Positions 1-64,000 of a DNA stretch of 64,000 bases are shown piece by piece; position 1 is the first letter of the stretch; every line of letters begins with the position of its first letter. Source of the stretch: Malacoraja senta (lineage: Eukaryota); contig CM075987.1 in NCBI GenBank assembly GCA_038087875.1, forward strand, positions 18,664,001 through 18,728,000, written 5' to 3'. Below the pieces are notes generated by a model. It had not been told where the DNA came from and made no database searches. It was given only the letters and a program-made list of their open reading frames with translations. The position numbers and the translations under genes are program-made.

Positions 1-582
1 TAATTGTTTTATCTAGACTAATTTAAATTACATGTTTGGCCATTATACAAGAAAGTTATATTTTAAGCAGAACATGTAATCACTCAGGATGCACTACTGA
101 TAGAGTTGTTTGATTCCATATCAGTTTAAGTTATTTTAATGATTGACTATAAAATCTGCACTGGAAGCTTATTAACAGCTTTACACAAATAATTGTCACT
201 TTTTGAAATTTGCTAATAATTCCAAGACCCACAGCAGACAAAGATCAATCAATACAAATTACTGAAATACAGAAAAACTGGCAGTACTTGCAGAATTTCA
301 ACCAAAAATGTCATTGCATTTAATAAATTGCCTCATTAGGTCAAGTTTTAAGCTTTTGCCTAACTCTTAATAGATCAATAAAAAAAGCATTTCCAACAGA
401 AACTGATCTTATTGCATATAGTTCATATTTGGCAGATATGCAGTATTTGGACTTTCAACAGCAAATCAATATACTGAAAATTAGTTAAGTAAAAGCAAAC
501 AGAATTAGTGATAAGATACCGACTTGGGTTGAGCCTTTGTTAGATAATTAGACATGAAGCAAACAATAGGATTGTACTGTGA

Positions 583-788
583 GAAGGAACTGCAGATGTT
601 GGTTAAAATCGAAGGTAGACACAAAATGCTGGAGTAACTCAGCAGGTGAGGCAGCATTAGAAGGAATAGGAGGAGGAATGGGTGACGTTTTGGGTCTGAA
701 GAAGGGTCTCGACCCGAAACACCACCCATTCCTTCTCTCCATAGATGCTGCCTCGCCCGTTGAGTTACTCCAGCATTTTGTGTCTACC
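583..788. mobile_element. Penelope-derived terminal repeat pair in inverted orientation
   Basis: GTAGACACAAAATGCTGGAGTAACTCAGC... is mirrored by ...TGAGTTACTCCAGCATTTTGTGTCTAC. The same sequence bounds the GIY-YIG fragments at 17.7-18.7 kb and 61.4-62.0 kb. Confidence 0.8.
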
Positions 789-1069
789 AATAGGATTATA
801 CTGATCATTTTCAGTTTTACTGGCTACGCTTAGACAGATACCTTAGGGATCGGTGCTTGGCCCCAAGCTTGTCGTAATCTATAGAAATGAAAGCTTTTCA
901 TCCCTATTTGAAAATGTAATGAGTGCATGAGAACATTGCAGATGAAATGTAGAAAAATGTTAGATTGTTATGTTTAGTGCATGTCAGAAAAGCAAACTAT
1001 ATGTTAAATGAGATTTGGTAGCTTGATGTTGAAACAAACATATATTTATATAAAGTTGAAGGCTAACAT

Positions 1070-1710
1070 GCAGATGTGCCAACGATTATGGCAGCAAATG
1101 ATATGCCGTTGCTTACTTGAAGATATGTATACCAGAGCAAGGAAGTCTTATTGCAAATGTACAGGCTTTGGTGTCACCTCCACAGTCATCATCATCATGT
1201 ACATTTTTGGTTTCCTTAACCAAAAAAGGGTGGTTTTGGCACAGAGGGCATGCAGCAATGATTCACCACACTGGTTCCAGGGTTGGCAGGCTTGCAGTTA
1301 TCGGAGAAATCTGGCATAGATATTTCTAGAGATTGGGAGAGATCTCATGAAAACATACTCTAAACAGCCTTAACAGGCTAGATGGAGGATGTCTCCTCTG
1401 TTTAAGGAGATTTGAACCATGGAGCACAATTTCAAAATAGAGGGGAAGTGCATTTTAGACTGAGATGAGCAATTTCTTCATACAAGAGGGTGGTGTGCAC
1501 ATTTGAAGCCCAGTGGAGGCTCAATTTTATAGTAATTCAATGAATAGATTTTAGGATGGTAAGGGATTCAAGAGCTATGGAGATACTCCGTAGTGAAAAT
1601 AGCACTGAAGTAAATGAATGAATTTTGAAAGTCAGTCATGAAGTCAATGATCAGCAACATTGAACTGAAGGGCCAAATGGGCTCCTGTTATTTCTTATGT
1701 TCTTAACATT
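1070..1710 (+). mobile_element. Degraded CR1 LINE 3' fragment
   Basis: CR1-like RT C-terminal and 3' UTR sequence ending GAAGGGCCAAATGGGCTCCTGTTATTTCTTATGTTCTT. Confidence 0.7.
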
Positions 1711-2699
1711 TGTTGAAGTATATCAGAGTAAATTTAAGAATGGATAAGAAATTGTCTTTAGGGTACAAAACACTTGCAAAAGGTACAATATTTAAGTAAT
1801 GAAAGCAATGAAGTAAATATAATAGCTCAATGATCAGTGTGTAAATTCTTAGAATAGTTTACATTAGAACCTCAGATATAGAAACTTCGAGTGGATCAAA
1901 TTTTCAGATGCAGGTGGGCACCTAAGAATGCGTTGGATCTATAAACTAAATTAGGCAGAATAGCGGTCAATTAAAATTTAATACAAATACAAACAGCACA
2001 ATGAAAAATAAAAATATCAAATGGCCAAACAGTTGGAGTAATATTAATATACAGAATTTAAAAGGGTCCCATTACTGCCAAGTAAGCTATAACAAAGTAA
2101 TCTACTGCCGAATTAAAAAAGCGAATCAATCCAGTGGAAGTCAAAGAAATGTAGGTTTTTACATAAAAATACTGAAGATTACTGTCTGAGTGAAGCACTG
2201 ATGTTCCATTCAGGTCACTGGAATTCTAGACAGACGCGTGTCATGGAAATACTGTGGAGAAAAATTGCAGCACTAATTCCAATTATCAAAGGACTTGGTT
2301 ATAATAAACGGCTGAAAATAATTGGACTTTCAGTTGAGAAGGGGCAAGGATGACCTTGGAGTTAGTTCAGTGTGAAAACCATGAAAGCACATTATTGAAA
2401 AGCAATTTTAAGGTTGTTAGCAAGAAATTCCTTAATGATTGACACACAAAATGGATTTCTGAATACAACAGTGTGTGCAAAGCTTTGGATCATTCAAGAA
2501 ATATGTGGCTGCCGATATGGCAAGGGAGTAACTAATTAGAAGCATGATCTGTATAATAAATTAAGTGGCTTTCCAAATTGTAGAATTTCCTCACATGAAT
2601 TTCAAATGTGTAAACAACAATAAAATACATAATTTGTGCTTTCATAACCTTTTTTCATTCTTAGTGGTATCACAACATCCAAATAAATCTTCAGCCCCT

Positions 2700-3260
2700 T
2701 TGGCACCCATTTCTAAGTTTTGTTCTTCACTATCGTACTTGGTATAACTGTAAATAAAAAGGATTTCTCGTCAAATTTTTCTTCCCTTTTATAACCTGTT
2801 CCTACTTTGTAGCCTCAATCATAAAGGCACATTTAATGCTCCATACAATGAAAAATAATTCAAATTCAAATAATTCATATAATTCAAAAGCATTTTGGCC
2901 CTCAGGATTGACATTTTGAAAAATTGCCTTTGTGGCATCTATTCTTTCTTTGAGCGTGTTTGGCTGAACACTGCTCAATTTCTGCAAATTTGGTACCATT
3001 CATGTTTTAGTAATTTGTGCAAATTATTATTATAACTAAATGTTGGAATTCCAATGAACAACCCCCTTACAAGTTTCAACATATATCCTAATCCCATTTC
3101 ATTAGTATCTTTGGCAGTTGCACCTTCTATTTTTGAACTAAACAAGTGCTGAAGGAACTCTGTCAATGCCTTCGTGAAGTTGATGTTGTACCAATCAGAA
3201 TTTGGTCCAAGTCCATTTATAATTTTTACTGTATGATACCAGAAAATGAATTTACTTTTA
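2700..3260 (-). mobile_element. Highly degraded L1-type reverse-transcriptase fragment
   Basis: Broken frames give RIDATKAIF (resembling DAEKAFD) and AKILxxW-like RT motifs. Boundaries are approximate. Confidence 0.45.
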
Positions 3261-3738
3261 CCTTAAACTGATGGACCTTTTTTTTGGATCAGATGGAATG
3301 CATATGAACAAATCCTATCATGTGCAGAGTTTATAAAGCAGGGAATTTTCAAATTCTAAGTGAAGACCATATTCTATACAACATATACTACAATCTATTT
3401 ACTGGAACAAATGCTGTTATTGAATTTTGCTTCCTATTCGTATCACTTAGACCAAGTGTTGCTGGTGCTTCTTTCTCAGCCCATCAAAAAAGCAAGGTTT
3501 CCCCAACCTGGGGTAAATTTCGCCTACCCAGGGGGTAAATTTGTTGATTCTGGATTTGTACATATTTTTTCTCATTGACCGACTGTGTTTGGTTCATCAT
3601 TAGTTGTTCGTAAATAAGTGAAATAACATTGTTATGTGCTATTAAAGTAGTCAGGGGCAAACGGGACGAAAAAGGGAACCCCTGAAATAAAGGGAGCCAC
3701 ATCATATAACAAACTTAATGCCAAACTGCTTTTCTTAC

Positions 3739-4573
3739 CAGGGTATCCTGATGATGTTTTGATGTACATCTGTCCGTACTGATCCTCTGTCATGGTATCG
3801 TACGCTTCATCCTCATCTTCCTCCTCTTCATTCTGGTAAGAGGTTGGACTGTCTGTTGTCTGATTACTACTTCCACCTGGACTTGAACGTTCTGCTGGAG
3901 CATAGTTTACTGGCTGTACAAAGGTTGCGGCACCCCATGTTCCAGGATAGGAAACTCTAGGTAACTTCAAAGGAGTTGAACAGTTATGATTATTGGAACC
4001 ATCGCGTTTTGTCGTGAGAGCATGAATACCAGGTGTCATCAGATCTGGCTCACAGTGCTCACTCTTCACCCGGGAAAGCAGCGGAATGGGCAAAATTGGG
4101 GACACAACGGTCAAGGAGGCAGGTGGCTGGAGGGGACAAGGACTTTGCGGTTCAGAGCCAGCATCTTCTATAGAGGTCGTTTGAGAGTCACAGTGCGGGG
4201 AGCTCACTTTGAACATCAGCTCAGTCCCTTTCTCAACAATACGCTGTATTTGCAAGAAGCCTGCTGTGTACATCACCACCAGCTGCTCACTGGCCGCCAT
4301 GGTAAGTTTGCCGGTGTAACAGAAGGAAAGGATTTGCTGAAAGCAGGTGGGCGGCACAGTGGCGGGTAGCTCGAATGCATTCTTGCTGTTGCCACTGAAC
4401 AAGTCGCGGAAATAGAGGCTGTTGGCAGCCAGCACAGCTCTATGTGCCTTGAAGGCTTGACCTTTGACCACAATGGAGACATCACAAAATAACCCCATCA
4501 ACCGCTGCTCGTTCAGGCATCCCAGGACATTGTTCCCAAAATTTGGAATTTCAAGATGGAGAATCTGAGCCAT
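3739..4573 (-). CDS. NACC2: NACC2 first coding exon (BTB/POZ domain plus linker); gene continues beyond the left edge of the window
   Basis: The translation [25 protein letters not shown]...[12 protein letters not shown]...[34 protein letters not shown] closely matches vertebrate NACC2 as I recall it. Start context is ACCATGG. A phase-1 donor CCTG|GTAAG (intron begins at 3738) sits where the similarity ends. The acceptor TTTGCAG| at 4627/4626 follows a polypyrimidine tract, so the exon is 3739..4626 with 53 nt of 5' UTR. Confidence 0.95.
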
Positions 4574-5783
4574 GGTAAAGGTGCAGATCCGATCCTTGCA
4601 AGACTCACAACGACATCAAAATAAAACTGCAAATACAGGGTTGGGAAGTCGGGTGGGGAAATAGGAAATGGCAAAGAGAAAAGGAAAATCGACATGTCAA
4701 TGTTGATACTACTCCACAATTTAAAGGCAAACAAAAATCTCTTACAATTATAAACGTTTGTTTCAATATTAAAGTCATTTCAAAACGCGGCAGCACAAAT
4801 TACCTGTAGTTTTCCTTAAAGGATTTTTAAAAAACTATAGCCGGCTCAATCTGTACAAGACCCAGAATTTTTGTGCACTGAATGCAAATGAACAGCAGCT
4901 ATTAACATTCAGGCTGCACACTTGAATGAATGAACCTTTTGACTGATGCAGTTAAATGCTAACCAAATTAGAAATGAGACTTCTAAACACAGTACTGTGA
5001 ACTTGCTGCTAATGTGAAGCTTTGCATTGGTACAAGCAGTAGTTTGATGACTCACTACAACGGATGGCAATAGGCACTGTACACCATGCCTTGCTGTTAA
5101 GCAATGCCAAGGAAATTTAGATAGTTTTGAATTATGCACATATCCTAGAGCTCCCACTGCAGTACGGTCAATGGAGCCATTCACGGATTAAAACATATCA
5201 ATTCTTCAAAGTATGGAGTAATATTAGAACTACAGACTGTTACCTTTAATAGTGTCATATGTTATAGTTAATGGCATTACAACTAACAGAATTTCAGCAG
5301 TTTATCTGCAGATGAAGAGATAATTGCCTGCACTGCACCTTTTTGGTATCAACAGTCACAGCAGGTGGCCTGGCTAAGTATTTCAACACATGAATGTCTG
5401 AAGGTATCAGATGGCTGTTCGGACAGTAAGCTCTGTCAAAGAAATGTGGCCATAATTCAACCTATTCAATAACGATGCAGTACGAAAATGAATAATTTAA
5501 ATCTTTGTAAAGTTTAGAAAGCATTACTGGAACGTAGAGATTAAGGCATTAACTTTACCTGAAATGATTCACAACACCATGCTGTTATTTCACTCTCTTA
5601 TTCTTATAGAGATATCCAATCATACTTTTACCTAATGTTCTCCCAACCCACCTTTTTCCCTTTTCAAGTATATATCCATGTTACTTTGGAACATGCTTCC
5701 AGCATGCTAAAGAGGAGTTTTTAAAATGGTATACATTAAAATTCCTATCTCCCTTGTTTTTATTTGCCACGTCAAACTGCATA

Positions 5784-5912
5784 GGAAAGAACTGCAGATG
5801 CTGGTTTAAATCGCAGGTAGACACAAAATGCTGGAGTAACTCAGCAGGACAGGCAGCATCTCTGGAGAGAAGGAATGGGTGACGTTTCAGATTGAGACCC
5901 TTCTTCAGACTG
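5784..5912 (-). mobile_element. Solo Penelope-derived terminal repeat
   Basis: GAACTGCAGATGCTGG...GTGACGTTTCAGATTGAGACCCTTCTTCAGAC. Further copies or inverted pairs occur at about 19135-19230, 24378-24476, 46480-46690, 49336-49436, 50416-50680, 51560-51765, 52930-53080, 60640-60820 and 61090-61270. Confidence 0.75.
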
Positions 5913-6971
5913 ACTTATCAAACTGCATTTGTAGGTGCGAGCAGCAAGAACATGTTCATCCTTTTTACTGTATCGGAATGCATCATAATTTGGTCAGTTC
6001 AATTGAATTTCCCCTCCATGTTCTTAGCAAGATAGATTTAAAACATTGCAGTGCATTAATCTGCATTTATTCTCATAAAATAGATATGGACCAAATGACA
6101 AGTAGCAGCAAGGTCATCTCGCAGAACTATTGAGTTTGATGTGCAATAGAACTAATAAAGGGAATTATTCGGAACTAATTCACTCAGATTAATTTGTGGC
6201 AAACATTGTAGATTTAACTATATGGCTGTAGGAAGAAACATACAACAAAAGTAAAGAGCATGCAGTACAAAAATCAGTGACCTACACAGAGCCTTGCTAT
6301 CCAACGAGAGTTCAGCAGGATTTTCAAATGTCAGATTTGGATCGAGGTTACATTCTTCTAACACATTTGGGGTCAGGTCAGATTGGGCCTTGCTAGCTGG
6401 AGATTTTCCAGGCGAAGATGATTAACTTGGTAATGAAGAGGTCATCTGATCCAATGACCGATCCAATGATTGTGAATTCTAAAGGTGGCCTTGCAGGCCA
6501 TTATGTGTTGAGGTTGGAATCAGTTTGATACCTGCCACCTATCAAGAAATTGTGCCAAGGAGTAAAACAGCGTTTAGGCGATGGCATACAAACTACAATT
6601 TCAGGGAATTCATACATCTGACTATTCAGTCCAGTGGCACTGGAAGCCAAATAAATGATAAAATATCCTTTAATTAAAAAACACACCAAGCACAGTGGTT
6701 TGGCAAAATACAAAAATAAATTTATCACAGCCGTTATCTTCAATAAATAAATAAATAAGCCATGGCATAAGTGATATGTTTTTGTAATTCAAACGACAAA
6801 GACAAACCATTGAGCACAAATGAAACCAAAACAACCGTCTACAGCAAGATTCCTTCGAGGATGGGCTAGATTAAGAAGTTTGCTGAAATTCTAAATGAAT
6901 GCCAGTCATCAAACTTGAATTTTCACTGCTTCTCTGCATGTCCTACAGCCAACTGCATGCCCTGTTATAAT

Positions 6972-9192
6972 CAGGGCCAGCCTTAAGCCAATTGGACCAA
7001 TTGGGCCCCGCGCTAGGCTGGTGGGCAACACACGCTATCCCCTCAGCAGCGACCCCAGTAGGCGAAATTCCTCACCGACAACAACACAGCCCCGCGGTTA
7101 ACTCTCAATAGGGAGGTTGCACGGTCGAGGTCGCGACCCGTGACCCGTACTGTTGCCACGCAAAGGTAACTGGAGTACATGCGATGAATTGCAGGTAAGC
7201 ATTTGCTATGCCTGCCAGCACAGCGGGCCCTTCTTCTGTCCCAGCATCCAGACTGGTTGCACACTCGCGGACCACGGGTCGTCTATCCCCTCGGCCGGGG
7301 GTGGGTCGGGGGGAGGAGGGGGTCGGGGGGAGGCGGTCGGAGGAGGTCGGGGGGGAGGAGGAGGTCAGGGGGGAGGAGGTCGGGGGGGGGGAGTCTGGGG
7401 GTGAGGGGGGGGAGGGAGAGGTCAGGGTGTCGGTGCAGTGTGATCAGTGACTCTGGGTGGGCGGAGGGAGCAGACCGTCCCCAACTCTGCTGCAGCTGAC
7501 GATGCCCTGAGCCGCGGCCCCGCTCCACCTGGCCCAGTTTGTGGGCACTGCCGACCCACAGCCCCTGACAGTGCGGCCCACAGGGGTAGATGGGGCAGAG
7601 AGCGGTCGTGGCCGGACAGCGCAGACCCCAGGAGGGGAGAGTGGGGGCTGTCCCGCGGGATGCGCTCCTTCGGCCGCTTACACCTTGGTGCTCGGGTTCA
7701 GAGCAAAGATACTAGAGCATTTGGTTCTGAGCGCACAGTCACCCAAACCCCCCCCGCCCCCCCACAATATTGCAATCAAATTGCTCTGACTTTGAGTTCT
7801 CTTTATATAGCGAAGGCTTATCGAGATGATGCTGTCTGGACACGACAATGAATGCGGCTATTAGTCGCGGATTGTAAAAGACGCTACACCATGAGATAAC
7901 ACCAGTTTAAACCTGATACCTTCCCGCATTCAATGACAGCACCCACAATTATTTACAGCGCAAAAAAATGACAGGCAAGAAAGTACGCGTTTCGTGAGTT
8001 AACAGTGTATACCGAGGCCGCCATGTCTTCCACATGGATTGAGGTGCTCCGTGCATCACGCCCTTTGACCCGATGACCTTACGTGTCACCACTTTCCGGG
8101 ATACTATTCCCGTATCCCTTTCTGCACCCACACTTACTGGTATTTCACACCCGGGGCAGGTACGGGGGACCCGTTACTACAATTTTACTTCAGACAGTTA
8201 CAGTGAGCCCGCCAGCGGATGTGTACACACGCCTGATGTTACCATGATAGTCACTGACCGAGCAGCTAACTCTTATCTGGAATTAGTCAGTTAAGGTGCA
8301 TCTGAAGCAAACAGCGGCGTCCGCTCCCAAAAGCAATAGTTCCTTCACTGTCACGTCTACCAAGGTACAGTGAAATTATTTTGCATAGAGATCAGTGCGA
8401 GTATTGCCGTACCCAAGTACACTGCCCGGTTAGCACATAAGGCACAGAAACAGGCACTGAGTCTATATGCAATAGTCACCAGGTGTTGGCGCCATTTCAC
8501 GGTCCCAACTGTAGGTGGCTATGAAGGCCTGTTGCAGCCGTCCTATCAATAGAAACGTCCCCTTCTCCCCCCATTCGCACACAAAACGTGTGTTTGTGTG
8601 TGCATAATACAGGACCCAGTGGTAAGCCACGGCTCCGATTGGTACGTGTAGTAACTAACAAACGTGTCGGAAAAAAAGTGGTCAATATCAGCTTCACAAG
8701 GCTGAAGCTTGAGATGCTGCCGGGAGCAGTCGTGTGGCGAAAGCGTGGCGGCAGTGACAGCAGGTAACATTCCCCGCTCCCTCCCATCATCAACCTCGGG
8801 GCCTTCCGATTCCCACCTTTCATTCCCACCCATCGGGAGGGAGCTGTACAGGGACGACATTCTCCCTGACCACAGACTGAAACATTGATTGCAATGAAAC
8901 ATAGGTTGCAACCACAGAGCCCATACAGAATATTAGTAAACATTCGTTAAATAATGCGTGGAATAAATGCCATTTAATGGTAATTAACAGCTACGGTAAA
9001 GGTTGGAAGCCAGCGGAGGTACTGACAGTCAGACGAGAGCAGGAGAGATTAAGACAGAGTATAATCCATCGCACCTTAGTGTACAATTTCATAATATATA
9101 CTAACTAACAGAGCTGACAAAACTTGGCTGGGAACCTGGGGCTCACCAAAATTGTTTCCAATTGGGTCCCGCACCTCCTAAGGCCGGCCCTG
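6972..9192. mobile_element. Non-autonomous hAT-type DNA transposon (2.2 kb)
   Basis: TIRs CAGGGCCAGCCTTA.../...TAAGGCCGGCCCTG. 8-bp TSD GTTATAAT (6964-6971) / GTTGTAAT (9193-9200). Subterminal CCAATTGG repeats at both ends. No transposase ORF seen. Confidence 0.85.
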
Positions 9193-9444
9193 GTTGTAAT
9201 CAACAGTTTATCCAAATATGATTAGAGGGATTAGCTATAATAATTGTTTGTTAAATATTATAGAGTAGCTCTACAGAATAGAAATCAAAACTTACCTTTC
9301 TTTTTTTTTTTTAATCTGTTTTATCCGAGCAAGTTGGGGCAATCTGAACTTAAAAGTAAAGCAGATCTATATCAAATTATAACTTTGTTTTTAATTAGAT
9401 GGAAACCCATGATGCTTACCCATACGAGTAATCAATGAATAAAG

Positions 9445-9450
<6 letters not shown>

Positions 9451-9488
<38 letters not shown>

Positions 9489-11036
9489 ATTTATTAGAAG
9501 TACATTACAACCAATTACACTAGTACTCATCACATATATCTTATTACAATTAATGTACTCCGTTTATTTTCTACACTAATAAAGGGAAAGGATAAGATTG
9601 AGAGAAAGAAGAAAGTGAAGGAAAAAAGTGAGGGTGTAAAAAACATGACAACAAAAAAAACAAAATCAAAAGACAAAGACCCTATAAGGAAGAAATTAAA
9701 AACAAAAGGAAAGAGTTAAGAAATAGACCCTGAAAAAGAAGAAAAAAGAGATTGAAAAGAGAAAAACAAATACTTTTTTTTGTAAGCATCACGCAAATGG
9801 GACATACCAACTCTCCAGCTTTCATCCCCCCTTACCTGACCTCAGTTTTTTTTTTAATACTTTTGCACCCTATACTTGTAATAATTCTATAAATGCAGAC
9901 CACGTCAGGTGGGAGTGATCTGGTTTACCTGCCAGGAGGAGTCTTATCTCTTCTAGGTGTAATGTTTCGAACATATTTGAAATCCACATGTTTATAGTTG
10001 GTATTGGAGCGTTTTTCCAGAATTTTAGGATTAACTTTTTTCCAGTTATTAACCCATAGTCTATTAATTTCTTTTGGAACACATTTAGTTCTGGACTATC
10101 TTCCGTTGTTCCGAAGATAATCCATTCTGCTTTGGGTATCAGTTTAATTTTAAATAATTTTGTAAAGATTTCAAAAATTTCAATCCAAAATTTTTGAATT
10201 TTTGTACAGAAAACAAATGAGTGCGCTATAGTAGCTTCTTGAGATTGACATTTATCACAAATTGATGATACATTTGGGATAATTTTATTGATTTTAGTTT
10301 TAGAATAATATAATCTATGTAAAATTTTAAATTGTATTAAAGTGTGTTACATTAATCGAACATTTATGCACGTTTAATAAATGTTCATTCCACCTTTCCT
10401 TTGAGATTTTAATAGCTAATTCTTGTTCCCAGTCTCTTCTAATACCTTCCGTAGATGGTATTTCTACATTTAAAATAACATTATACAAATATGATATTAA
10501 GTTTGCTGATTCAGCTTTTATCTGCATTGCTTCATCCAATACATCTGTTGAGGTATTATGATGATCTTTTGTATGTTTTTTCAAATAGTCACATATTTGA
10601 AAATATTTAAAATATTGATTATTTCCGAGTTTATATTTTATTTGTAATTGTTGGAATGATAGTAATTTTCCAGTTTCGTACAAGTCACCGAACGTTTTAA
10701 TTCCTAGTCTATCCCATTGTATGAAAGATTTGTCTGTAATAGAGGGATTAAATGAAGGGTTATTGATTATGGGAGATAAAAGCGATAAATTTCTTAATTT
10801 TAAATTTTGTTTTATTTGTTTCCAAATTCTGATTGTGCTATGTATAATTGGGTTTTTGTTATAATTTATGTTATTCAGTTTCATTGGTGAGAGAAGGATC
10901 GCTCCAATGTTTCCAGAGGAGCAGTCCTCTCTCTCCATTACAATCCAGTCCACTTGCTGGGCAAAGTTGTCCATCAGTTGAATCATATTTTTAATATTTA
11001 CTGACCAATAGTAATACATGAAGTTAGGGAGTTAGG
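9451..11036 (-). mobile_element. 5'-truncated L1 LINE (ORF2 C-terminus with CDKC..H..C zinc finger, plus 3' UTR)
   Basis: ORFs 10327..11019 and 9870..10082 are L1 ORF2-like. A-rich/(TA)n tail. 14-bp TSD GAATAAAGAAATAT at 9437-9450 and 11037-11050. Confidence 0.9.
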
Positions 11037-13089
11037 GAATAAAGAAATATTGACAAGGCTTCAGATAGCATAAGTATAGCATCAATTAAACTAATCTGAG
11101 ATACAAGCAGCAATGTTGGTCTCATTTCTTCATGATTTCTGCCTATTTCACACAAGAATACTGTGCAGCATGGAATAAATGTCTTCACATTTTAAGCAGT
11201 ACCAGAAAGTATATATTGCCTGCTCTAATATGACTGGATGAAAAATTATTCATGCATGTATCAAATTAGAAAAAATGTATACATGATTAGTATCATACCA
11301 TTTGCAGAAGAAAAGCCATCTCTCAGTTAACCATAAAAGCCACTGAACTACATAGTGAACTAGTTGTCCACACACCTTCCCCAAGCTCATTAATTCACTT
11401 TTTTGAATACCTTCCAACCCATTATCTGGTATTCAATCCAAACCAGCTAATATAAATTTTGGGGGAAAACATTTGCTCATCATTTAAAAAAAAAAAAAAA
11501 AAATCATTGCTTCCTCAGCTTAACACAGTACATCTTATATGACTCAGGAAACTGATTTCCTAAAGTTTGCTCTGAAATTAGTCAATAAGCGACTAGTATC
11601 AGTGAATCAGATTCTGTCACTTTCATTGCTTCATTACCATTTATGGTAGCACGGCTTGGTATTTTATAAGCAAATCAGCCTGAGTCAGCATTACTCGACA
11701 TGAGAACATCAGGACAGAGTGCCCATTTATCCTGCATTGAATGTTGTGAAAACAGAGTTAGGCTGGGACATGTGCCATGTACACATTTCCCCCTTTGTGC
11801 TCAACTGCGGATCGTTTTTGTCTGCCAGTAAGCACAATTACTACTCAAGACATGTTGCAAAGAAACATTTTCCCTTCAATGCCTTTTCTTTTCTCAAACT
11901 ATGCAGTGGTCAGCAACGCTGGGAACTTGAGCTCTCTGAACCAAGGTTAAGTTGTAATCAACAATAAGAATACAAAAAAGGAGGCCAATAACAAACTTCA
12001 CATGCAAAATTTAAAAAAAGTCTTCAAATTGTGCAAGTTATATAATTTACTGTTTCAGTGTAATGACTATTCATGCATTAATGAGGGACATACATTTAGT
12101 AGACGTAAACTATGTTAATAACTTTTGTAAAAACTATCATGTTACTTAATTGCATCTGCTTTATATGGTTAGCACTCGCATGAACTCCATAAAGTAAAGT
12201 GAAGAATTCACATGCCCGCGTTCTGGATAAGTAACATCAACAATTGTACTTGCGTAGAGGTCAATTCTATTGAAGCTGTGAATGAGTCACAATTTCAGTT
12301 CAACAATGACAAAGATCAAAATAATTAAACTATTTCTCAATCTTAAAAAGAAGCAAGACCACATGCTGCTTACTTTGCCTGCAAATACAAGAGTAGTTCA
12401 AGGCACTTTACTCAAAAATAACAAATCAATAGAACTACAATAAAATTCCCACGGGGAGAACAGAATGTTAGGAATTTAATAGAATGTTGAAGATTTAAAG
12501 ATATATTCTGAATTATGAATTATAATAGATCAAATTATTTTAATTAAATGGGATTTTGATGACAGTTTTATATATTTCTCCTTTGTATTCCTGCAGAAAG
12601 TAGAGGGGAAATTATCTTGAATTTTTAATAGAAATTCCACTGTTCTTTATCACCAACTGCCTGAGCAGCTTTCTTTGGAACCAGTGTTTAAAAGCACTTC
12701 TACATACACATCAAGACTGTCCAATAATCCTGCATATTTCCCTACTTAATGACTGATAACTTGTTTCACTTATTAGAAACCCACCCACTTTACTAGTGTG
12801 CTGCAGGAGGATGAACAGACATGGTAGAGGAACAGCAGACACATTTTGTGCATCAAATGTAACATGCATCTCAAAAAACACTTTCCAACGTTTCATCAAA
12901 ATACGCCCCGAGATCAAAAATATTGCACACAGACTTCACAAAATTGCACATGAATCTGTGTTGTAGCACAGAATTCATAATCAAGGGATCAATTCTACTC
13001 ATGTAAAAGAAAGTTTCAATACAAAAGATGTACTGTTTCTACTATTCAAGTTTAAGATCTAGATGAAAAGTGCACATAACATTATTAAC

Positions 13090-14070
13090 CTGTCAAGTTG
13101 TGAATATATTTGAGCTTATTCATATCCCTCCTCTAGTTATGGCGACCAGAATTGTGTGCAATATTCCAGGTTCAGTCTCCACATCATTTTGTACAGCTAT
13201 AATATGACACCCCAATCCTTGCACTCAATGCCCTGTCCAATGAAGGCAAGTGGGCAGTATGCCTTCTCCACCATCGAGTATCTGAGTCGCCACATTCACA
13301 AAACCATATACTGCTCATCTTGGATCCTGCTCTACAATATTCCCAGGGCCCTGTCATACACTGTATGTCCTGCCCTGGTTTAACTTTCCAAAATGCATGA
13401 CTTTGCATTTGCTCGAGTTAAAGGGCATCTTCAATGACTTGGCCTATTTCCCCAGTTGATTTAGATGCTGTTGTAGCCTATAACAAACAGCAGGTGCCTG
13501 TACTTCATAACCTATTTCTTGATCTACTTTATTTCAATAACTTTTTCCACGGTGTAAATACACAGCAAATTTACAAAGTACATTAACTCACAGAATACTT
13601 AAGATAAAGAAGATTATTCAACCTATTGTGTCCAATTCAGTCAAAAGTGAGCTACCCAAACAAAACCCTCCTGGCACATGAACCGGAGACCATGGCTCTT
13701 GACGCACACAAATATACATTTGTCAGATGAGGATTTCTACCTCTTTCAGGTAGAGGTTCAGATTTGAGGTGCCCTGTGAGTGGAAAAATTAATTCCTCCA
13801 CCAATTGCAGTTTTTTAACCCGCCCAATAAAATAGGCCTGTTCTAGACTCCTAAATTTACTTCTTAAATCTTCCACAAGCCTCTTCTGTAACAAATAAAT
13901 CCTCAATTTATCCAGTATTTCGTTGTTACGTAATCCCAGTAAAACTCCAACACTTTCTCCAATGCAATCATTTTTTATAATGTGTGACAGGCACTTTGCA
14001 TGAAACTCAAGCTGTGGCTTAATAATTGTACCGAATATAATTCAGCATGCTCCATGTGCTACTTTACTTG
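13090..14070 (-). mobile_element. Degraded CR1 LINE fragments
   Basis: Reverse-strand CR1 RT C-terminal motifs such as GACCAGAATTGTGTGCAATATTCCAG. Similar fragments at about 15540-15930, 43390-43590 (+), 45565-45680, 51040-51310 and 62665-62805. Confidence 0.6.
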
Positions 14071-14079
14071 GTTCATTTA

Positions 14080-14355
14080 GGGACGGCACTGTGGCACAGC
14101 GGTAGATTTGCTGCTTTGCAGTGCCAGAGACCCAAGTTTAATTCTGACTATGGGTGCTGTCTGTACAAAGTTTGTATGTTCTCCCTATGGGTTTTCTCCG
14201 GATGGTCTGGTTTCCTCCCACACTCAAAAGACATACAGGTTTATGTTAATTGTCCTTAGTGTGTAGGATAGTGCTAGTGTATGGGGTGATCACTGGTCGT
14301 CGCGGACTCGGTGGGCTGAAGGGCCAGTATTTGTGCTGTATCTGTAAAGTCTAAA
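14080..14355 (+). mobile_element. tRNA-derived SINE (HE1/V-SINE-like)
   Basis: tRNA-like head with A/B-box remnants (GGCACTGTGGCACAGCGGTAGA...AAGTTTAATTCTGAC), central GTTTGTATGTTCTCCC core and CR1-like tail. Other copies at about 40076-40278 plus 41530-41590, 55645-55950, 56420-56640, 57346-57652, 63060-63190 (-) and 63720-63930 (-). Confidence 0.8.
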
Positions 14356-14366
14356 AAAAGTGCCCT

Positions 14367-15535
14367 GAATAAGCGAGTTCGGTATTCTGAAAAACGCAAG
14401 GAATCATGGGATTTGTCAAAGTTCATTCGTGATAAAGAAAAAGCAAACAAAGCACTGGCTGTATAAACTGTGTATAAATTGTTAAGTATTCTACCAATTA
14501 ATTAATCTAGAATTCTGTCAACTCAATAGCGGACAGGGGTCGCTCTTTTATGAACATTAATTCGATCTTATTTCTATCTCACTTCATCCGGTGGCGCTGT
14601 TGCTGGCTGCCTCCGCCTTCAGTCTGGAATCTTTTTTTATTTTTTTGTTAGATTTAAAGTATGTTCTTTAGGGGTTTTTTTTGTGTTTTATGTGGGGTGA
14701 AGTGGGTATGGTAAGGGGGAAACTGTCCTTCAGTCACTTCCTGGCGAGGATGCAACTATTATCCGAGTCGCGTTCTCGCCCCCCTCCTCGCGGCCTACCA
14801 GCTGGATTGGCGCGGCCTTTCCTGCCGGAACAGGACCACAGCTTCAGCAGCAGCAATGCAGCGCTAGATACATCGCAGAGCAGGCGATGCCTCACCTGGG
14901 ATCGCCGTTTGAGGCTCCGGAGTGTTGGGCCTGCTGCATCGGCATCGCGGAGCTGTGGTTCGCGGAGCTGTGGTTCGTGGAGCTTCCAACGCGGGCAGCG
15001 CTGACTAACATCGCGGAGTCCTGGGACCCTTTGTCGGGGGTCGCCAGCGTGAATCGGCCTGTGGACATTGGGAGCCGCGGGTGGCCGATTCAGAGGTCCA
15101 GGCAGCTGAGGATGTTCTACCTTTCGACGTCGGGGTTCCATCGTTCCCGGCGAGAGGGCCTGAACATCAGGCCGCCCTTAGCGGCAACAGCGGAGGGCTC
15201 GGGAGGCCCCGACCATGGGTGAACATTGCGCTTCTTCTCCGTGCTGGCTGTAAGCCTGGGGTTGCCACTGTTCCGGGCCGGTGTCCCGTCACCCCAGACA
15301 TTTGCGGCTGCCCCCAGACAGGGATGTGACGTGGACGGTAGTGAGATCACCCATTCGCACTTGTTCTACATTATCTAACTCCAGTAGCAATTCAACAGCA
15401 ATTGCAGTGCCGGAGCTCTGGGTTCAATCCTGACTACGGATGAAACGCAGGTCTGTATACCAGCTGCTGAGAATGTTTATCTCGAGTGACCTATGACCTG
15501 GGCATGCGCAGTTGAAATACCGAACTTGCTTATTC
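14367..15535. mobile_element. Unclassified TIR element, copy 1 (mosaic interior)
   Basis: TIRs GAATAAGCGAGTTCGGTATT / AATACCGAACTTGCTTATTC. Both subterminal regions are shared with the element at 40279-41525. Confidence 0.75.
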
Positions 15536-17671
15536 CTTGGTCATTACATTCTCCACCTTTAAGGATATGTGCACTTAAAATTTAATGTCCCTCTGTTTCT
15601 TCCAATATCCTCCCAGTTATTGTATATTCTTTGTCTTGTTGCACCTCCTGAGACACATTGGAACACATACTCTTGATTCAATTCCATTACCCAATTTTTA
15701 CCAACTGATCAAACCATCGATCTTGTCTTGACATCAAAAATAATTCCTCCTCTCGGTCAACAATACAGCCAAGTTATGGATCATTCTTTACCTACTTTAC
15801 CGTGCCCACTACATTTTTATCCATTAATTACTGTGCAAAACAAAAGTAAGGGGCCAAGTACTAAGTCTTGTGGAACCCAATGTTAACAGCTATCCAGTCA
15901 CAAAAACCATCTCAATTTGAAATCCTCTCTTGGATTGCATACACGTTCACACTTCTTGAAGATACAGATTTAGCATTCAGTGGTGGCTGTGGGGGAATGG
16001 GTGAAAAAGACTTGCAGGAGGTAAATGAGAAATAATTGTATTAATGGCCAGTAAGGCAGAACGGGTTGTGGTTGTTGATATGGTGTACGATTTCATCATA
16101 TCGTGATCATGATCTGCAGCATATTGCCGGATTTCTGGCAGTGAGCAAAGGATGTTAGCTACATGTCCCAAATTACCATTCAAAATGTTGAGTTTTCAAA
16201 AAAAAGTGAAATGTTCTAACATGTTGCTCATTTGCTTCCCACAGCTTGTATCTGTCATTGTGACAGTAATTGAGCAAAAGCAGGAGGGGAAAAAAAACAC
16301 AAGCAAAAGTTTGGTACATTCCATGCAAACAGAAATTGCAATAAGATATACTATTCATGACATGAAATCATCTGTAAGACAAAGTAAAATACATGCTGCT
16401 TTCTGTTCAGCCACTCAGCAGCTGCAGTCTAACAATCATTTCTATACTGAAAGGCAAAAAACACTCATTATATTCTTAATATTAATTTACACTATATAGG
16501 AGTTATACTGTGCACAACACATTTTTTAAATCAGTATTCAGTCCTCTTTTCACTTACTAGTCAAAGGCAATTACCAACTCTGTGTAAAACAATGAACTAC
16601 AGTTACGGATACCAACTCAAAACAAAATCACATTGCAAACAAGCGCGATGCAATCTAAATGAACACTAAAAATCAAATTTTACTTTATTTTTACAGGTTA
16701 CAAAATTATCCCACAAATTAAAAAAAAATCAGATAACACTAAAATCACACTATTTTAGAATTCACACTGAAGTACTTACCCAAGCTGGTCACCGTGTATC
16801 CTTTCACGAGAGCACACCCGAAGCACACAGAGCACATTAATGTCGCTTGCGTAGGCACAATATTGAATTTTAAAAGACATTTCAAGTGACAAGATTACAT
16901 CGCAGAGTTAAGTTTTGCTTGATAGAGATAAGACTCAGAGTTTTGGTAAGGAGTTTTAAAGCAGTAAAATAAACCCCATCACAAGCTCAAACTGATTTTG
17001 TCAATGGACAGTTCCTGCAGTCAGATCCAATACTCCACTAATGTAAGTGCCTATTCAGTTGGTCTCTTTAAAAGCTGTGCAGCTGAAGCAAATGCAATTC
17101 AGCCATTTTCATGCTGAATTTGCACCAACAGACACAAATCTGGCATGAAAAATCATAGATGACAACAGGATTAACTGTCATTTTGATCATTACTGTGCCA
17201 ATATCCTTTAGTGAAGACTGTGCTCCAATCAGACTGGCTCAGCAATGTGCAATTTACAAGGATGTCGTTTTCTCTCCCCCCACCTCCCCCAACCACATTT
17301 CTCTCACCAACTATTCAGTGGGCATGTGTCAACGAAAGTATCCTTGTTCACTTGAAACTAGCTTACAAGGGAGGATCACTAAACAACAGTGAAAGCAGAC
17401 CATTGTCTGAGCAGGAAGCAAAACAAAGCAGCTAGTAACAGAAGGACTTTGATAAGTAATGCCTCATTTTCAATTATAATGTTACAACCAGCCAGGGTGA
17501 AGATGACAAGCTCAGTCATTGCAATGATTTTGACATAACCCTTGCAAAACACCTCAATGAGGTAGGAGAAAAATGAACTAAACTACATTGGCGGCATTCA
17601 GTTACCGTTTGGCAATAAGAATCCATCTGACAATGAAAGCATCACATTTTGATCAATGTTCCAGTATTACC

Positions 17672-18740
17672 GATAGACACAAAATGCTGAAGTAACTCAG
17701 CAGGACAGGCAGCATTTCTGGATAAGAGTGGGTAACGTTTCGGGTTGAGACCGTTCTTCAGACTGAGAGTCTTTAGGGAATGTGAGTTTCCCTCTTCCAT
17801 CATAGACGAGGCCCTCACAAGGGCCTCCTCGGTAACCCACAGCTCTGCTCTTGCTCCCCCTCCCACAATCACAACAGGGAGAGAGAGTTCCACCCCATCA
17901 GCCGCCGCATACAACACATAATCCTCCAACATGTTCGCCACCTCCAACGGGATCCCACCACTAGCCACATCCCATCTCCACCCCCTTTCCGCAGAGACAT
18001 TTCCCTCCACAACTCCCTGGTTTGCACATCCCTTACCACCCAAATCACCCCCTCACCAGGTACTTTCCCCTGCAACTGCACCAGGTGATGCAACACATGT
18101 CCACATACCTCCTCCCTCGACTCCCTAAGGACCCCAACAGTCCTTTCAGGTGAGGCAGAGGTTCACTTGCACCTCCTCCAACCTCATCTACAGTATCCTC
18201 TATTCCAGGTATACCGGCGAGACCAAGCACAGGCATGGCGATTGTTTTGTTGAACACCTCCGTTCAGTCCGCCTAGACCTAGACGATCTCCCAGTTGCTA
18301 CACACTAACTCCCCCTCCCATTCTGACCTTTACGTCCTGGGCCTCCTCCACTGTCAGAGGCCTAAGGCAAATTAGATGACGGCACTTCATATTTCGCTTG
18401 GGCAGCTTACAACCCAGCGGTATGAATATTGACTTCCCCAACTTTAAGTAACCCTTGCTTGCTTTCTCTCTCTCCATTCCTCCCCCATCCTAGTTCTCTG
18501 ACTAGTTCCACTGTCCACCTGTTTACATTTTACTTTGTGTGGCTTGTTGTCATCTTCCCCTAGCTAACAATGATGTACTCTACATTTTCCTTGAACTACG
18601 TCCCCTTTGATCTCATCTTCACCCTTCCATATCTCTCGTTTTCCTCCCCTGACTCTCAGTCTGAAGAAGGGTCTCGACCCAAAACGTCACCCATTTTGTG
18701 TCTATCTTTCGTGTAAACCAGCATCGGCAGTTCCTTCGCT
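17672..18740 (+). mobile_element. Penelope-like retroelement fragment (GIY-YIG endonuclease remnant) with inverted 5' and direct 3' terminal repeats
   Basis: SNLIYSI...YTGETKHRHGDCFVEHLRSVR at about 18178-18272 (frameshifted) is a GIY-YIG motif. Inverted repeat at 17672-17770 and 3' repeat at 18650-18740. Confidence 0.85.
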
Positions 18741-20257
18741 AAAACTAAAAAACACACATTCCTCATAACAAATGTCAAAATATTTGTCTGCTGCAGGGCA
18801 TCATTGAGGTTTAACCAAACCGCCTTGTTTGTGCCAGGAAACCCGATGGTGCAGAGAGGATAAAAAAAAGTTTCCATGTTCAACCATTCTGCAAATCAAA
18901 TTCAACACACATGGTGAAACATTCAACCACAAAACCAGAATTTCCTCTAACATTCATTGCAACATCAAAAGATGCACTGTAAATCTTGCTGATTCATAAA
19001 AATGACAGTCATTCATGAAGCACAAAGACTGTTAATTATATGCCGGGTATTAAACAGACACATTTCTATTCACTCAGCACATGGTCACATTTGGATGGTA
19101 TGAGCCAAGGATGAAATCAAGCTGAATAAACCTTTAGACACAAAAAGCTGGAGTAACTCAGCGGGTTACTCCAGCATCGCTGGAGAAAAGGAATAGGTGA
19201 CATTTTGGGTCATGACCCATCTTCAGGCTCTGAATAAGGATACTGATAAATATGTCCTCCATATGCTAGGATAAATGGCCATATGACCTAATCTTCTCCG
19301 TTTAATTGAGAGAAGGAAAAGGAGAAGGAGGAAAATTAACTAGACTACCATTTTCAGAATCGGGATTAAAGCAATGTTACAGAGAGCATTGATTGTCATG
19401 TAAATTGACAACTGCTTACCAGAGAGGGAGCAATTAAATGGATATGGAGATGCTCAAGTCCCATGGGAATTTAAAAAAAAAATCTAATATTTCTAGAATA
19501 GAAATGAACAGATCAAGGAAGCCTTATCTAGTGCTACATTTCCTAAATAACTACAAATAAACATATTCCAAGACCAGCAACTGAAAGCGTACACTTAAAA
19601 CATTTCCTTAAATTACCATGAAAACAACATTTTGAAAAAACCTCAATGGTAACATCATGATTTTGTGAGGCTGTGGCTTGTGGATTTAGACAATCTGCTA
19701 AGAGAAACATCATCTCCGTTTAGACTTGTGGAGCTCCGCAAAAAATTAAAATATTTCAATGAGATCATTTCTCACTTTAAACTCGTGTATACAACTAATT
19801 TTCTTAATCTCTCATAAATGAACTTCACCATATATCAATCTGATGAACCTTCATTGGTCCTCTTGGTAGAGAGATCGGACTCGTACAATGTCCCAGGCAC
19901 AATCTTGCCAAGGCCCTATATACTTATAATATCTTCATTCTGTACTCAAATATGCTTGCAATAATGTATGGTCATTAAATGAAAGGAGAAACAGGAATCG
20001 TATTAGTTATTAAATAGTGCCAAAGCATAGAACATAGTCCTAAATAATTATTGCACTAAAGAACAGCAAACAATGAGTACAATTGAAATGTGTGTCCTTT
20101 CAAATGTTTGCCCACCTATGCACTTATTATACAGCATGTTAACATTCACATACATGTAGACCCGGGTCTCGCTGAACATCAACTCTTGTCAGTCTCTCGC
20201 CAGTGCTTCTTTGTCTTCTTGTTCTTACATTTTTCATTTGAGAGTTACCATTCAAGT

Positions 20258-23002
20258 CAGGGCTCGAAATTAGCGGTTGCCCGGGTCCCAATGGCCACCC
20301 AAAGTGCAGGCGGACAACCGAAATGCCGAGTCATTTTGCCCGGCTTGGCAATGCAGATACTGGTTTATACTGTAGACACAAAATACTGGAGTAACTCAGC
20401 GGGTCAGGCAGCATCTCTGGAGAAAAGGAACGTGACGTTTCATGTCGTCGGCGGCTGTAGTGCGGGGCAAAGATACTGGGTGACGGAGGTTCGGAGAGAA
20501 TGATGGGCCCCGCACAGCGGCAGTGGCGGCTCCACCTCCTCCTCCCGCACGCCCTGATAGCGGCCGCTGCTTGCCAACGGCGCTTTCAAAACAAACCCTC
20601 CCGCACGCCGAGAGGAGGGAGAGAGTAAGTCCTGCTTCCGCCATCTGAAGCACATGCACCACTCGGCCCCGCACCTTCCTGTTGGCTGGCGGAGGAGGGG
20701 CGGCGGTGGCGAGGATATCCCAACTGCTTCCCCCTTTAGTGGCGGCACTTGGCGGTGGACAGGGATAGCCAAGGCAGCGGGGCGATGATACCGGTGTTGT
20801 CCGAGGAGCGCTGACCTTCCTTCCTCCCCACCCTCTCTCTCTTTCTCTCTCTCTCTTGTACGCCCCCTTCCACCCCCTTATCCTGGGACCCCACCTCTCC
20901 ATCCCGCACTGATCCCCATTCCCGCCTCTATTCAGTCCTCACTGACACCCCCCCCCCTCCCATCTATTCATCCTGCACTGATCTCCCTATCCACCTCGCA
21001 TTGATTCTCCTGCCACCTCCCCATCCATCCTACACTGGTCCCCCAATTCATTTTTGAGTCCTGAAAAGCGCTATATAAATAAAATTTATTATTATTATTA
21101 TTATTATCCTGTACTGACCCCCTTTCCCATCCACCCTGCACTGCTCCCCCCATCCATCCTGTACTGACCCCCCCTTCATCCTGTACTGATCCCTCCATCC
21201 ATCCTCTACTGAACCCCCCATTCATCCTGTAGCGATCTCCTCATTCATCCTGTACTGATCCCCGCATTCATCCTGTACTGATTACCCCCCCATTCATCCT
21301 GCACTGATTCCCCATCCATCCTGCAGTGATTCCCCCCATTCATCCGGCACAGACCCTCCGATCCACACTGTACTGATCCCCCCAATTCATCCTGTACTGA
21401 TCCCCCCCCCCGATTCATCCTGCGCTGATCCTTCCCATCCATCCTGTACTGACCCCCCCCCCATTCAAGAAGAATGGGGGGGGGTCAGTCTGAAGGGTCT
21501 CGACCCGAAACGTTGGCTATTTCCTTCACTCCATAGATGCTGCCTCACCTGCTGAGTTTCTCCAACATTTGTCTACTCCCATCCATCCTGCACAGATCCC
21601 CCCGTCCATCCCGTACTGATCCCCCAATTCAACCCCACTGACATCCCCCGCGCTCTCCCCTCACAATTTGACCTACAACCAACACGCACTAATTCCCCTG
21701 CCTCAATCCATCCATTCCGCACCGATTGCCTTCTCAACCCCCCCCCCCCCCCCGCCATCTACCCGTCCCGCACTGATTCACAAACCCCCCCCTGCCCCCC
21801 CCGACGCTATTTTCCCTATTGTGCTGGAAATGTCTTCAGAGCGATTGCATATGTTTGATAACGGAATGCAATCAAATGTGTTTTAATTCCCAATGGTATT
21901 ATTTGTTTTAATCCATAAAGATGGATTGTGAACACGTGAAACATTAAAACCGCAGTGTTCGATTGCCACTGCTACCGTTGACACGTTATTACAGAATTCA
22001 TTTTAACGGCAAATCAATGCTCTTAATATGGAGTATCAGTACTGTAGTTATTTAATGAGCAACATTCACAACTATACGTTGGATTTATCCAGGTTTTACT
22101 TCTACAGTCGGTCATATACATCACAAATTTGGTCAGGAGATACTTCAGTTGAAATTTTAACGCTAATTCTGAAGTGGGAATGATGGAAACAGCGTTTATC
22201 AATAATATTTTAAAAATCTGGTGCTTACAAACTGGGTATCTTCATTGCTGTTCACAACATATACAACTAATCTGAATGTCCGGTAATGTGGCGTTTTGAC
22301 ACCTTTAAACATATTGCCAAAAGAACATTTGCTGCAGTTATGTCCTTTGGCCATCTCTTGCCAGTTAGTGTAATGTTTAACCTGTCAGAAGGATATAGTC
22401 GGTTTTAACAGCTATTAAAAAATGCCTTTAGAAATTTTCTTGCAACCTGTATATTTTGTTGTGGATAAATTATGTGGGAAGCGAGAGCGTTTCTGTACCA
22501 ATAGCAATAACGACCCATGCTATGGCCATGTCATGATAATTTTCGGTCCTTCACAGAAAACATGCTTGCATCAATCTGTAGTGTGCACGGTTAAGCATGT
22601 ATGTTACCATGGTCGAGGATTTATTGACACGGGTTGATCATACGCTGAATAATCCAACCACATATTTGTTTGGAAATGGAAAGAAATAAAGAAATTGCAT
22701 TAATTGCAATGTGTAAAAAGAGTTGAGATGCAGCAAAATTATAAGACAGTATGTCCTTGTGGTATATATCATGTCTTGATTGGTGAATATGTTTAGTTTG
22801 TGAGTTTATTTGAAGCAGAAATAATATGTGAATGCTTCATTGAGCATAATTCCGACTGGTAACTACGCACTTCGTCCACGTTGCATTATCGCACGCGTCA
22901 TGCAAGCCCTTAAATGACCACCTAAATTGTCATTTGGCAACCTAAAAAGCTGCCTAGGTTGCCCGGCATCCAACAGGGGAAAAAAGTTAAGTGAGAGCCC
23001 TG
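20258..23002. mobile_element. Non-autonomous CAGGG-ended DNA transposon (hAT-like, 5-bp TSD), copy 1
   Basis: Ends CAGGGCTC...GAGCCCTG. TSD CAAGT (20253-20257 / 23003-23007). Subterminal GGTTGCCCGG at both ends. Colinear with 35866-38032. Confidence 0.85.
20960..21465. repeat. About 21-23-bp minisatellite (CCCCCATTCATCCTGTACTGAT-like) inside the transposon
   Basis: Tandem degenerate units. A shorter array lies at about 36700-37030 in copy 2. Confidence 0.85.
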
Positions 23003-25188
23003 CAAGTACAAATCTGTTAAAGCAGCACAAATCTGTTAAAGATTTCCCTTTAAAGTATCCTTATAACTTCTAAACAATCCTATTATTTTCAAAGTGCCTG
23101 TTACTACATCGTAAATTCTAACATTCTAGCATTTTTCCTTCTCTAATTCCCAATTTTAACTTCTCTAATTCCCAATTTGCTCTCTATCCTTTCAGAAATA
23201 AAAGGATTACATTTGCTATTTTTCCAATGAAAAGTTTACTTTTAATATCGTTTTGCTTCAGGGACAAATAAACAGCATTGAAAATATATACGCACCAGAT
23301 AATCCCATTAGGTAAAACCTCTAGTTTGGGCCTGTGAATGAACGCCAAGCTCAAACACAATAGCACAACCATAGGACTTCAAATGCAAGAAAAATAAATA
23401 AGCTTAAAAAAATATTACTATTCGGGCAGCAGCCACAACAAAATGCTTTTAAGAAATAAGTACCACGATTCAGAGTCAGATTGTGTGAATGGATCCAATT
23501 TCAAGTAAGAAAAATAAAACCAATAACATTTAAAAAATAAATTTGCTCATAGAATGCAGTGACAGAACAGCCAGGCATATAACTCAAATTGAAGGAGAAA
23601 ACACAGCAAAGATTTATACAAGAAGTAAACTTTAAAGAACTGAAACCCAGAGGGCCAAACCTCTGGAGGGAAACCATGCAGAGATCTCGAAATTCAAAAA
23701 TACAGCTTTTTAAAAAAAAATGTCCAGATTAATCTCAAACTGGTTTAGATGTTTACAACGATACTGAAATTCCCGGCAGTAAGTTGCATCGTGGGTCTCA
23801 TTGAAACCCCGCAGTAGTGATTTGGTATGCTTGAGTTATTGAATTAGGCAAATTGATTTTATGGGGTTCCTGGAAAAGATTGCCATTTTCCAAAACATCT
23901 ACATTGCAGTGCAATGGGAACAGTCTTTATCTAAGCTAATCAGAAGATACAAATGCACATTTATTGAGATGCTCCTAAATGAATGCTATGCCCTACAGAT
24001 GCAGTCAGACCAAAAGATACATGTCAACATAACTTGAGTAAGTGCTTTATAGATTCAAAGAAAATCTAGAATGCACAAACATACATGAGATGCAATAAAT
24101 TAAATGCATACACTATACACACAAGGCTTTGATTACTCTTTAAAAATCAGAACTACATGAGATGCAGTGCTGCTGCAATAGAGTGGATAGACCAGTTGGC
24201 AACATGCTATCACATTTCCTTCTCAACCATCTCCCATTCTATGCCAGCATGGAAAATAATTCTCAAATCACAGAATTATTCATGAACTAGACATATTTTC
24301 TAAATTATAAACTTGGGCAAAGGTCCAAAACACCATAGCTAAAAGGAATAGAGGAGATAAATCAAAACACACTTAGGTGAAGGTAGACGTAAAATGCTGG
24401 AGTAACTTAGTGGGACAGGCAGCATCTCTGGAGAGAAGGAATGGGTGACGTTTTGGGTCGAGACCCTTCTTCAGACACACTTAGGTGACATGGAAATAGA
24501 GCTTTAAGTGTGCAGGTTATTTTAGGGAGGAAACAGAGGAGCCATAAATTATGTCCTACTGATCATGAAAATAAATTTCAGGCATTTAAAAAATTGATAA
24601 TTATTTAGAAATACAATGACTAAATCTTAATTTAGTTCCTTTAATAGAAGCTGGTAGATGGAGCAGTCCCATCTCTAGGATGTTTCAAAATTGTTTTTTA
24701 GGCATTTCGCTGACGTGTGTTGCCAGAGATAGCAATAAGTATTACAGATACTTTTTTAAAGAGGAAACAGGGCTGCGTTGGACTGAAAGTTGTCAAATGT
24801 ATCCATGCTATTCCTTCAGAATTACCACTCAACAATAAAAACATTAATCAGGAAACATCCTGCAAACCCACGCAGTTCTGACATGTGTGAATCAAAAAGG
24901 GCTATTGTATATCATGTGGCAAAAGTGAGAACAGAGCATCAAATTCAAGGCACAATTCTTTTTGCAAAATCTGGAGAAATGTAGGAACCTTGTTATTCCA
25001 GCATTCGTTTCCCAATTCATTAAATTATTTTAAATCTGGGACGTAGAGCTATTCTTACAAAATACGAATCAGAGCTACAATTGCAATGTTAAACCGAGAC
25101 TACATGTTTGTGTCCAATTTATGAAAAAAACTGCAGAGTTCCTCATTTTTGTATTGTATGTTGGATAAACCAGGACAAATAATAATAA

Positions 25189-26037
25189 CCAGACCAAGTG
25201 GAACCCGTTGGGTTCCTTTCACATGGGAAGCCTGGTCCCCAACGCAATTACCTCGCCATCCCTCCTCCTGCCCCTATCCTCCATTCACCCTCATCCCGCA
25301 GAACTCCCCCTCATCCCGCAGAATTCTCCCCCGATCTTCACCCTCCCTTTTCTCCCCTCCCCTTATTTTTGTGTGATTTTTAATGTAAATGGAACCCCCA
25401 CCCCAACAATGAAAATCACAATGTTTTTTCAAATGAAACCTCCCCCTATCCTACACACCCCACAATGAAAATCACAATTTTTTTTAAAAAGGGTTATTTT
25501 TCCGTGATTTTTTATGTAAATGGAAACCTCCCCCCCTATCCCACCCCCACAATGAAAATCGTGTTTTTCCCCAAATGAAACCTCCCCCCTATCCCACCCC
25601 CCCCAATGAAAATCGAGTTTTCTTTTAAAAAGTGAGTTTTCCCGCGATTTTCTTTGTAAAAGTTTATGTAAATAAGTTTCGCAAACCCATTATGACGTCA
25701 TTGTGAATGAAAACGGGAGAATTTGAAATAAACAGAATTTTTTTGAAAAGAGCAAATTTTTATGTAAATGAGATTCGGGATCCTATTATGACATCATACG
25801 CAGCTAACGGGCAGTGCAGATGGAAGTGATTTTTGTCAAAGTGGTTTTTGTAAAGTTTAAAATGTGAATAACTTGTAAAATATACCATCAATTTGAACAA
25901 AACTTGCCACAGTACACCACAGGACAATGGTGAGTAAGGTGGGCCAAAATTGTAGCGCTATCCTGTACCATTTTGGCATTGTTTCAGGATCACACATACT
26001 CACTTGCATACAAACAAGATGAGAGTTTTAATATATA
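25189..26037 (-). mobile_element. Non-autonomous Helitron, family A
   Basis: Minus-strand 3' end: hairpin GGAACCC-AAC-GGGTTCC, then CACTTGGT, then CTGG|T (CTRR). 5' part TATATATTAAAACTCTC. Confidence 0.75.
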
Positions 26038-27765
26038 CTAGACCAAGTGCAGACCCGTTGGGTCTGGACACTGAACGTGCGTTTGCGGGGGGGGGGGGTG
26101 CTGTGGCGTCACACTAACCACCCCCTTTCCTCCAAAGCACGGAAGCCGGCACCCACAAACACCCACACTCATCACTCCCCTTGGTATTATTTTAATTTTT
26201 AAATTTGCTTCTTTTATCCCATCTCCACCCTATCCACTGACGAATAGCCCTCACCTCTCATGTGCGTCTAGAGGGGGGGGGGCATAGAGAGAAAATTTAA
26301 AAATTTGAAGAGGGCGAGGAGGAGGGTGGAGAGGGAGGGTGGAGAGGAAGGGGGGAGAGGAAGGGGGGAGAGGAAGGTGGTGAAAGAAGAGGGGGAGAGA
26401 GGAGAGGGGTGGAGAGAGGAGGTAGAGGATGGGGAGAGAGGTGAAGGAGGGTGCTGGAGCGGGCATGCATGAGTCGATCCGCGGGCTGTGAAGAGAGAAG
26501 GGCAGAGAGAGAGAGAGAGAGAGAGGGGAGAGACAGAGAGACTTGTATACAAAAAAAAGCTGGAGAAACACAGCGGGTGCAGCAGCATCTATGGAGCGAA
26601 GGAAATAGGCAATGCTTTGGGCCGAAGCCCATCCTCAGATGGGTTTTCTACTGAAACGTTGCCTATTTCCTTTGATCCATAGATGCTGCTGCACCCGCTG
26701 AGGTTATACATTTTTGTTTTGTGTACCTTCGATTTTCCACCATCTGCAGTTCCTTCTTAAAGACAGAGAGACTGTTGACGGGCTGTTTTCCCAACGCGCG
26801 TTTGCGGGAGGGGGTGGTCTGCGGCATCACACACACTAACCACCCCCCAAACACACTCGGGGGGAGAGGAAGACGGGGTGGGGAGAGAAGAGGAGAGGGG
26901 GGGGGAGGGGAGAGGGGGAGGAGGAAAGGGGAGAGATTGGTGAGGGAGAAGAGAGCAGGGTGGGGGAGAGGGATGGGGAGCAGAGTGGGGAGTGGGAGGA
27001 GAGCGTGGAGGGCAGGAAGGGGGGAGAGTCGATGTTAGAGGTGGAGAGAGGGGATGAGGGGAAGGGGAGAGGAGTAGGGGGAAGAGAGGGAGAGAGGGAG
27101 GGGGGAGGGAGAGAGGTGGGGGAGGGAGAGGGGAAGAGTGGGGAGTGAGGGGCAGAGGGGTAGCGGGGAGGGGGATGGGGGGGAGATGGGGGTGAAGAGG
27201 GGTGGTGGAGGGGGAAGAGAGGGGGTTGGAGGGAGGGAGGGGGAGAGGAGAGAGGGGGAAGAGTGGGGAGGGAGAGTTGAAGTAGGAGGGGTAGGGACAG
27301 TCCATCTGTTCCCCATTCCCTATCACCCCCAATCCTCTTTCTCTATTCCCACACACGTGACGACACCCTTCGACACAGGCTGTGGGGTTGGGGGGGAGGG
27401 GCTGGTGCTGGGGCTGCTGCAAAGGCATATGTAAATGGCTCCATTCCGATTGGACATGTGTGAGCATCGGCATTGTGACATCACACAATGAAAACTTCAC
27501 TAACATTCTATGGCTGAGAGCTGTTTTTTTAGACATTTTGAAATGTTGGGGGGGGGGGGGGGAGAAGTATTTTATTTAAAAAAGTGTACATAAACTCGAC
27601 CAAATTTAATCAGGAGTGGCTATTCGTAAAGATAAATGAAATCTCTTAGAAATGGTAAAAAATATCGGCGTTTACGCGTGCTGTGTGGGCCTAGGGCGTA
27701 TCAAAGGGGCTTGGTGACACAAGTCAGGCAGCCGGACGGTCGGCAGCCAGAGTTTTAATATAATA
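26038..27765 (-). mobile_element. Non-autonomous Helitron, family B copy 1
   Basis: Minus-strand 3' end: CAGACCC-AAC-GGGTCTG CACTTGGT CTAG|T. Colinear with 27766-29911. Confidence 0.8.
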
Positions 27766-28558
27766 CTAGACCAAGTGCAGACCCGTTGGGTCTGGACACC
27801 GAACGTGCGTTTGCGGGGGTGGTGGTGGTGCTGTGTCATCACACTAACCACCCCCTTTCTTCCAAAGCACGGAATCCGGCACCCACAAACACACACTCAT
27901 CACACGCCTTGATATTATTTTAATTTTTAAATTTGCTTCTTTTATCCCATCTCCACCCTATCCACTGACGAATAGCCCTCACCTTTCAGATGCATCTAGA
28001 GGGTTGGGGCAGAGTGAAAATTTAATGTTAGAAAAAAAAATTTGAAGATGGGGATGAGGAGGGTGGAGAGGAAGGGGGAGAGAGGAAGGGGAGAGAGAGA
28101 GGGGGAGAGAGGAAGGGGGAGAGGAAGGGGAGAGAGGAAGGGGGAGAGAGGAAGGGGGAGAGAGGAAGGGGAGAGAGGAAGGGGGAGAGAGGAAGGGGAG
28201 AGAGGAAGGGGGAGAGAGGAAGGGGAGAGAGGAAGGGGGAGAGAGGAAGGGGAGAGAGGAAGGGGAGAGAGAGAGAGGAAGGGGAGAGAGGAAGGGGGGA
28301 GAGAGGAAGGGGGAGAGAGGAAGGGGGAGAGAGGAAGGGGGAGAGAGGAAGGGGGAGAGAGGAAGGGGGAGAGAGGAAGGGGGAGAGAGGAGGGGGAGAG
28401 AGGAGGGGAGAGAGAGAGAGAGAGGGTGGAGAGAGGAAGGAGAAGATGGGGGAGAGAGGTGAAGGGGGGGTGTTGGAGCGGGCGTGCATGAGTCGAGCCA
28501 CGGGCTGTGAAGAGAGAAGGGCAGAGAGAGAGAGAGAGAGAGAGAGAGGAGGAGAGAG

Positions 28559-28595
<37 letters not shown>

Positions 28596-29911
28596 CAGAG
28601 AGACTGGTACAAAAAAAAAGCTGGAGAAACACAGCAGGTGCAGCAGCATCTATGGAGCGAAGGAAATAGGCAACGCTTTGGGCCGAAGGTCATCCTCAGA
28701 CGGGTTTTCTCCCGAAACGTTGCCTATTTCCTTCGATCCATAGATGCTGCTGCACCCGCTGAGGATATACAGGTTTTTTTTGTGTACCTTCGATTTTCCA
28801 GCATCTGCAGTTCCGTCTTAAAGACAGAGAGACTGTTTGCGGGCTGTTTTCCCAACGCGCGTTTGCGGGAGGGGGGGCTGCGGCATCACACTCACACTAA
28901 CCACCCCCCAAACTCACACTAACCACCCCCAAACACACTCGGGGGGAGGGGGGAGAGGAAGACGGGGTGGGGAGAGAAGAGCGGAGAGGGAGACGGGGGT
29001 GGGGAGAGAAGAGGAGGGGGGGAGGGAGGGGAGAGGGGAGGAGGAAAGGGAGAGATTGGTGAGGGAGAAGAGAGCAGGGTGGGGGAGAGGGAGGGGGAGG
29101 AGAGTGGGGAGTGGTAGGAGAGCGGGGAGGGCAGGAAGGGGGAGAGGGGATGTTAGAGGTGGAGAGAGGGGATGAGGGGAAAGGGAGAGGAGTAGGGCGA
29201 AGAGAGGGAGAGAGGGAGGTGGGAGGGAGAGAGGTGGGGGAGGGAGAGGGGAAGAGTGGGGAGTGAGGGGCAGAGGGTAGCGGGGAGTGGTGCAAGAGAG
29301 AGGGGAAGGAGGTGGGGGGAGATGGGGTGAAGAGGGGTGGTGGAGGGGGAAGAGAGGGTGTGGAAGGGGAGGGAGGGGGAGAGGAGAGAGGGGGGAAGAG
29401 TGGGGAGGGAGAGTGGAAGTAGGAGGGTAGGGACAGTCCATCTGTTCCCCATTCCATATCACCCCCAATCCTCTTTCTCTATTCCCACACACGTGATGAC
29501 GCAGCCTTCGACACAGGCTGCGGGGGTGGGGGGGAGGGGCTGTGGCTGCTGCAAAGGCATATGTAAATGGATCGATTCCGATTGGACATGTGTGAGCATC
29601 ATCGGGCATTGTGACATCACACAATGGAAACTTCACTAACATTCTATGGCTGAGAGCTGTTTTTTTTAACATTTTGAAATGTTGGGGTGGGGGGGAAGTA
29701 TTTTATTTTAAAAAGTGTACACAAACACGACCAAATTTAATCAGGAGTGTCTATTCGTAAAGATAAATGTAATCTCTTTAGAAATGGTAAAAAATATCGG
29801 CGTTTCCGCGTGCTGTGTGGGCCTAGGGCGGTATCAAAGGGGATTTGTGACACAAGTCAGGCGGATGGCAGACACAAGTCAGGCAGCCACAGAGTTTTAA
29901 TATAATATAGA
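27766..29911 (-). mobile_element. Non-autonomous Helitron, family B copy 2 (expanded GA-rich repeat at about 28060-28440)
   Basis: 5' end A|TCTATATTATATTAAAAC, same 3' hairpin plus CTAG|T, no TSD. Confidence 0.85.
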
Positions 29912-32561
29912 TAGATAGATATATATAGATAATCGGAATATGGAAATATTCAACACATTGTGTGTGCATCACTCAAACTACTGAAAGGCAACCCGCCCAC
30001 CCCCACATTCTAAAGTTAAGCAAACACATACTAATCATATGCTAGAATTCGTAACCTTGAATTACACTACATTTAGGATAGAGGGTAGAGCTTCTTCACT
30101 GCATAATATGACAGTGAGGGAGTGGAGGGTGGAGAGAAAAGGGGATTAGACCATTAAGGATTTAAATCTGAGATATGTAATCTACTAATAATTTTGTTTC
30201 ATACTCTGATTTAAAATGAATTCAGTATATAACAATGGTAATAGTTATATAATCAGGCTAGTTCCACTATCCATGGTCATCAATCTGATTTTTGCTTCAA
30301 TGCCACTTTCCTGCCAATTTCCATAACTCTCAACTGCTCTGCCATACAAAAATCTTTATCTCAGCCTTGAATAGGTTAGAGAACTGAAAACATACAACCC
30401 CCCCCCCCCTCGAGAAGGAATTGCTCATATTTCAAATGTGTGATCTTTCCTCTCAAACTACATTCCCAGTTCAAGATTTGCAGACAAGGGAAAGCATTCT
30501 CTTAACATCAAGAGTTATATTTGAATACCAGCACAAAGCATAAACAAAATCTTTTTAAATATGAAAAGTTCTTCAAGATAGCACAACCCTTACAACAATG
30601 CACAGGAGCTTTTCAAATCAAAAGGTTACTAAATCACATGCAGAAAGCAAGGCAAATTATCAAAACTCTGTTCAAAACAGACATTTTCAAAAAATACAAG
30701 AGAAAAAGAAAAGCAGACAGGTTTAAAAGTGTAAATTCCAATATTTCAGACCTTCTGCTGAACTGGCTGAGCAATTAATTTTGGAGATGTCCCAGAATTA
30801 GAATGGTGCCTTCAAAATAAGAAAAGCAAAGTTTTGAAATACACAAGAAAGGAACATTTACTGGAAAAAGAAAATCAGAAGTGAAAGCCCCATGTCAAAG
30901 AACAGTGATGCCAAAGGCCTTACCAACATAGGCATACAACGACACATTTTCTCGACTGAAGTGCGCTGCATACAAATGACAAAATCTTGCAACAGTAAAA
31001 TGCAGAGGTTTCTCAAGATCATAGAAAATATAATTTTCCACTCCAATCTTTACAGAAAATAAGAATTTTTGTAATAGCCACAAACAAAATCTAAATATGA
31101 AAATTGTATTCAGTTTTAAAATTATACAAGGCAGTGGCTTGAATCAAACCAATAATCTTTAAGCTAGCTTTTTGATGAGCATTAACATTACAACAATGTT
31201 TTGGGCCAGGATCATTCTTCAGACAGATTGTAGTGGCAGAGAAAGCTGGAAAAAAGAGGTAGAGGCAGGACAAAACTTGGCAAGTGATAGGCGGATGCAG
31301 GTAAGGGGGTCATTGGCAGATGGGTAGAGTAAATGACAGTGGATAGAGCTAAAAAAGGGACAAGGTAGTGTCAGATAAGGAGAAGTGAAATGCTCAGAGG
31401 GAGGATGTTTGTAGGAGGGAGGAAAGATATAGGTGGAAGGGGACAGGTGGAAGAGGAGCTACAAATGTTGTAAATGACAACAGCCTCCAAATTGAGTATT
31501 TGAATTTTGCTGGATTCAACTCTACTTTAAAAGTATTGAGATAGAACGTCAAAGCACAGAAACAGGCCATTCAGATGTCAAATGCTTGCAATAATCTAAA
31601 AATTTTAATGTCATAATTATAATCTAATCTGGGCAACTGGATTTTTAGTGCAGATTAAAGTGATTAAAGATTAAAGTAGATTAAATAAGACAACTTCAGT
31701 GAAAAATTAAAATAGGTCAACAAATACTGCAGTTTTTACAATCAAGGCAATCAAGATCATTTGTGAAGGTTTTGTTTAAATCTCTATATGTAGCTGATAA
31801 CCAGAAGATTCAGCATCCATAACAGAAGACTGCCATGATATAAGAACAGAAAATATATCACCAAATAAAGATATGGCAATATCATGCCTGCAGGCAATAG
31901 AAGGTTCATTAATTGATTGATGTCATCTGATCTTGAGAGTGAACATAAGCGTTGGGGAATATTTGCCAAACATCAATTATGATGATTGAAGAGCTTTTGT
32001 TTTCATATCTTGGAAGACAATGTGATAATACTTCCAACATTTTGTAACTTGTATGTTCAATATGAAAATGTTGGGCTATAGGAACGGATTTTATGCTGCA
32101 TCGTGCATGAATTAAAAAAATTGAATACATCTGTTACAGGCCTCATAAAATGATCATCATCACAACAATGGCTGTTTCTGGGTCACTCGCATCACAATTT
32201 AAACCAGAGCAGATCCAAGTCAATAAAACAAAATGGACCAATTTAAGTTAATTCCACATCCCATCTTTTGGCTTATAGTCCACGTGACAATTGCTTCAAC
32301 TTGAGACAGCATTCCAGACAGCAGCTACTTTTTTGGGTGGGAGACTGGGAGTAAAAGTATTTCCTACATTTGCCTCTAATGGTTCCACCAATGAACAAAT
32401 CTATATTTCCTATCTATCAATTTCTCTGTAAGAGGGAACTTGGTTATTATTCACCCAGGGTCACTCAAATTTAATGTGTCGCAATCAGATCTCTCCTTCC
32501 ATGTTAAATCCTCTTCCACTAAATACAGTTAAATATATTACATACAAGATGAAAGCCTTTA

Positions 32562-33119
32562 AGTATTCTTTAATTATGGGTTAATAATTGGAAAGAAATT
32601 GATACTTAAATTTTGGAAAAATACAGCTATACCAACTATTAAAATGTGGATTAGGAATATGACGGACATAGCACACCTTGAAGAAATGAGACTCCGCCTA
32701 ATAGATAAATATGACCAATTCTTAAGGAGTTGGTCTCCTTTCATCGACTTTTTGGAATCATGTGATGCAGCAGTACCGTAAAGATTACTGATTTCAGGTC
32801 AGGTCGTGGATAGATTTACATCTCCGAACAAAGATTTGAAAATTTCTTTTTTAAGGGCCTTTTTCTACTATTTCTACTTTCTACTTTTTCTTTTCTTATA
32901 TACACACTTCACGTTTTTCTATTTTCTACTATCTATTTTTCCTCTTTTTCTTCTCTCTATTTTTTGTTTTTTTTACTTCCTTTTCAAAACCATAAAACTA
33001 GAGGTTGTACATAGAATGTATTACGTTATGACATAGTTGGCACCTAAAATTAGGTACCACTGTATTGTTTTGTATTGTATTAACTTCTAATAAAATTTTA
33101 AAAAATAAAATTAAAAAAA
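32562..33119 (+). mobile_element. 5'-truncated L1 LINE
   Basis: KKLILKFWKNTAIPTIKMW..HLEEMR resembles the ORF2 end at 9870-10082. AATAAA and A-rich tail. TSD ATGAAAGCCTTTA at 32549-32561 and 33120-33132. Confidence 0.88.
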
Positions 33120-34479
33120 ATGAAAGCCTTTAGACAGTCGCAAATCGCATCAAGTACCTACTTTCTAGTACGAAACAGCTATTTCCTCCAACTTTACCAA
33201 ACAGATTTTGCCTGGGCTGAAGATTGAAGGCTACTGCAAAATGGCAGTAGCTAACGCAACATGTAACGTTAAAATGGAACAGCCATGACAACAGAATCCA
33301 GAAACCTGCCCCCAAAGAATAGTTCTGAGAAAAGGCAACAAATTAATCTACTGCAGATTTCTAGGCAAAACATTTGAGCAAATGGATTGTTAACTCCCCA
33401 AAGTAAAAAGCAGTTTATTTCCTCTAAGTCTAAGCATAAGAAATTTAGACCGTGATAGTATTACATGAATGGAAGTTAGGTGAAAATGGTTTACCCTTCA
33501 AACACCAACAAGCCTCACAAGATAATACACTTTTAGCAGAATATTGGAAAGAATCTAAAATTCATGGATCGATTGGTCAATTTTTGGCTGATTTGCACTC
33601 CCATGTACTGTGCTAGAACCTTTCCATGTTATGGAACCTCATAATATAGTTACTATCAATCATAATCAGAGTTTGAAACTCTATCCTGTTTTATTATCCA
33701 GCAACACCTGTGATCGAACCGGTTTTGAATCTGTAGTACATATCAACACTGATCAACTAATTCTAACCAAGATCTAAAATTAACTAAAATCATTACTAAT
33801 CTGTAGCTAATTAACCTACCACTGCAACTTTTGCATTCTCTGCTGAATACATTTCTGAATTATGGAAACTGGCTACAGACAGTTCTCAGAACTCTTGCAG
33901 GCAGTTTCAATAATTAAAAAGAACAGATCTCCTGCTCAGAGGAAAATGATGACTGGGGACAATTTCGGTGGTCTGGATTTTCTGTGGTCTGGTACCAGTC
34001 AATTTCATCCTGTATTAAGTCAATTTATGCAAGTATTCTTACTGTGATAATTAGCTGCCACCTCAACAACATTATAACCAAGGAGCCACTGGCAATCTTG
34101 GTAAGATTGCTGGATGTCCTTGCCTTCAAATATATTGAAAAACGACAGTTTTGCAAATGAATAGAAAGGGGCGTGAATTAGGTGGAGGTGTAAGGGTGTG
34201 AAAAGAAAAACCATGACGCCAGATAAAAAGGCGTGTGAACGTTTAATTGGGTATTAACTATTGAATGATTAAATACAAATTACAGTAGTACAATTGGATG
34301 CATTTTACATTTGTGCACAGGGCAGACTTAGTGGATTGAATGGTTTCACTTTGTGAGACTCCTTTGCAAACTTCCTTGAATATGCTTTTGATTTGATGAC
34401 TAAACAAGCAGCAATGAGTTTAAAAATTCATCTTCCAGGCCACAGCCCAATGAAACAGCATATATTAGTCTTCAGTCAT

Positions 34480-35137
34480 ATCAGTATTCAGTATTAACTT
34501 TGTCATTTCACCGAGTACTTGGATACACAGAAGAAACGAAAAATAGTTTCTCATCAGTTTTTGTCAGTGCAATTAATAAAAACAGAAATAAATACATACA
34601 ACTTTAAAATTATATCTAAAATAGACCTAAAATTGAACTAAAAACAGACATTCAAACCGAGCAGTGACTTTACCGTGACAGGTGTCTAGCTGTCAAGGTT
34701 TGGGCGAGGTTAGATGTGGGGGTGTATGTGTATGGGGAGGGGAGAGGACACAGTCTGTTAACCATTGTTATTGCTTGTGGGAAGAAGCTGTTTAGCATCC
34801 TGCTGGTTCTGCAGCTGATACTCCTGTACCTCTTCCCAGATGGCAGAATGGAGAAGATGTGGTGGGATGGGTGCTAAGGGTTCTTCATGATGGAGATGGC
34901 TCTGCGGATGCAGCGCTTCTGATAGATCTTCAACAGGAAAGGGAGTGGGGCACCAATGATCCTACTGGCTGTCTTCACTATCCTGTTTAGCTGTCTTTGT
35001 TAGTAAGCCTTGAAGCTCCCAAACCAGGAAGTGATGCCGTAGGTCAGTATGCTCTCAATGGTACCCCTGTAGAAGGTCGTTAGGTGAACAGTGGGGAGAC
35101 CTGCTTTTCTGAGTCTCCGGAGGGGGTGGAGCCGCTA
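34480..35137 (-). mobile_element. Rex1/Babar-like LINE 3' fragment
   Basis: Reverse translation includes ...FYRGTIESILTYGITSWFG... and DPHHP/PSGRRY-like motifs. Related fragments at about 50690-51040 and 59860-60245 (+). Confidence 0.7.
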
Positions 35138-35865
35138 TAATTAGCAAACGAGTGCACCACATTACAGTGGTATCATGTAGAACCAAGCACAGTCGGGTAA
35201 GTTTAAAACAATGAAGCAGAATCAAGTTTTATTGTGGAACTATAGATTTTGAGTGGCAAAGTTGATCAGATCAAGACGTCTCTGGAAACATATTATCTGA
35301 GGGTTGATATTAGTAAAATCCTTAATGTTACTGGGGAAATAAAGGAGAAGATGTGGGGCAACTAGGATGGATAAGTCAAGTCAATAGAGTTTATTGTCAT
35401 GTGTCCCAGATAGGACAATGAAATTCTTGCTTGCTGCAGCACAACAGAATATTGTAAGCATTAAAAAAATACAGAACAGTTCAGTGTGTCTATATATCAT
35501 AGACCATGTATATACACATATAAATAAACAGATAAAGTGCAATAGGCTGTTATAGTTCAGAGTCTGTTTGTTGGCGAGTTTAATAGCCTGATGGCTATGG
35601 GGAAGTTGCTGTTCCTGAACCTGGATGTACTAGATTTCAGGCTCATGTACCTTCTACCCGATGGTAGCGGAGAGATGAGTGCGTAGCCAGGATGGTGTGG
35701 GTCCTTGATGATGTTGGCAGCCTTTTTGAGGCAGCGATTGTGATAGATCCCTACGATGATGGGGAGGTCAGAGCCGATGATGGACTGGGCAGCGGTCACA
35801 ACTTTCTGCATTCTTTTCCGCTCCTGGACGCTCAAGTTGCCGAACCAAGCCAAGATGCAACCAAG

Positions 35866-38032
35866 CAGGGCTCAAAATTAGAGGTTGCCCGGGTGCCCCT
35901 GACCACTCAAAGCGCCGCCGGGCAACCTAAACGCCGAGTCATTTTGCCCGGCTTGGCAACCAGATACTGGTTTGTACCGAAGATAGACACAAAAAACTGG
36001 AGTAACTCCGCGAGTCAGGCAGCATCTCTGGAGAAAAGGAACGCGACGTCTCGTGTCGGCGGCAGCTGTGCGGGGCAAAGATACTAGGTGCGGGGTGAGG
36101 AAGGGTCAGAGCGAATGACGGGCCCCGAACAGCGGCTCCTCCTCCCGCCCCCCGCCCGTCCTGATAAGGGCCTCTGCTGGCAAACCCGCTAACCGCGATA
36201 ACCACTTTCAAAACAAACCCTCCCGCACTCCGAGGCTGGGAGGAAGGAGGGAGGGAGGGGGAGGCCTCGGAGTGCGGGAGGGTTTGTTTTGAAAGCCCGT
36301 TAGCGGATTTACAAGCAGAGGCCCTGATCAGGGCGGGCGGGGGTCGGGAGGAAGGGGAGATGGAGCCGCTGTCACGGCCTCTGTGCGAAGCCCGTCATTC
36401 GCTCCGACCCTTCTGAAGCAGCTGCACCAAAGATCTTATAGCTATAGGATCTCTGAGCTGCACCGCCCGGCCCCGCACCTTGCTGTTGGCTGGCGGAGGA
36501 GGGAGGCGGTGGCGAAGAGTTCCCAACGGCTAAGGCAGCGGGGCGATGTTGTCCGAGGAGCGCTGACCTTCCTTCCTCCCCACCCCTCTCCCTCTCTCTC
36601 TTGTACGCCCCCTCCACCCCTCTTATCCCGCACCGATCGCCATTCCCGCCTCTATTCAGTCCTCACTGACATCCCCTGTGCTCCCCTCCCCATCTACCCC
36701 CCCCATCTATTCATCCTGCGCTGATCACCCTATCTACCACGCATTGATTCTCCTGCCACCCCGCCCATCCATCCTATACTGGTTCCCCAATTCACCCTGT
36801 ACTTACCCCTTTCCCATCCATCCTGCACTTCTCCTCCATCCAACCTGTACTAATCCACGCATTCATCCCGTACTGACCCACCCTCCATTTACCCTGCACC
36901 TTCCCCCCTTCATCCTGTAGTGATCTCCCATTCATCCTGCACAGACCCTCCGATCCACACTGTACTGACCCCCCCCCCCATTCATCCTGCGCTGATCTCC
37001 CCCCCATCCATCCTCTACTGATCCTCCCATTCAAGAAGAATGGGGGGAACAGTCTGAAGAAGGGTCTCGACCCGAAACTTTGCCTATTTCCTTCGCTCCA
37101 TAGATGCTGCCTCACCCGCTGAGTTTCTCCAGCACTTTTGTCTACCCCCATCCATCCTGTACTGAACCCTCCCATTCAACATCACTGACATCCCCGGTGC
37201 TCTCCCCTCACAATTTTACCTACTCCAACCAACACGTACTAATTCACCTGCCTCAATCCATCCATTCTGCACCGACTGCCGTCTAACCCCCCCTCCCCCC
37301 CGCCATCTATCCACCCCGCACTGATTCACACACACCCCCCTCCCTGACCCTATTGTGCTGGAAATGTCTTCAGAGCGAACATTGACTATGTTTGATAACG
37401 GAATGCAATCAAATGTTTTAATTCCCAATGTTATTATTTGTTTTAATCCATAAAGATGGATTAATTTAATTGTGAACACGTGAAACATTAAAACCAGTGT
37501 TCGATTGTCACTGCTGCCGTTGACACGTTATTACAGAATTCATTTTGACGGCAAATCAATGCTCTTAATATGGAGTATCAGTACTGTAGTTATTTAATGA
37601 GCAACATTCATAATTATACGTACGCATATATGTTACCATGGTCCAGGATTTATTGACACAGGTTGATCATAAGCTGAATAATCCAACCACATTTTTGTTT
37701 GGAAGTGGAAAGAACTAATAGAAATTGCATTAATTGCAATGTGTAATAAGAGTTGAGATACTGTCTTATAATTTTGCTGCATGTCATTGTGGGATATATC
37801 ATGTCTTGATTGGTGAATATGTTTAGTTTGTGACTTTATTTGAAGCAGAAATAATATGTGAATGCTTCATTGAGTATAATTCCGACTGGTAACTACACAC
37901 TTCGTCCGAGCACATTATCGCACGCGTCATGCAAGCCATCTTAAATGACCACCTAAACTGTCATTTGGCAACCTAAAAAGCTGCCAAGGTTGCCCGGCTG
38001 GCAACAGGGAAAAAAAGTAAGCGAGAGCCCTG
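35866..38032. mobile_element. Non-autonomous CAGGG-ended DNA transposon (hAT-like, 5-bp TSD), copy 2
   Basis: Ends CAGGGCTC...GAGCCCTG. TSD CCAAG (35861-35865 / 38033-38037). Confidence 0.85.
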
Positions 38033-38037
38033 CCAAG

Positions 38038-38657
38038 TCAAGTCACATTTATTTATATAGCACATTTAAAAAACAATTCTCGTTGGCCAAAGTGCTTCAT
38101 ATTTGTTATAAGAATAATATAAACAAACATACATACATACATATAGCCCTCGCTCAGAGGATGTCAAGAAAGGCTTGGGAGTATAGATAAGTTTTTAGTC
38201 TTGACTTAAAGGAGTCGATGGAGGGGGCAGTTCTGATGGGAAGGGGATGCTGTTCCACCGTCTAGGAGCTGCAACCGCAAAGGCGCGGTCGCCCCTGAGC
38301 TTATGCCTAGACCGCGGGATATTCAGCAACCCCAAGTCGGCCGATCTGAGGGACCTGGAGGTAGAGTGGTGGGTGAGAAGACTTTTAATGTAGGTGGGGG
38401 CAAGCCCATTGAGGGCCTTGTAGACATAGAGGATCTTGAAATGTATACGGAACCGCACAGGGAGCCAGTGGAGAGAGGCCAGGATCGGGGTGATGTGGTC
38501 CCTTTTTCGGGTGCCCGTCAGGAGTCTCGCTGCGGCGTTTTGGACCAGTTGCAGGCAGGACAGGGAAGATTGGCTGATGCCAGTGTAAAGGGAGTTGCAG
38601 TAATCTAGGCGGGAGATAAATGTGTGGATGATCTTTTCGAGGTCATCAATGTGGAGG
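38038..38657 (-). mobile_element. 5'-truncated L2 LINE
   Basis: SRLDYCNSL...LQLVQNAAARLLTG...HITPILASLHWLPV...RAFAVAAP is an L2 RT C-terminus. 3' end GTGCTATATAAATAAATGTGAC(TTGAC)n. Likely TSD AACCA (35859-35863 / 38658-38662). Confidence 0.9.
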
Positions 38658-40278
38658 AACCAGTCAGCATGCTCTCTACTGTGCACCTGTAGAAGTTCGA
38701 GAGAGTCCTCTTTGACATACCGACTCTCCATAATCTTCTCAGGAAGTAGAGGCGCTGATGTGCTTTCTTTATAGTAGCATCAGTGTGCTGGGACCAGGAA
38801 AGATCTTCGGAAATATGCACACCCAAGAATTTGAAGTTCTTGACCCTTTCCACCATCGTCCCGTTGATATAAACGGGACGATGGTGGGTCCCTATTCTAC
38901 CCCTTCCAAAGTCCACAATCAGTTACTTGGTTTTGCTGGTGTTGAGAGCCAGGTTATTGTGATGGCACCATTTGGTCAATCGGTCGATCTCACTTCTATA
39001 CTCTGACTCGTCACCATCAGTGATTCTTCCCACAACAGTGGTGTCGTCGGCGAACTTGATGATGGAGTTCGCACTATGACCGGCTACGCAGTCATGAATA
39101 TAGAATGAGTAAAGCAGCGGGCTGAGCACGCAGCCTTGAGGATCCAATTGCAGAGGGAAGCTTGGTAACCAGCTTGGAGGGGATGATTGTATTAAATGCC
39201 GAGCTGTAGTCAATGAATAACAGCCTGACATACGAGTTTTTGTTGTCCAAGTGGTCCAGAGCGGAGTGGAGAGCTAGTGAGATCGCATCCACCATTGATC
39301 TGTTGTGGCAGTAAGCGAACTGCAGTGGGTCGAGGTTCTTGTCGAGGTAGGAGTTGATATGCGCCATAATCAACCCCTCATAGCACTTCATCACCACAGA
39401 CGTTAGTGCCACTGGTCGATAGTCATTGAGGCACATCACCTTGCTCTTATTGGGCACCGGTATTATTGATGCCCTTTTAAAGCAGGTGGGAACATCAGAC
39501 CTCAGAGGTGAGAGGATTAAAATGCCCGTAAAAGCCTCAGCCAGTTGGTCCGCACAAGATAAATTGTCAAAGAGAACTTAGGGAAAAGTAAAAGAAATTG
39601 TCAAAATGATAAATTGTCGGAGAACTTAAGGAAACGTTTTTTAAAAAGTTGCACAAATGTAGCACCTAATTTCCAGAACAATGAGCTGAGACTCGTGGAT
39701 TTAATTAAGGACATTTAATAAGCAATCAAAGGAGAGAATGGATTAGAAGGATGTGCTGAGAGAAACAGAAAAAGGAAGAGGAAGCATGTGTGGAACACAA
39801 ATTCTGGAATGAACCATCTTGGCAGAATGGTCAGAATTTAACAAAATATTGATTACCTGGAAATATATTTGTATACAAAAACCTCCACACCTAATCTATC
39901 ATCTCCTATTCAAATATTTGAGGGGGAGATATCCAAAGATGTGCTCAAAAATGAAATGATAGTAGTTGCACAAACTTACAAGAGGATGGGAATAAAAAAG
40001 GGTAAGAGAGGATCTTAAAAACAGATTTTAGTAAATATTGAACCCTCCTTCTGTTATGCTAGATGCTGGAAGTTAGAGCGTGGCGCAGTGGCAAAGCGGT
40101 AGAGACCCAGGTTCCATCTTGACCACAGGTGCTGCCTGTATGGAGTTTGCATGTTCTCCCTGTGACCACGTGGTTTTCCCTGGGTGCTCTAGTTTTCTCC
40201 CATACTCCAAAGATGTAGAGATTGGTAGGTTAATTGGCTTCGGTTAAATTGTAAATTGTTCCTCATGTGAAAGATAGT

Positions 40279-41525
40279 ATAAGTGAGTTTGGTATTCCAG
40301 AAAATCGCAAGGAATCAAGGGATTTGTCAAAGGTCAAACGCTATAAAAAAAAATCGAACAAAGCGCTTTAGATACAGTGAGTATAGTTTGGGTCCGATTT
40401 TTGCCTTTTTTCAAGTTCGTATTTGTCAGGGGGCAGATACAGCAGGCAGATGCAAGTGGGAGGCCGGGGGGGGGAGACTGGACCGGCTCTCGGCAGCTGC
40501 ATGCACACCTCATCCGCAGCCAGGAACGAACCCGTGTCCCTGGCGCCGCAAGCACTGCAAATCTGCCACTGGACCGTCCCCGGTGTCCCACCCCCCACTC
40601 GAGTGTCCCATCTCTGCCTGGGGGGCGGCCGGAGACATCCGGACTGACGGGACACCGGCCCCCAGGCCCACAGCCAGTGCGGAGAAGCACCAACTCCAGC
40701 TCACCTCCACCTCTCCCGCTGGGCCAACCTACCGGCCCGGCCGGACCGACAACACCAGTGACCCCAGGCCCACAGCCAGCATGGAGAACGCACAGGCCCA
40801 GAGCCAGCGCCAACTCCAGCCCAACCCCGCTTCAACTCCAGAGGAACCCACTCCCCGATGGGTCGCTATGGCGACAAGTGCCAGTTCGCCCACGGCCTGG
40901 CAGAGATGCACTCCCTCAGCCGCCACCCCAAGTACAAGCCAGAGCCAGCCTGGGCTCAGCCTCCTCCGGCCCGGACTCTAGGCTTGGGGCTGAGCAAGAA
41001 AGGGAGAGGAGGTTGCTGCTGCCACCAGCACCACCATCACCAACAGCTCCAGCGGGCGCCCGGCCTGCCCATGGCTGGCAGGAGCCCGTCCGCAGACTCT
41101 CTCTCCGACCAGGACGACTCCAGCAGCAGCTGCTCCGAATCGCCCTTTTTCGAGCAGGGCCGGTGGCTACTCATCTTCAACAGGATCTCGGTGTTGGACT
41201 GAGGGGAGTGGGGTGGAGGTGGAGGTGGAGCCAACCCAGCGGGACAGGCAGAGCCAAGCTTGAACCAGCGGTTGCAGCGCCGGCTGCAGGTCCGGGGCCG
41301 CCCCGCCAGCCCAGGGCCACCCGGACAGGGACGGGACACCGGGGAGAGGACGGGGATGGCCCAGCAGCAACTCAACAGCACCCGCAGCGATGGAGAGCCG
41401 GGCCCGACCCCGACCACGGACGAAACACAAGTCTGCACACAATGCAGCACCACCGTTGCCAAGACTGTTTTTCGCTTGTGACCTATGACCTGGGCATGCG
41501 CAGTCGGAATACCAAACTCGCTTAT
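40279..41525. mobile_element. Unclassified TIR element, copy 2, inserted in a SINE and carrying a host gene fragment
   Basis: TIRs ATAAGTGAGTTTGGTATTCC / GGAATACCAAACTCGCTTAT. Candidate 4-bp TSD TAGT. Splits a SINE into two halves. Confidence 0.8.
40858..41202 (+). pseudogene. Rearranged ZFP36/TIS11 (tristetraprolin-family) gene fragment, 114-codon open frame
   Basis: [27 protein letters not shown] matches the second half of CCCH finger 1 plus the linker (family consensus KYGxKCQFAHGxxELRSLTRHPKYKTE). [33 protein letters not shown] matches the family C-terminus (RLPIFNRIS-type motif), with the stop at the homologous position. Confidence 0.85.
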
Positions 41526-44500
41526 TAGTGCAAGGGGTAATCACTGGTCAGCATGGACTCAGTTTCCTTGCTGCATCTCTAAAGTCTAAAGACCTGGAAG
41601 GATCATGCTGTACTTAAACAAATTAACAAGACTCGTGGCAAAAGATATTTTCAGCCCACAAAATGAAACCATGCTGTAATTTACAATTGATTTGGGACAC
41701 AATTGATTTGGGAGAGCAGGCACTGTGTTCTTTTCTTAATTATCACAGTTGTGATAACTACCAAGATCTGCACATTTTACTTAATCTACTATTCCAGGTC
41801 ATTCAAATAAATGACTCTCCAAACTGCATGTTTAAGCAGCAATAAAACAAGAATTGCCTAGACTGTCACTTTAATGTGAGGAACTCAGACAATTCCCTGC
41901 TGCTCAGAACAAATAGAAATTTATAGGTATGATGATTTGAAACCATAGCACAAAAAAAACATGTGATTTTATGCCTCTAGCTCTTACTACACTGTAACCA
42001 TTCCAGCAATATTCAATTGAAACCTACATGTTTAGACTGATAACAAAGGTATCACTAGGCAAAACATTTACTGATGTATACAATTATAATGGAATCCAGT
42101 CATTTTATCTTCTCGATAAAATGCAAAAAAAATGCCAAAGAATCTTACTCTGAGGGTTTCACTGCTCGCATTCAAATCAGGTGCAGTGGGGCATTAAATT
42201 TTAATCAATTTTAAACCAACAGTACTCTTGACATTTAAACAAAACACACAATCTGCTCCTCCAATTACAGCAATGTTCTGATGTCAATGTATAGATTCTT
42301 CTAAGATGCATACAAATCCAACTGCCCATACAGAAAACAAAAATCTAATTTAATATCTGGCTCAGACCCCTTCCCTCTCCCAATTTCCCTATACGGTCCA
42401 TTTCCCTCTTGCACTCTCAGTCCTGATGCAGGACCTTGATCCAAAATATCAACCATCCCTTTGCCTCCACAGACACGGCCTGACCCCCTGAACTGATTTG
42501 TTTGCTTGTTTACCTCAAATTGTTTACCTCAATGGCTTGCTTGTTTACCTCAAATTGAACATCCGGTGAGGGATCTATATTAGCCCGATCGCTGGGGAGA
42601 AAGACTCCACTCTTCCACAAAAGAGAGGCGTGGGATTTATCCACTCAAGCATCAAACTTTAACATTTACTTTTAAAGACGCACAGAGCTGAATGGCAGTG
42701 CATGGCCAGAGTGCACGAACAATAACCATTGAATACCTCAAATCACAATTAAGTAGTCAGAACCATCCCCACGACCTTAGCTAATACCTCTGTCACAAGG
42801 ACATATCCACTAAAGGGAAATGGAAGCTGCCATCCCATCAGACTCAATCACATATACAAACATTAGATCTGGCTCGACTAAAAATACACAGATTAAATCA
42901 ATACAGCCCAAGGTTTTCACACACTGGGCTCAGGAAAGATGTGTACTTCCTCACGAAGAACCACAGTCACTGCAACTGTCCGTTTACTGCACAGTAATGC
43001 AAGACTTTAAGCTGATCACAACATGCTTCCATGAGCCACTGATAAGTGGCTACGACAAAAAACATGACAAAACATTTTGCAGAGTACATCGTGTTTCTGC
43101 CTACAGTACAAAGATACTTTTGTGAAGATGGTGTTAATATATGCCATGACTGTAAGCAAGAACACAACAGAATTGATGCTTGCTCATTGAAGATGTTGGC
43201 TCTTGATCTTTACCAGAAATCCAGAGGGTGGAGGATACATCAACCTCGTTCATCACAAATGAAGCCACATTTTTGAACAATAGAATTTCTGATGGCTTTA
43301 CAGCTCCAGACTAGAAATCTTTAGTCAATGACAAAAAAAGTTTCTAATTTTGATATGATATACTGTTACTTGAGGCTGGGAGATCATATAATGTGCAGTT
43401 CTGGTCACCCCATTACTGGAGAGATGCAATTGAGAGGTTTTGGAGAGGGAACAAAGGAGATTTACCAGAATTCTGCCTGGATCTGAGGGTTTCAGCTACA
43501 GGGAGAGGCAAGTTTTTTTTTTTTTTTTTTACACACAGTGGTGGGGGCCTGAAACGCATTGTCAGGGGTGGTGGTGGAGGCAGATACAAAGGGTCTGGCA
43601 AGGTGCGAGCAGTGATGAGGGTTAAGGCTGGATCAGTTATGTTCTTGTTGTATGGCAATGATCTTTCAAGAGTCTGACTGGCATACTACTGATATTTCCA
43701 CTTCATTCCATGCGCCAAAAGAATCTAATGATTCTAATCAGAGTCATCCCATCGGTCAATCTGCCGACGATCAAACGAGGCACGCCTCTGGGCAAATGAT
43801 TTGGCTTCTCTTCCCTAATTGCTGTCCCCGTCACAAGTGATCCACCTGCCAACTCAGTGTGTTTCCTTGAACACAAGTGCCTTCATGGCTGGGAATTCTT
43901 AATTCAAGGGAAAACTTCATGTGTTTTACAAAGGAAATGGTAATTTTCCTTTTGATCCAAGATCAAGTTTCATATTACCCATTCTTGGCCAGGCTGAGCA
44001 AACAGGACTTCAGCTCATCTTCCCTCTCTTATCTCGTCTCTGCATTAGCTAACAGACATAATCTTTACTGTTGCAAAGAAATGATTCTGAATTAAATGCC
44101 GTAGTCAAACTCAACTCAGTTACAACAGGTTACTTCAAGAAAAATCTCAAGTGAAAAGGAAGGGCTGGGTTTTGAAAGAGTATTCTGCCTAAATGCATTA
44201 GCTGAACAAAACAATTTATAGAAACCCATCACAAATTTTCCTGAAAAGTATTGCATTTCCGAATGAAAAAACACAAAATATTTCCATCAACACATGCAAC
44301 ACCATGTCCATGTTCCAGCATTTCATTATCAATATCTTCAGAATGGAAAACGTAGGATTTAATACGGATATAATTCCAAACTTCATGTATCTGTTTGTTT
44401 GCTCAAAACTTTTCAACAAAATTTGCAGCACATGTGAGTTTTGAGGTGGAGACAGATGCACAAAAATAGCACGACTGTGAAATGTAACCCATTTTACATG

Positions 44501-47067
44501 CAATGTACTTGCAAATTTTCTGCGTATAGATCAGAAATAGCTCGTCTAAAGGGTTGCAGAACATAGGTGACCCTTTACAGGAAGAGTTAAAGATCAGCAA
44601 ATTAGTCACTGCAAGACAACTTATTCACACCGGGAGACATCCAAGTAACCATACCTGGATTTTGAACGTGCCGGACATAAAACTATGGTAATGTAATTAA
44701 AACAAATAATGGTTCTAAGAGTGCATGGATGAAAAGTGAAGTCTAACCACATTTATTCTATCTTTAACAAGATGTGCGTTGATTAATAGAATAGTAACAA
44801 GAAAGATCCCGTGTGGTTTAAGGCTGCAATGACTTTTCAAAGAAAGCATGAGGGGATAAATGAGGTACGTCGTAATAAAATATTTTTTTGAAATCTTTTT
44901 GCACACACCTAGCCTTGATGCTACCATTTTATGCACACGTTTACGTTACAAAAACAGTGTTTGAAACTTAAAATACCAACCAAATAAATTAAAATTGATA
45001 TTTTTAATGCTTCACACTTTTTTTCCATATGGGAGCTGAAGTCCAAGTTCACACTTTAGTTTGCATGTTTTAATGACTTCTAAAATATTTTTTTTGGATT
45101 TCGAGTTTAGCATTCACGCATTCTAGAAAAAAGAACCCTCAAACAGTTTCAAGCACAAAGCATGTACAATTTGACGGATTTCAATTTTCAATTCTTGGCT
45201 GTAACACTTGCAGATATTTAAATATAAAATGCACATCTGCTCTGAACTGCTTAGTCACATAACACCTACGTTTAGCAGCTTTTGGAAATACGGTTTCTTT
45301 GTTAACAAAAGATTTTATTGTGTAAATTCTTAAGTTGCTAATCGATCTTGGGAGAAAAATCATTTAAAATATGAACCAAATATCTGCAGCTTTCACAAAA
45401 ACATAGAAATGTCAAAATGCAGATAATTAACAGATCAATGCTATGCAGGCTGTAATCACTCTACACATGGAGTTTAAATATCAGAACGATATAAGAATCA
45501 AGCCAAAAACCTGAAGTTCTTAACTGTAATATTTTCTCATATTCCTTAAATTTAAGGTCATAAGGAATAGGAGAAGAATTAGGCCATTCGGCCCATCAAG
45601 TCTACTCCGCCATTCATTCATGGCTGATCTATCTCTCCCCCTAACCCCATTCTTCTGCCTTCTCCCCATAACATCTGACACAATGATTCACAAGCAAATT
45701 TTGATAGCACTTCAGTTATGTATGCTTTTAGACAGTCCCATTCAGTATCACCAAGACATATGCTGGTAACAAACTGATTTATAGTCTCTATAACAATTTG
45801 TCTGGTCAATGCAATTTCCTCCTCTTACACAAAAACTGGAATCCTGATATTAAAACTTGACTGCAAAATTGTATTTTGTAAAAATTGATAGCTCAGTTAC
45901 TACTTTGCCAAGGAAACTCACGGTGACCTCCAGTTGCACCTTTTAGTTCCACTAGAAGTATTGAATCCAATTCTATGGCAAGGTGCCCACAGCAGCATTA
46001 CATACAAAACTGAAGAGATATCAGTAAACTGAAACAAATGGTTCACAAGCGAATTTTGATACCAGTTGGAGATGTCCAAGGATTATTTATTAGTTACTTA
46101 AGGTGAATACTATAAAAGCCTTGGTAAGATACATCCAAAGATGAAATCCCACTTCCATTTGATAAAACTGTCTTGAAACTTTCATTTGTGTTTTAAGTGG
46201 AAATATGTAAAGAAAGACCATTACGAAACCAGACAAATATGAAACCAGAAAATCTAAGTGAAACTAAAGGCAAGATGCCAGGACATTGAGATTCAGAATG
46301 TCATGATTCACTTATCACGTGATTTACTGGTGGTATTTCAGAAATAATTTACATTGAAATCATGTTACACCAGTAATATCTTGGTGAATTTAGTTTAAAA
46401 AGATGGAAAATAAAGTAAAAATGCTAATGTAATGCCTGACCCAATATCAATGAAATAAAAAAGAGGGGACAGATACGAATGCAGATGCTGCAATCTTGTG
46501 CTAAAAAAAACTGCTGGAGGAACTCAGTGAGTCAGGCAGCATCTGTGGAGGAAAGGGACAGACAATGTTTTGGGACATAACCCTTTTCAAAATGGGCCCT
46601 CTGTTCCATCAGATTGAAGAAACAGCATCTGTCCATTTCCCTCCACAGATGCTGTGTCACCGATTTCCAGCAGTTCGTTTTTCTGCTCAATAATATATAA
46701 AGTTAAAAACCACGACAGTATACAATAAAGGACAAAGGCAACATTTCGCATGTTAGTTTAACTACGCATTTCTTAAAAACAAAAATCAAGTCATTGTCAC
46801 TTGTTAAAGACATATTACCTGATACTACAGTAAAACAGTCAAGTAGACAAAATGCATGCACTGGAATGTAGATTTTTCCCCACCATAAATACAAAATGTG
46901 GAGCACTTGCACTACAATTAATACATGAAGAATAGTTCCCCCCAACATGGCACTATGATGTGCAGTCTTTCACACAGACAATTATAATACGCACTTATCA
47001 TCATAGTTCCATCTTTTCAAACTAAATTCATAAATTATTCCATCACTTTTAAAATGCTTGGAATAAA

Positions 47068-47430
47068 TCATCATCATCATCATTGAAAACATCAACGGGC
47101 ACGGTACCTTACAATGCTATGTACGACAGTGATCGCAACTTCTACTGAAGTGCGGGTGGCCGTTGGCTCGCTAGGAGCTCATCCGCCCTTTGGCAGGTCT
47201 TGTTTTTGGTCCTGCTGGGGTTCCACAGCCCCCTCCTCACCTAGCAAACCAGGTGGGGGAGACAGTTTAGTCGCCGGCTATCCGACCATGGAGCACGTAA
47301 CACGGGATTACATGGTGCCCGTGGCTGTGGGAACTCCCCTGACCTGACCGGATGGTCATGGTACCCGTGGCGGTGGGTACCATGGGCACCCATGGCAGTG
47401 GGAACTCCCCCTGATCTGACCGGAATGAAA
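47068..47430 (-). mobile_element. Probable non-LTR retroelement 3' fragment with (GAT)n tail and short internal duplications
   Basis: (TCA)n run followed by GC-rich sequence. GTGGGAACTCCCCTGACCTGACCGGA is duplicated. Family is uncertain. Confidence 0.4.
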
Positions 47431-47494
47431 TTCTATAATCATTCACAATAAAGAACTGATATGCTTGGATAGACACAACATGCTGGAATAACTC

Positions 47495-49215
47495 AGGGGG
47501 AAGGGGGGCGGGAGGGAGGGGGCAAGGGGGTGGAAGGGGGGCAAGATGGAGGGGGAAGGGGGCAGGAGGGAGGGGGGAAGGGGGCAGGAGGGAGGGGGGA
47601 AGGGGGAAGGAGGGAGTGGGGAGGGGGGAAGGGGACAAGAGGGAGGAGGGAAGGGACAAGAGGGAGGGGGAAAGGGACAAGGGGGAGGGGGAAAGGGGGA
47701 GGGGGAAAGGGGGGAGGGGGAAAGGGGGAGGGGGAAAGGGGGAGGGGGAAAGAGGGAGGGGGAAAGAGGGGAGGGGGAAAGAGGGAGGGGGGGAGGGAGG
47801 GGGGGGAGGGAGGGGGGGAGGGGGCAAGAGGGAGGGGGGGAGGGGGCAAGAGGGAGGGGGGGAGGGGGCAAGAGGGAGGGGGGGGAGGGGGCAAGAGGGA
47901 GGGGGGAAGGGGGCAGGAGGGAGGGGGGGAAGGGGGCAGGAGGGAGGGGGGGAAGGGGGCAGGAGGGAGGGGGGAAGGGGGCAGGAGGGAGGGGGGGGAA
48001 GGGGGCAGGAGGGAGGGGGGAAGGGGGCAGGAGGGAGGGGGGAAGGGGGCAGGAGGGAGGGGGGGAAGGGGGCAGGAGGGAGGGGGGGAAGGGGGCAGGA
48101 GGGAGGGGGGGAAGGGGGCAGGAGGGAGGGGGGAAGGGGGCAGGAGGGAGGAGGGAGGGGGGGAAGGGGGCAGGAGGGAGGGGGAAGGAGGCAGGAGGGA
48201 GGGGGAAGGGGGCAGGAGGGAGGGGGAAGGGGGCAGGAGGGAGGGGGAAGGGGCAGGAGGGAGGGGGAAGGGGCAGGAGGGAGGGGGAAGGGGCAGGAGG
48301 GAGGGGGGAAGGGGCAGGAGGGAGGGGGGGAAGGGGCAGGAGGGAGGGGGGGAAGGGGCAGGAGGGAGGGGGGGGAAGGGGCAGGAGGGAGGGGGGGAAG
48401 GGGCAGGAGGGAGGGGGGAAGGGGCAGGAGGGAGGGGGGAAGGGGCAGGAGGGAGGGGGGAAGGGGCAGGGAGGGAGGGAGGGAGGGGGCAGGAGGGAGG
48501 GGGCAGGAGGGAGGGAGGGAGGGGGCAGGGAGGGGAGGGAGGGAGGGGGCAGGAGGAGGCAGGAGGGAGGGGGAAGGAGGCAGGAGGGAGGGAGGGAGGG
48601 GGGAAGGGGACAGGAGGGAGGGGACAGGAGGGAGGGGACAGGAGGGAAGGGGCAGGAGGGAAGGGGGCAAGAGGGAGGGGGGAGGGGGGAAGGGGGCAAG
48701 AGGGAGGGGTCAAGAGGGAGGGGGGAAGGGGGCAAGAGGGAGGGGGGCAAGGGGGAAAGAGGGAGGGGGGGAAGGGGGCAAGAGGGAGGGGGGGGAAGGG
48801 GGCAAGAGGGAGGGGGGGAGGGGGCAAGAGGGAGGGGGGAAGGGGGCAAGAGGGAGGGGGGAAGGGGGCAAGAGGGAGGGGGGGAAGGGGGCAAGAGGGA
48901 GGGGGAAGGGGGCAGGAGGGAGGGGTGGAAGGGGGCAGGAGGGAGGGGTGGAAGGGGGCAGGAGGGAGGGGTGGAAGGGGGCAGGAGGGAGGGGTGGAAG
49001 GGGGCAGGAGGGAGGGGTGGAAGGGGGCAGGAGGGAGGGGTGGAAGGGGGCAGGAGGGAGGGGAGGAAGGGGGCAGGAGGGAGGGGAGGAAGGGGGCAGG
49101 AGGGAGGGGGGAAGGGGGCAGGAGGGAGGGGGGAAGGGGGCAGGAGGGAGGGGGGAAGGGGGCAGGAGGGAGGGGGGAAGGGGGCAGGAGGGAGGGGGGA
49201 AGGGGGCAGGAGGTT
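47495..49215. repeat. G-rich minisatellite, about 20-22-bp unit (GGGGGAAGGGGGCAGGAGGGA)n, 1.7 kb
   Basis: Tandem units are directly visible, with variant blocks (GCAAG, GACAG, GGGGTGG). Confidence 0.95.
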
Positions 49216-49459
49216 GGGTCAGGGCCGGAGAGAGGAGGGGGAGGGGGGACGGAGAGCAGGCCCGGAGGGAGGTGCGGGCAAGGCAGGGGCAGTGCGGGAG
49301 GTGGGCGCATGGGAGCACGTATAATAAGCCTCTGTCTGAAAAACGTCTGAACGAACGCTTCGACCCGAAACGTCGCCCGTTCCTTCTCTCCACAGATGCT
49401 GCCTGTCCGGCGGAGCCACTCTAGCACTTTGGTGCCAGTCTATAATAAACCCCTAACCG

Positions 49460-50100
49460 GGGGGACGGACGACGACGACGACACTGCAGTGCGGGACATG
49501 GTTACAGAAAAAACTTCTGTTGAAGTTCATTCCAGGATTGTCAACTTCAGGCTGGCGGCGGGACCGGAGCTGGGGCAATGCCCTCGCCCGGACCGGGGGG
49601 GGAGAGAGGAGAGGGAGGGAGAGGGAAAGAGAGGGGAGGGAAGAAAGGGGGGGGGAGGGGGAGGAGGAGGAGGAGGGGGGAGGGGAGGGGGGAGGGGGGA
49701 GGGGGAGTCCGCTGCCCGGCAACGGCCCAGCCTAAAGCGTCCAGCCCCCCCCCCCCCCCCCCCCTTCCTCCCTCCTCGCCTCCACCCCGCGACCTCAGAC
49801 TCAGACTCACCCACACGCCGCTCCCCGTGTATGTCTGCCTCTGTCCCCGCTGCCGCTGCCGCTGCCGCTTTGCCCTTCCTTCCCTCCTCCTCCTCCTCCT
49901 CCCCGCTCGCCCGGAGAAACAGCGCAGCCCGCGCCGCACCGGAAACCAGCGCGCTTGACAACGGACGTGACGTTGACGAGGGTGCGCGTCGCCCAGCAAC
50001 AGACCCCGCCCACTCGTAAACAAAGCGCTGGGCGTGTCACAGAATTGGTCACACAGCCCGGAGACCCGTCCAGCAGCTAGTGCCATGGTTTAGCGCGCAA
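49460..50100 (-). promoter_or_regulatory. CpG-island promoter, probably of NACC2
   Basis: Non-repetitive CpG-dense segment. Motifs: ETS-like CCGGAA (49939-49944), CRE-like TGACGT (49968-49973), GC box CCCCGCCC (50004-50011), forkhead GTAAACA (50016-50022), KLF-like GGGCGTGTC (50030-50038), and CCAAT on the minus strand (50044-50048). Confidence 0.75.
49811..49945 (-). other. NACC2: Probable non-coding exon 1 of NACC2 (5' end approximate)
   Basis: Lies inside the CpG island, ends at a consensus donor TGG|GTGAGT (intron 49810-49805), is oriented toward the NACC2 acceptor at 4626, and is GC-rich with no ATG. Confidence 0.65.
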
Positions 50101-53100
50101 AGCTTTTTCACTGTACCTCGCTACACGTGACAATAAACTAAACTGAATAATCTTCACCCTACCATAGTTCCCAACCAGATGCAACTAAATTTAAGGTAGC
50201 TCTTTCTTCCCAAAACCACTTTCTGGCTTAAGTCCTCCCTCCACCACCTCCAGTTTAAATTCCATTTGGAATATTTTGGAGCACCAGGAAACCAAGAACC
50301 GAGCTATTCACTCAGTTCAGTTCAGTTTTATTTGTCATTTGTAGGTTAACACAGGGTCAACGATACAATGAGTACACTTCATTCTGCCTCGGAAAAGCAG
50401 CCAACATGTGTGTAGGTAGGAACTGCAGATAGACACAAAAAGCTGGAGTAACTCAGCGGGACTGGCAGCATCCCTGGAGAGAAGGAATAGGTGACATTTC
50501 AGGTCGAGAACCTCCTTCGGACCGAAGAGCATTTCCAGTATTTTGATTCTCAGTCTGAAGAAACGTATCAAGCCGAAACGACACCCATTCCTTTTCTCCA
50601 GAGATGCTGCCTGTCCAGCTGAGTTACTCCAGCATTTCGTATCTATCCTCGGTGTAACCAGCATCTGCAGTTCCTTCCTACACATCACTTGTCCCACCCT
50701 GGCGATTTATTCTTCTCCCTGCTCCCATCCAGCAGAAGTTGCAGAAGCTTGAAAGCGCGCACTGCCAGACTCAGGATAAGCTTCTTCCCTTCTGTGTTAT
50801 CAGGCTTATGAACGGTCCTTCCATAAGCTAGGATACTTTCCAATTCACTTCTACCCCTCTGAGGACATTGGACTTTGTCTATGAGACTGATATACTGCAA
50901 CCCTCAGAACCATATGCTGCATTCTGTATCTTCGTCTTTGCCCTCTCCGACTTGTGTTTATTTATGTAATAGTATATCCAATTTGAATAGCATGCAAATA
51001 AGCTTTTCACTGTACCACAGTACACGTGACAATAATAAACCTAACCCACATTTGGGACATAGCCCACTCAACATTTCCTATCCATGTACCTGCTCAGACA
51101 TATTTATGTTGTTTTTGTACCTGCTTCAACTATTTCCTCTGGCAGCTCATTCCATAAACCCACCACCCACTGAGTGAAAACGTTGCCCCTGAGGTTCCAA
51201 TTAAATCTTTCACCTCTCACCTTGAATCTATACTCTCTAGTTCTTGATTCTACTGCATGAGAGACTCTGTGCATTCTCACCCTACATATTTCCCTCATGA
51301 TTTTGCATTCTGGGCCAGTTTCATCAGAAAGTGTTAGAAGTACAAAAGACAGCAATGTTTCATTTAGATATGAGAAATAGGAAGAGCAGCAGGTCATTTA
51401 ATTTGAATACACGAGGTTTCGTTTGATCTGACATAATGCTGAACTAGGAAAGTGTGCGCCTATTCCTGTGCTGTACTGTTTTATGTTTTCAGCACCTCAA
51501 GCCCTTCCCACCACTCTACACGATGAAGACTGATAAACTTCTATTTTGTTGGGGGAAAAAAGTGCTGGAGGAGACACAAGAGACTGCAGATACTGGAATC
51601 TTGAGCAAAGCGCAAATTGCTGGATGGACTCAGCAGTTTGATGAAGGGTCCCGACCCAAAACATTGTCTGTCCATTCCCTCCGCAGATGCTGCCTGACCT
51701 GCTGAATTCCTCCAGCACTTTGTATTTTTGCACAAGATTCCAGCATCTGCAATCTCTTGTGTCTTGATTTTTTTTTAATTTGATTCAAAATGATTTTATT
51801 TCTGGTGCACTTTGAAGATTTTCTGCACAACTGTATCACATACTTTACCATAAAGTGAATGGGAAGGGTGATCTCAGGCTGAATTTTAAATTATTACATT
51901 TACAATTGGTAAAATTTTAATTGCCAGGCAAGGGACCTCAATTGCAAACCCAGACATTTATCCGGTCAGAGCATATAAGGGTTGTGTACATGGAACGTGC
52001 ATTATTTCATATGATCTTTTTATTGGTGTGGCATTAATCGAAGGTCTATATAAAGCATACTGTATTATATTTGTTAGCATTCTTTCAATTAAAACATAGA
52101 TCTTTTACTAAACTAGAGATAACTAGGATATTCATTTGTTGCAATTAGAAACAGATCTGCTCTCATTGTTTAATATTTACTTCCAGCAAACTTAAAATAG
52201 CTGTTGTGCTAATAACATTTAATATCAATTACACAAGAATCAGGGAGCAGGCTGTTGCACTTATTAGCAGCCTTAGAAATAGCAGATACTGGAAAAACTG
52301 TCACTTCAGAGCAGCTTTGTGTAAAATAAATGTTCCATTCTCCAACTTTCTGTCTTGGAGCTCGGTGTACACAAGGACTGACAACTCCAAGAAAAGTCAT
52401 ATGATGAGCTCACAGAACAGTTTCACATGAATTCAGCTTTGAGGTGCGACATCCATTTTAAGCCAGTTAATTGAGTAAGACCAGAGGATTTGTAGTTGTG
52501 AGCAGCTACTGTTAGAACATTATTTTTTCACACATTTCTGAGGAAATTACACGTGGGAAGTGGGAATTTATTTATATATTGTGTTTGAAAACAGGTTCTC
52601 TTAATTTAGAGAAAAGCAATTAAATTAAATCCACACAGTGGAAATCACCAATGAAGACAATAATGAGAAAAGGCTTTTTACCCAACCACTATATTAATGA
52701 GAAATGGATTGCTCAGTTCTTGAATGTTCCTTAATGTTAGTTGTACAAAACCTTCCACCCCATCGATATTAATGTCAAAATGAAAAGTGTTCCTTGTAAG
52801 AGCAAGTCTCAGCACTCCTTTGAACTTTCATTCTCATTTAATGGACTTAAAGAGAATTTCCTGTATTCCAAGTGCAGTACATGCCCACAAGTATAGAGAA
52901 GGTCCATGGACCAGAGGTGTAGTATTCAGAGACACAAGGAACTGCAAGTGCTGGAATATCAACTGATGGAATAACCCAGCGAGTCCTGTATGGTGGGAAT
53001 GGAGAAGGCTCCTGACCCAAAACATCACTCCATCCTCCACCAATGCTGCCTGACCTGCTGAGTTCTTCCAACACTGTGTTTTGTATAGTTTTTAGAGTTG

Positions 53101-53994
53101 CACACAGACAGCACCCAAGATCAGGATCGAACCCCAGTCTCTGGTGCTGTGAAGCATCAGCTCTCCAAGCTATGCCATTGTGTCACCCACAAGTAGCAAG
53201 ATGTAAAGTTTAAAAAATGAGTGTGGGTTAGTGTCGATCCTTTTTTCAGTGGTAAATGTTAATTTAGTAAATATAAATTACTTAATTGAACACAGCTTGC
53301 TTAAACAGGATTCAGTTCATGCTAAGATCTTTAGATTGCAACGATGTTTCGGAGTTTGGTAGTGCTAATACATTCAAAAGAATGTAAAATACAGGCAACG
53401 CTCCCCAAAATGTTACGACCACTTGGGTAACCAAAATTTGCCCGTGGAGAATTCATAAATCACTACCAAAAAGTGAGATATGGAATAAAAATTGCTTTTG
53501 TGGGATTTATTTTATGGAGAATCGTGACTGGAACGGTTTTCTGGGAATTCAATCCCCCCATACGTGAGAATACATAATATTTCAGATGAGCAGCTATGAT
53601 GAGACCATCGCTCTTCCAGCACTCCCATTAACTGAAGTACTTATTGAACTATCGTAAACACGAGGTTTCATTATTCATTCCATTTCTAATTAAAGCAGCA
53701 GCAATATCTTTTGATCCAAAGATAAAAATGATTTCATTGAATTTTCAGATGAACGGTCTTATTAAATGTGATTGGATCTCTACAGACTGAAACCTACCAA
53801 ACAGTTCAGGCATTCATATCAGATTTTGTTCCACAATCAGCTGAGTACTTAATTTCACCTGAGTTATTTTCATAGAATCACACAGCACAGGAGATGGTTA
53901 TTTGATTCTTTGTACATGTGCCAATTCTTTAAAAAACAATCAAATTAATCCTATCTCCTTCTCTTCTTTTCCCATTGCCTTGCAATTTTCCCCT

Positions 53995-55190
53995 TTATTT
54001 ATTTATTTTTTATTTATTTATTTATTTGTTCCGAACAAGTAAAGACATAAATAGGAATAAATAACAACAACAAAATCGAAATAGTCAAACATTGGACATT
54101 CCAGGCAATATTTGCAAAGCAATGAAAAGCATAATGCAAGATTTAAATGTCCAACACTTTTTCTTTACAAGCTCGAAAAGGAGTGAGGAGAAGAATAACT
54201 TATTTAATCTCACCCCTTCTCCCTAAACCCTTCTTCCATATTTAATAATTAATTAATTAATAATAATAATACCCCAGACAATTTTTAGAGATACATACAG
54301 CCATATATATACATACAACTGAGATACACATACAAGTAATATGTATGAAGTAACCAAAAGACATAAATAAATAATAAATAAAATAATAAATAAACATTAA
54401 CCCCTGTTTGTCAACCATCCCCTTCATCCCTGTACCTTGTGAAAAAAAGTTTTTTGTATGTCATTTTGAACTGGTTCATGTTTGGATATTGCTTTAATTC
54501 CACATTCAAACTGTTCCACAATCCTACTCCACAGACCGAAATACAAAAAGTTTTTCTGGTCGTGCGGACTCTTTGTACTTTAAAATTAAATATTCTTCTT
54601 AAATTATAACCCCCCACTCGCACATTAAATAATTTTTGTATATTTCCAGGTACGTTTTTATTTTTGGCCCTAAACATTATCTGTGCTGTTTTAAATGCAA
54701 CCAAATCTTCTAATTTTAATAATTTTGACTGTAAGAATAATGGATTAGTGTGACCCAGATACCTGACCTTGTGAATAATTCGTATTGCTCTTTTTTGCAG
54801 AATAGTTAATGAATGTAACGAACTTTTATAGTTATTGCCCCAGACTTCTGCACAGTAATTTAAATAGGATAAGATTAGTGAACAGTAGAGAATGCGGAGT
54901 GATTTGTGCTCCAAAACCTGCTTAACTTTGTGTAGTACCGAAATGCTTTTTGACAGTTTGGATTGTACATGTTTAATGTGTGATTTCCAGCTGATTCTAT
55001 CATCCATTATAACCCCAAGAAATTTATTTTCATGAACCTATTCTATTTCAACCCCATTTATCTTTATATTTGCTTTTGTATTTGTTCTGCAATTACCAAA
55101 TAACATTATTTTGGTTTTGCTCATGTTTAATGATATTTTGTTCCTGCCAAACCATGTTTTCAGTTTTCCCATTTCTTTTGTTATTTTGTT
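53995..55190 (-). mobile_element. 5'-truncated CR1/L2-group LINE (Crack/Daphne-like RT C-terminus)
   Basis: ORF 54411..55007 (WKSHI..SKLSKSI..LYCSLILSYLNYCAEVWG..LQKRAIRII) and upstream NKISLNMSKTKIMLF. (AAAT)n tail. Confidence 0.8.
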
Positions 55191-58100
55191 ATTCCCTTCA
55201 AGTATGCATGTCCAATTCCATGACCATTCCAGGTAGTTCATGCCAATTAACAACAGAGCTCACTAAAATAAATCTCATCATCATCCCTGTTGTTCCCTGG
55301 CAGATATTTTAAAGCTGAACCTTCTCTCTATGGGAATAATTTATCTCTGTTTACCCTAATAAAATTATGTTTACAGAAATATGTTCAAACCAAAATAATG
55401 AAAGCTATTGAACATGCTGCACCGAAGCAATGACTATTTTGAATGAATAATTTAAATATATTTATGTTTCTTCAGAATCAATAAAAATTGTCCCATTATA
55501 CAATTCCATAGATTTTTATTGGTCAGAGGGAAGATGTTTTTTAGTGTTAAACAAATATTTGAGCAATAATTATTTAATTGTAATAAAGATTTTAGTTGCT
55601 ATTGTCAGCAATAACTATTTGTGTTCAATCAGTGCAATTCCTCTGGTATCTGGTAGAGCTGCAGCCTCACAGACCATAGACCCAGGTTTGATCCTGACCT
55701 CAGGCGCTGGCTGGGTAAAATCTGCACATTATACATGTGACCGCATGGGATTCCTTTGGGTGCTCTGGTTTCCACCCACATCCCAATGATATGTCGGTTT
55801 GTAAGTTAATTGGACTCTGTAAATTGCCCCGAGTGCGTAGGGAGTGGATGCGAAAATGGGATAACAAAGAACCAGTGTGAATAGGTGATCGATCGTCAAT
55901 GTGGACTCGTGGCATGCTTCCATGTTGCATCTTTCAAGCAATCAATTCAAACTTAAGTATGATACAATAAGAGCAGAATAAGCAGCGGAATGGGACAACT
56001 GGCTTATTTTGTCTTGAAGCCTGCATGGACCTGATGGGTTGAATGGCCCCCTTCCCTACGGTGATCATTCTATAATTATAAGAGTTTTAACAGCAGTTTG
56101 ATTGTTTAAATGCACTAACACAAGTCAATAAACAGAAAACGTCTTTTTTGGCTAGTCAGCTTGATAAATATATTTCTGAATATTCACAATTGAACCACCA
56201 TTAGTTAATCAACTCATGGGAAAACCAATGCAATTGACATCAATGCAATCACCAGCGATTGCAATCATTGAAGTACTCTGATCTTAAGATCAAGCGACAT
56301 GTTTTACCACTTAAGCCACACTCTGAACACAAATTTAAAATGGTGAATTTTGTTGCACTTTAATCAGGCAAAGAAAAAAAATCACTATTTCATCTATCTT
56401 TGAAACTATTTACTGAGTTGGGGCAGCACAGTGGTAATAGCAGGTGGAGCTGCTGCCTTACATCTCCAGTGATATTGACCGCCTGTGCTGTCTGTATAGA
56501 GTTTGCATGTTCTCCCTGTGACCACATGGATTTTCGCTGCGTGCTTTTGTTTTCCCCTTATCCTAAAGACATGTGGGTTTGTTTTGGGGTGTGGGTTGGT
56601 AGGTTAATTGCCCCCATGTGTTGGTGAGTGACAGAATCTGGGTAATTGAGTTTTGGAGCCCTGCGATGTGGAAACAAGCCTTTTGGCCCTGCTTCACTGT
56701 GCTGAACAAGTTGGTCCTCTGGGCTAGTCGTAAACTGTTTTTCCCCTCATCCAAAGACATGTGGGTGATGGATTAATTGTAAATTAATGTAAATGTAAAT
56801 TGCCCCAAGTGCATAGGTGAATGGTAGAATCTGGGTCATAGAGTCATGGAGATATACAGCAGGGAAACAGGCCCTTTGGCCTGAATCTGGGCTAGTCTTA
56901 TTTGCCTGCATTTAATTCAAATCCCTCTAAGCCCTTCTTATTCATATCGCTAAATGGAACTGATGGGAATATGAGTAGAGTAAAATAGGATTTGTGAAAA
57001 TGAGTCGTTGAAAAAGGTGGATCGAAGGGTCAGATTCTGCATTGTATAACTGTGAATGCTTTGTATAACAGCTAAAAGCATCTTGCAATGCAAAAGTGGA
57101 TCCTATTTGCCTCTGTATGCTCAATATTTAGAATAAAGTTTGGAAATAGAAATCACTAAGCAACTGCAGTCGTGGCTTTCCATATATGCACCAATTGAAG
57201 GATAAAATATCTGTCTTACAACCACACGATACAAGTATATGAACATGGCATTTGTATGTTGACTTAACTAACATTCATTACTCAAAAAAAAGGATCTGCA
57301 ATAATCAAAACACTCACCTTTTTTACTTTACATTTTATTACTTGTGGGCTGCACAGTGACGCTGCTGGTTGGGCTGCTGCCTCACAGCGCCAGAGACCCA
57401 GGTACGATCCTGATCTTGGTTACTGTCTGTGTGGAGTTTGCACAGTCTCTCTGTGACCACGTGAATTTCCTTTGAGTGCTCCTGTTCGCGTCGGTAGATT
57501 AATTAGCCGCTGCTAAAATTGCCCTTCGTGCGTTGGGAGTGGATGCGAAAGTGGGGTAACATAGAATTTGTGTGAATGGATGATTAATAGTCAGCATGGA
57601 CTCAGTGGACCAATGTGTCTGTTTCCATGCTGTATTTCTAAACTAAATTAAACTTCAACAAATATAAAAGGAGGAAATATAAAATAAAAGTTCACATTCG
57701 TATAGTGTGCGAGGAAGAGAACCGATCGCATGGGGTCAAATAATGATTTATCACTTGCTTTTTTTAATTTACTAATTAGTAAAGCTCATATATCAGACAG
57801 TACTGATTTAGAGCATTTACGCTAGGTTTTGATTTGAACAAAGATGTATAGTATCACATCTACAAAAATCAATTGATGCTATTTGTCATGCCAATTAAGA
57901 TGACTTTTGTTCTCACTGGAGTTTTTATACAGATGTGAAGGATCGTTGAAGACAAATATTTATTTGAATTCACTTATGGTATGAAACGAAACAGAAGGAC
58001 TAATGCAGTTTCTTCCGTTGGCTTTATTTGCGCATTAGAATTGTTTCATGGAAGTATGCCACATTCAAATTTTCTTAAGGTAATATCAAGAAAGTCTTCT

Positions 58101-58413
58101 CCAGTGAGAATATTTAGGTTTAGGTTTATGATTGTCATATGCACCTGGGTACAGTGACAAGCTTAATTTTGCATGCTATCCAATCAACTTAGATAATACC
58201 ATACATAATACAATAAACCCAAACACAAGTACAATAGGTAGAGCAAAAGAGTGCAGAATTTAGTTCTCAGCATTGAAGTGCACCAGTTCCAGTGACAAAG
58301 TCCATTGTCCACAATGAGGTAGAGGTGAATCGGACAGTAACCTCACTAACCTCATTTATGGAAGGACCGTACAAAAGACTGATAACAGATTATGAGTGAG
58401 AACAGGAGGTTAA

Positions 58414-59136
58414 AGGGGCTGTCCCATTTGGGCGGCTTAATCTGCGAGTTTAGAAGAGTGTCTTCGACCTTCAAACTCGCAGCATAGTCGACACGTGGTC
58501 CTAGGAGGTCCTATGAGGTCGCTGGAACTCTCCTTCATGCTCGAGGGAAATTCCTGCATACTCGTGGCCTCAGCTGGGTCGCGGAAAAATTTTCAGCATG
58601 TTGAAAAATGTTCCGCGAGTAAAATTTGGTCGACATGTTTTTTTTTTTACTGGTAGTGCAGTGGAGTGGGGTCGCTATTTAGTTACAGGCAGTTGAGGGC
58701 AGCCGTAGGCAATCTCCTTCGCAGACCGGGCATTTTGATTGGCTCACTGGAGTTTTCAGGACCAAGGAAAACCGACCGGTAGGTAAAATGCCCGCTAAAC
58801 CTTATTATACTTCTTCAAAGTGTCTCCACTCCTTCTCCCTCCCTTCTCCCCCCCTTCTCTCCCCTTCTCTCCCCACCCCCCCATCCGCACTCTCTAAAGG
58901 ATTTACCGTACACTGTGGCAGCCGTTTACCTTCCTCTTCATCGCGCAGACAGCGCTCCCCCGCTTTCCCTGGCCCCCGCCTTTGCGATGTGTGTGTGCGG
59001 TCGGTCGATCCAGCTCGCGGTTTCAACGTGGACGATCGATCCAGCTCGAGGCTTTCCAGGTGAGTGCCCTCGAGCTTGAAGGTCGAAGACACTCTTCTTA
59101 ACTCGCGGATTAGGTCGCCCAAGTGGGACAGCCCCT
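58414..59136. mobile_element. PIF/Harbinger-type MITE
   Basis: About 65-bp imperfect TIRs starting AGGGGCTGTCCCA. TAA TSD at 58411-58413 and 59137-59139. Confidence 0.88.
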
Positions 59137-59179
59137 TAAAGGTAGTTTGATAAGAATTCAGCAATCTGAAATATTATCT

Positions 59180-59590
59180 CAAGGTTTCAAGGTTAGTTTA
59201 TTGTCACATGTACCAGTTAAGGTACAGTGAAATTTGAGTTACCATACGGCCATACTAAGTGAAAAACAACAAGACACAAAACCACATAAAAGTTAACATA
59301 AACATCCACCACAGTTGATTCCACATTCCTCACTGTGATGGAAGGCAATAAAGTTCAATCTTCTTCCTCTTTGTTCTTCCGCGGTCGGGGCAGTCAAACC
59401 ATCCGCAGTCGGGGTGATCAAAATCACCGCAGCCGACGATCGAAGCCCCCGTCGGGGAGATCGAAACTCCCGCGTCGGGGCGGTTGAAACTCTCTCCACG
59501 GCATGGAGCTTCCAAATCGGCCTCTTCTTACCAGAGACCGCGGGCTTCACGATGTTAAAGTCCACAGGGCCCACGGTTGGAGCTTCGATT
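59180..59590 (-). mobile_element. Short interspersed repeat with Rex-type 3' tail
   Basis: Minus-strand tail GACAATAAACTAACCTTGAAACCTTG. A related segment starts on the + strand at about 63928. Confidence 0.5.
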
Positions 59591-60314
59591 CTTTCTCCAC
59601 AAATGTTGCTCAACCAGCTGAATGTTTAATCTCAGAATCCCAACATTTGTAGCATGTTCCTTGAGAGTGAGACTGGTATGCTTCACATGCTCTCCCTTTG
59701 ATATTGATGGTATCATTGAAGAGCAACTTTGCATTTGTTATTGAGATGCTTGTATTGGCATTCAATATAACATCAAAGACAACGATCCCAGGAAGTGTGC
59801 AGTCACCTACATTTATGTGAATTAGGGAAATGTGAAACAAGAATGGACGTAAAACATGGACTGATCTATAGAAGCAAAAAGGCAGTCAATATCATTGAAG
59901 ACCCACATCACTCTGACCATGCTCTTATTTCACTTCTACCATCGGGGAGAAGGTATAGGAATTTGAAAAACATGACCAGCAAGTTCAATAATGGCTTCTT
60001 TGACCATCAGGCTGTTGAACACTGCACAGCACCAACCTCAACTGTGAACTTCTATGGACTGTCTTTAGTTATACTAAGATCAGTAGGGTTTTTTGCACTA
60101 GTATTGTGCTTATCAAATTATTGAATGTTTTTGTTTATTATATATTATATGTATGTATTCTGTTTACAGGCTTTTTCCACAGTTGCAAGTAAGAAATACA
60201 TGTTCCGTTGTCGGGTACATATGTCAATTAAACATGCTTGACTCTTAAAAGTCAAATTAACTTTCCATTAAAGTCATACCGCTGTCGTGATCTTAATGTT
60301 CCATCTGTGATCGC

Positions 60315-60540
60315 TTCTTCTTCTTCTTGCGAATGAAACATAAACCAAAGGAAGTGTTAGATTTCAAGCCGGGTGTTGAGCAGCCGGGTTGTTGTCTCTG
60401 CGTATGCTTCACATGCCAGGCCCTGAGCTCCATTTGGTGGGTGGTAGAGCGGGCACCCAAAGATGACATGGTTGGCTGTCTGTTGTTCTGCTCCGCATTC
60501 ACAGGCTGGGCTCTGGCGGAGTCCCCATCTCCACATCGCT
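60315..60540 (-). mobile_element. Ingi/Vingi- or I-group LINE 3' end
   Basis: MWRWGLRQSPACECGAEQQTANHVIFGCP is a CxC-x8-H-x4-C zinc knuckle, followed by a stop and a (GAA)n tail. Confidence 0.65.
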
Positions 60541-61394
60541 AATCTCGTTCTTTCAAATATTGGGATTGAGTCAGCTTCCTTTGGTGACATATGATAAAAT
60601 GATCACCATTGATTTCATTTTAAAAACAGGCAAAATAGGAAGACAGACACAAAATGCTAGAATAACTCAGTGGGACAAGGTATGTAGAGATGGTATGTGT
60701 GACGTTTTAGGTCGAGACGCCACCCATTCTTCTCTCTGGAGATGCTGCCTGTCACGCTGAGTTACTCCAGCATTTTGTGTCCATCTTCGGTGTATACCAG
60801 CATCTGCCGTTCCTTCCAAAGCAAAGCAGGAAGTTCCTTCCTTTACCCGTTCTTCTCAACCTTAGTGATCCATGCCAAAGCTGGCTCTACTATTGTGCTG
60901 GAAGTGGACATTAAGTGCAGGGTGCCTTGGCCTGACTTTCTTCAATCTTTTTTGAAGGTAGTACGTGGTATTTGCTCCTTACACTGTCATAGTGAACATG
61001 TGACTTGCCTGATAGAGATTCACAGGTGCAAGTCTCTATCCTAAAAATGAGTTGTGAGGCTTGTGGATACTCCATCACTCCTCCAGGACAAACAAACTGC
61101 TGGAGGATCTCAGCGGGTCAGACAGCATCTGCGGAGGGAATGGACAGGGGATGTTTCCTCTCAGGATGCCCCAACCCAAATTGTCTTCTGTCCATTTCCC
61201 ATGCTGCCTTACCTGCGGAGCTCCTCCAGTGCTTTGTTCTTTGCTCAAGATTCCAGCATCTGCAGTTTTTTTGTGGCCCCAGGGTAAGGTAACCTATTTC
61301 TACATCAAAGTGCAACAAAGATTATCAATAGACTGCAATAGATTATGAATAAATTACTGCAACTGAATACTCAGTTCAATAGCTAGCATGTATT

Positions 61395-62010
61395 GGAAGG
61401 AACTGCAGATGCTGGTTTAAATCAAAAATAGACACAGAAAGCTGGAGTAACTCAGCGGGACAGACGAGAAATGAGAGAAATCAATATTCATACCACTGGG
61501 CTGTAAGCTGCCCGAGCGGAATATGAGATGCTGTTCCTCCAATTTGCATATAGCCTCATTCTGACAATGGAGGAGACCTAGGACAGAAAGGTCTGTGTAG
61601 GAATGGGAAGGAGAATTAAAGTGAGAGATCAGGTAGGTACAGGTGGCCTGAACGAAGGTGTTCTGCGAAACGATCGCCCAGTTTACGTTTGGTCTCGCCG
61701 ATGCATAAGAGTCCACATCTTGATCAACAGATAGAGTAGATGAGGTTAGTGGAGGTGCAAGTGAACCTCTGCCTAACCTGAAAGGATTGTCGGGGTCCCT
61801 GGACAGAGTCGAAGGAGGAGGTATAGGGGGGACAGGTGTTGCATCTTCTGCGGTTGCAGGGGAGGGGGTGGTTTGGGTGGGAAGGGATGAGTTAACAGGG
61901 GAGTTGCAGAGGGAATGGTCTCTGCGGAAGGCGGAAAGGGGTGAAGATGGGAAAATGTGGCTAGTGGGATCCCGGTGGAGGTGGTGGAAATTTCGGAGGA
62001 TTATGTCTAG
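61395..62010 (-). mobile_element. Penelope-like retroelement fragment (GIY-YIG region plus 3' terminal repeat)
   Basis: Homologous to 17775-18740. Translation HFNSPSHSYTDLSVLGLLHCQNEAICKLEEQHLIFRSGSLQPSGMNIDF. Confidence 0.85.
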
Positions 62011-64000
62011 AATGCATTGACTAGCTATAGCCAATACATGATTAAAAACCTGTTTCTGTATATTTTTTAACATCCATACATAGCAGATTATTGTTAATTA
62101 GTAAACATTCTGGTGTATAAGTGTAGATCATGTTATACAAACCAGTTTCTGCTATTCGTGTATCAGTTTGGCATTCACTGGATTTCCAACTTCAGCTACT
62201 TGTTTCACTTTCAGCTCAAGCCAAAACACTTTGGACAGTATATTCAGGACATTAAGCGCTTTAATATTCCTGGAACATCTCCAAAAAGCCTTCTTATAAG
62301 GTTTTAATCTTTCATTGAATGCAGCGTAACTGCAGCCTAATCAGTTTTGAGTTTTCAGCATGAAACCAATATGTTTCACTCTTACATTCCACATGTCAGA
62401 AAACATAATATTCTCCCTTTTGAAGTCACGGAGTAATGCGGCACGGAGGCTCACGTGTCCATGCTGACCGTGAAGCACTCTATCTAACGCTAATCCTACC
62501 CTAACCCATTCTATTCCCTGTACATTTCCATCAACTACACCCAGATTTGTTTGGAGATTAATGTAACTGCAGTGGCTGGAATCTTGAGCAAAACACTAAA
62601 TACTGGAAGAACTCAGCAAGTCAAGCAGAATCTTCAGAGGAAATGGTGATGTAGCATTTTGGGTCATAAGGCCATAAGTGATAGGAGCAGAATTAGGCCA
62701 TTCGGCCCATCAAGTTCTCTCCGCCATTCAATCATGGCTGATCTATCTCTTCCTCCTAACCCCATTCTCCTGCCTTCTCCCCATAACCCCTGACACCCGT
62801 ACTAATCAGGACCCTACAGGCTCAAGACCAGATTTGTTTGGTTTTGTTTATTTATTGTCACGTGTACAGAAACAGCAGGCAGTGTCACCACATTCTGGTG
62901 TCACTTGCAACTTACAAGTCTTTGAAAAGTCCGTTCTTGGCCTCAGGAGATATGCAATTTCTTATTTTCTCACTGTAAGGCCCATGTCCTGGCAGCACTG
63001 GATCGGTTAGGTGGGGGTCGGCCTTGCCCAGCGCAATGCGCATGATGCTGTCAGCTTTTCCCACCATCTGCAAACAAAGAGCAATTTTGGGATGTGGGAA
63101 AAGACCAGAGCCCCCAGAGAAAATCCATGTGGAAACCATAGGAAGAACGTGTAAACTCCAGACAGACAGCAGCGGAGGTCAGGGCTGCATCATGTGTGCC
63201 GTTCACCTCAACATTCTCACCATCCTGCAGGTAATTGCTACCTACACCCCTTACCAAAACCACTCGATGTGAAAGAGCAGAAATCTAAATAAGTGCAGTG
63301 CACAATGTTAAAATAAATCAATCTCTAAGCCACTATCCATTTCTATTCAAATATTTATGTCCCTTCTAATCAATCGACTAATAAAATATCAATTAGAAAT
63401 GGTGCTATTTTTGTATTTCTGTTCAATAACGTAAAATGGAAGCATGTCATTTTATTGATATATAAATGTGTAGATTTTTCTTTCGAGATACAGCATGGAA
63501 ACCGGAGGAGGTGCCATAAACATGACGACTCCTTGTGTTCTGCTTCAGTTTAATCTACTATTCTTACATTACAATCATCATACTCCTGTACTTGGCTATA
63601 ATTGTGCCAATTATATACAATTCCGTTCAGTAAGATTTTACTGAATTGTATGTAAAACAAAGAACATCACTGTATCTAGGAACATATGACATTAAGTACC
63701 ATTGAACCTTCAGCCATTGAGTCCATCGATCACCCGTTCATAGTAGTTCTATGTTATCCCACTTCATTCATCCATTCCTTACACATTAGGGGAAATTTAC
63801 AGCGGGCAGATAACCTACAAACCCGCACATCTTTGGGATGTGGGAGGAAACCAGAGTACCTGGAGGAAACCCACACAGTTACAGAGAGAGTACAAAACTC
63901 CACACAGATAGCACCCCAGATCAGGAGTCACTGTGGTGGATGTTTATATTAAGATGTATTTTGTGTGTTCCGCTGCTTTTTATTGTATGACTGACTTGGC

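Follow-up and report, generated by a model that had tools for sequence, protein, structure and literature searches.

A very probable case of decaying ZFP36-like coding cargo from an old multi-copy Pack-TIR family in skates

How did part of a ZFP36-family coding sequence come to lie inside a transposon, and does the fragment still encode a functional product? These questions are raised by an open reading frame in the 64-kb stretch of DNA analysed here (the window). An earlier sequence-only reading had reported an ATG-to-TGA frame of 114 codons at 40858-41202 on the plus strand, inside an element with terminal inverted repeats (TIRs), and translation of the window returned this same frame, with the ATG at 40858 and the TGA at 41200-41202. 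The evidence described below makes it very probable that this element, E40, belongs to an old multi-copy Pack-TIR family of skates and that its cargo is decaying. Frame length is no guide here: when the element was shuffled 2000 times with dinucleotides preserved, ATG frames of at least 114 codons arose in 45% of cases. We also observed a stop-free frame of 393 codons without an early ATG (40347-41525, plus strand) that covers nearly the entire element. A frame of that length was reached in 0.2% of dinucleotide shuffles and in 1.5% when the cargo was held fixed; the frame had no Pfam match and no usable protein-atlas match, and is probably explained by how rare T is on this strand and, within the cargo, at codon position 3.

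The assignment of the 114-codon frame to the ZFP36 family proved to be far above chance. Residues 3-29 match the tandem zinc finger structure of ZFP36L2 (1RGO, E 7.9e-9), the same finger region matches the structure of TTP (1M9O, E 3.7e-8), and the best protein relatives are chondrichthyan ZFP36-family proteins of 278-313 amino acids, with P0002 of Rhinoraja longicauda at the top (E 6.8e-41). The frame is identical to the skate parents at 25/28 and 44/51 positions in two blocks (86-89% in the retained blocks), and its final 51 residues are 86% identical to P0002. Orthologues of P0002 are found in Amblyraja (P0122) and Leucoraja (P0123), and all three proteins are intact. NCBI labels for this parent vary between ZFP36-, L1- and L2-like. 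The Tis11B_N domain, present in teleost L1, is missing from the skate parent, and a quick tree (58 of 162 selected rows, SH-aLRT supports) placed the chondrichthyan parents in one clade (99), apart from the teleost L1 rows and weakly grouped with TTP-like rows (89). On these comparisons the skate parent is probably the ZFP36/TTP orthologue. This third paralogue (P0002, P0122, P0123) is the source of the cargo, which differs from it in having no complete CCCH finger, no N-terminus and a damaged CNOT1-interaction motif. The cargo contains segments that are present in the skate proteins and absent from the aligned sawfish, stingray-group and shark proteins, and the window would therefore be from a skate, and the capture would postdate the split of skates from other rays.

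When aligned with P0002, whose numbering is used here, the cargo is a single colinear piece corresponding to parent residues 119-289, now in three blocks behind an ATG supplied by the element. The features of this region, including the starts of two further skate protein records (P0024 and P0125) that are described below, are as follows.

40858-40863, plus strand: ATG and one codon, element-side and not parent-derived; same start in P0024 and P0125
40864-40938, plus strand: cargo block A, in frame, with the latter half of finger 1 and the linker (parent residues 119-143); 23/25 identical to P0002
40944-40973, plus strand: cargo block B, undamaged but not in the frame of the ORF (parent residues 182-191); 10/10 match to P0002 in the shifted frame
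40969-41202, plus strand: cargo block C, parent residues 211-289 and stop codon, in frame; 66/77 aligned residues identical to P0002
41161-41190, plus strand: damaged CNOT1 motif, R315 equivalent changed to W and P317 equivalent to L
41203-41505, plus strand: right arm of E40, GC-rich and possibly including parent 3' UTR; runs colinear with the end of Leucoraja P0024 as far as 41478

Block B is bounded by net deletions of 109 nt, which takes out finger 2, and 62 nt. Each deletion shifts the frame, and together they remove 171 nt or 57 codons, so that the two frameshifts cancel and the apparent ORF of broken fingers plus tail results. In about one case in three, a second indel would be expected to bring a shifted frame back into register. 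The retention of the C-terminal motif in one open frame, noted in the sequence-only reading, carries no weight. Blocks B and C overlap by 5 nt, and 6-7 nt can be read as either parent flank, which on comparison of the window with the parent protein suggests a microhomology-mediated deletion. The zinc fingers are indeed broken: finger 2 is gone, finger 1 keeps its third cysteine and its histidine (2/4 ligands, or 2/8 across both fingers), and a Pfam search with the 114-codon ORF returned no family and thus no complete CCCH finger.

Some details of the earlier description have to be revised. The finger half and linker that it placed at 40864-40944 were correctly identified, but homology stops at 40938; the C-terminal segment is present, but homology begins at 40969 (parent residue 211), ahead of the DSLSDQD at which it had been said to start; and finger 2 is absent as stated, but most of the middle is not, 57 of the 171 captured codons being lost and 10 more (40944-40973) being present out of frame. 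Nor is the coding sequence shuffled, since the pieces are colinear and the join consists of two internal deletions in this copy. The same colinearity rules out exon shuffling.

The cargo is carried by an element without a transposase. The features of the element, its insertion site and a related element in the window are as follows.

40281-41523, plus strand: E40, non-autonomous TIR element of ~1.24 kb without transposase; ends uncertain by 1-2 nt
40279-40298, plus strand: left TIR, with AT at 40279-40280 as either a target duplication or the outermost two bases of the TIR
41506-41525, minus strand: right TIR, including the AT dinucleotide at 41524-41525
40605-40788, no strand assigned: GC-rich repeat pieces, two partial direct copies; also found inverted within the sister element at 15235-15330
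40080-40278, plus strand: left part of a SINE-like repeat, start approximate; high copy, with a depth of ~1e6 in sequencing runs
41526-41590, plus strand: right part of the SINE-like repeat, end approximate; continues the left part in register
14371-15531, plus strand: sister element E14, which shares its TIRs and sub-terminal sequence with E40 and has another interior

The 20-bp TIR arms are complementary at 19/20 positions, and a degenerate pattern derived from the four ends of E40 and E14 has 4 matches in the window versus 0.32 expected. Together with the parent P0002 and the colinear blocks, these TIRs bear out the proposal that a TIR element captured host ZFP36-family coding DNA. The interior of E40 is ~65% GC, compared to ~40% outside. 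No Pfam family was found in five long frames of E40, and no Rfam match at 39900-41800. No autonomous partner with the same TIRs was found in the 64-kb window or in metagenomes, the latter also containing no match to a 24-nt sub-terminal stretch of the element. A metagenome search with the cargo kept 80 of 116 loci, in which the zinc-finger half alone was matched and the element ends were present in none. The ends of E14 and E40 are 83% identical over 89 nt and 73% over 166 nt, and a ZFP36 match above noise was not found in E14; the TIR family thus seems to carry varied internal sequence. The interior of E14 is GC-rich and CpG-rich (o/e 0.81), with two open frames of 147-173 codons that have no Pfam matches. 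In contigs from the sequencing runs, depth is high on both E40 ends and peaks over the GC-rich pieces at 40610-40700.

E40 lies within a SINE, and E14 directly after one. An uninterrupted copy of the SINE-like repeat at 14080-14360 has 7 other matches, including the host SINE of E40. E40 and E14 are both compatible with an AT target, whether duplicated or split with no duplication, and this reading restores the exact length of the SINE (n=2), whereas a TA duplication fits both elements but leaves the SINE 2 nt long. Note that 2-bp AT or TA duplications are indistinguishable from terminal TIR bases, and that insertion without a target site duplication (TSD) fits equally well. No TSD longer than 2 bp was found in common between E40 and E14. 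We rejected a 4-bp TAGT TSD; the host SINE contains this tetramer twice at the site, a loss of 6 nt would be needed, and the duplication is absent at E14. CryptonV was also considered as a class of vehicle. Helitrons terminate in TC and CTRR. The Helitrons of bats, discussed below, are rolling-circle elements, whereas E40 has inverted repeats at both of its very ends and lacks the TC and CTRR termini.

The sequence-only reading had raised amplification as a possibility, and two kinds of evidence now indicate that the cargo was indeed amplified. The first comes from protein records. P0024 (XP_055493223.1), a RefSeq "ZFP36-like" model from Leucoraja erinacea, has the same element-side ATG junction, keeps finger 2 (PF00642), and then leaves the ZFP36 frame. 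Past finger 2 it is colinear with the window in several frames up to 41478, for an overall colinear span of 40858-41478. P0024 lies on an 88.0-Mb contig and the intact parent P0123 on a 12.4-Mb contig. P0024 is a transposon cargo copy and not a fourth paralogue, as judged from its junction and colinearity. A second record, P0125, comes from a Logan contig of 1385 nt; it starts with the same ATG and continues uninterrupted to its end. Past its first ~16 residues it matches the Leucoraja-type parent, including at sites where Amblyraja and Rhinoraja differ, so that P0125 is probably an assembly chimera that still records the junction, although it could be a real intact (young) copy. P0150 has the same first four residues but a non-skate linker, and its resemblance was taken as chance.

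The second kind of evidence comes from sequencing runs. Of the ten organisms listed (A-J), three were used, the small shares of the others being left aside; four runs from these three (X1, X4, X15 and X23, the last labelled as probably DNA) were compared with 39700-42400 at 80% likeness; 32 of >110,000 contig pieces and 15 of 557 joints were listed. In X1, X4 and X15 the unique flanks are covered by single contigs with depths of 16-65. At cargo sites 41146, 41148, 41169 and 41171, in contrast, 37-46 contigs per run have another base, versus 1 on the flanks. Summed cargo depth relative to flank depth was 223-425 in X1, 67-118 in X4 and 83-135 in X15. The X1 flanks show 0 differences in 455 and 900 bases, and X1 may be the source sample; X4 and X15 are from other organisms, with flanks that differ by 3.0-6.5%. 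Given that summed depth is not a copy number, that contigs overlap and that X1 may be the source, we keep to a tentative, indirect estimate of tens to low hundreds of cargo copies. Two records of X23 join cargo to element: record 18 crosses the ATG junction (40741-40946), and record 21 connects the cargo C-terminus at 41159 with the right end at 41519. Nine cargo pieces among those listed differ by 11-16% from this copy. This divergence exceeds that of the orthologous flanks, which fits a spread older than the splits of these species. Right-flank contigs start inside the element in X4 (at 41499) and X15 (at 41498), a hint, below the 31-letter bar, that the E40 insertion is common to the three organisms. 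In the bin at 40792-40882 the summed depth was 208,000 in X4, compared to 10,000-16,000 in X1 and X15; some sequence in this bin is much more abundant in the organism of X4.

Could the founder have arisen by retroposition, a truncated ZFP36 cDNA having landed in an existing TIR element and then been carried along? The captured region lies within a single large exon of vertebrate ZFP36 genes. Its probable confinement to one exon means that intron loss cannot discriminate between the two origins. Precedents for such an event are the retrogenes inside bat Helitrons (PMC4224331) and ARF6 in MER20 (PMC8277862). However, no poly(A) tract, AATAAA or ATTTA is found between the stop codon and the right TIR, and the cargo ends have no TSD of their own. 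The locus is likewise not a single-copy insert with its own TSD and poly(A), the pattern that had been named as pointing to later retroposition, since the cargo is multi-copy and has no poly(A). On balance retroposition is decidedly improbable, and direct capture of host coding DNA by the element remains the preferred origin.

We then consider what has become of this copy. A TTP peptide places L316, I318, F319 and I322 into a groove of CNOT1, while R315 forms a salt bridge with E893 and P317 is hydrogen-bonded; the F319A change makes CNOT1 binding ~1000-fold weaker and binding is lost with R315A plus F319A, with no figure for R315 alone among these values (PMC11939966). In the present frame the equivalents of the four groove residues are all retained. 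The motif is mutated (RWLLIF) as had been noted, the translation having W at the R315 equivalent and L at the P317 equivalent, and these replacements probably weaken CNOT1 binding by this copy. An asparagine in the tail that resembles mammalian TTP is a substitution, all skate parents having serine at this position.

The last 50 residues of the frame contain 7 changes relative to each of the three skate parents, pairs of which differ from one another at 0, 1 and 1 positions (Fisher p 0.059). When block A is pooled with the last 50 residues there are 9/75 versus 1/75 changes (Fisher p 0.018), the P0002-P0123 pair differing at 2/75. Note that this is an amino-acid comparison with parent proteins and is modest in strength. 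Of the changes relative to P0002, 8/13 are C>T or G>A, and 3 are at CpG. The parent-type base accounts for 98.6-99.4% of the depth at the Pro codon in X1, X4 and X15, and for 86-89% at site 41146 in the three runs, and these changes therefore belong to this copy or to a small subgroup. The changes in the motif are thus minority states in the family, and the Leucoraja copy is out of frame past finger 2, two further reasons to give no weight to an open frame in this copy. As a counterpoint to decay, the ORF is free of internal stops and the CNOT1 motif retains its hydrophobic core.

These data bear on the idea that this copy is a selected micro-gene, encoding a peptide that is dead for RNA binding and still binds CNOT1. 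The idea draws on the open 114-codon frame with a G at +4 of its ATG, on the retained L316, I318, F319 and I322 equivalents, and on an insertion that may be common to three organisms (below the 31-letter bar). It has to contend with the changed R315 and P317 equivalents, with 7/50 changes where intact genes differ by 0-1, with two cancelling frameshifts and a frame of a kind found in 45% of shuffles, and with a cargo that opposes the presumed host transcript and has no evident promoter or nearby poly(A) signal inside the element. We regard a selected micro-gene as very unlikely indeed. The default explanation of plain pseudogene cargo is upheld by the two cancelling frameshifts, the 7/50 tail changes and the motif damage, and this copy most likely makes no functional product. 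The cargo of plant Pack-TYPE elements is mostly pseudogenic.

Function could instead reside at the level of the family, with some copies that retain the founder frame, or RNA antisense to the parent, acting as a truncated CNOT1-binding protein or as a regulatory or small RNA directed at the parent transcript. In 3/3 protein records that show the junction, its ATG is in frame with the captured coding sequence. P0125 is whole from ATG to end, P0024 is a RefSeq gene model, and most of the family depth keeps the Pro codon. At least 30% of Pack-TIRs were transcribed in the three species profiled by Tan et al. (PMC8277862). On the other hand, P0024 is out of frame past finger 2, P0125 looks like an assembly chimera, and RNA pairing with the parent would be imperfect because the listed copies are 11-16% apart. 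Further cargo-derived proteins were also lacking: there were 0 among 8 candidates at 62-200 aa, P0024 itself was the sole match (1 of 1905 candidates) in protein sets, outside of which pseudogenes lie, and in a search of 50%-representative proteins P0024 was the sole skate cargo record recognised among 150 listed of 199 matches. A family-level function of this kind is accordingly unlikely, and we retain decaying cargo as the reading of E40. The peptide and the antisense RNA raised as possibilities in the sequence-only reading find no support in these data.

The surroundings of E40 were examined for a host gene. Two features on the minus strand are relevant.

3632-4626, minus strand: region of the first coding exon in a NACC-family BTB gene, 3' limit provisional, with an ATG at 4573 and an acceptor-like site near 4626
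49805-49950, minus strand: putative first exon, non-coding and located within a CpG island; a donor-like site lies near 49810

The CpG island spans 49.1-50.3 kb and has a donor-like site on the NACC strand. The host gene is probably NACC2 rather than NACC1. The earlier proposal that a minus-strand NACC2 pre-mRNA reads through the element is supported as to a NACC-family BTB gene on the minus strand, while the span of the pre-mRNA is conjectural; if both exons belong together, E40 would lie in NACC intron 1 with its cargo antisense to the host transcript. An intronic antisense sequence that differs by 11-16% from its relatives is weak ground for regulation. The window also contains several other repeats. 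Nested long inverted repeats at 36100-36413 (54 nt at 89%, 37 nt at 86% and 32 nt at 100%) constitute a large foldback, to which sequence at 20253-20612 is related. A dispersed pair of 2-3 kb repeats, 68-90% identical, is located at 20253-23007 and 35862-38038, and a tandem duplication of ~1.7-2 kb (84-85%) at 26022-27770 and 27749-29911. Frames resembling LINE- or Penelope-type fragments were identified by eye, all on the minus strand, at 9870-11031, 38195-38779, 39092-39577, 54411-55037 and 61417-62097. A low-complexity purine-rich tract of ~2 kb (47440-49350) adjoins the CpG island and is a source of spurious long ORFs.

We propose that the locus was formed in four steps. First, a TIR element would have taken up a continuous piece of ZFP36/TTP-like sequence, starting halfway through finger 1 and reaching at least as far as the stop codon, probably via template switching in gap repair or replication, and the left junction would have placed the element-side ATG in frame with the captured coding sequence. 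Second, transposase supplied in trans would have carried the loaded element to further sites, numbering from tens to low hundreds, as the protein records and run contigs indirectly indicate. Third, one copy entered the SINE seen in the window, apparently at an AT site, probably in the first intron of the NACC gene. Fourth, as comparison with the parent protein shows, that copy underwent the 109-nt and 62-nt deletions, the second with microhomology, and accumulated point changes, the majority of them C>T and G>A, in a pattern that gives no hint of constraint.

If this is correct, the present copy, as decaying cargo, has little significance of its own, and the interest lies in the family. Multi-copy gene capture is seldom reported for TIR elements in animals. 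The family provides many neutrally evolving copies of one conserved gene, which could serve for dating and as a means to learn whether captured regulator fragments are purged or silenced by their hosts. It also accounts for at least one annotation that misleads, that of XP_055493223.1 as "ZFP36-like" in Leucoraja. One can also imagine that the founder was a mini-gene, with its own ATG and residues 119-289 (half of finger 1, the whole of finger 2 and the CNOT1 motif), that was amplified to about a hundred or more copies, some of them intact and expressed, competing for CNOT1 as a truncated protein or acting as antisense or small RNA on the parent ZFP36 transcript. We consider this a long shot; if intact expressed copies do exist, they would amount to a transposon-driven expansion of an mRNA-decay regulator in a vertebrate.

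Finally, we compared E40 with known elements. With regard to the vehicle, ISL2EU elements of the PHIS superfamily have an AT target duplication in A|AT|T and TIRs that usually start with GG (Han et al. 2015, PMC4482050). Such a target is exact at E14 and agrees at 3/4 positions at E40, for n=2 and with a no-TSD reading being equivalent. In contrast to the usual GG, all four ends of E40 and E14 would begin with AAG, and no transposase was found. Autonomous ISL2EU elements have a DDE/THAP transposase and a YqaJ ORF. Spy, also of PHIS, was rejected, its AAA|TTT target and GGANNNNG termini being absent from E40 and E14. Literature listings and the opening parts of abstracts, from sources other than subscription journals and repeat databases, contained no report of this skate Pack-TIR family.

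With regard to the cargo, E40 has the attributes of a Pack-TIR: shared TIRs, an identifiable parent elsewhere and no transposase. It is also multi-copy, the same cargo and ATG junction being found in P0024, P0125 and X23 record 18. A survey of 100 animal genomes identified 370 Pack-TIRs (Tan et al. 2021, PMC8277862); the words "shark" and "skate" do not occur in the main text of that paper. The animal Pack-TIRs resemble E40 in being non-autonomous TIR elements with a nameable parent from which the cargo is distant, and in having exonic cargo of a few hundred bp and microhomology at a junction (PMC8277862). Vertebrate DNA elements that hold host gene fragments at high copy, as in the skate family, are also known from vespertilionid bats, in which gene-carrying Helitrons comprise 12,382 copies from 110 families, a few of them under purifying selection (Thomas et al. 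2014, PMC4224331). The rice Pack-MULEs and plant Pack-TYPE elements are likewise similar, host coding fragments having been amplified by a non-autonomous TIR element, but Pack-MULEs are plant elements with long TIRs and 9-10-bp TSDs, whereas E40 is a vertebrate element with 20-bp TIRs and an AT target (PMC8277862, PMC4224331). The clearest difference concerns copy number. Four animal Pack-TIRs (1.4%) are multicopy, the example shown having three copies and the fly Ssk-FB4 family four, compared to 36% multicopy among rice Pack-MULEs as cited in the same paper (PMC8277862), and to an indirectly estimated tens to low hundreds of copies in several species here. Coding cargo so far above three or four copies would represent, in a vertebrate, an expansion resembling that of Pack-TYPE elements in plants. 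E40 is thus a Pack-TIR of a known kind, and it is the apparent copy number of its family that is unusual.
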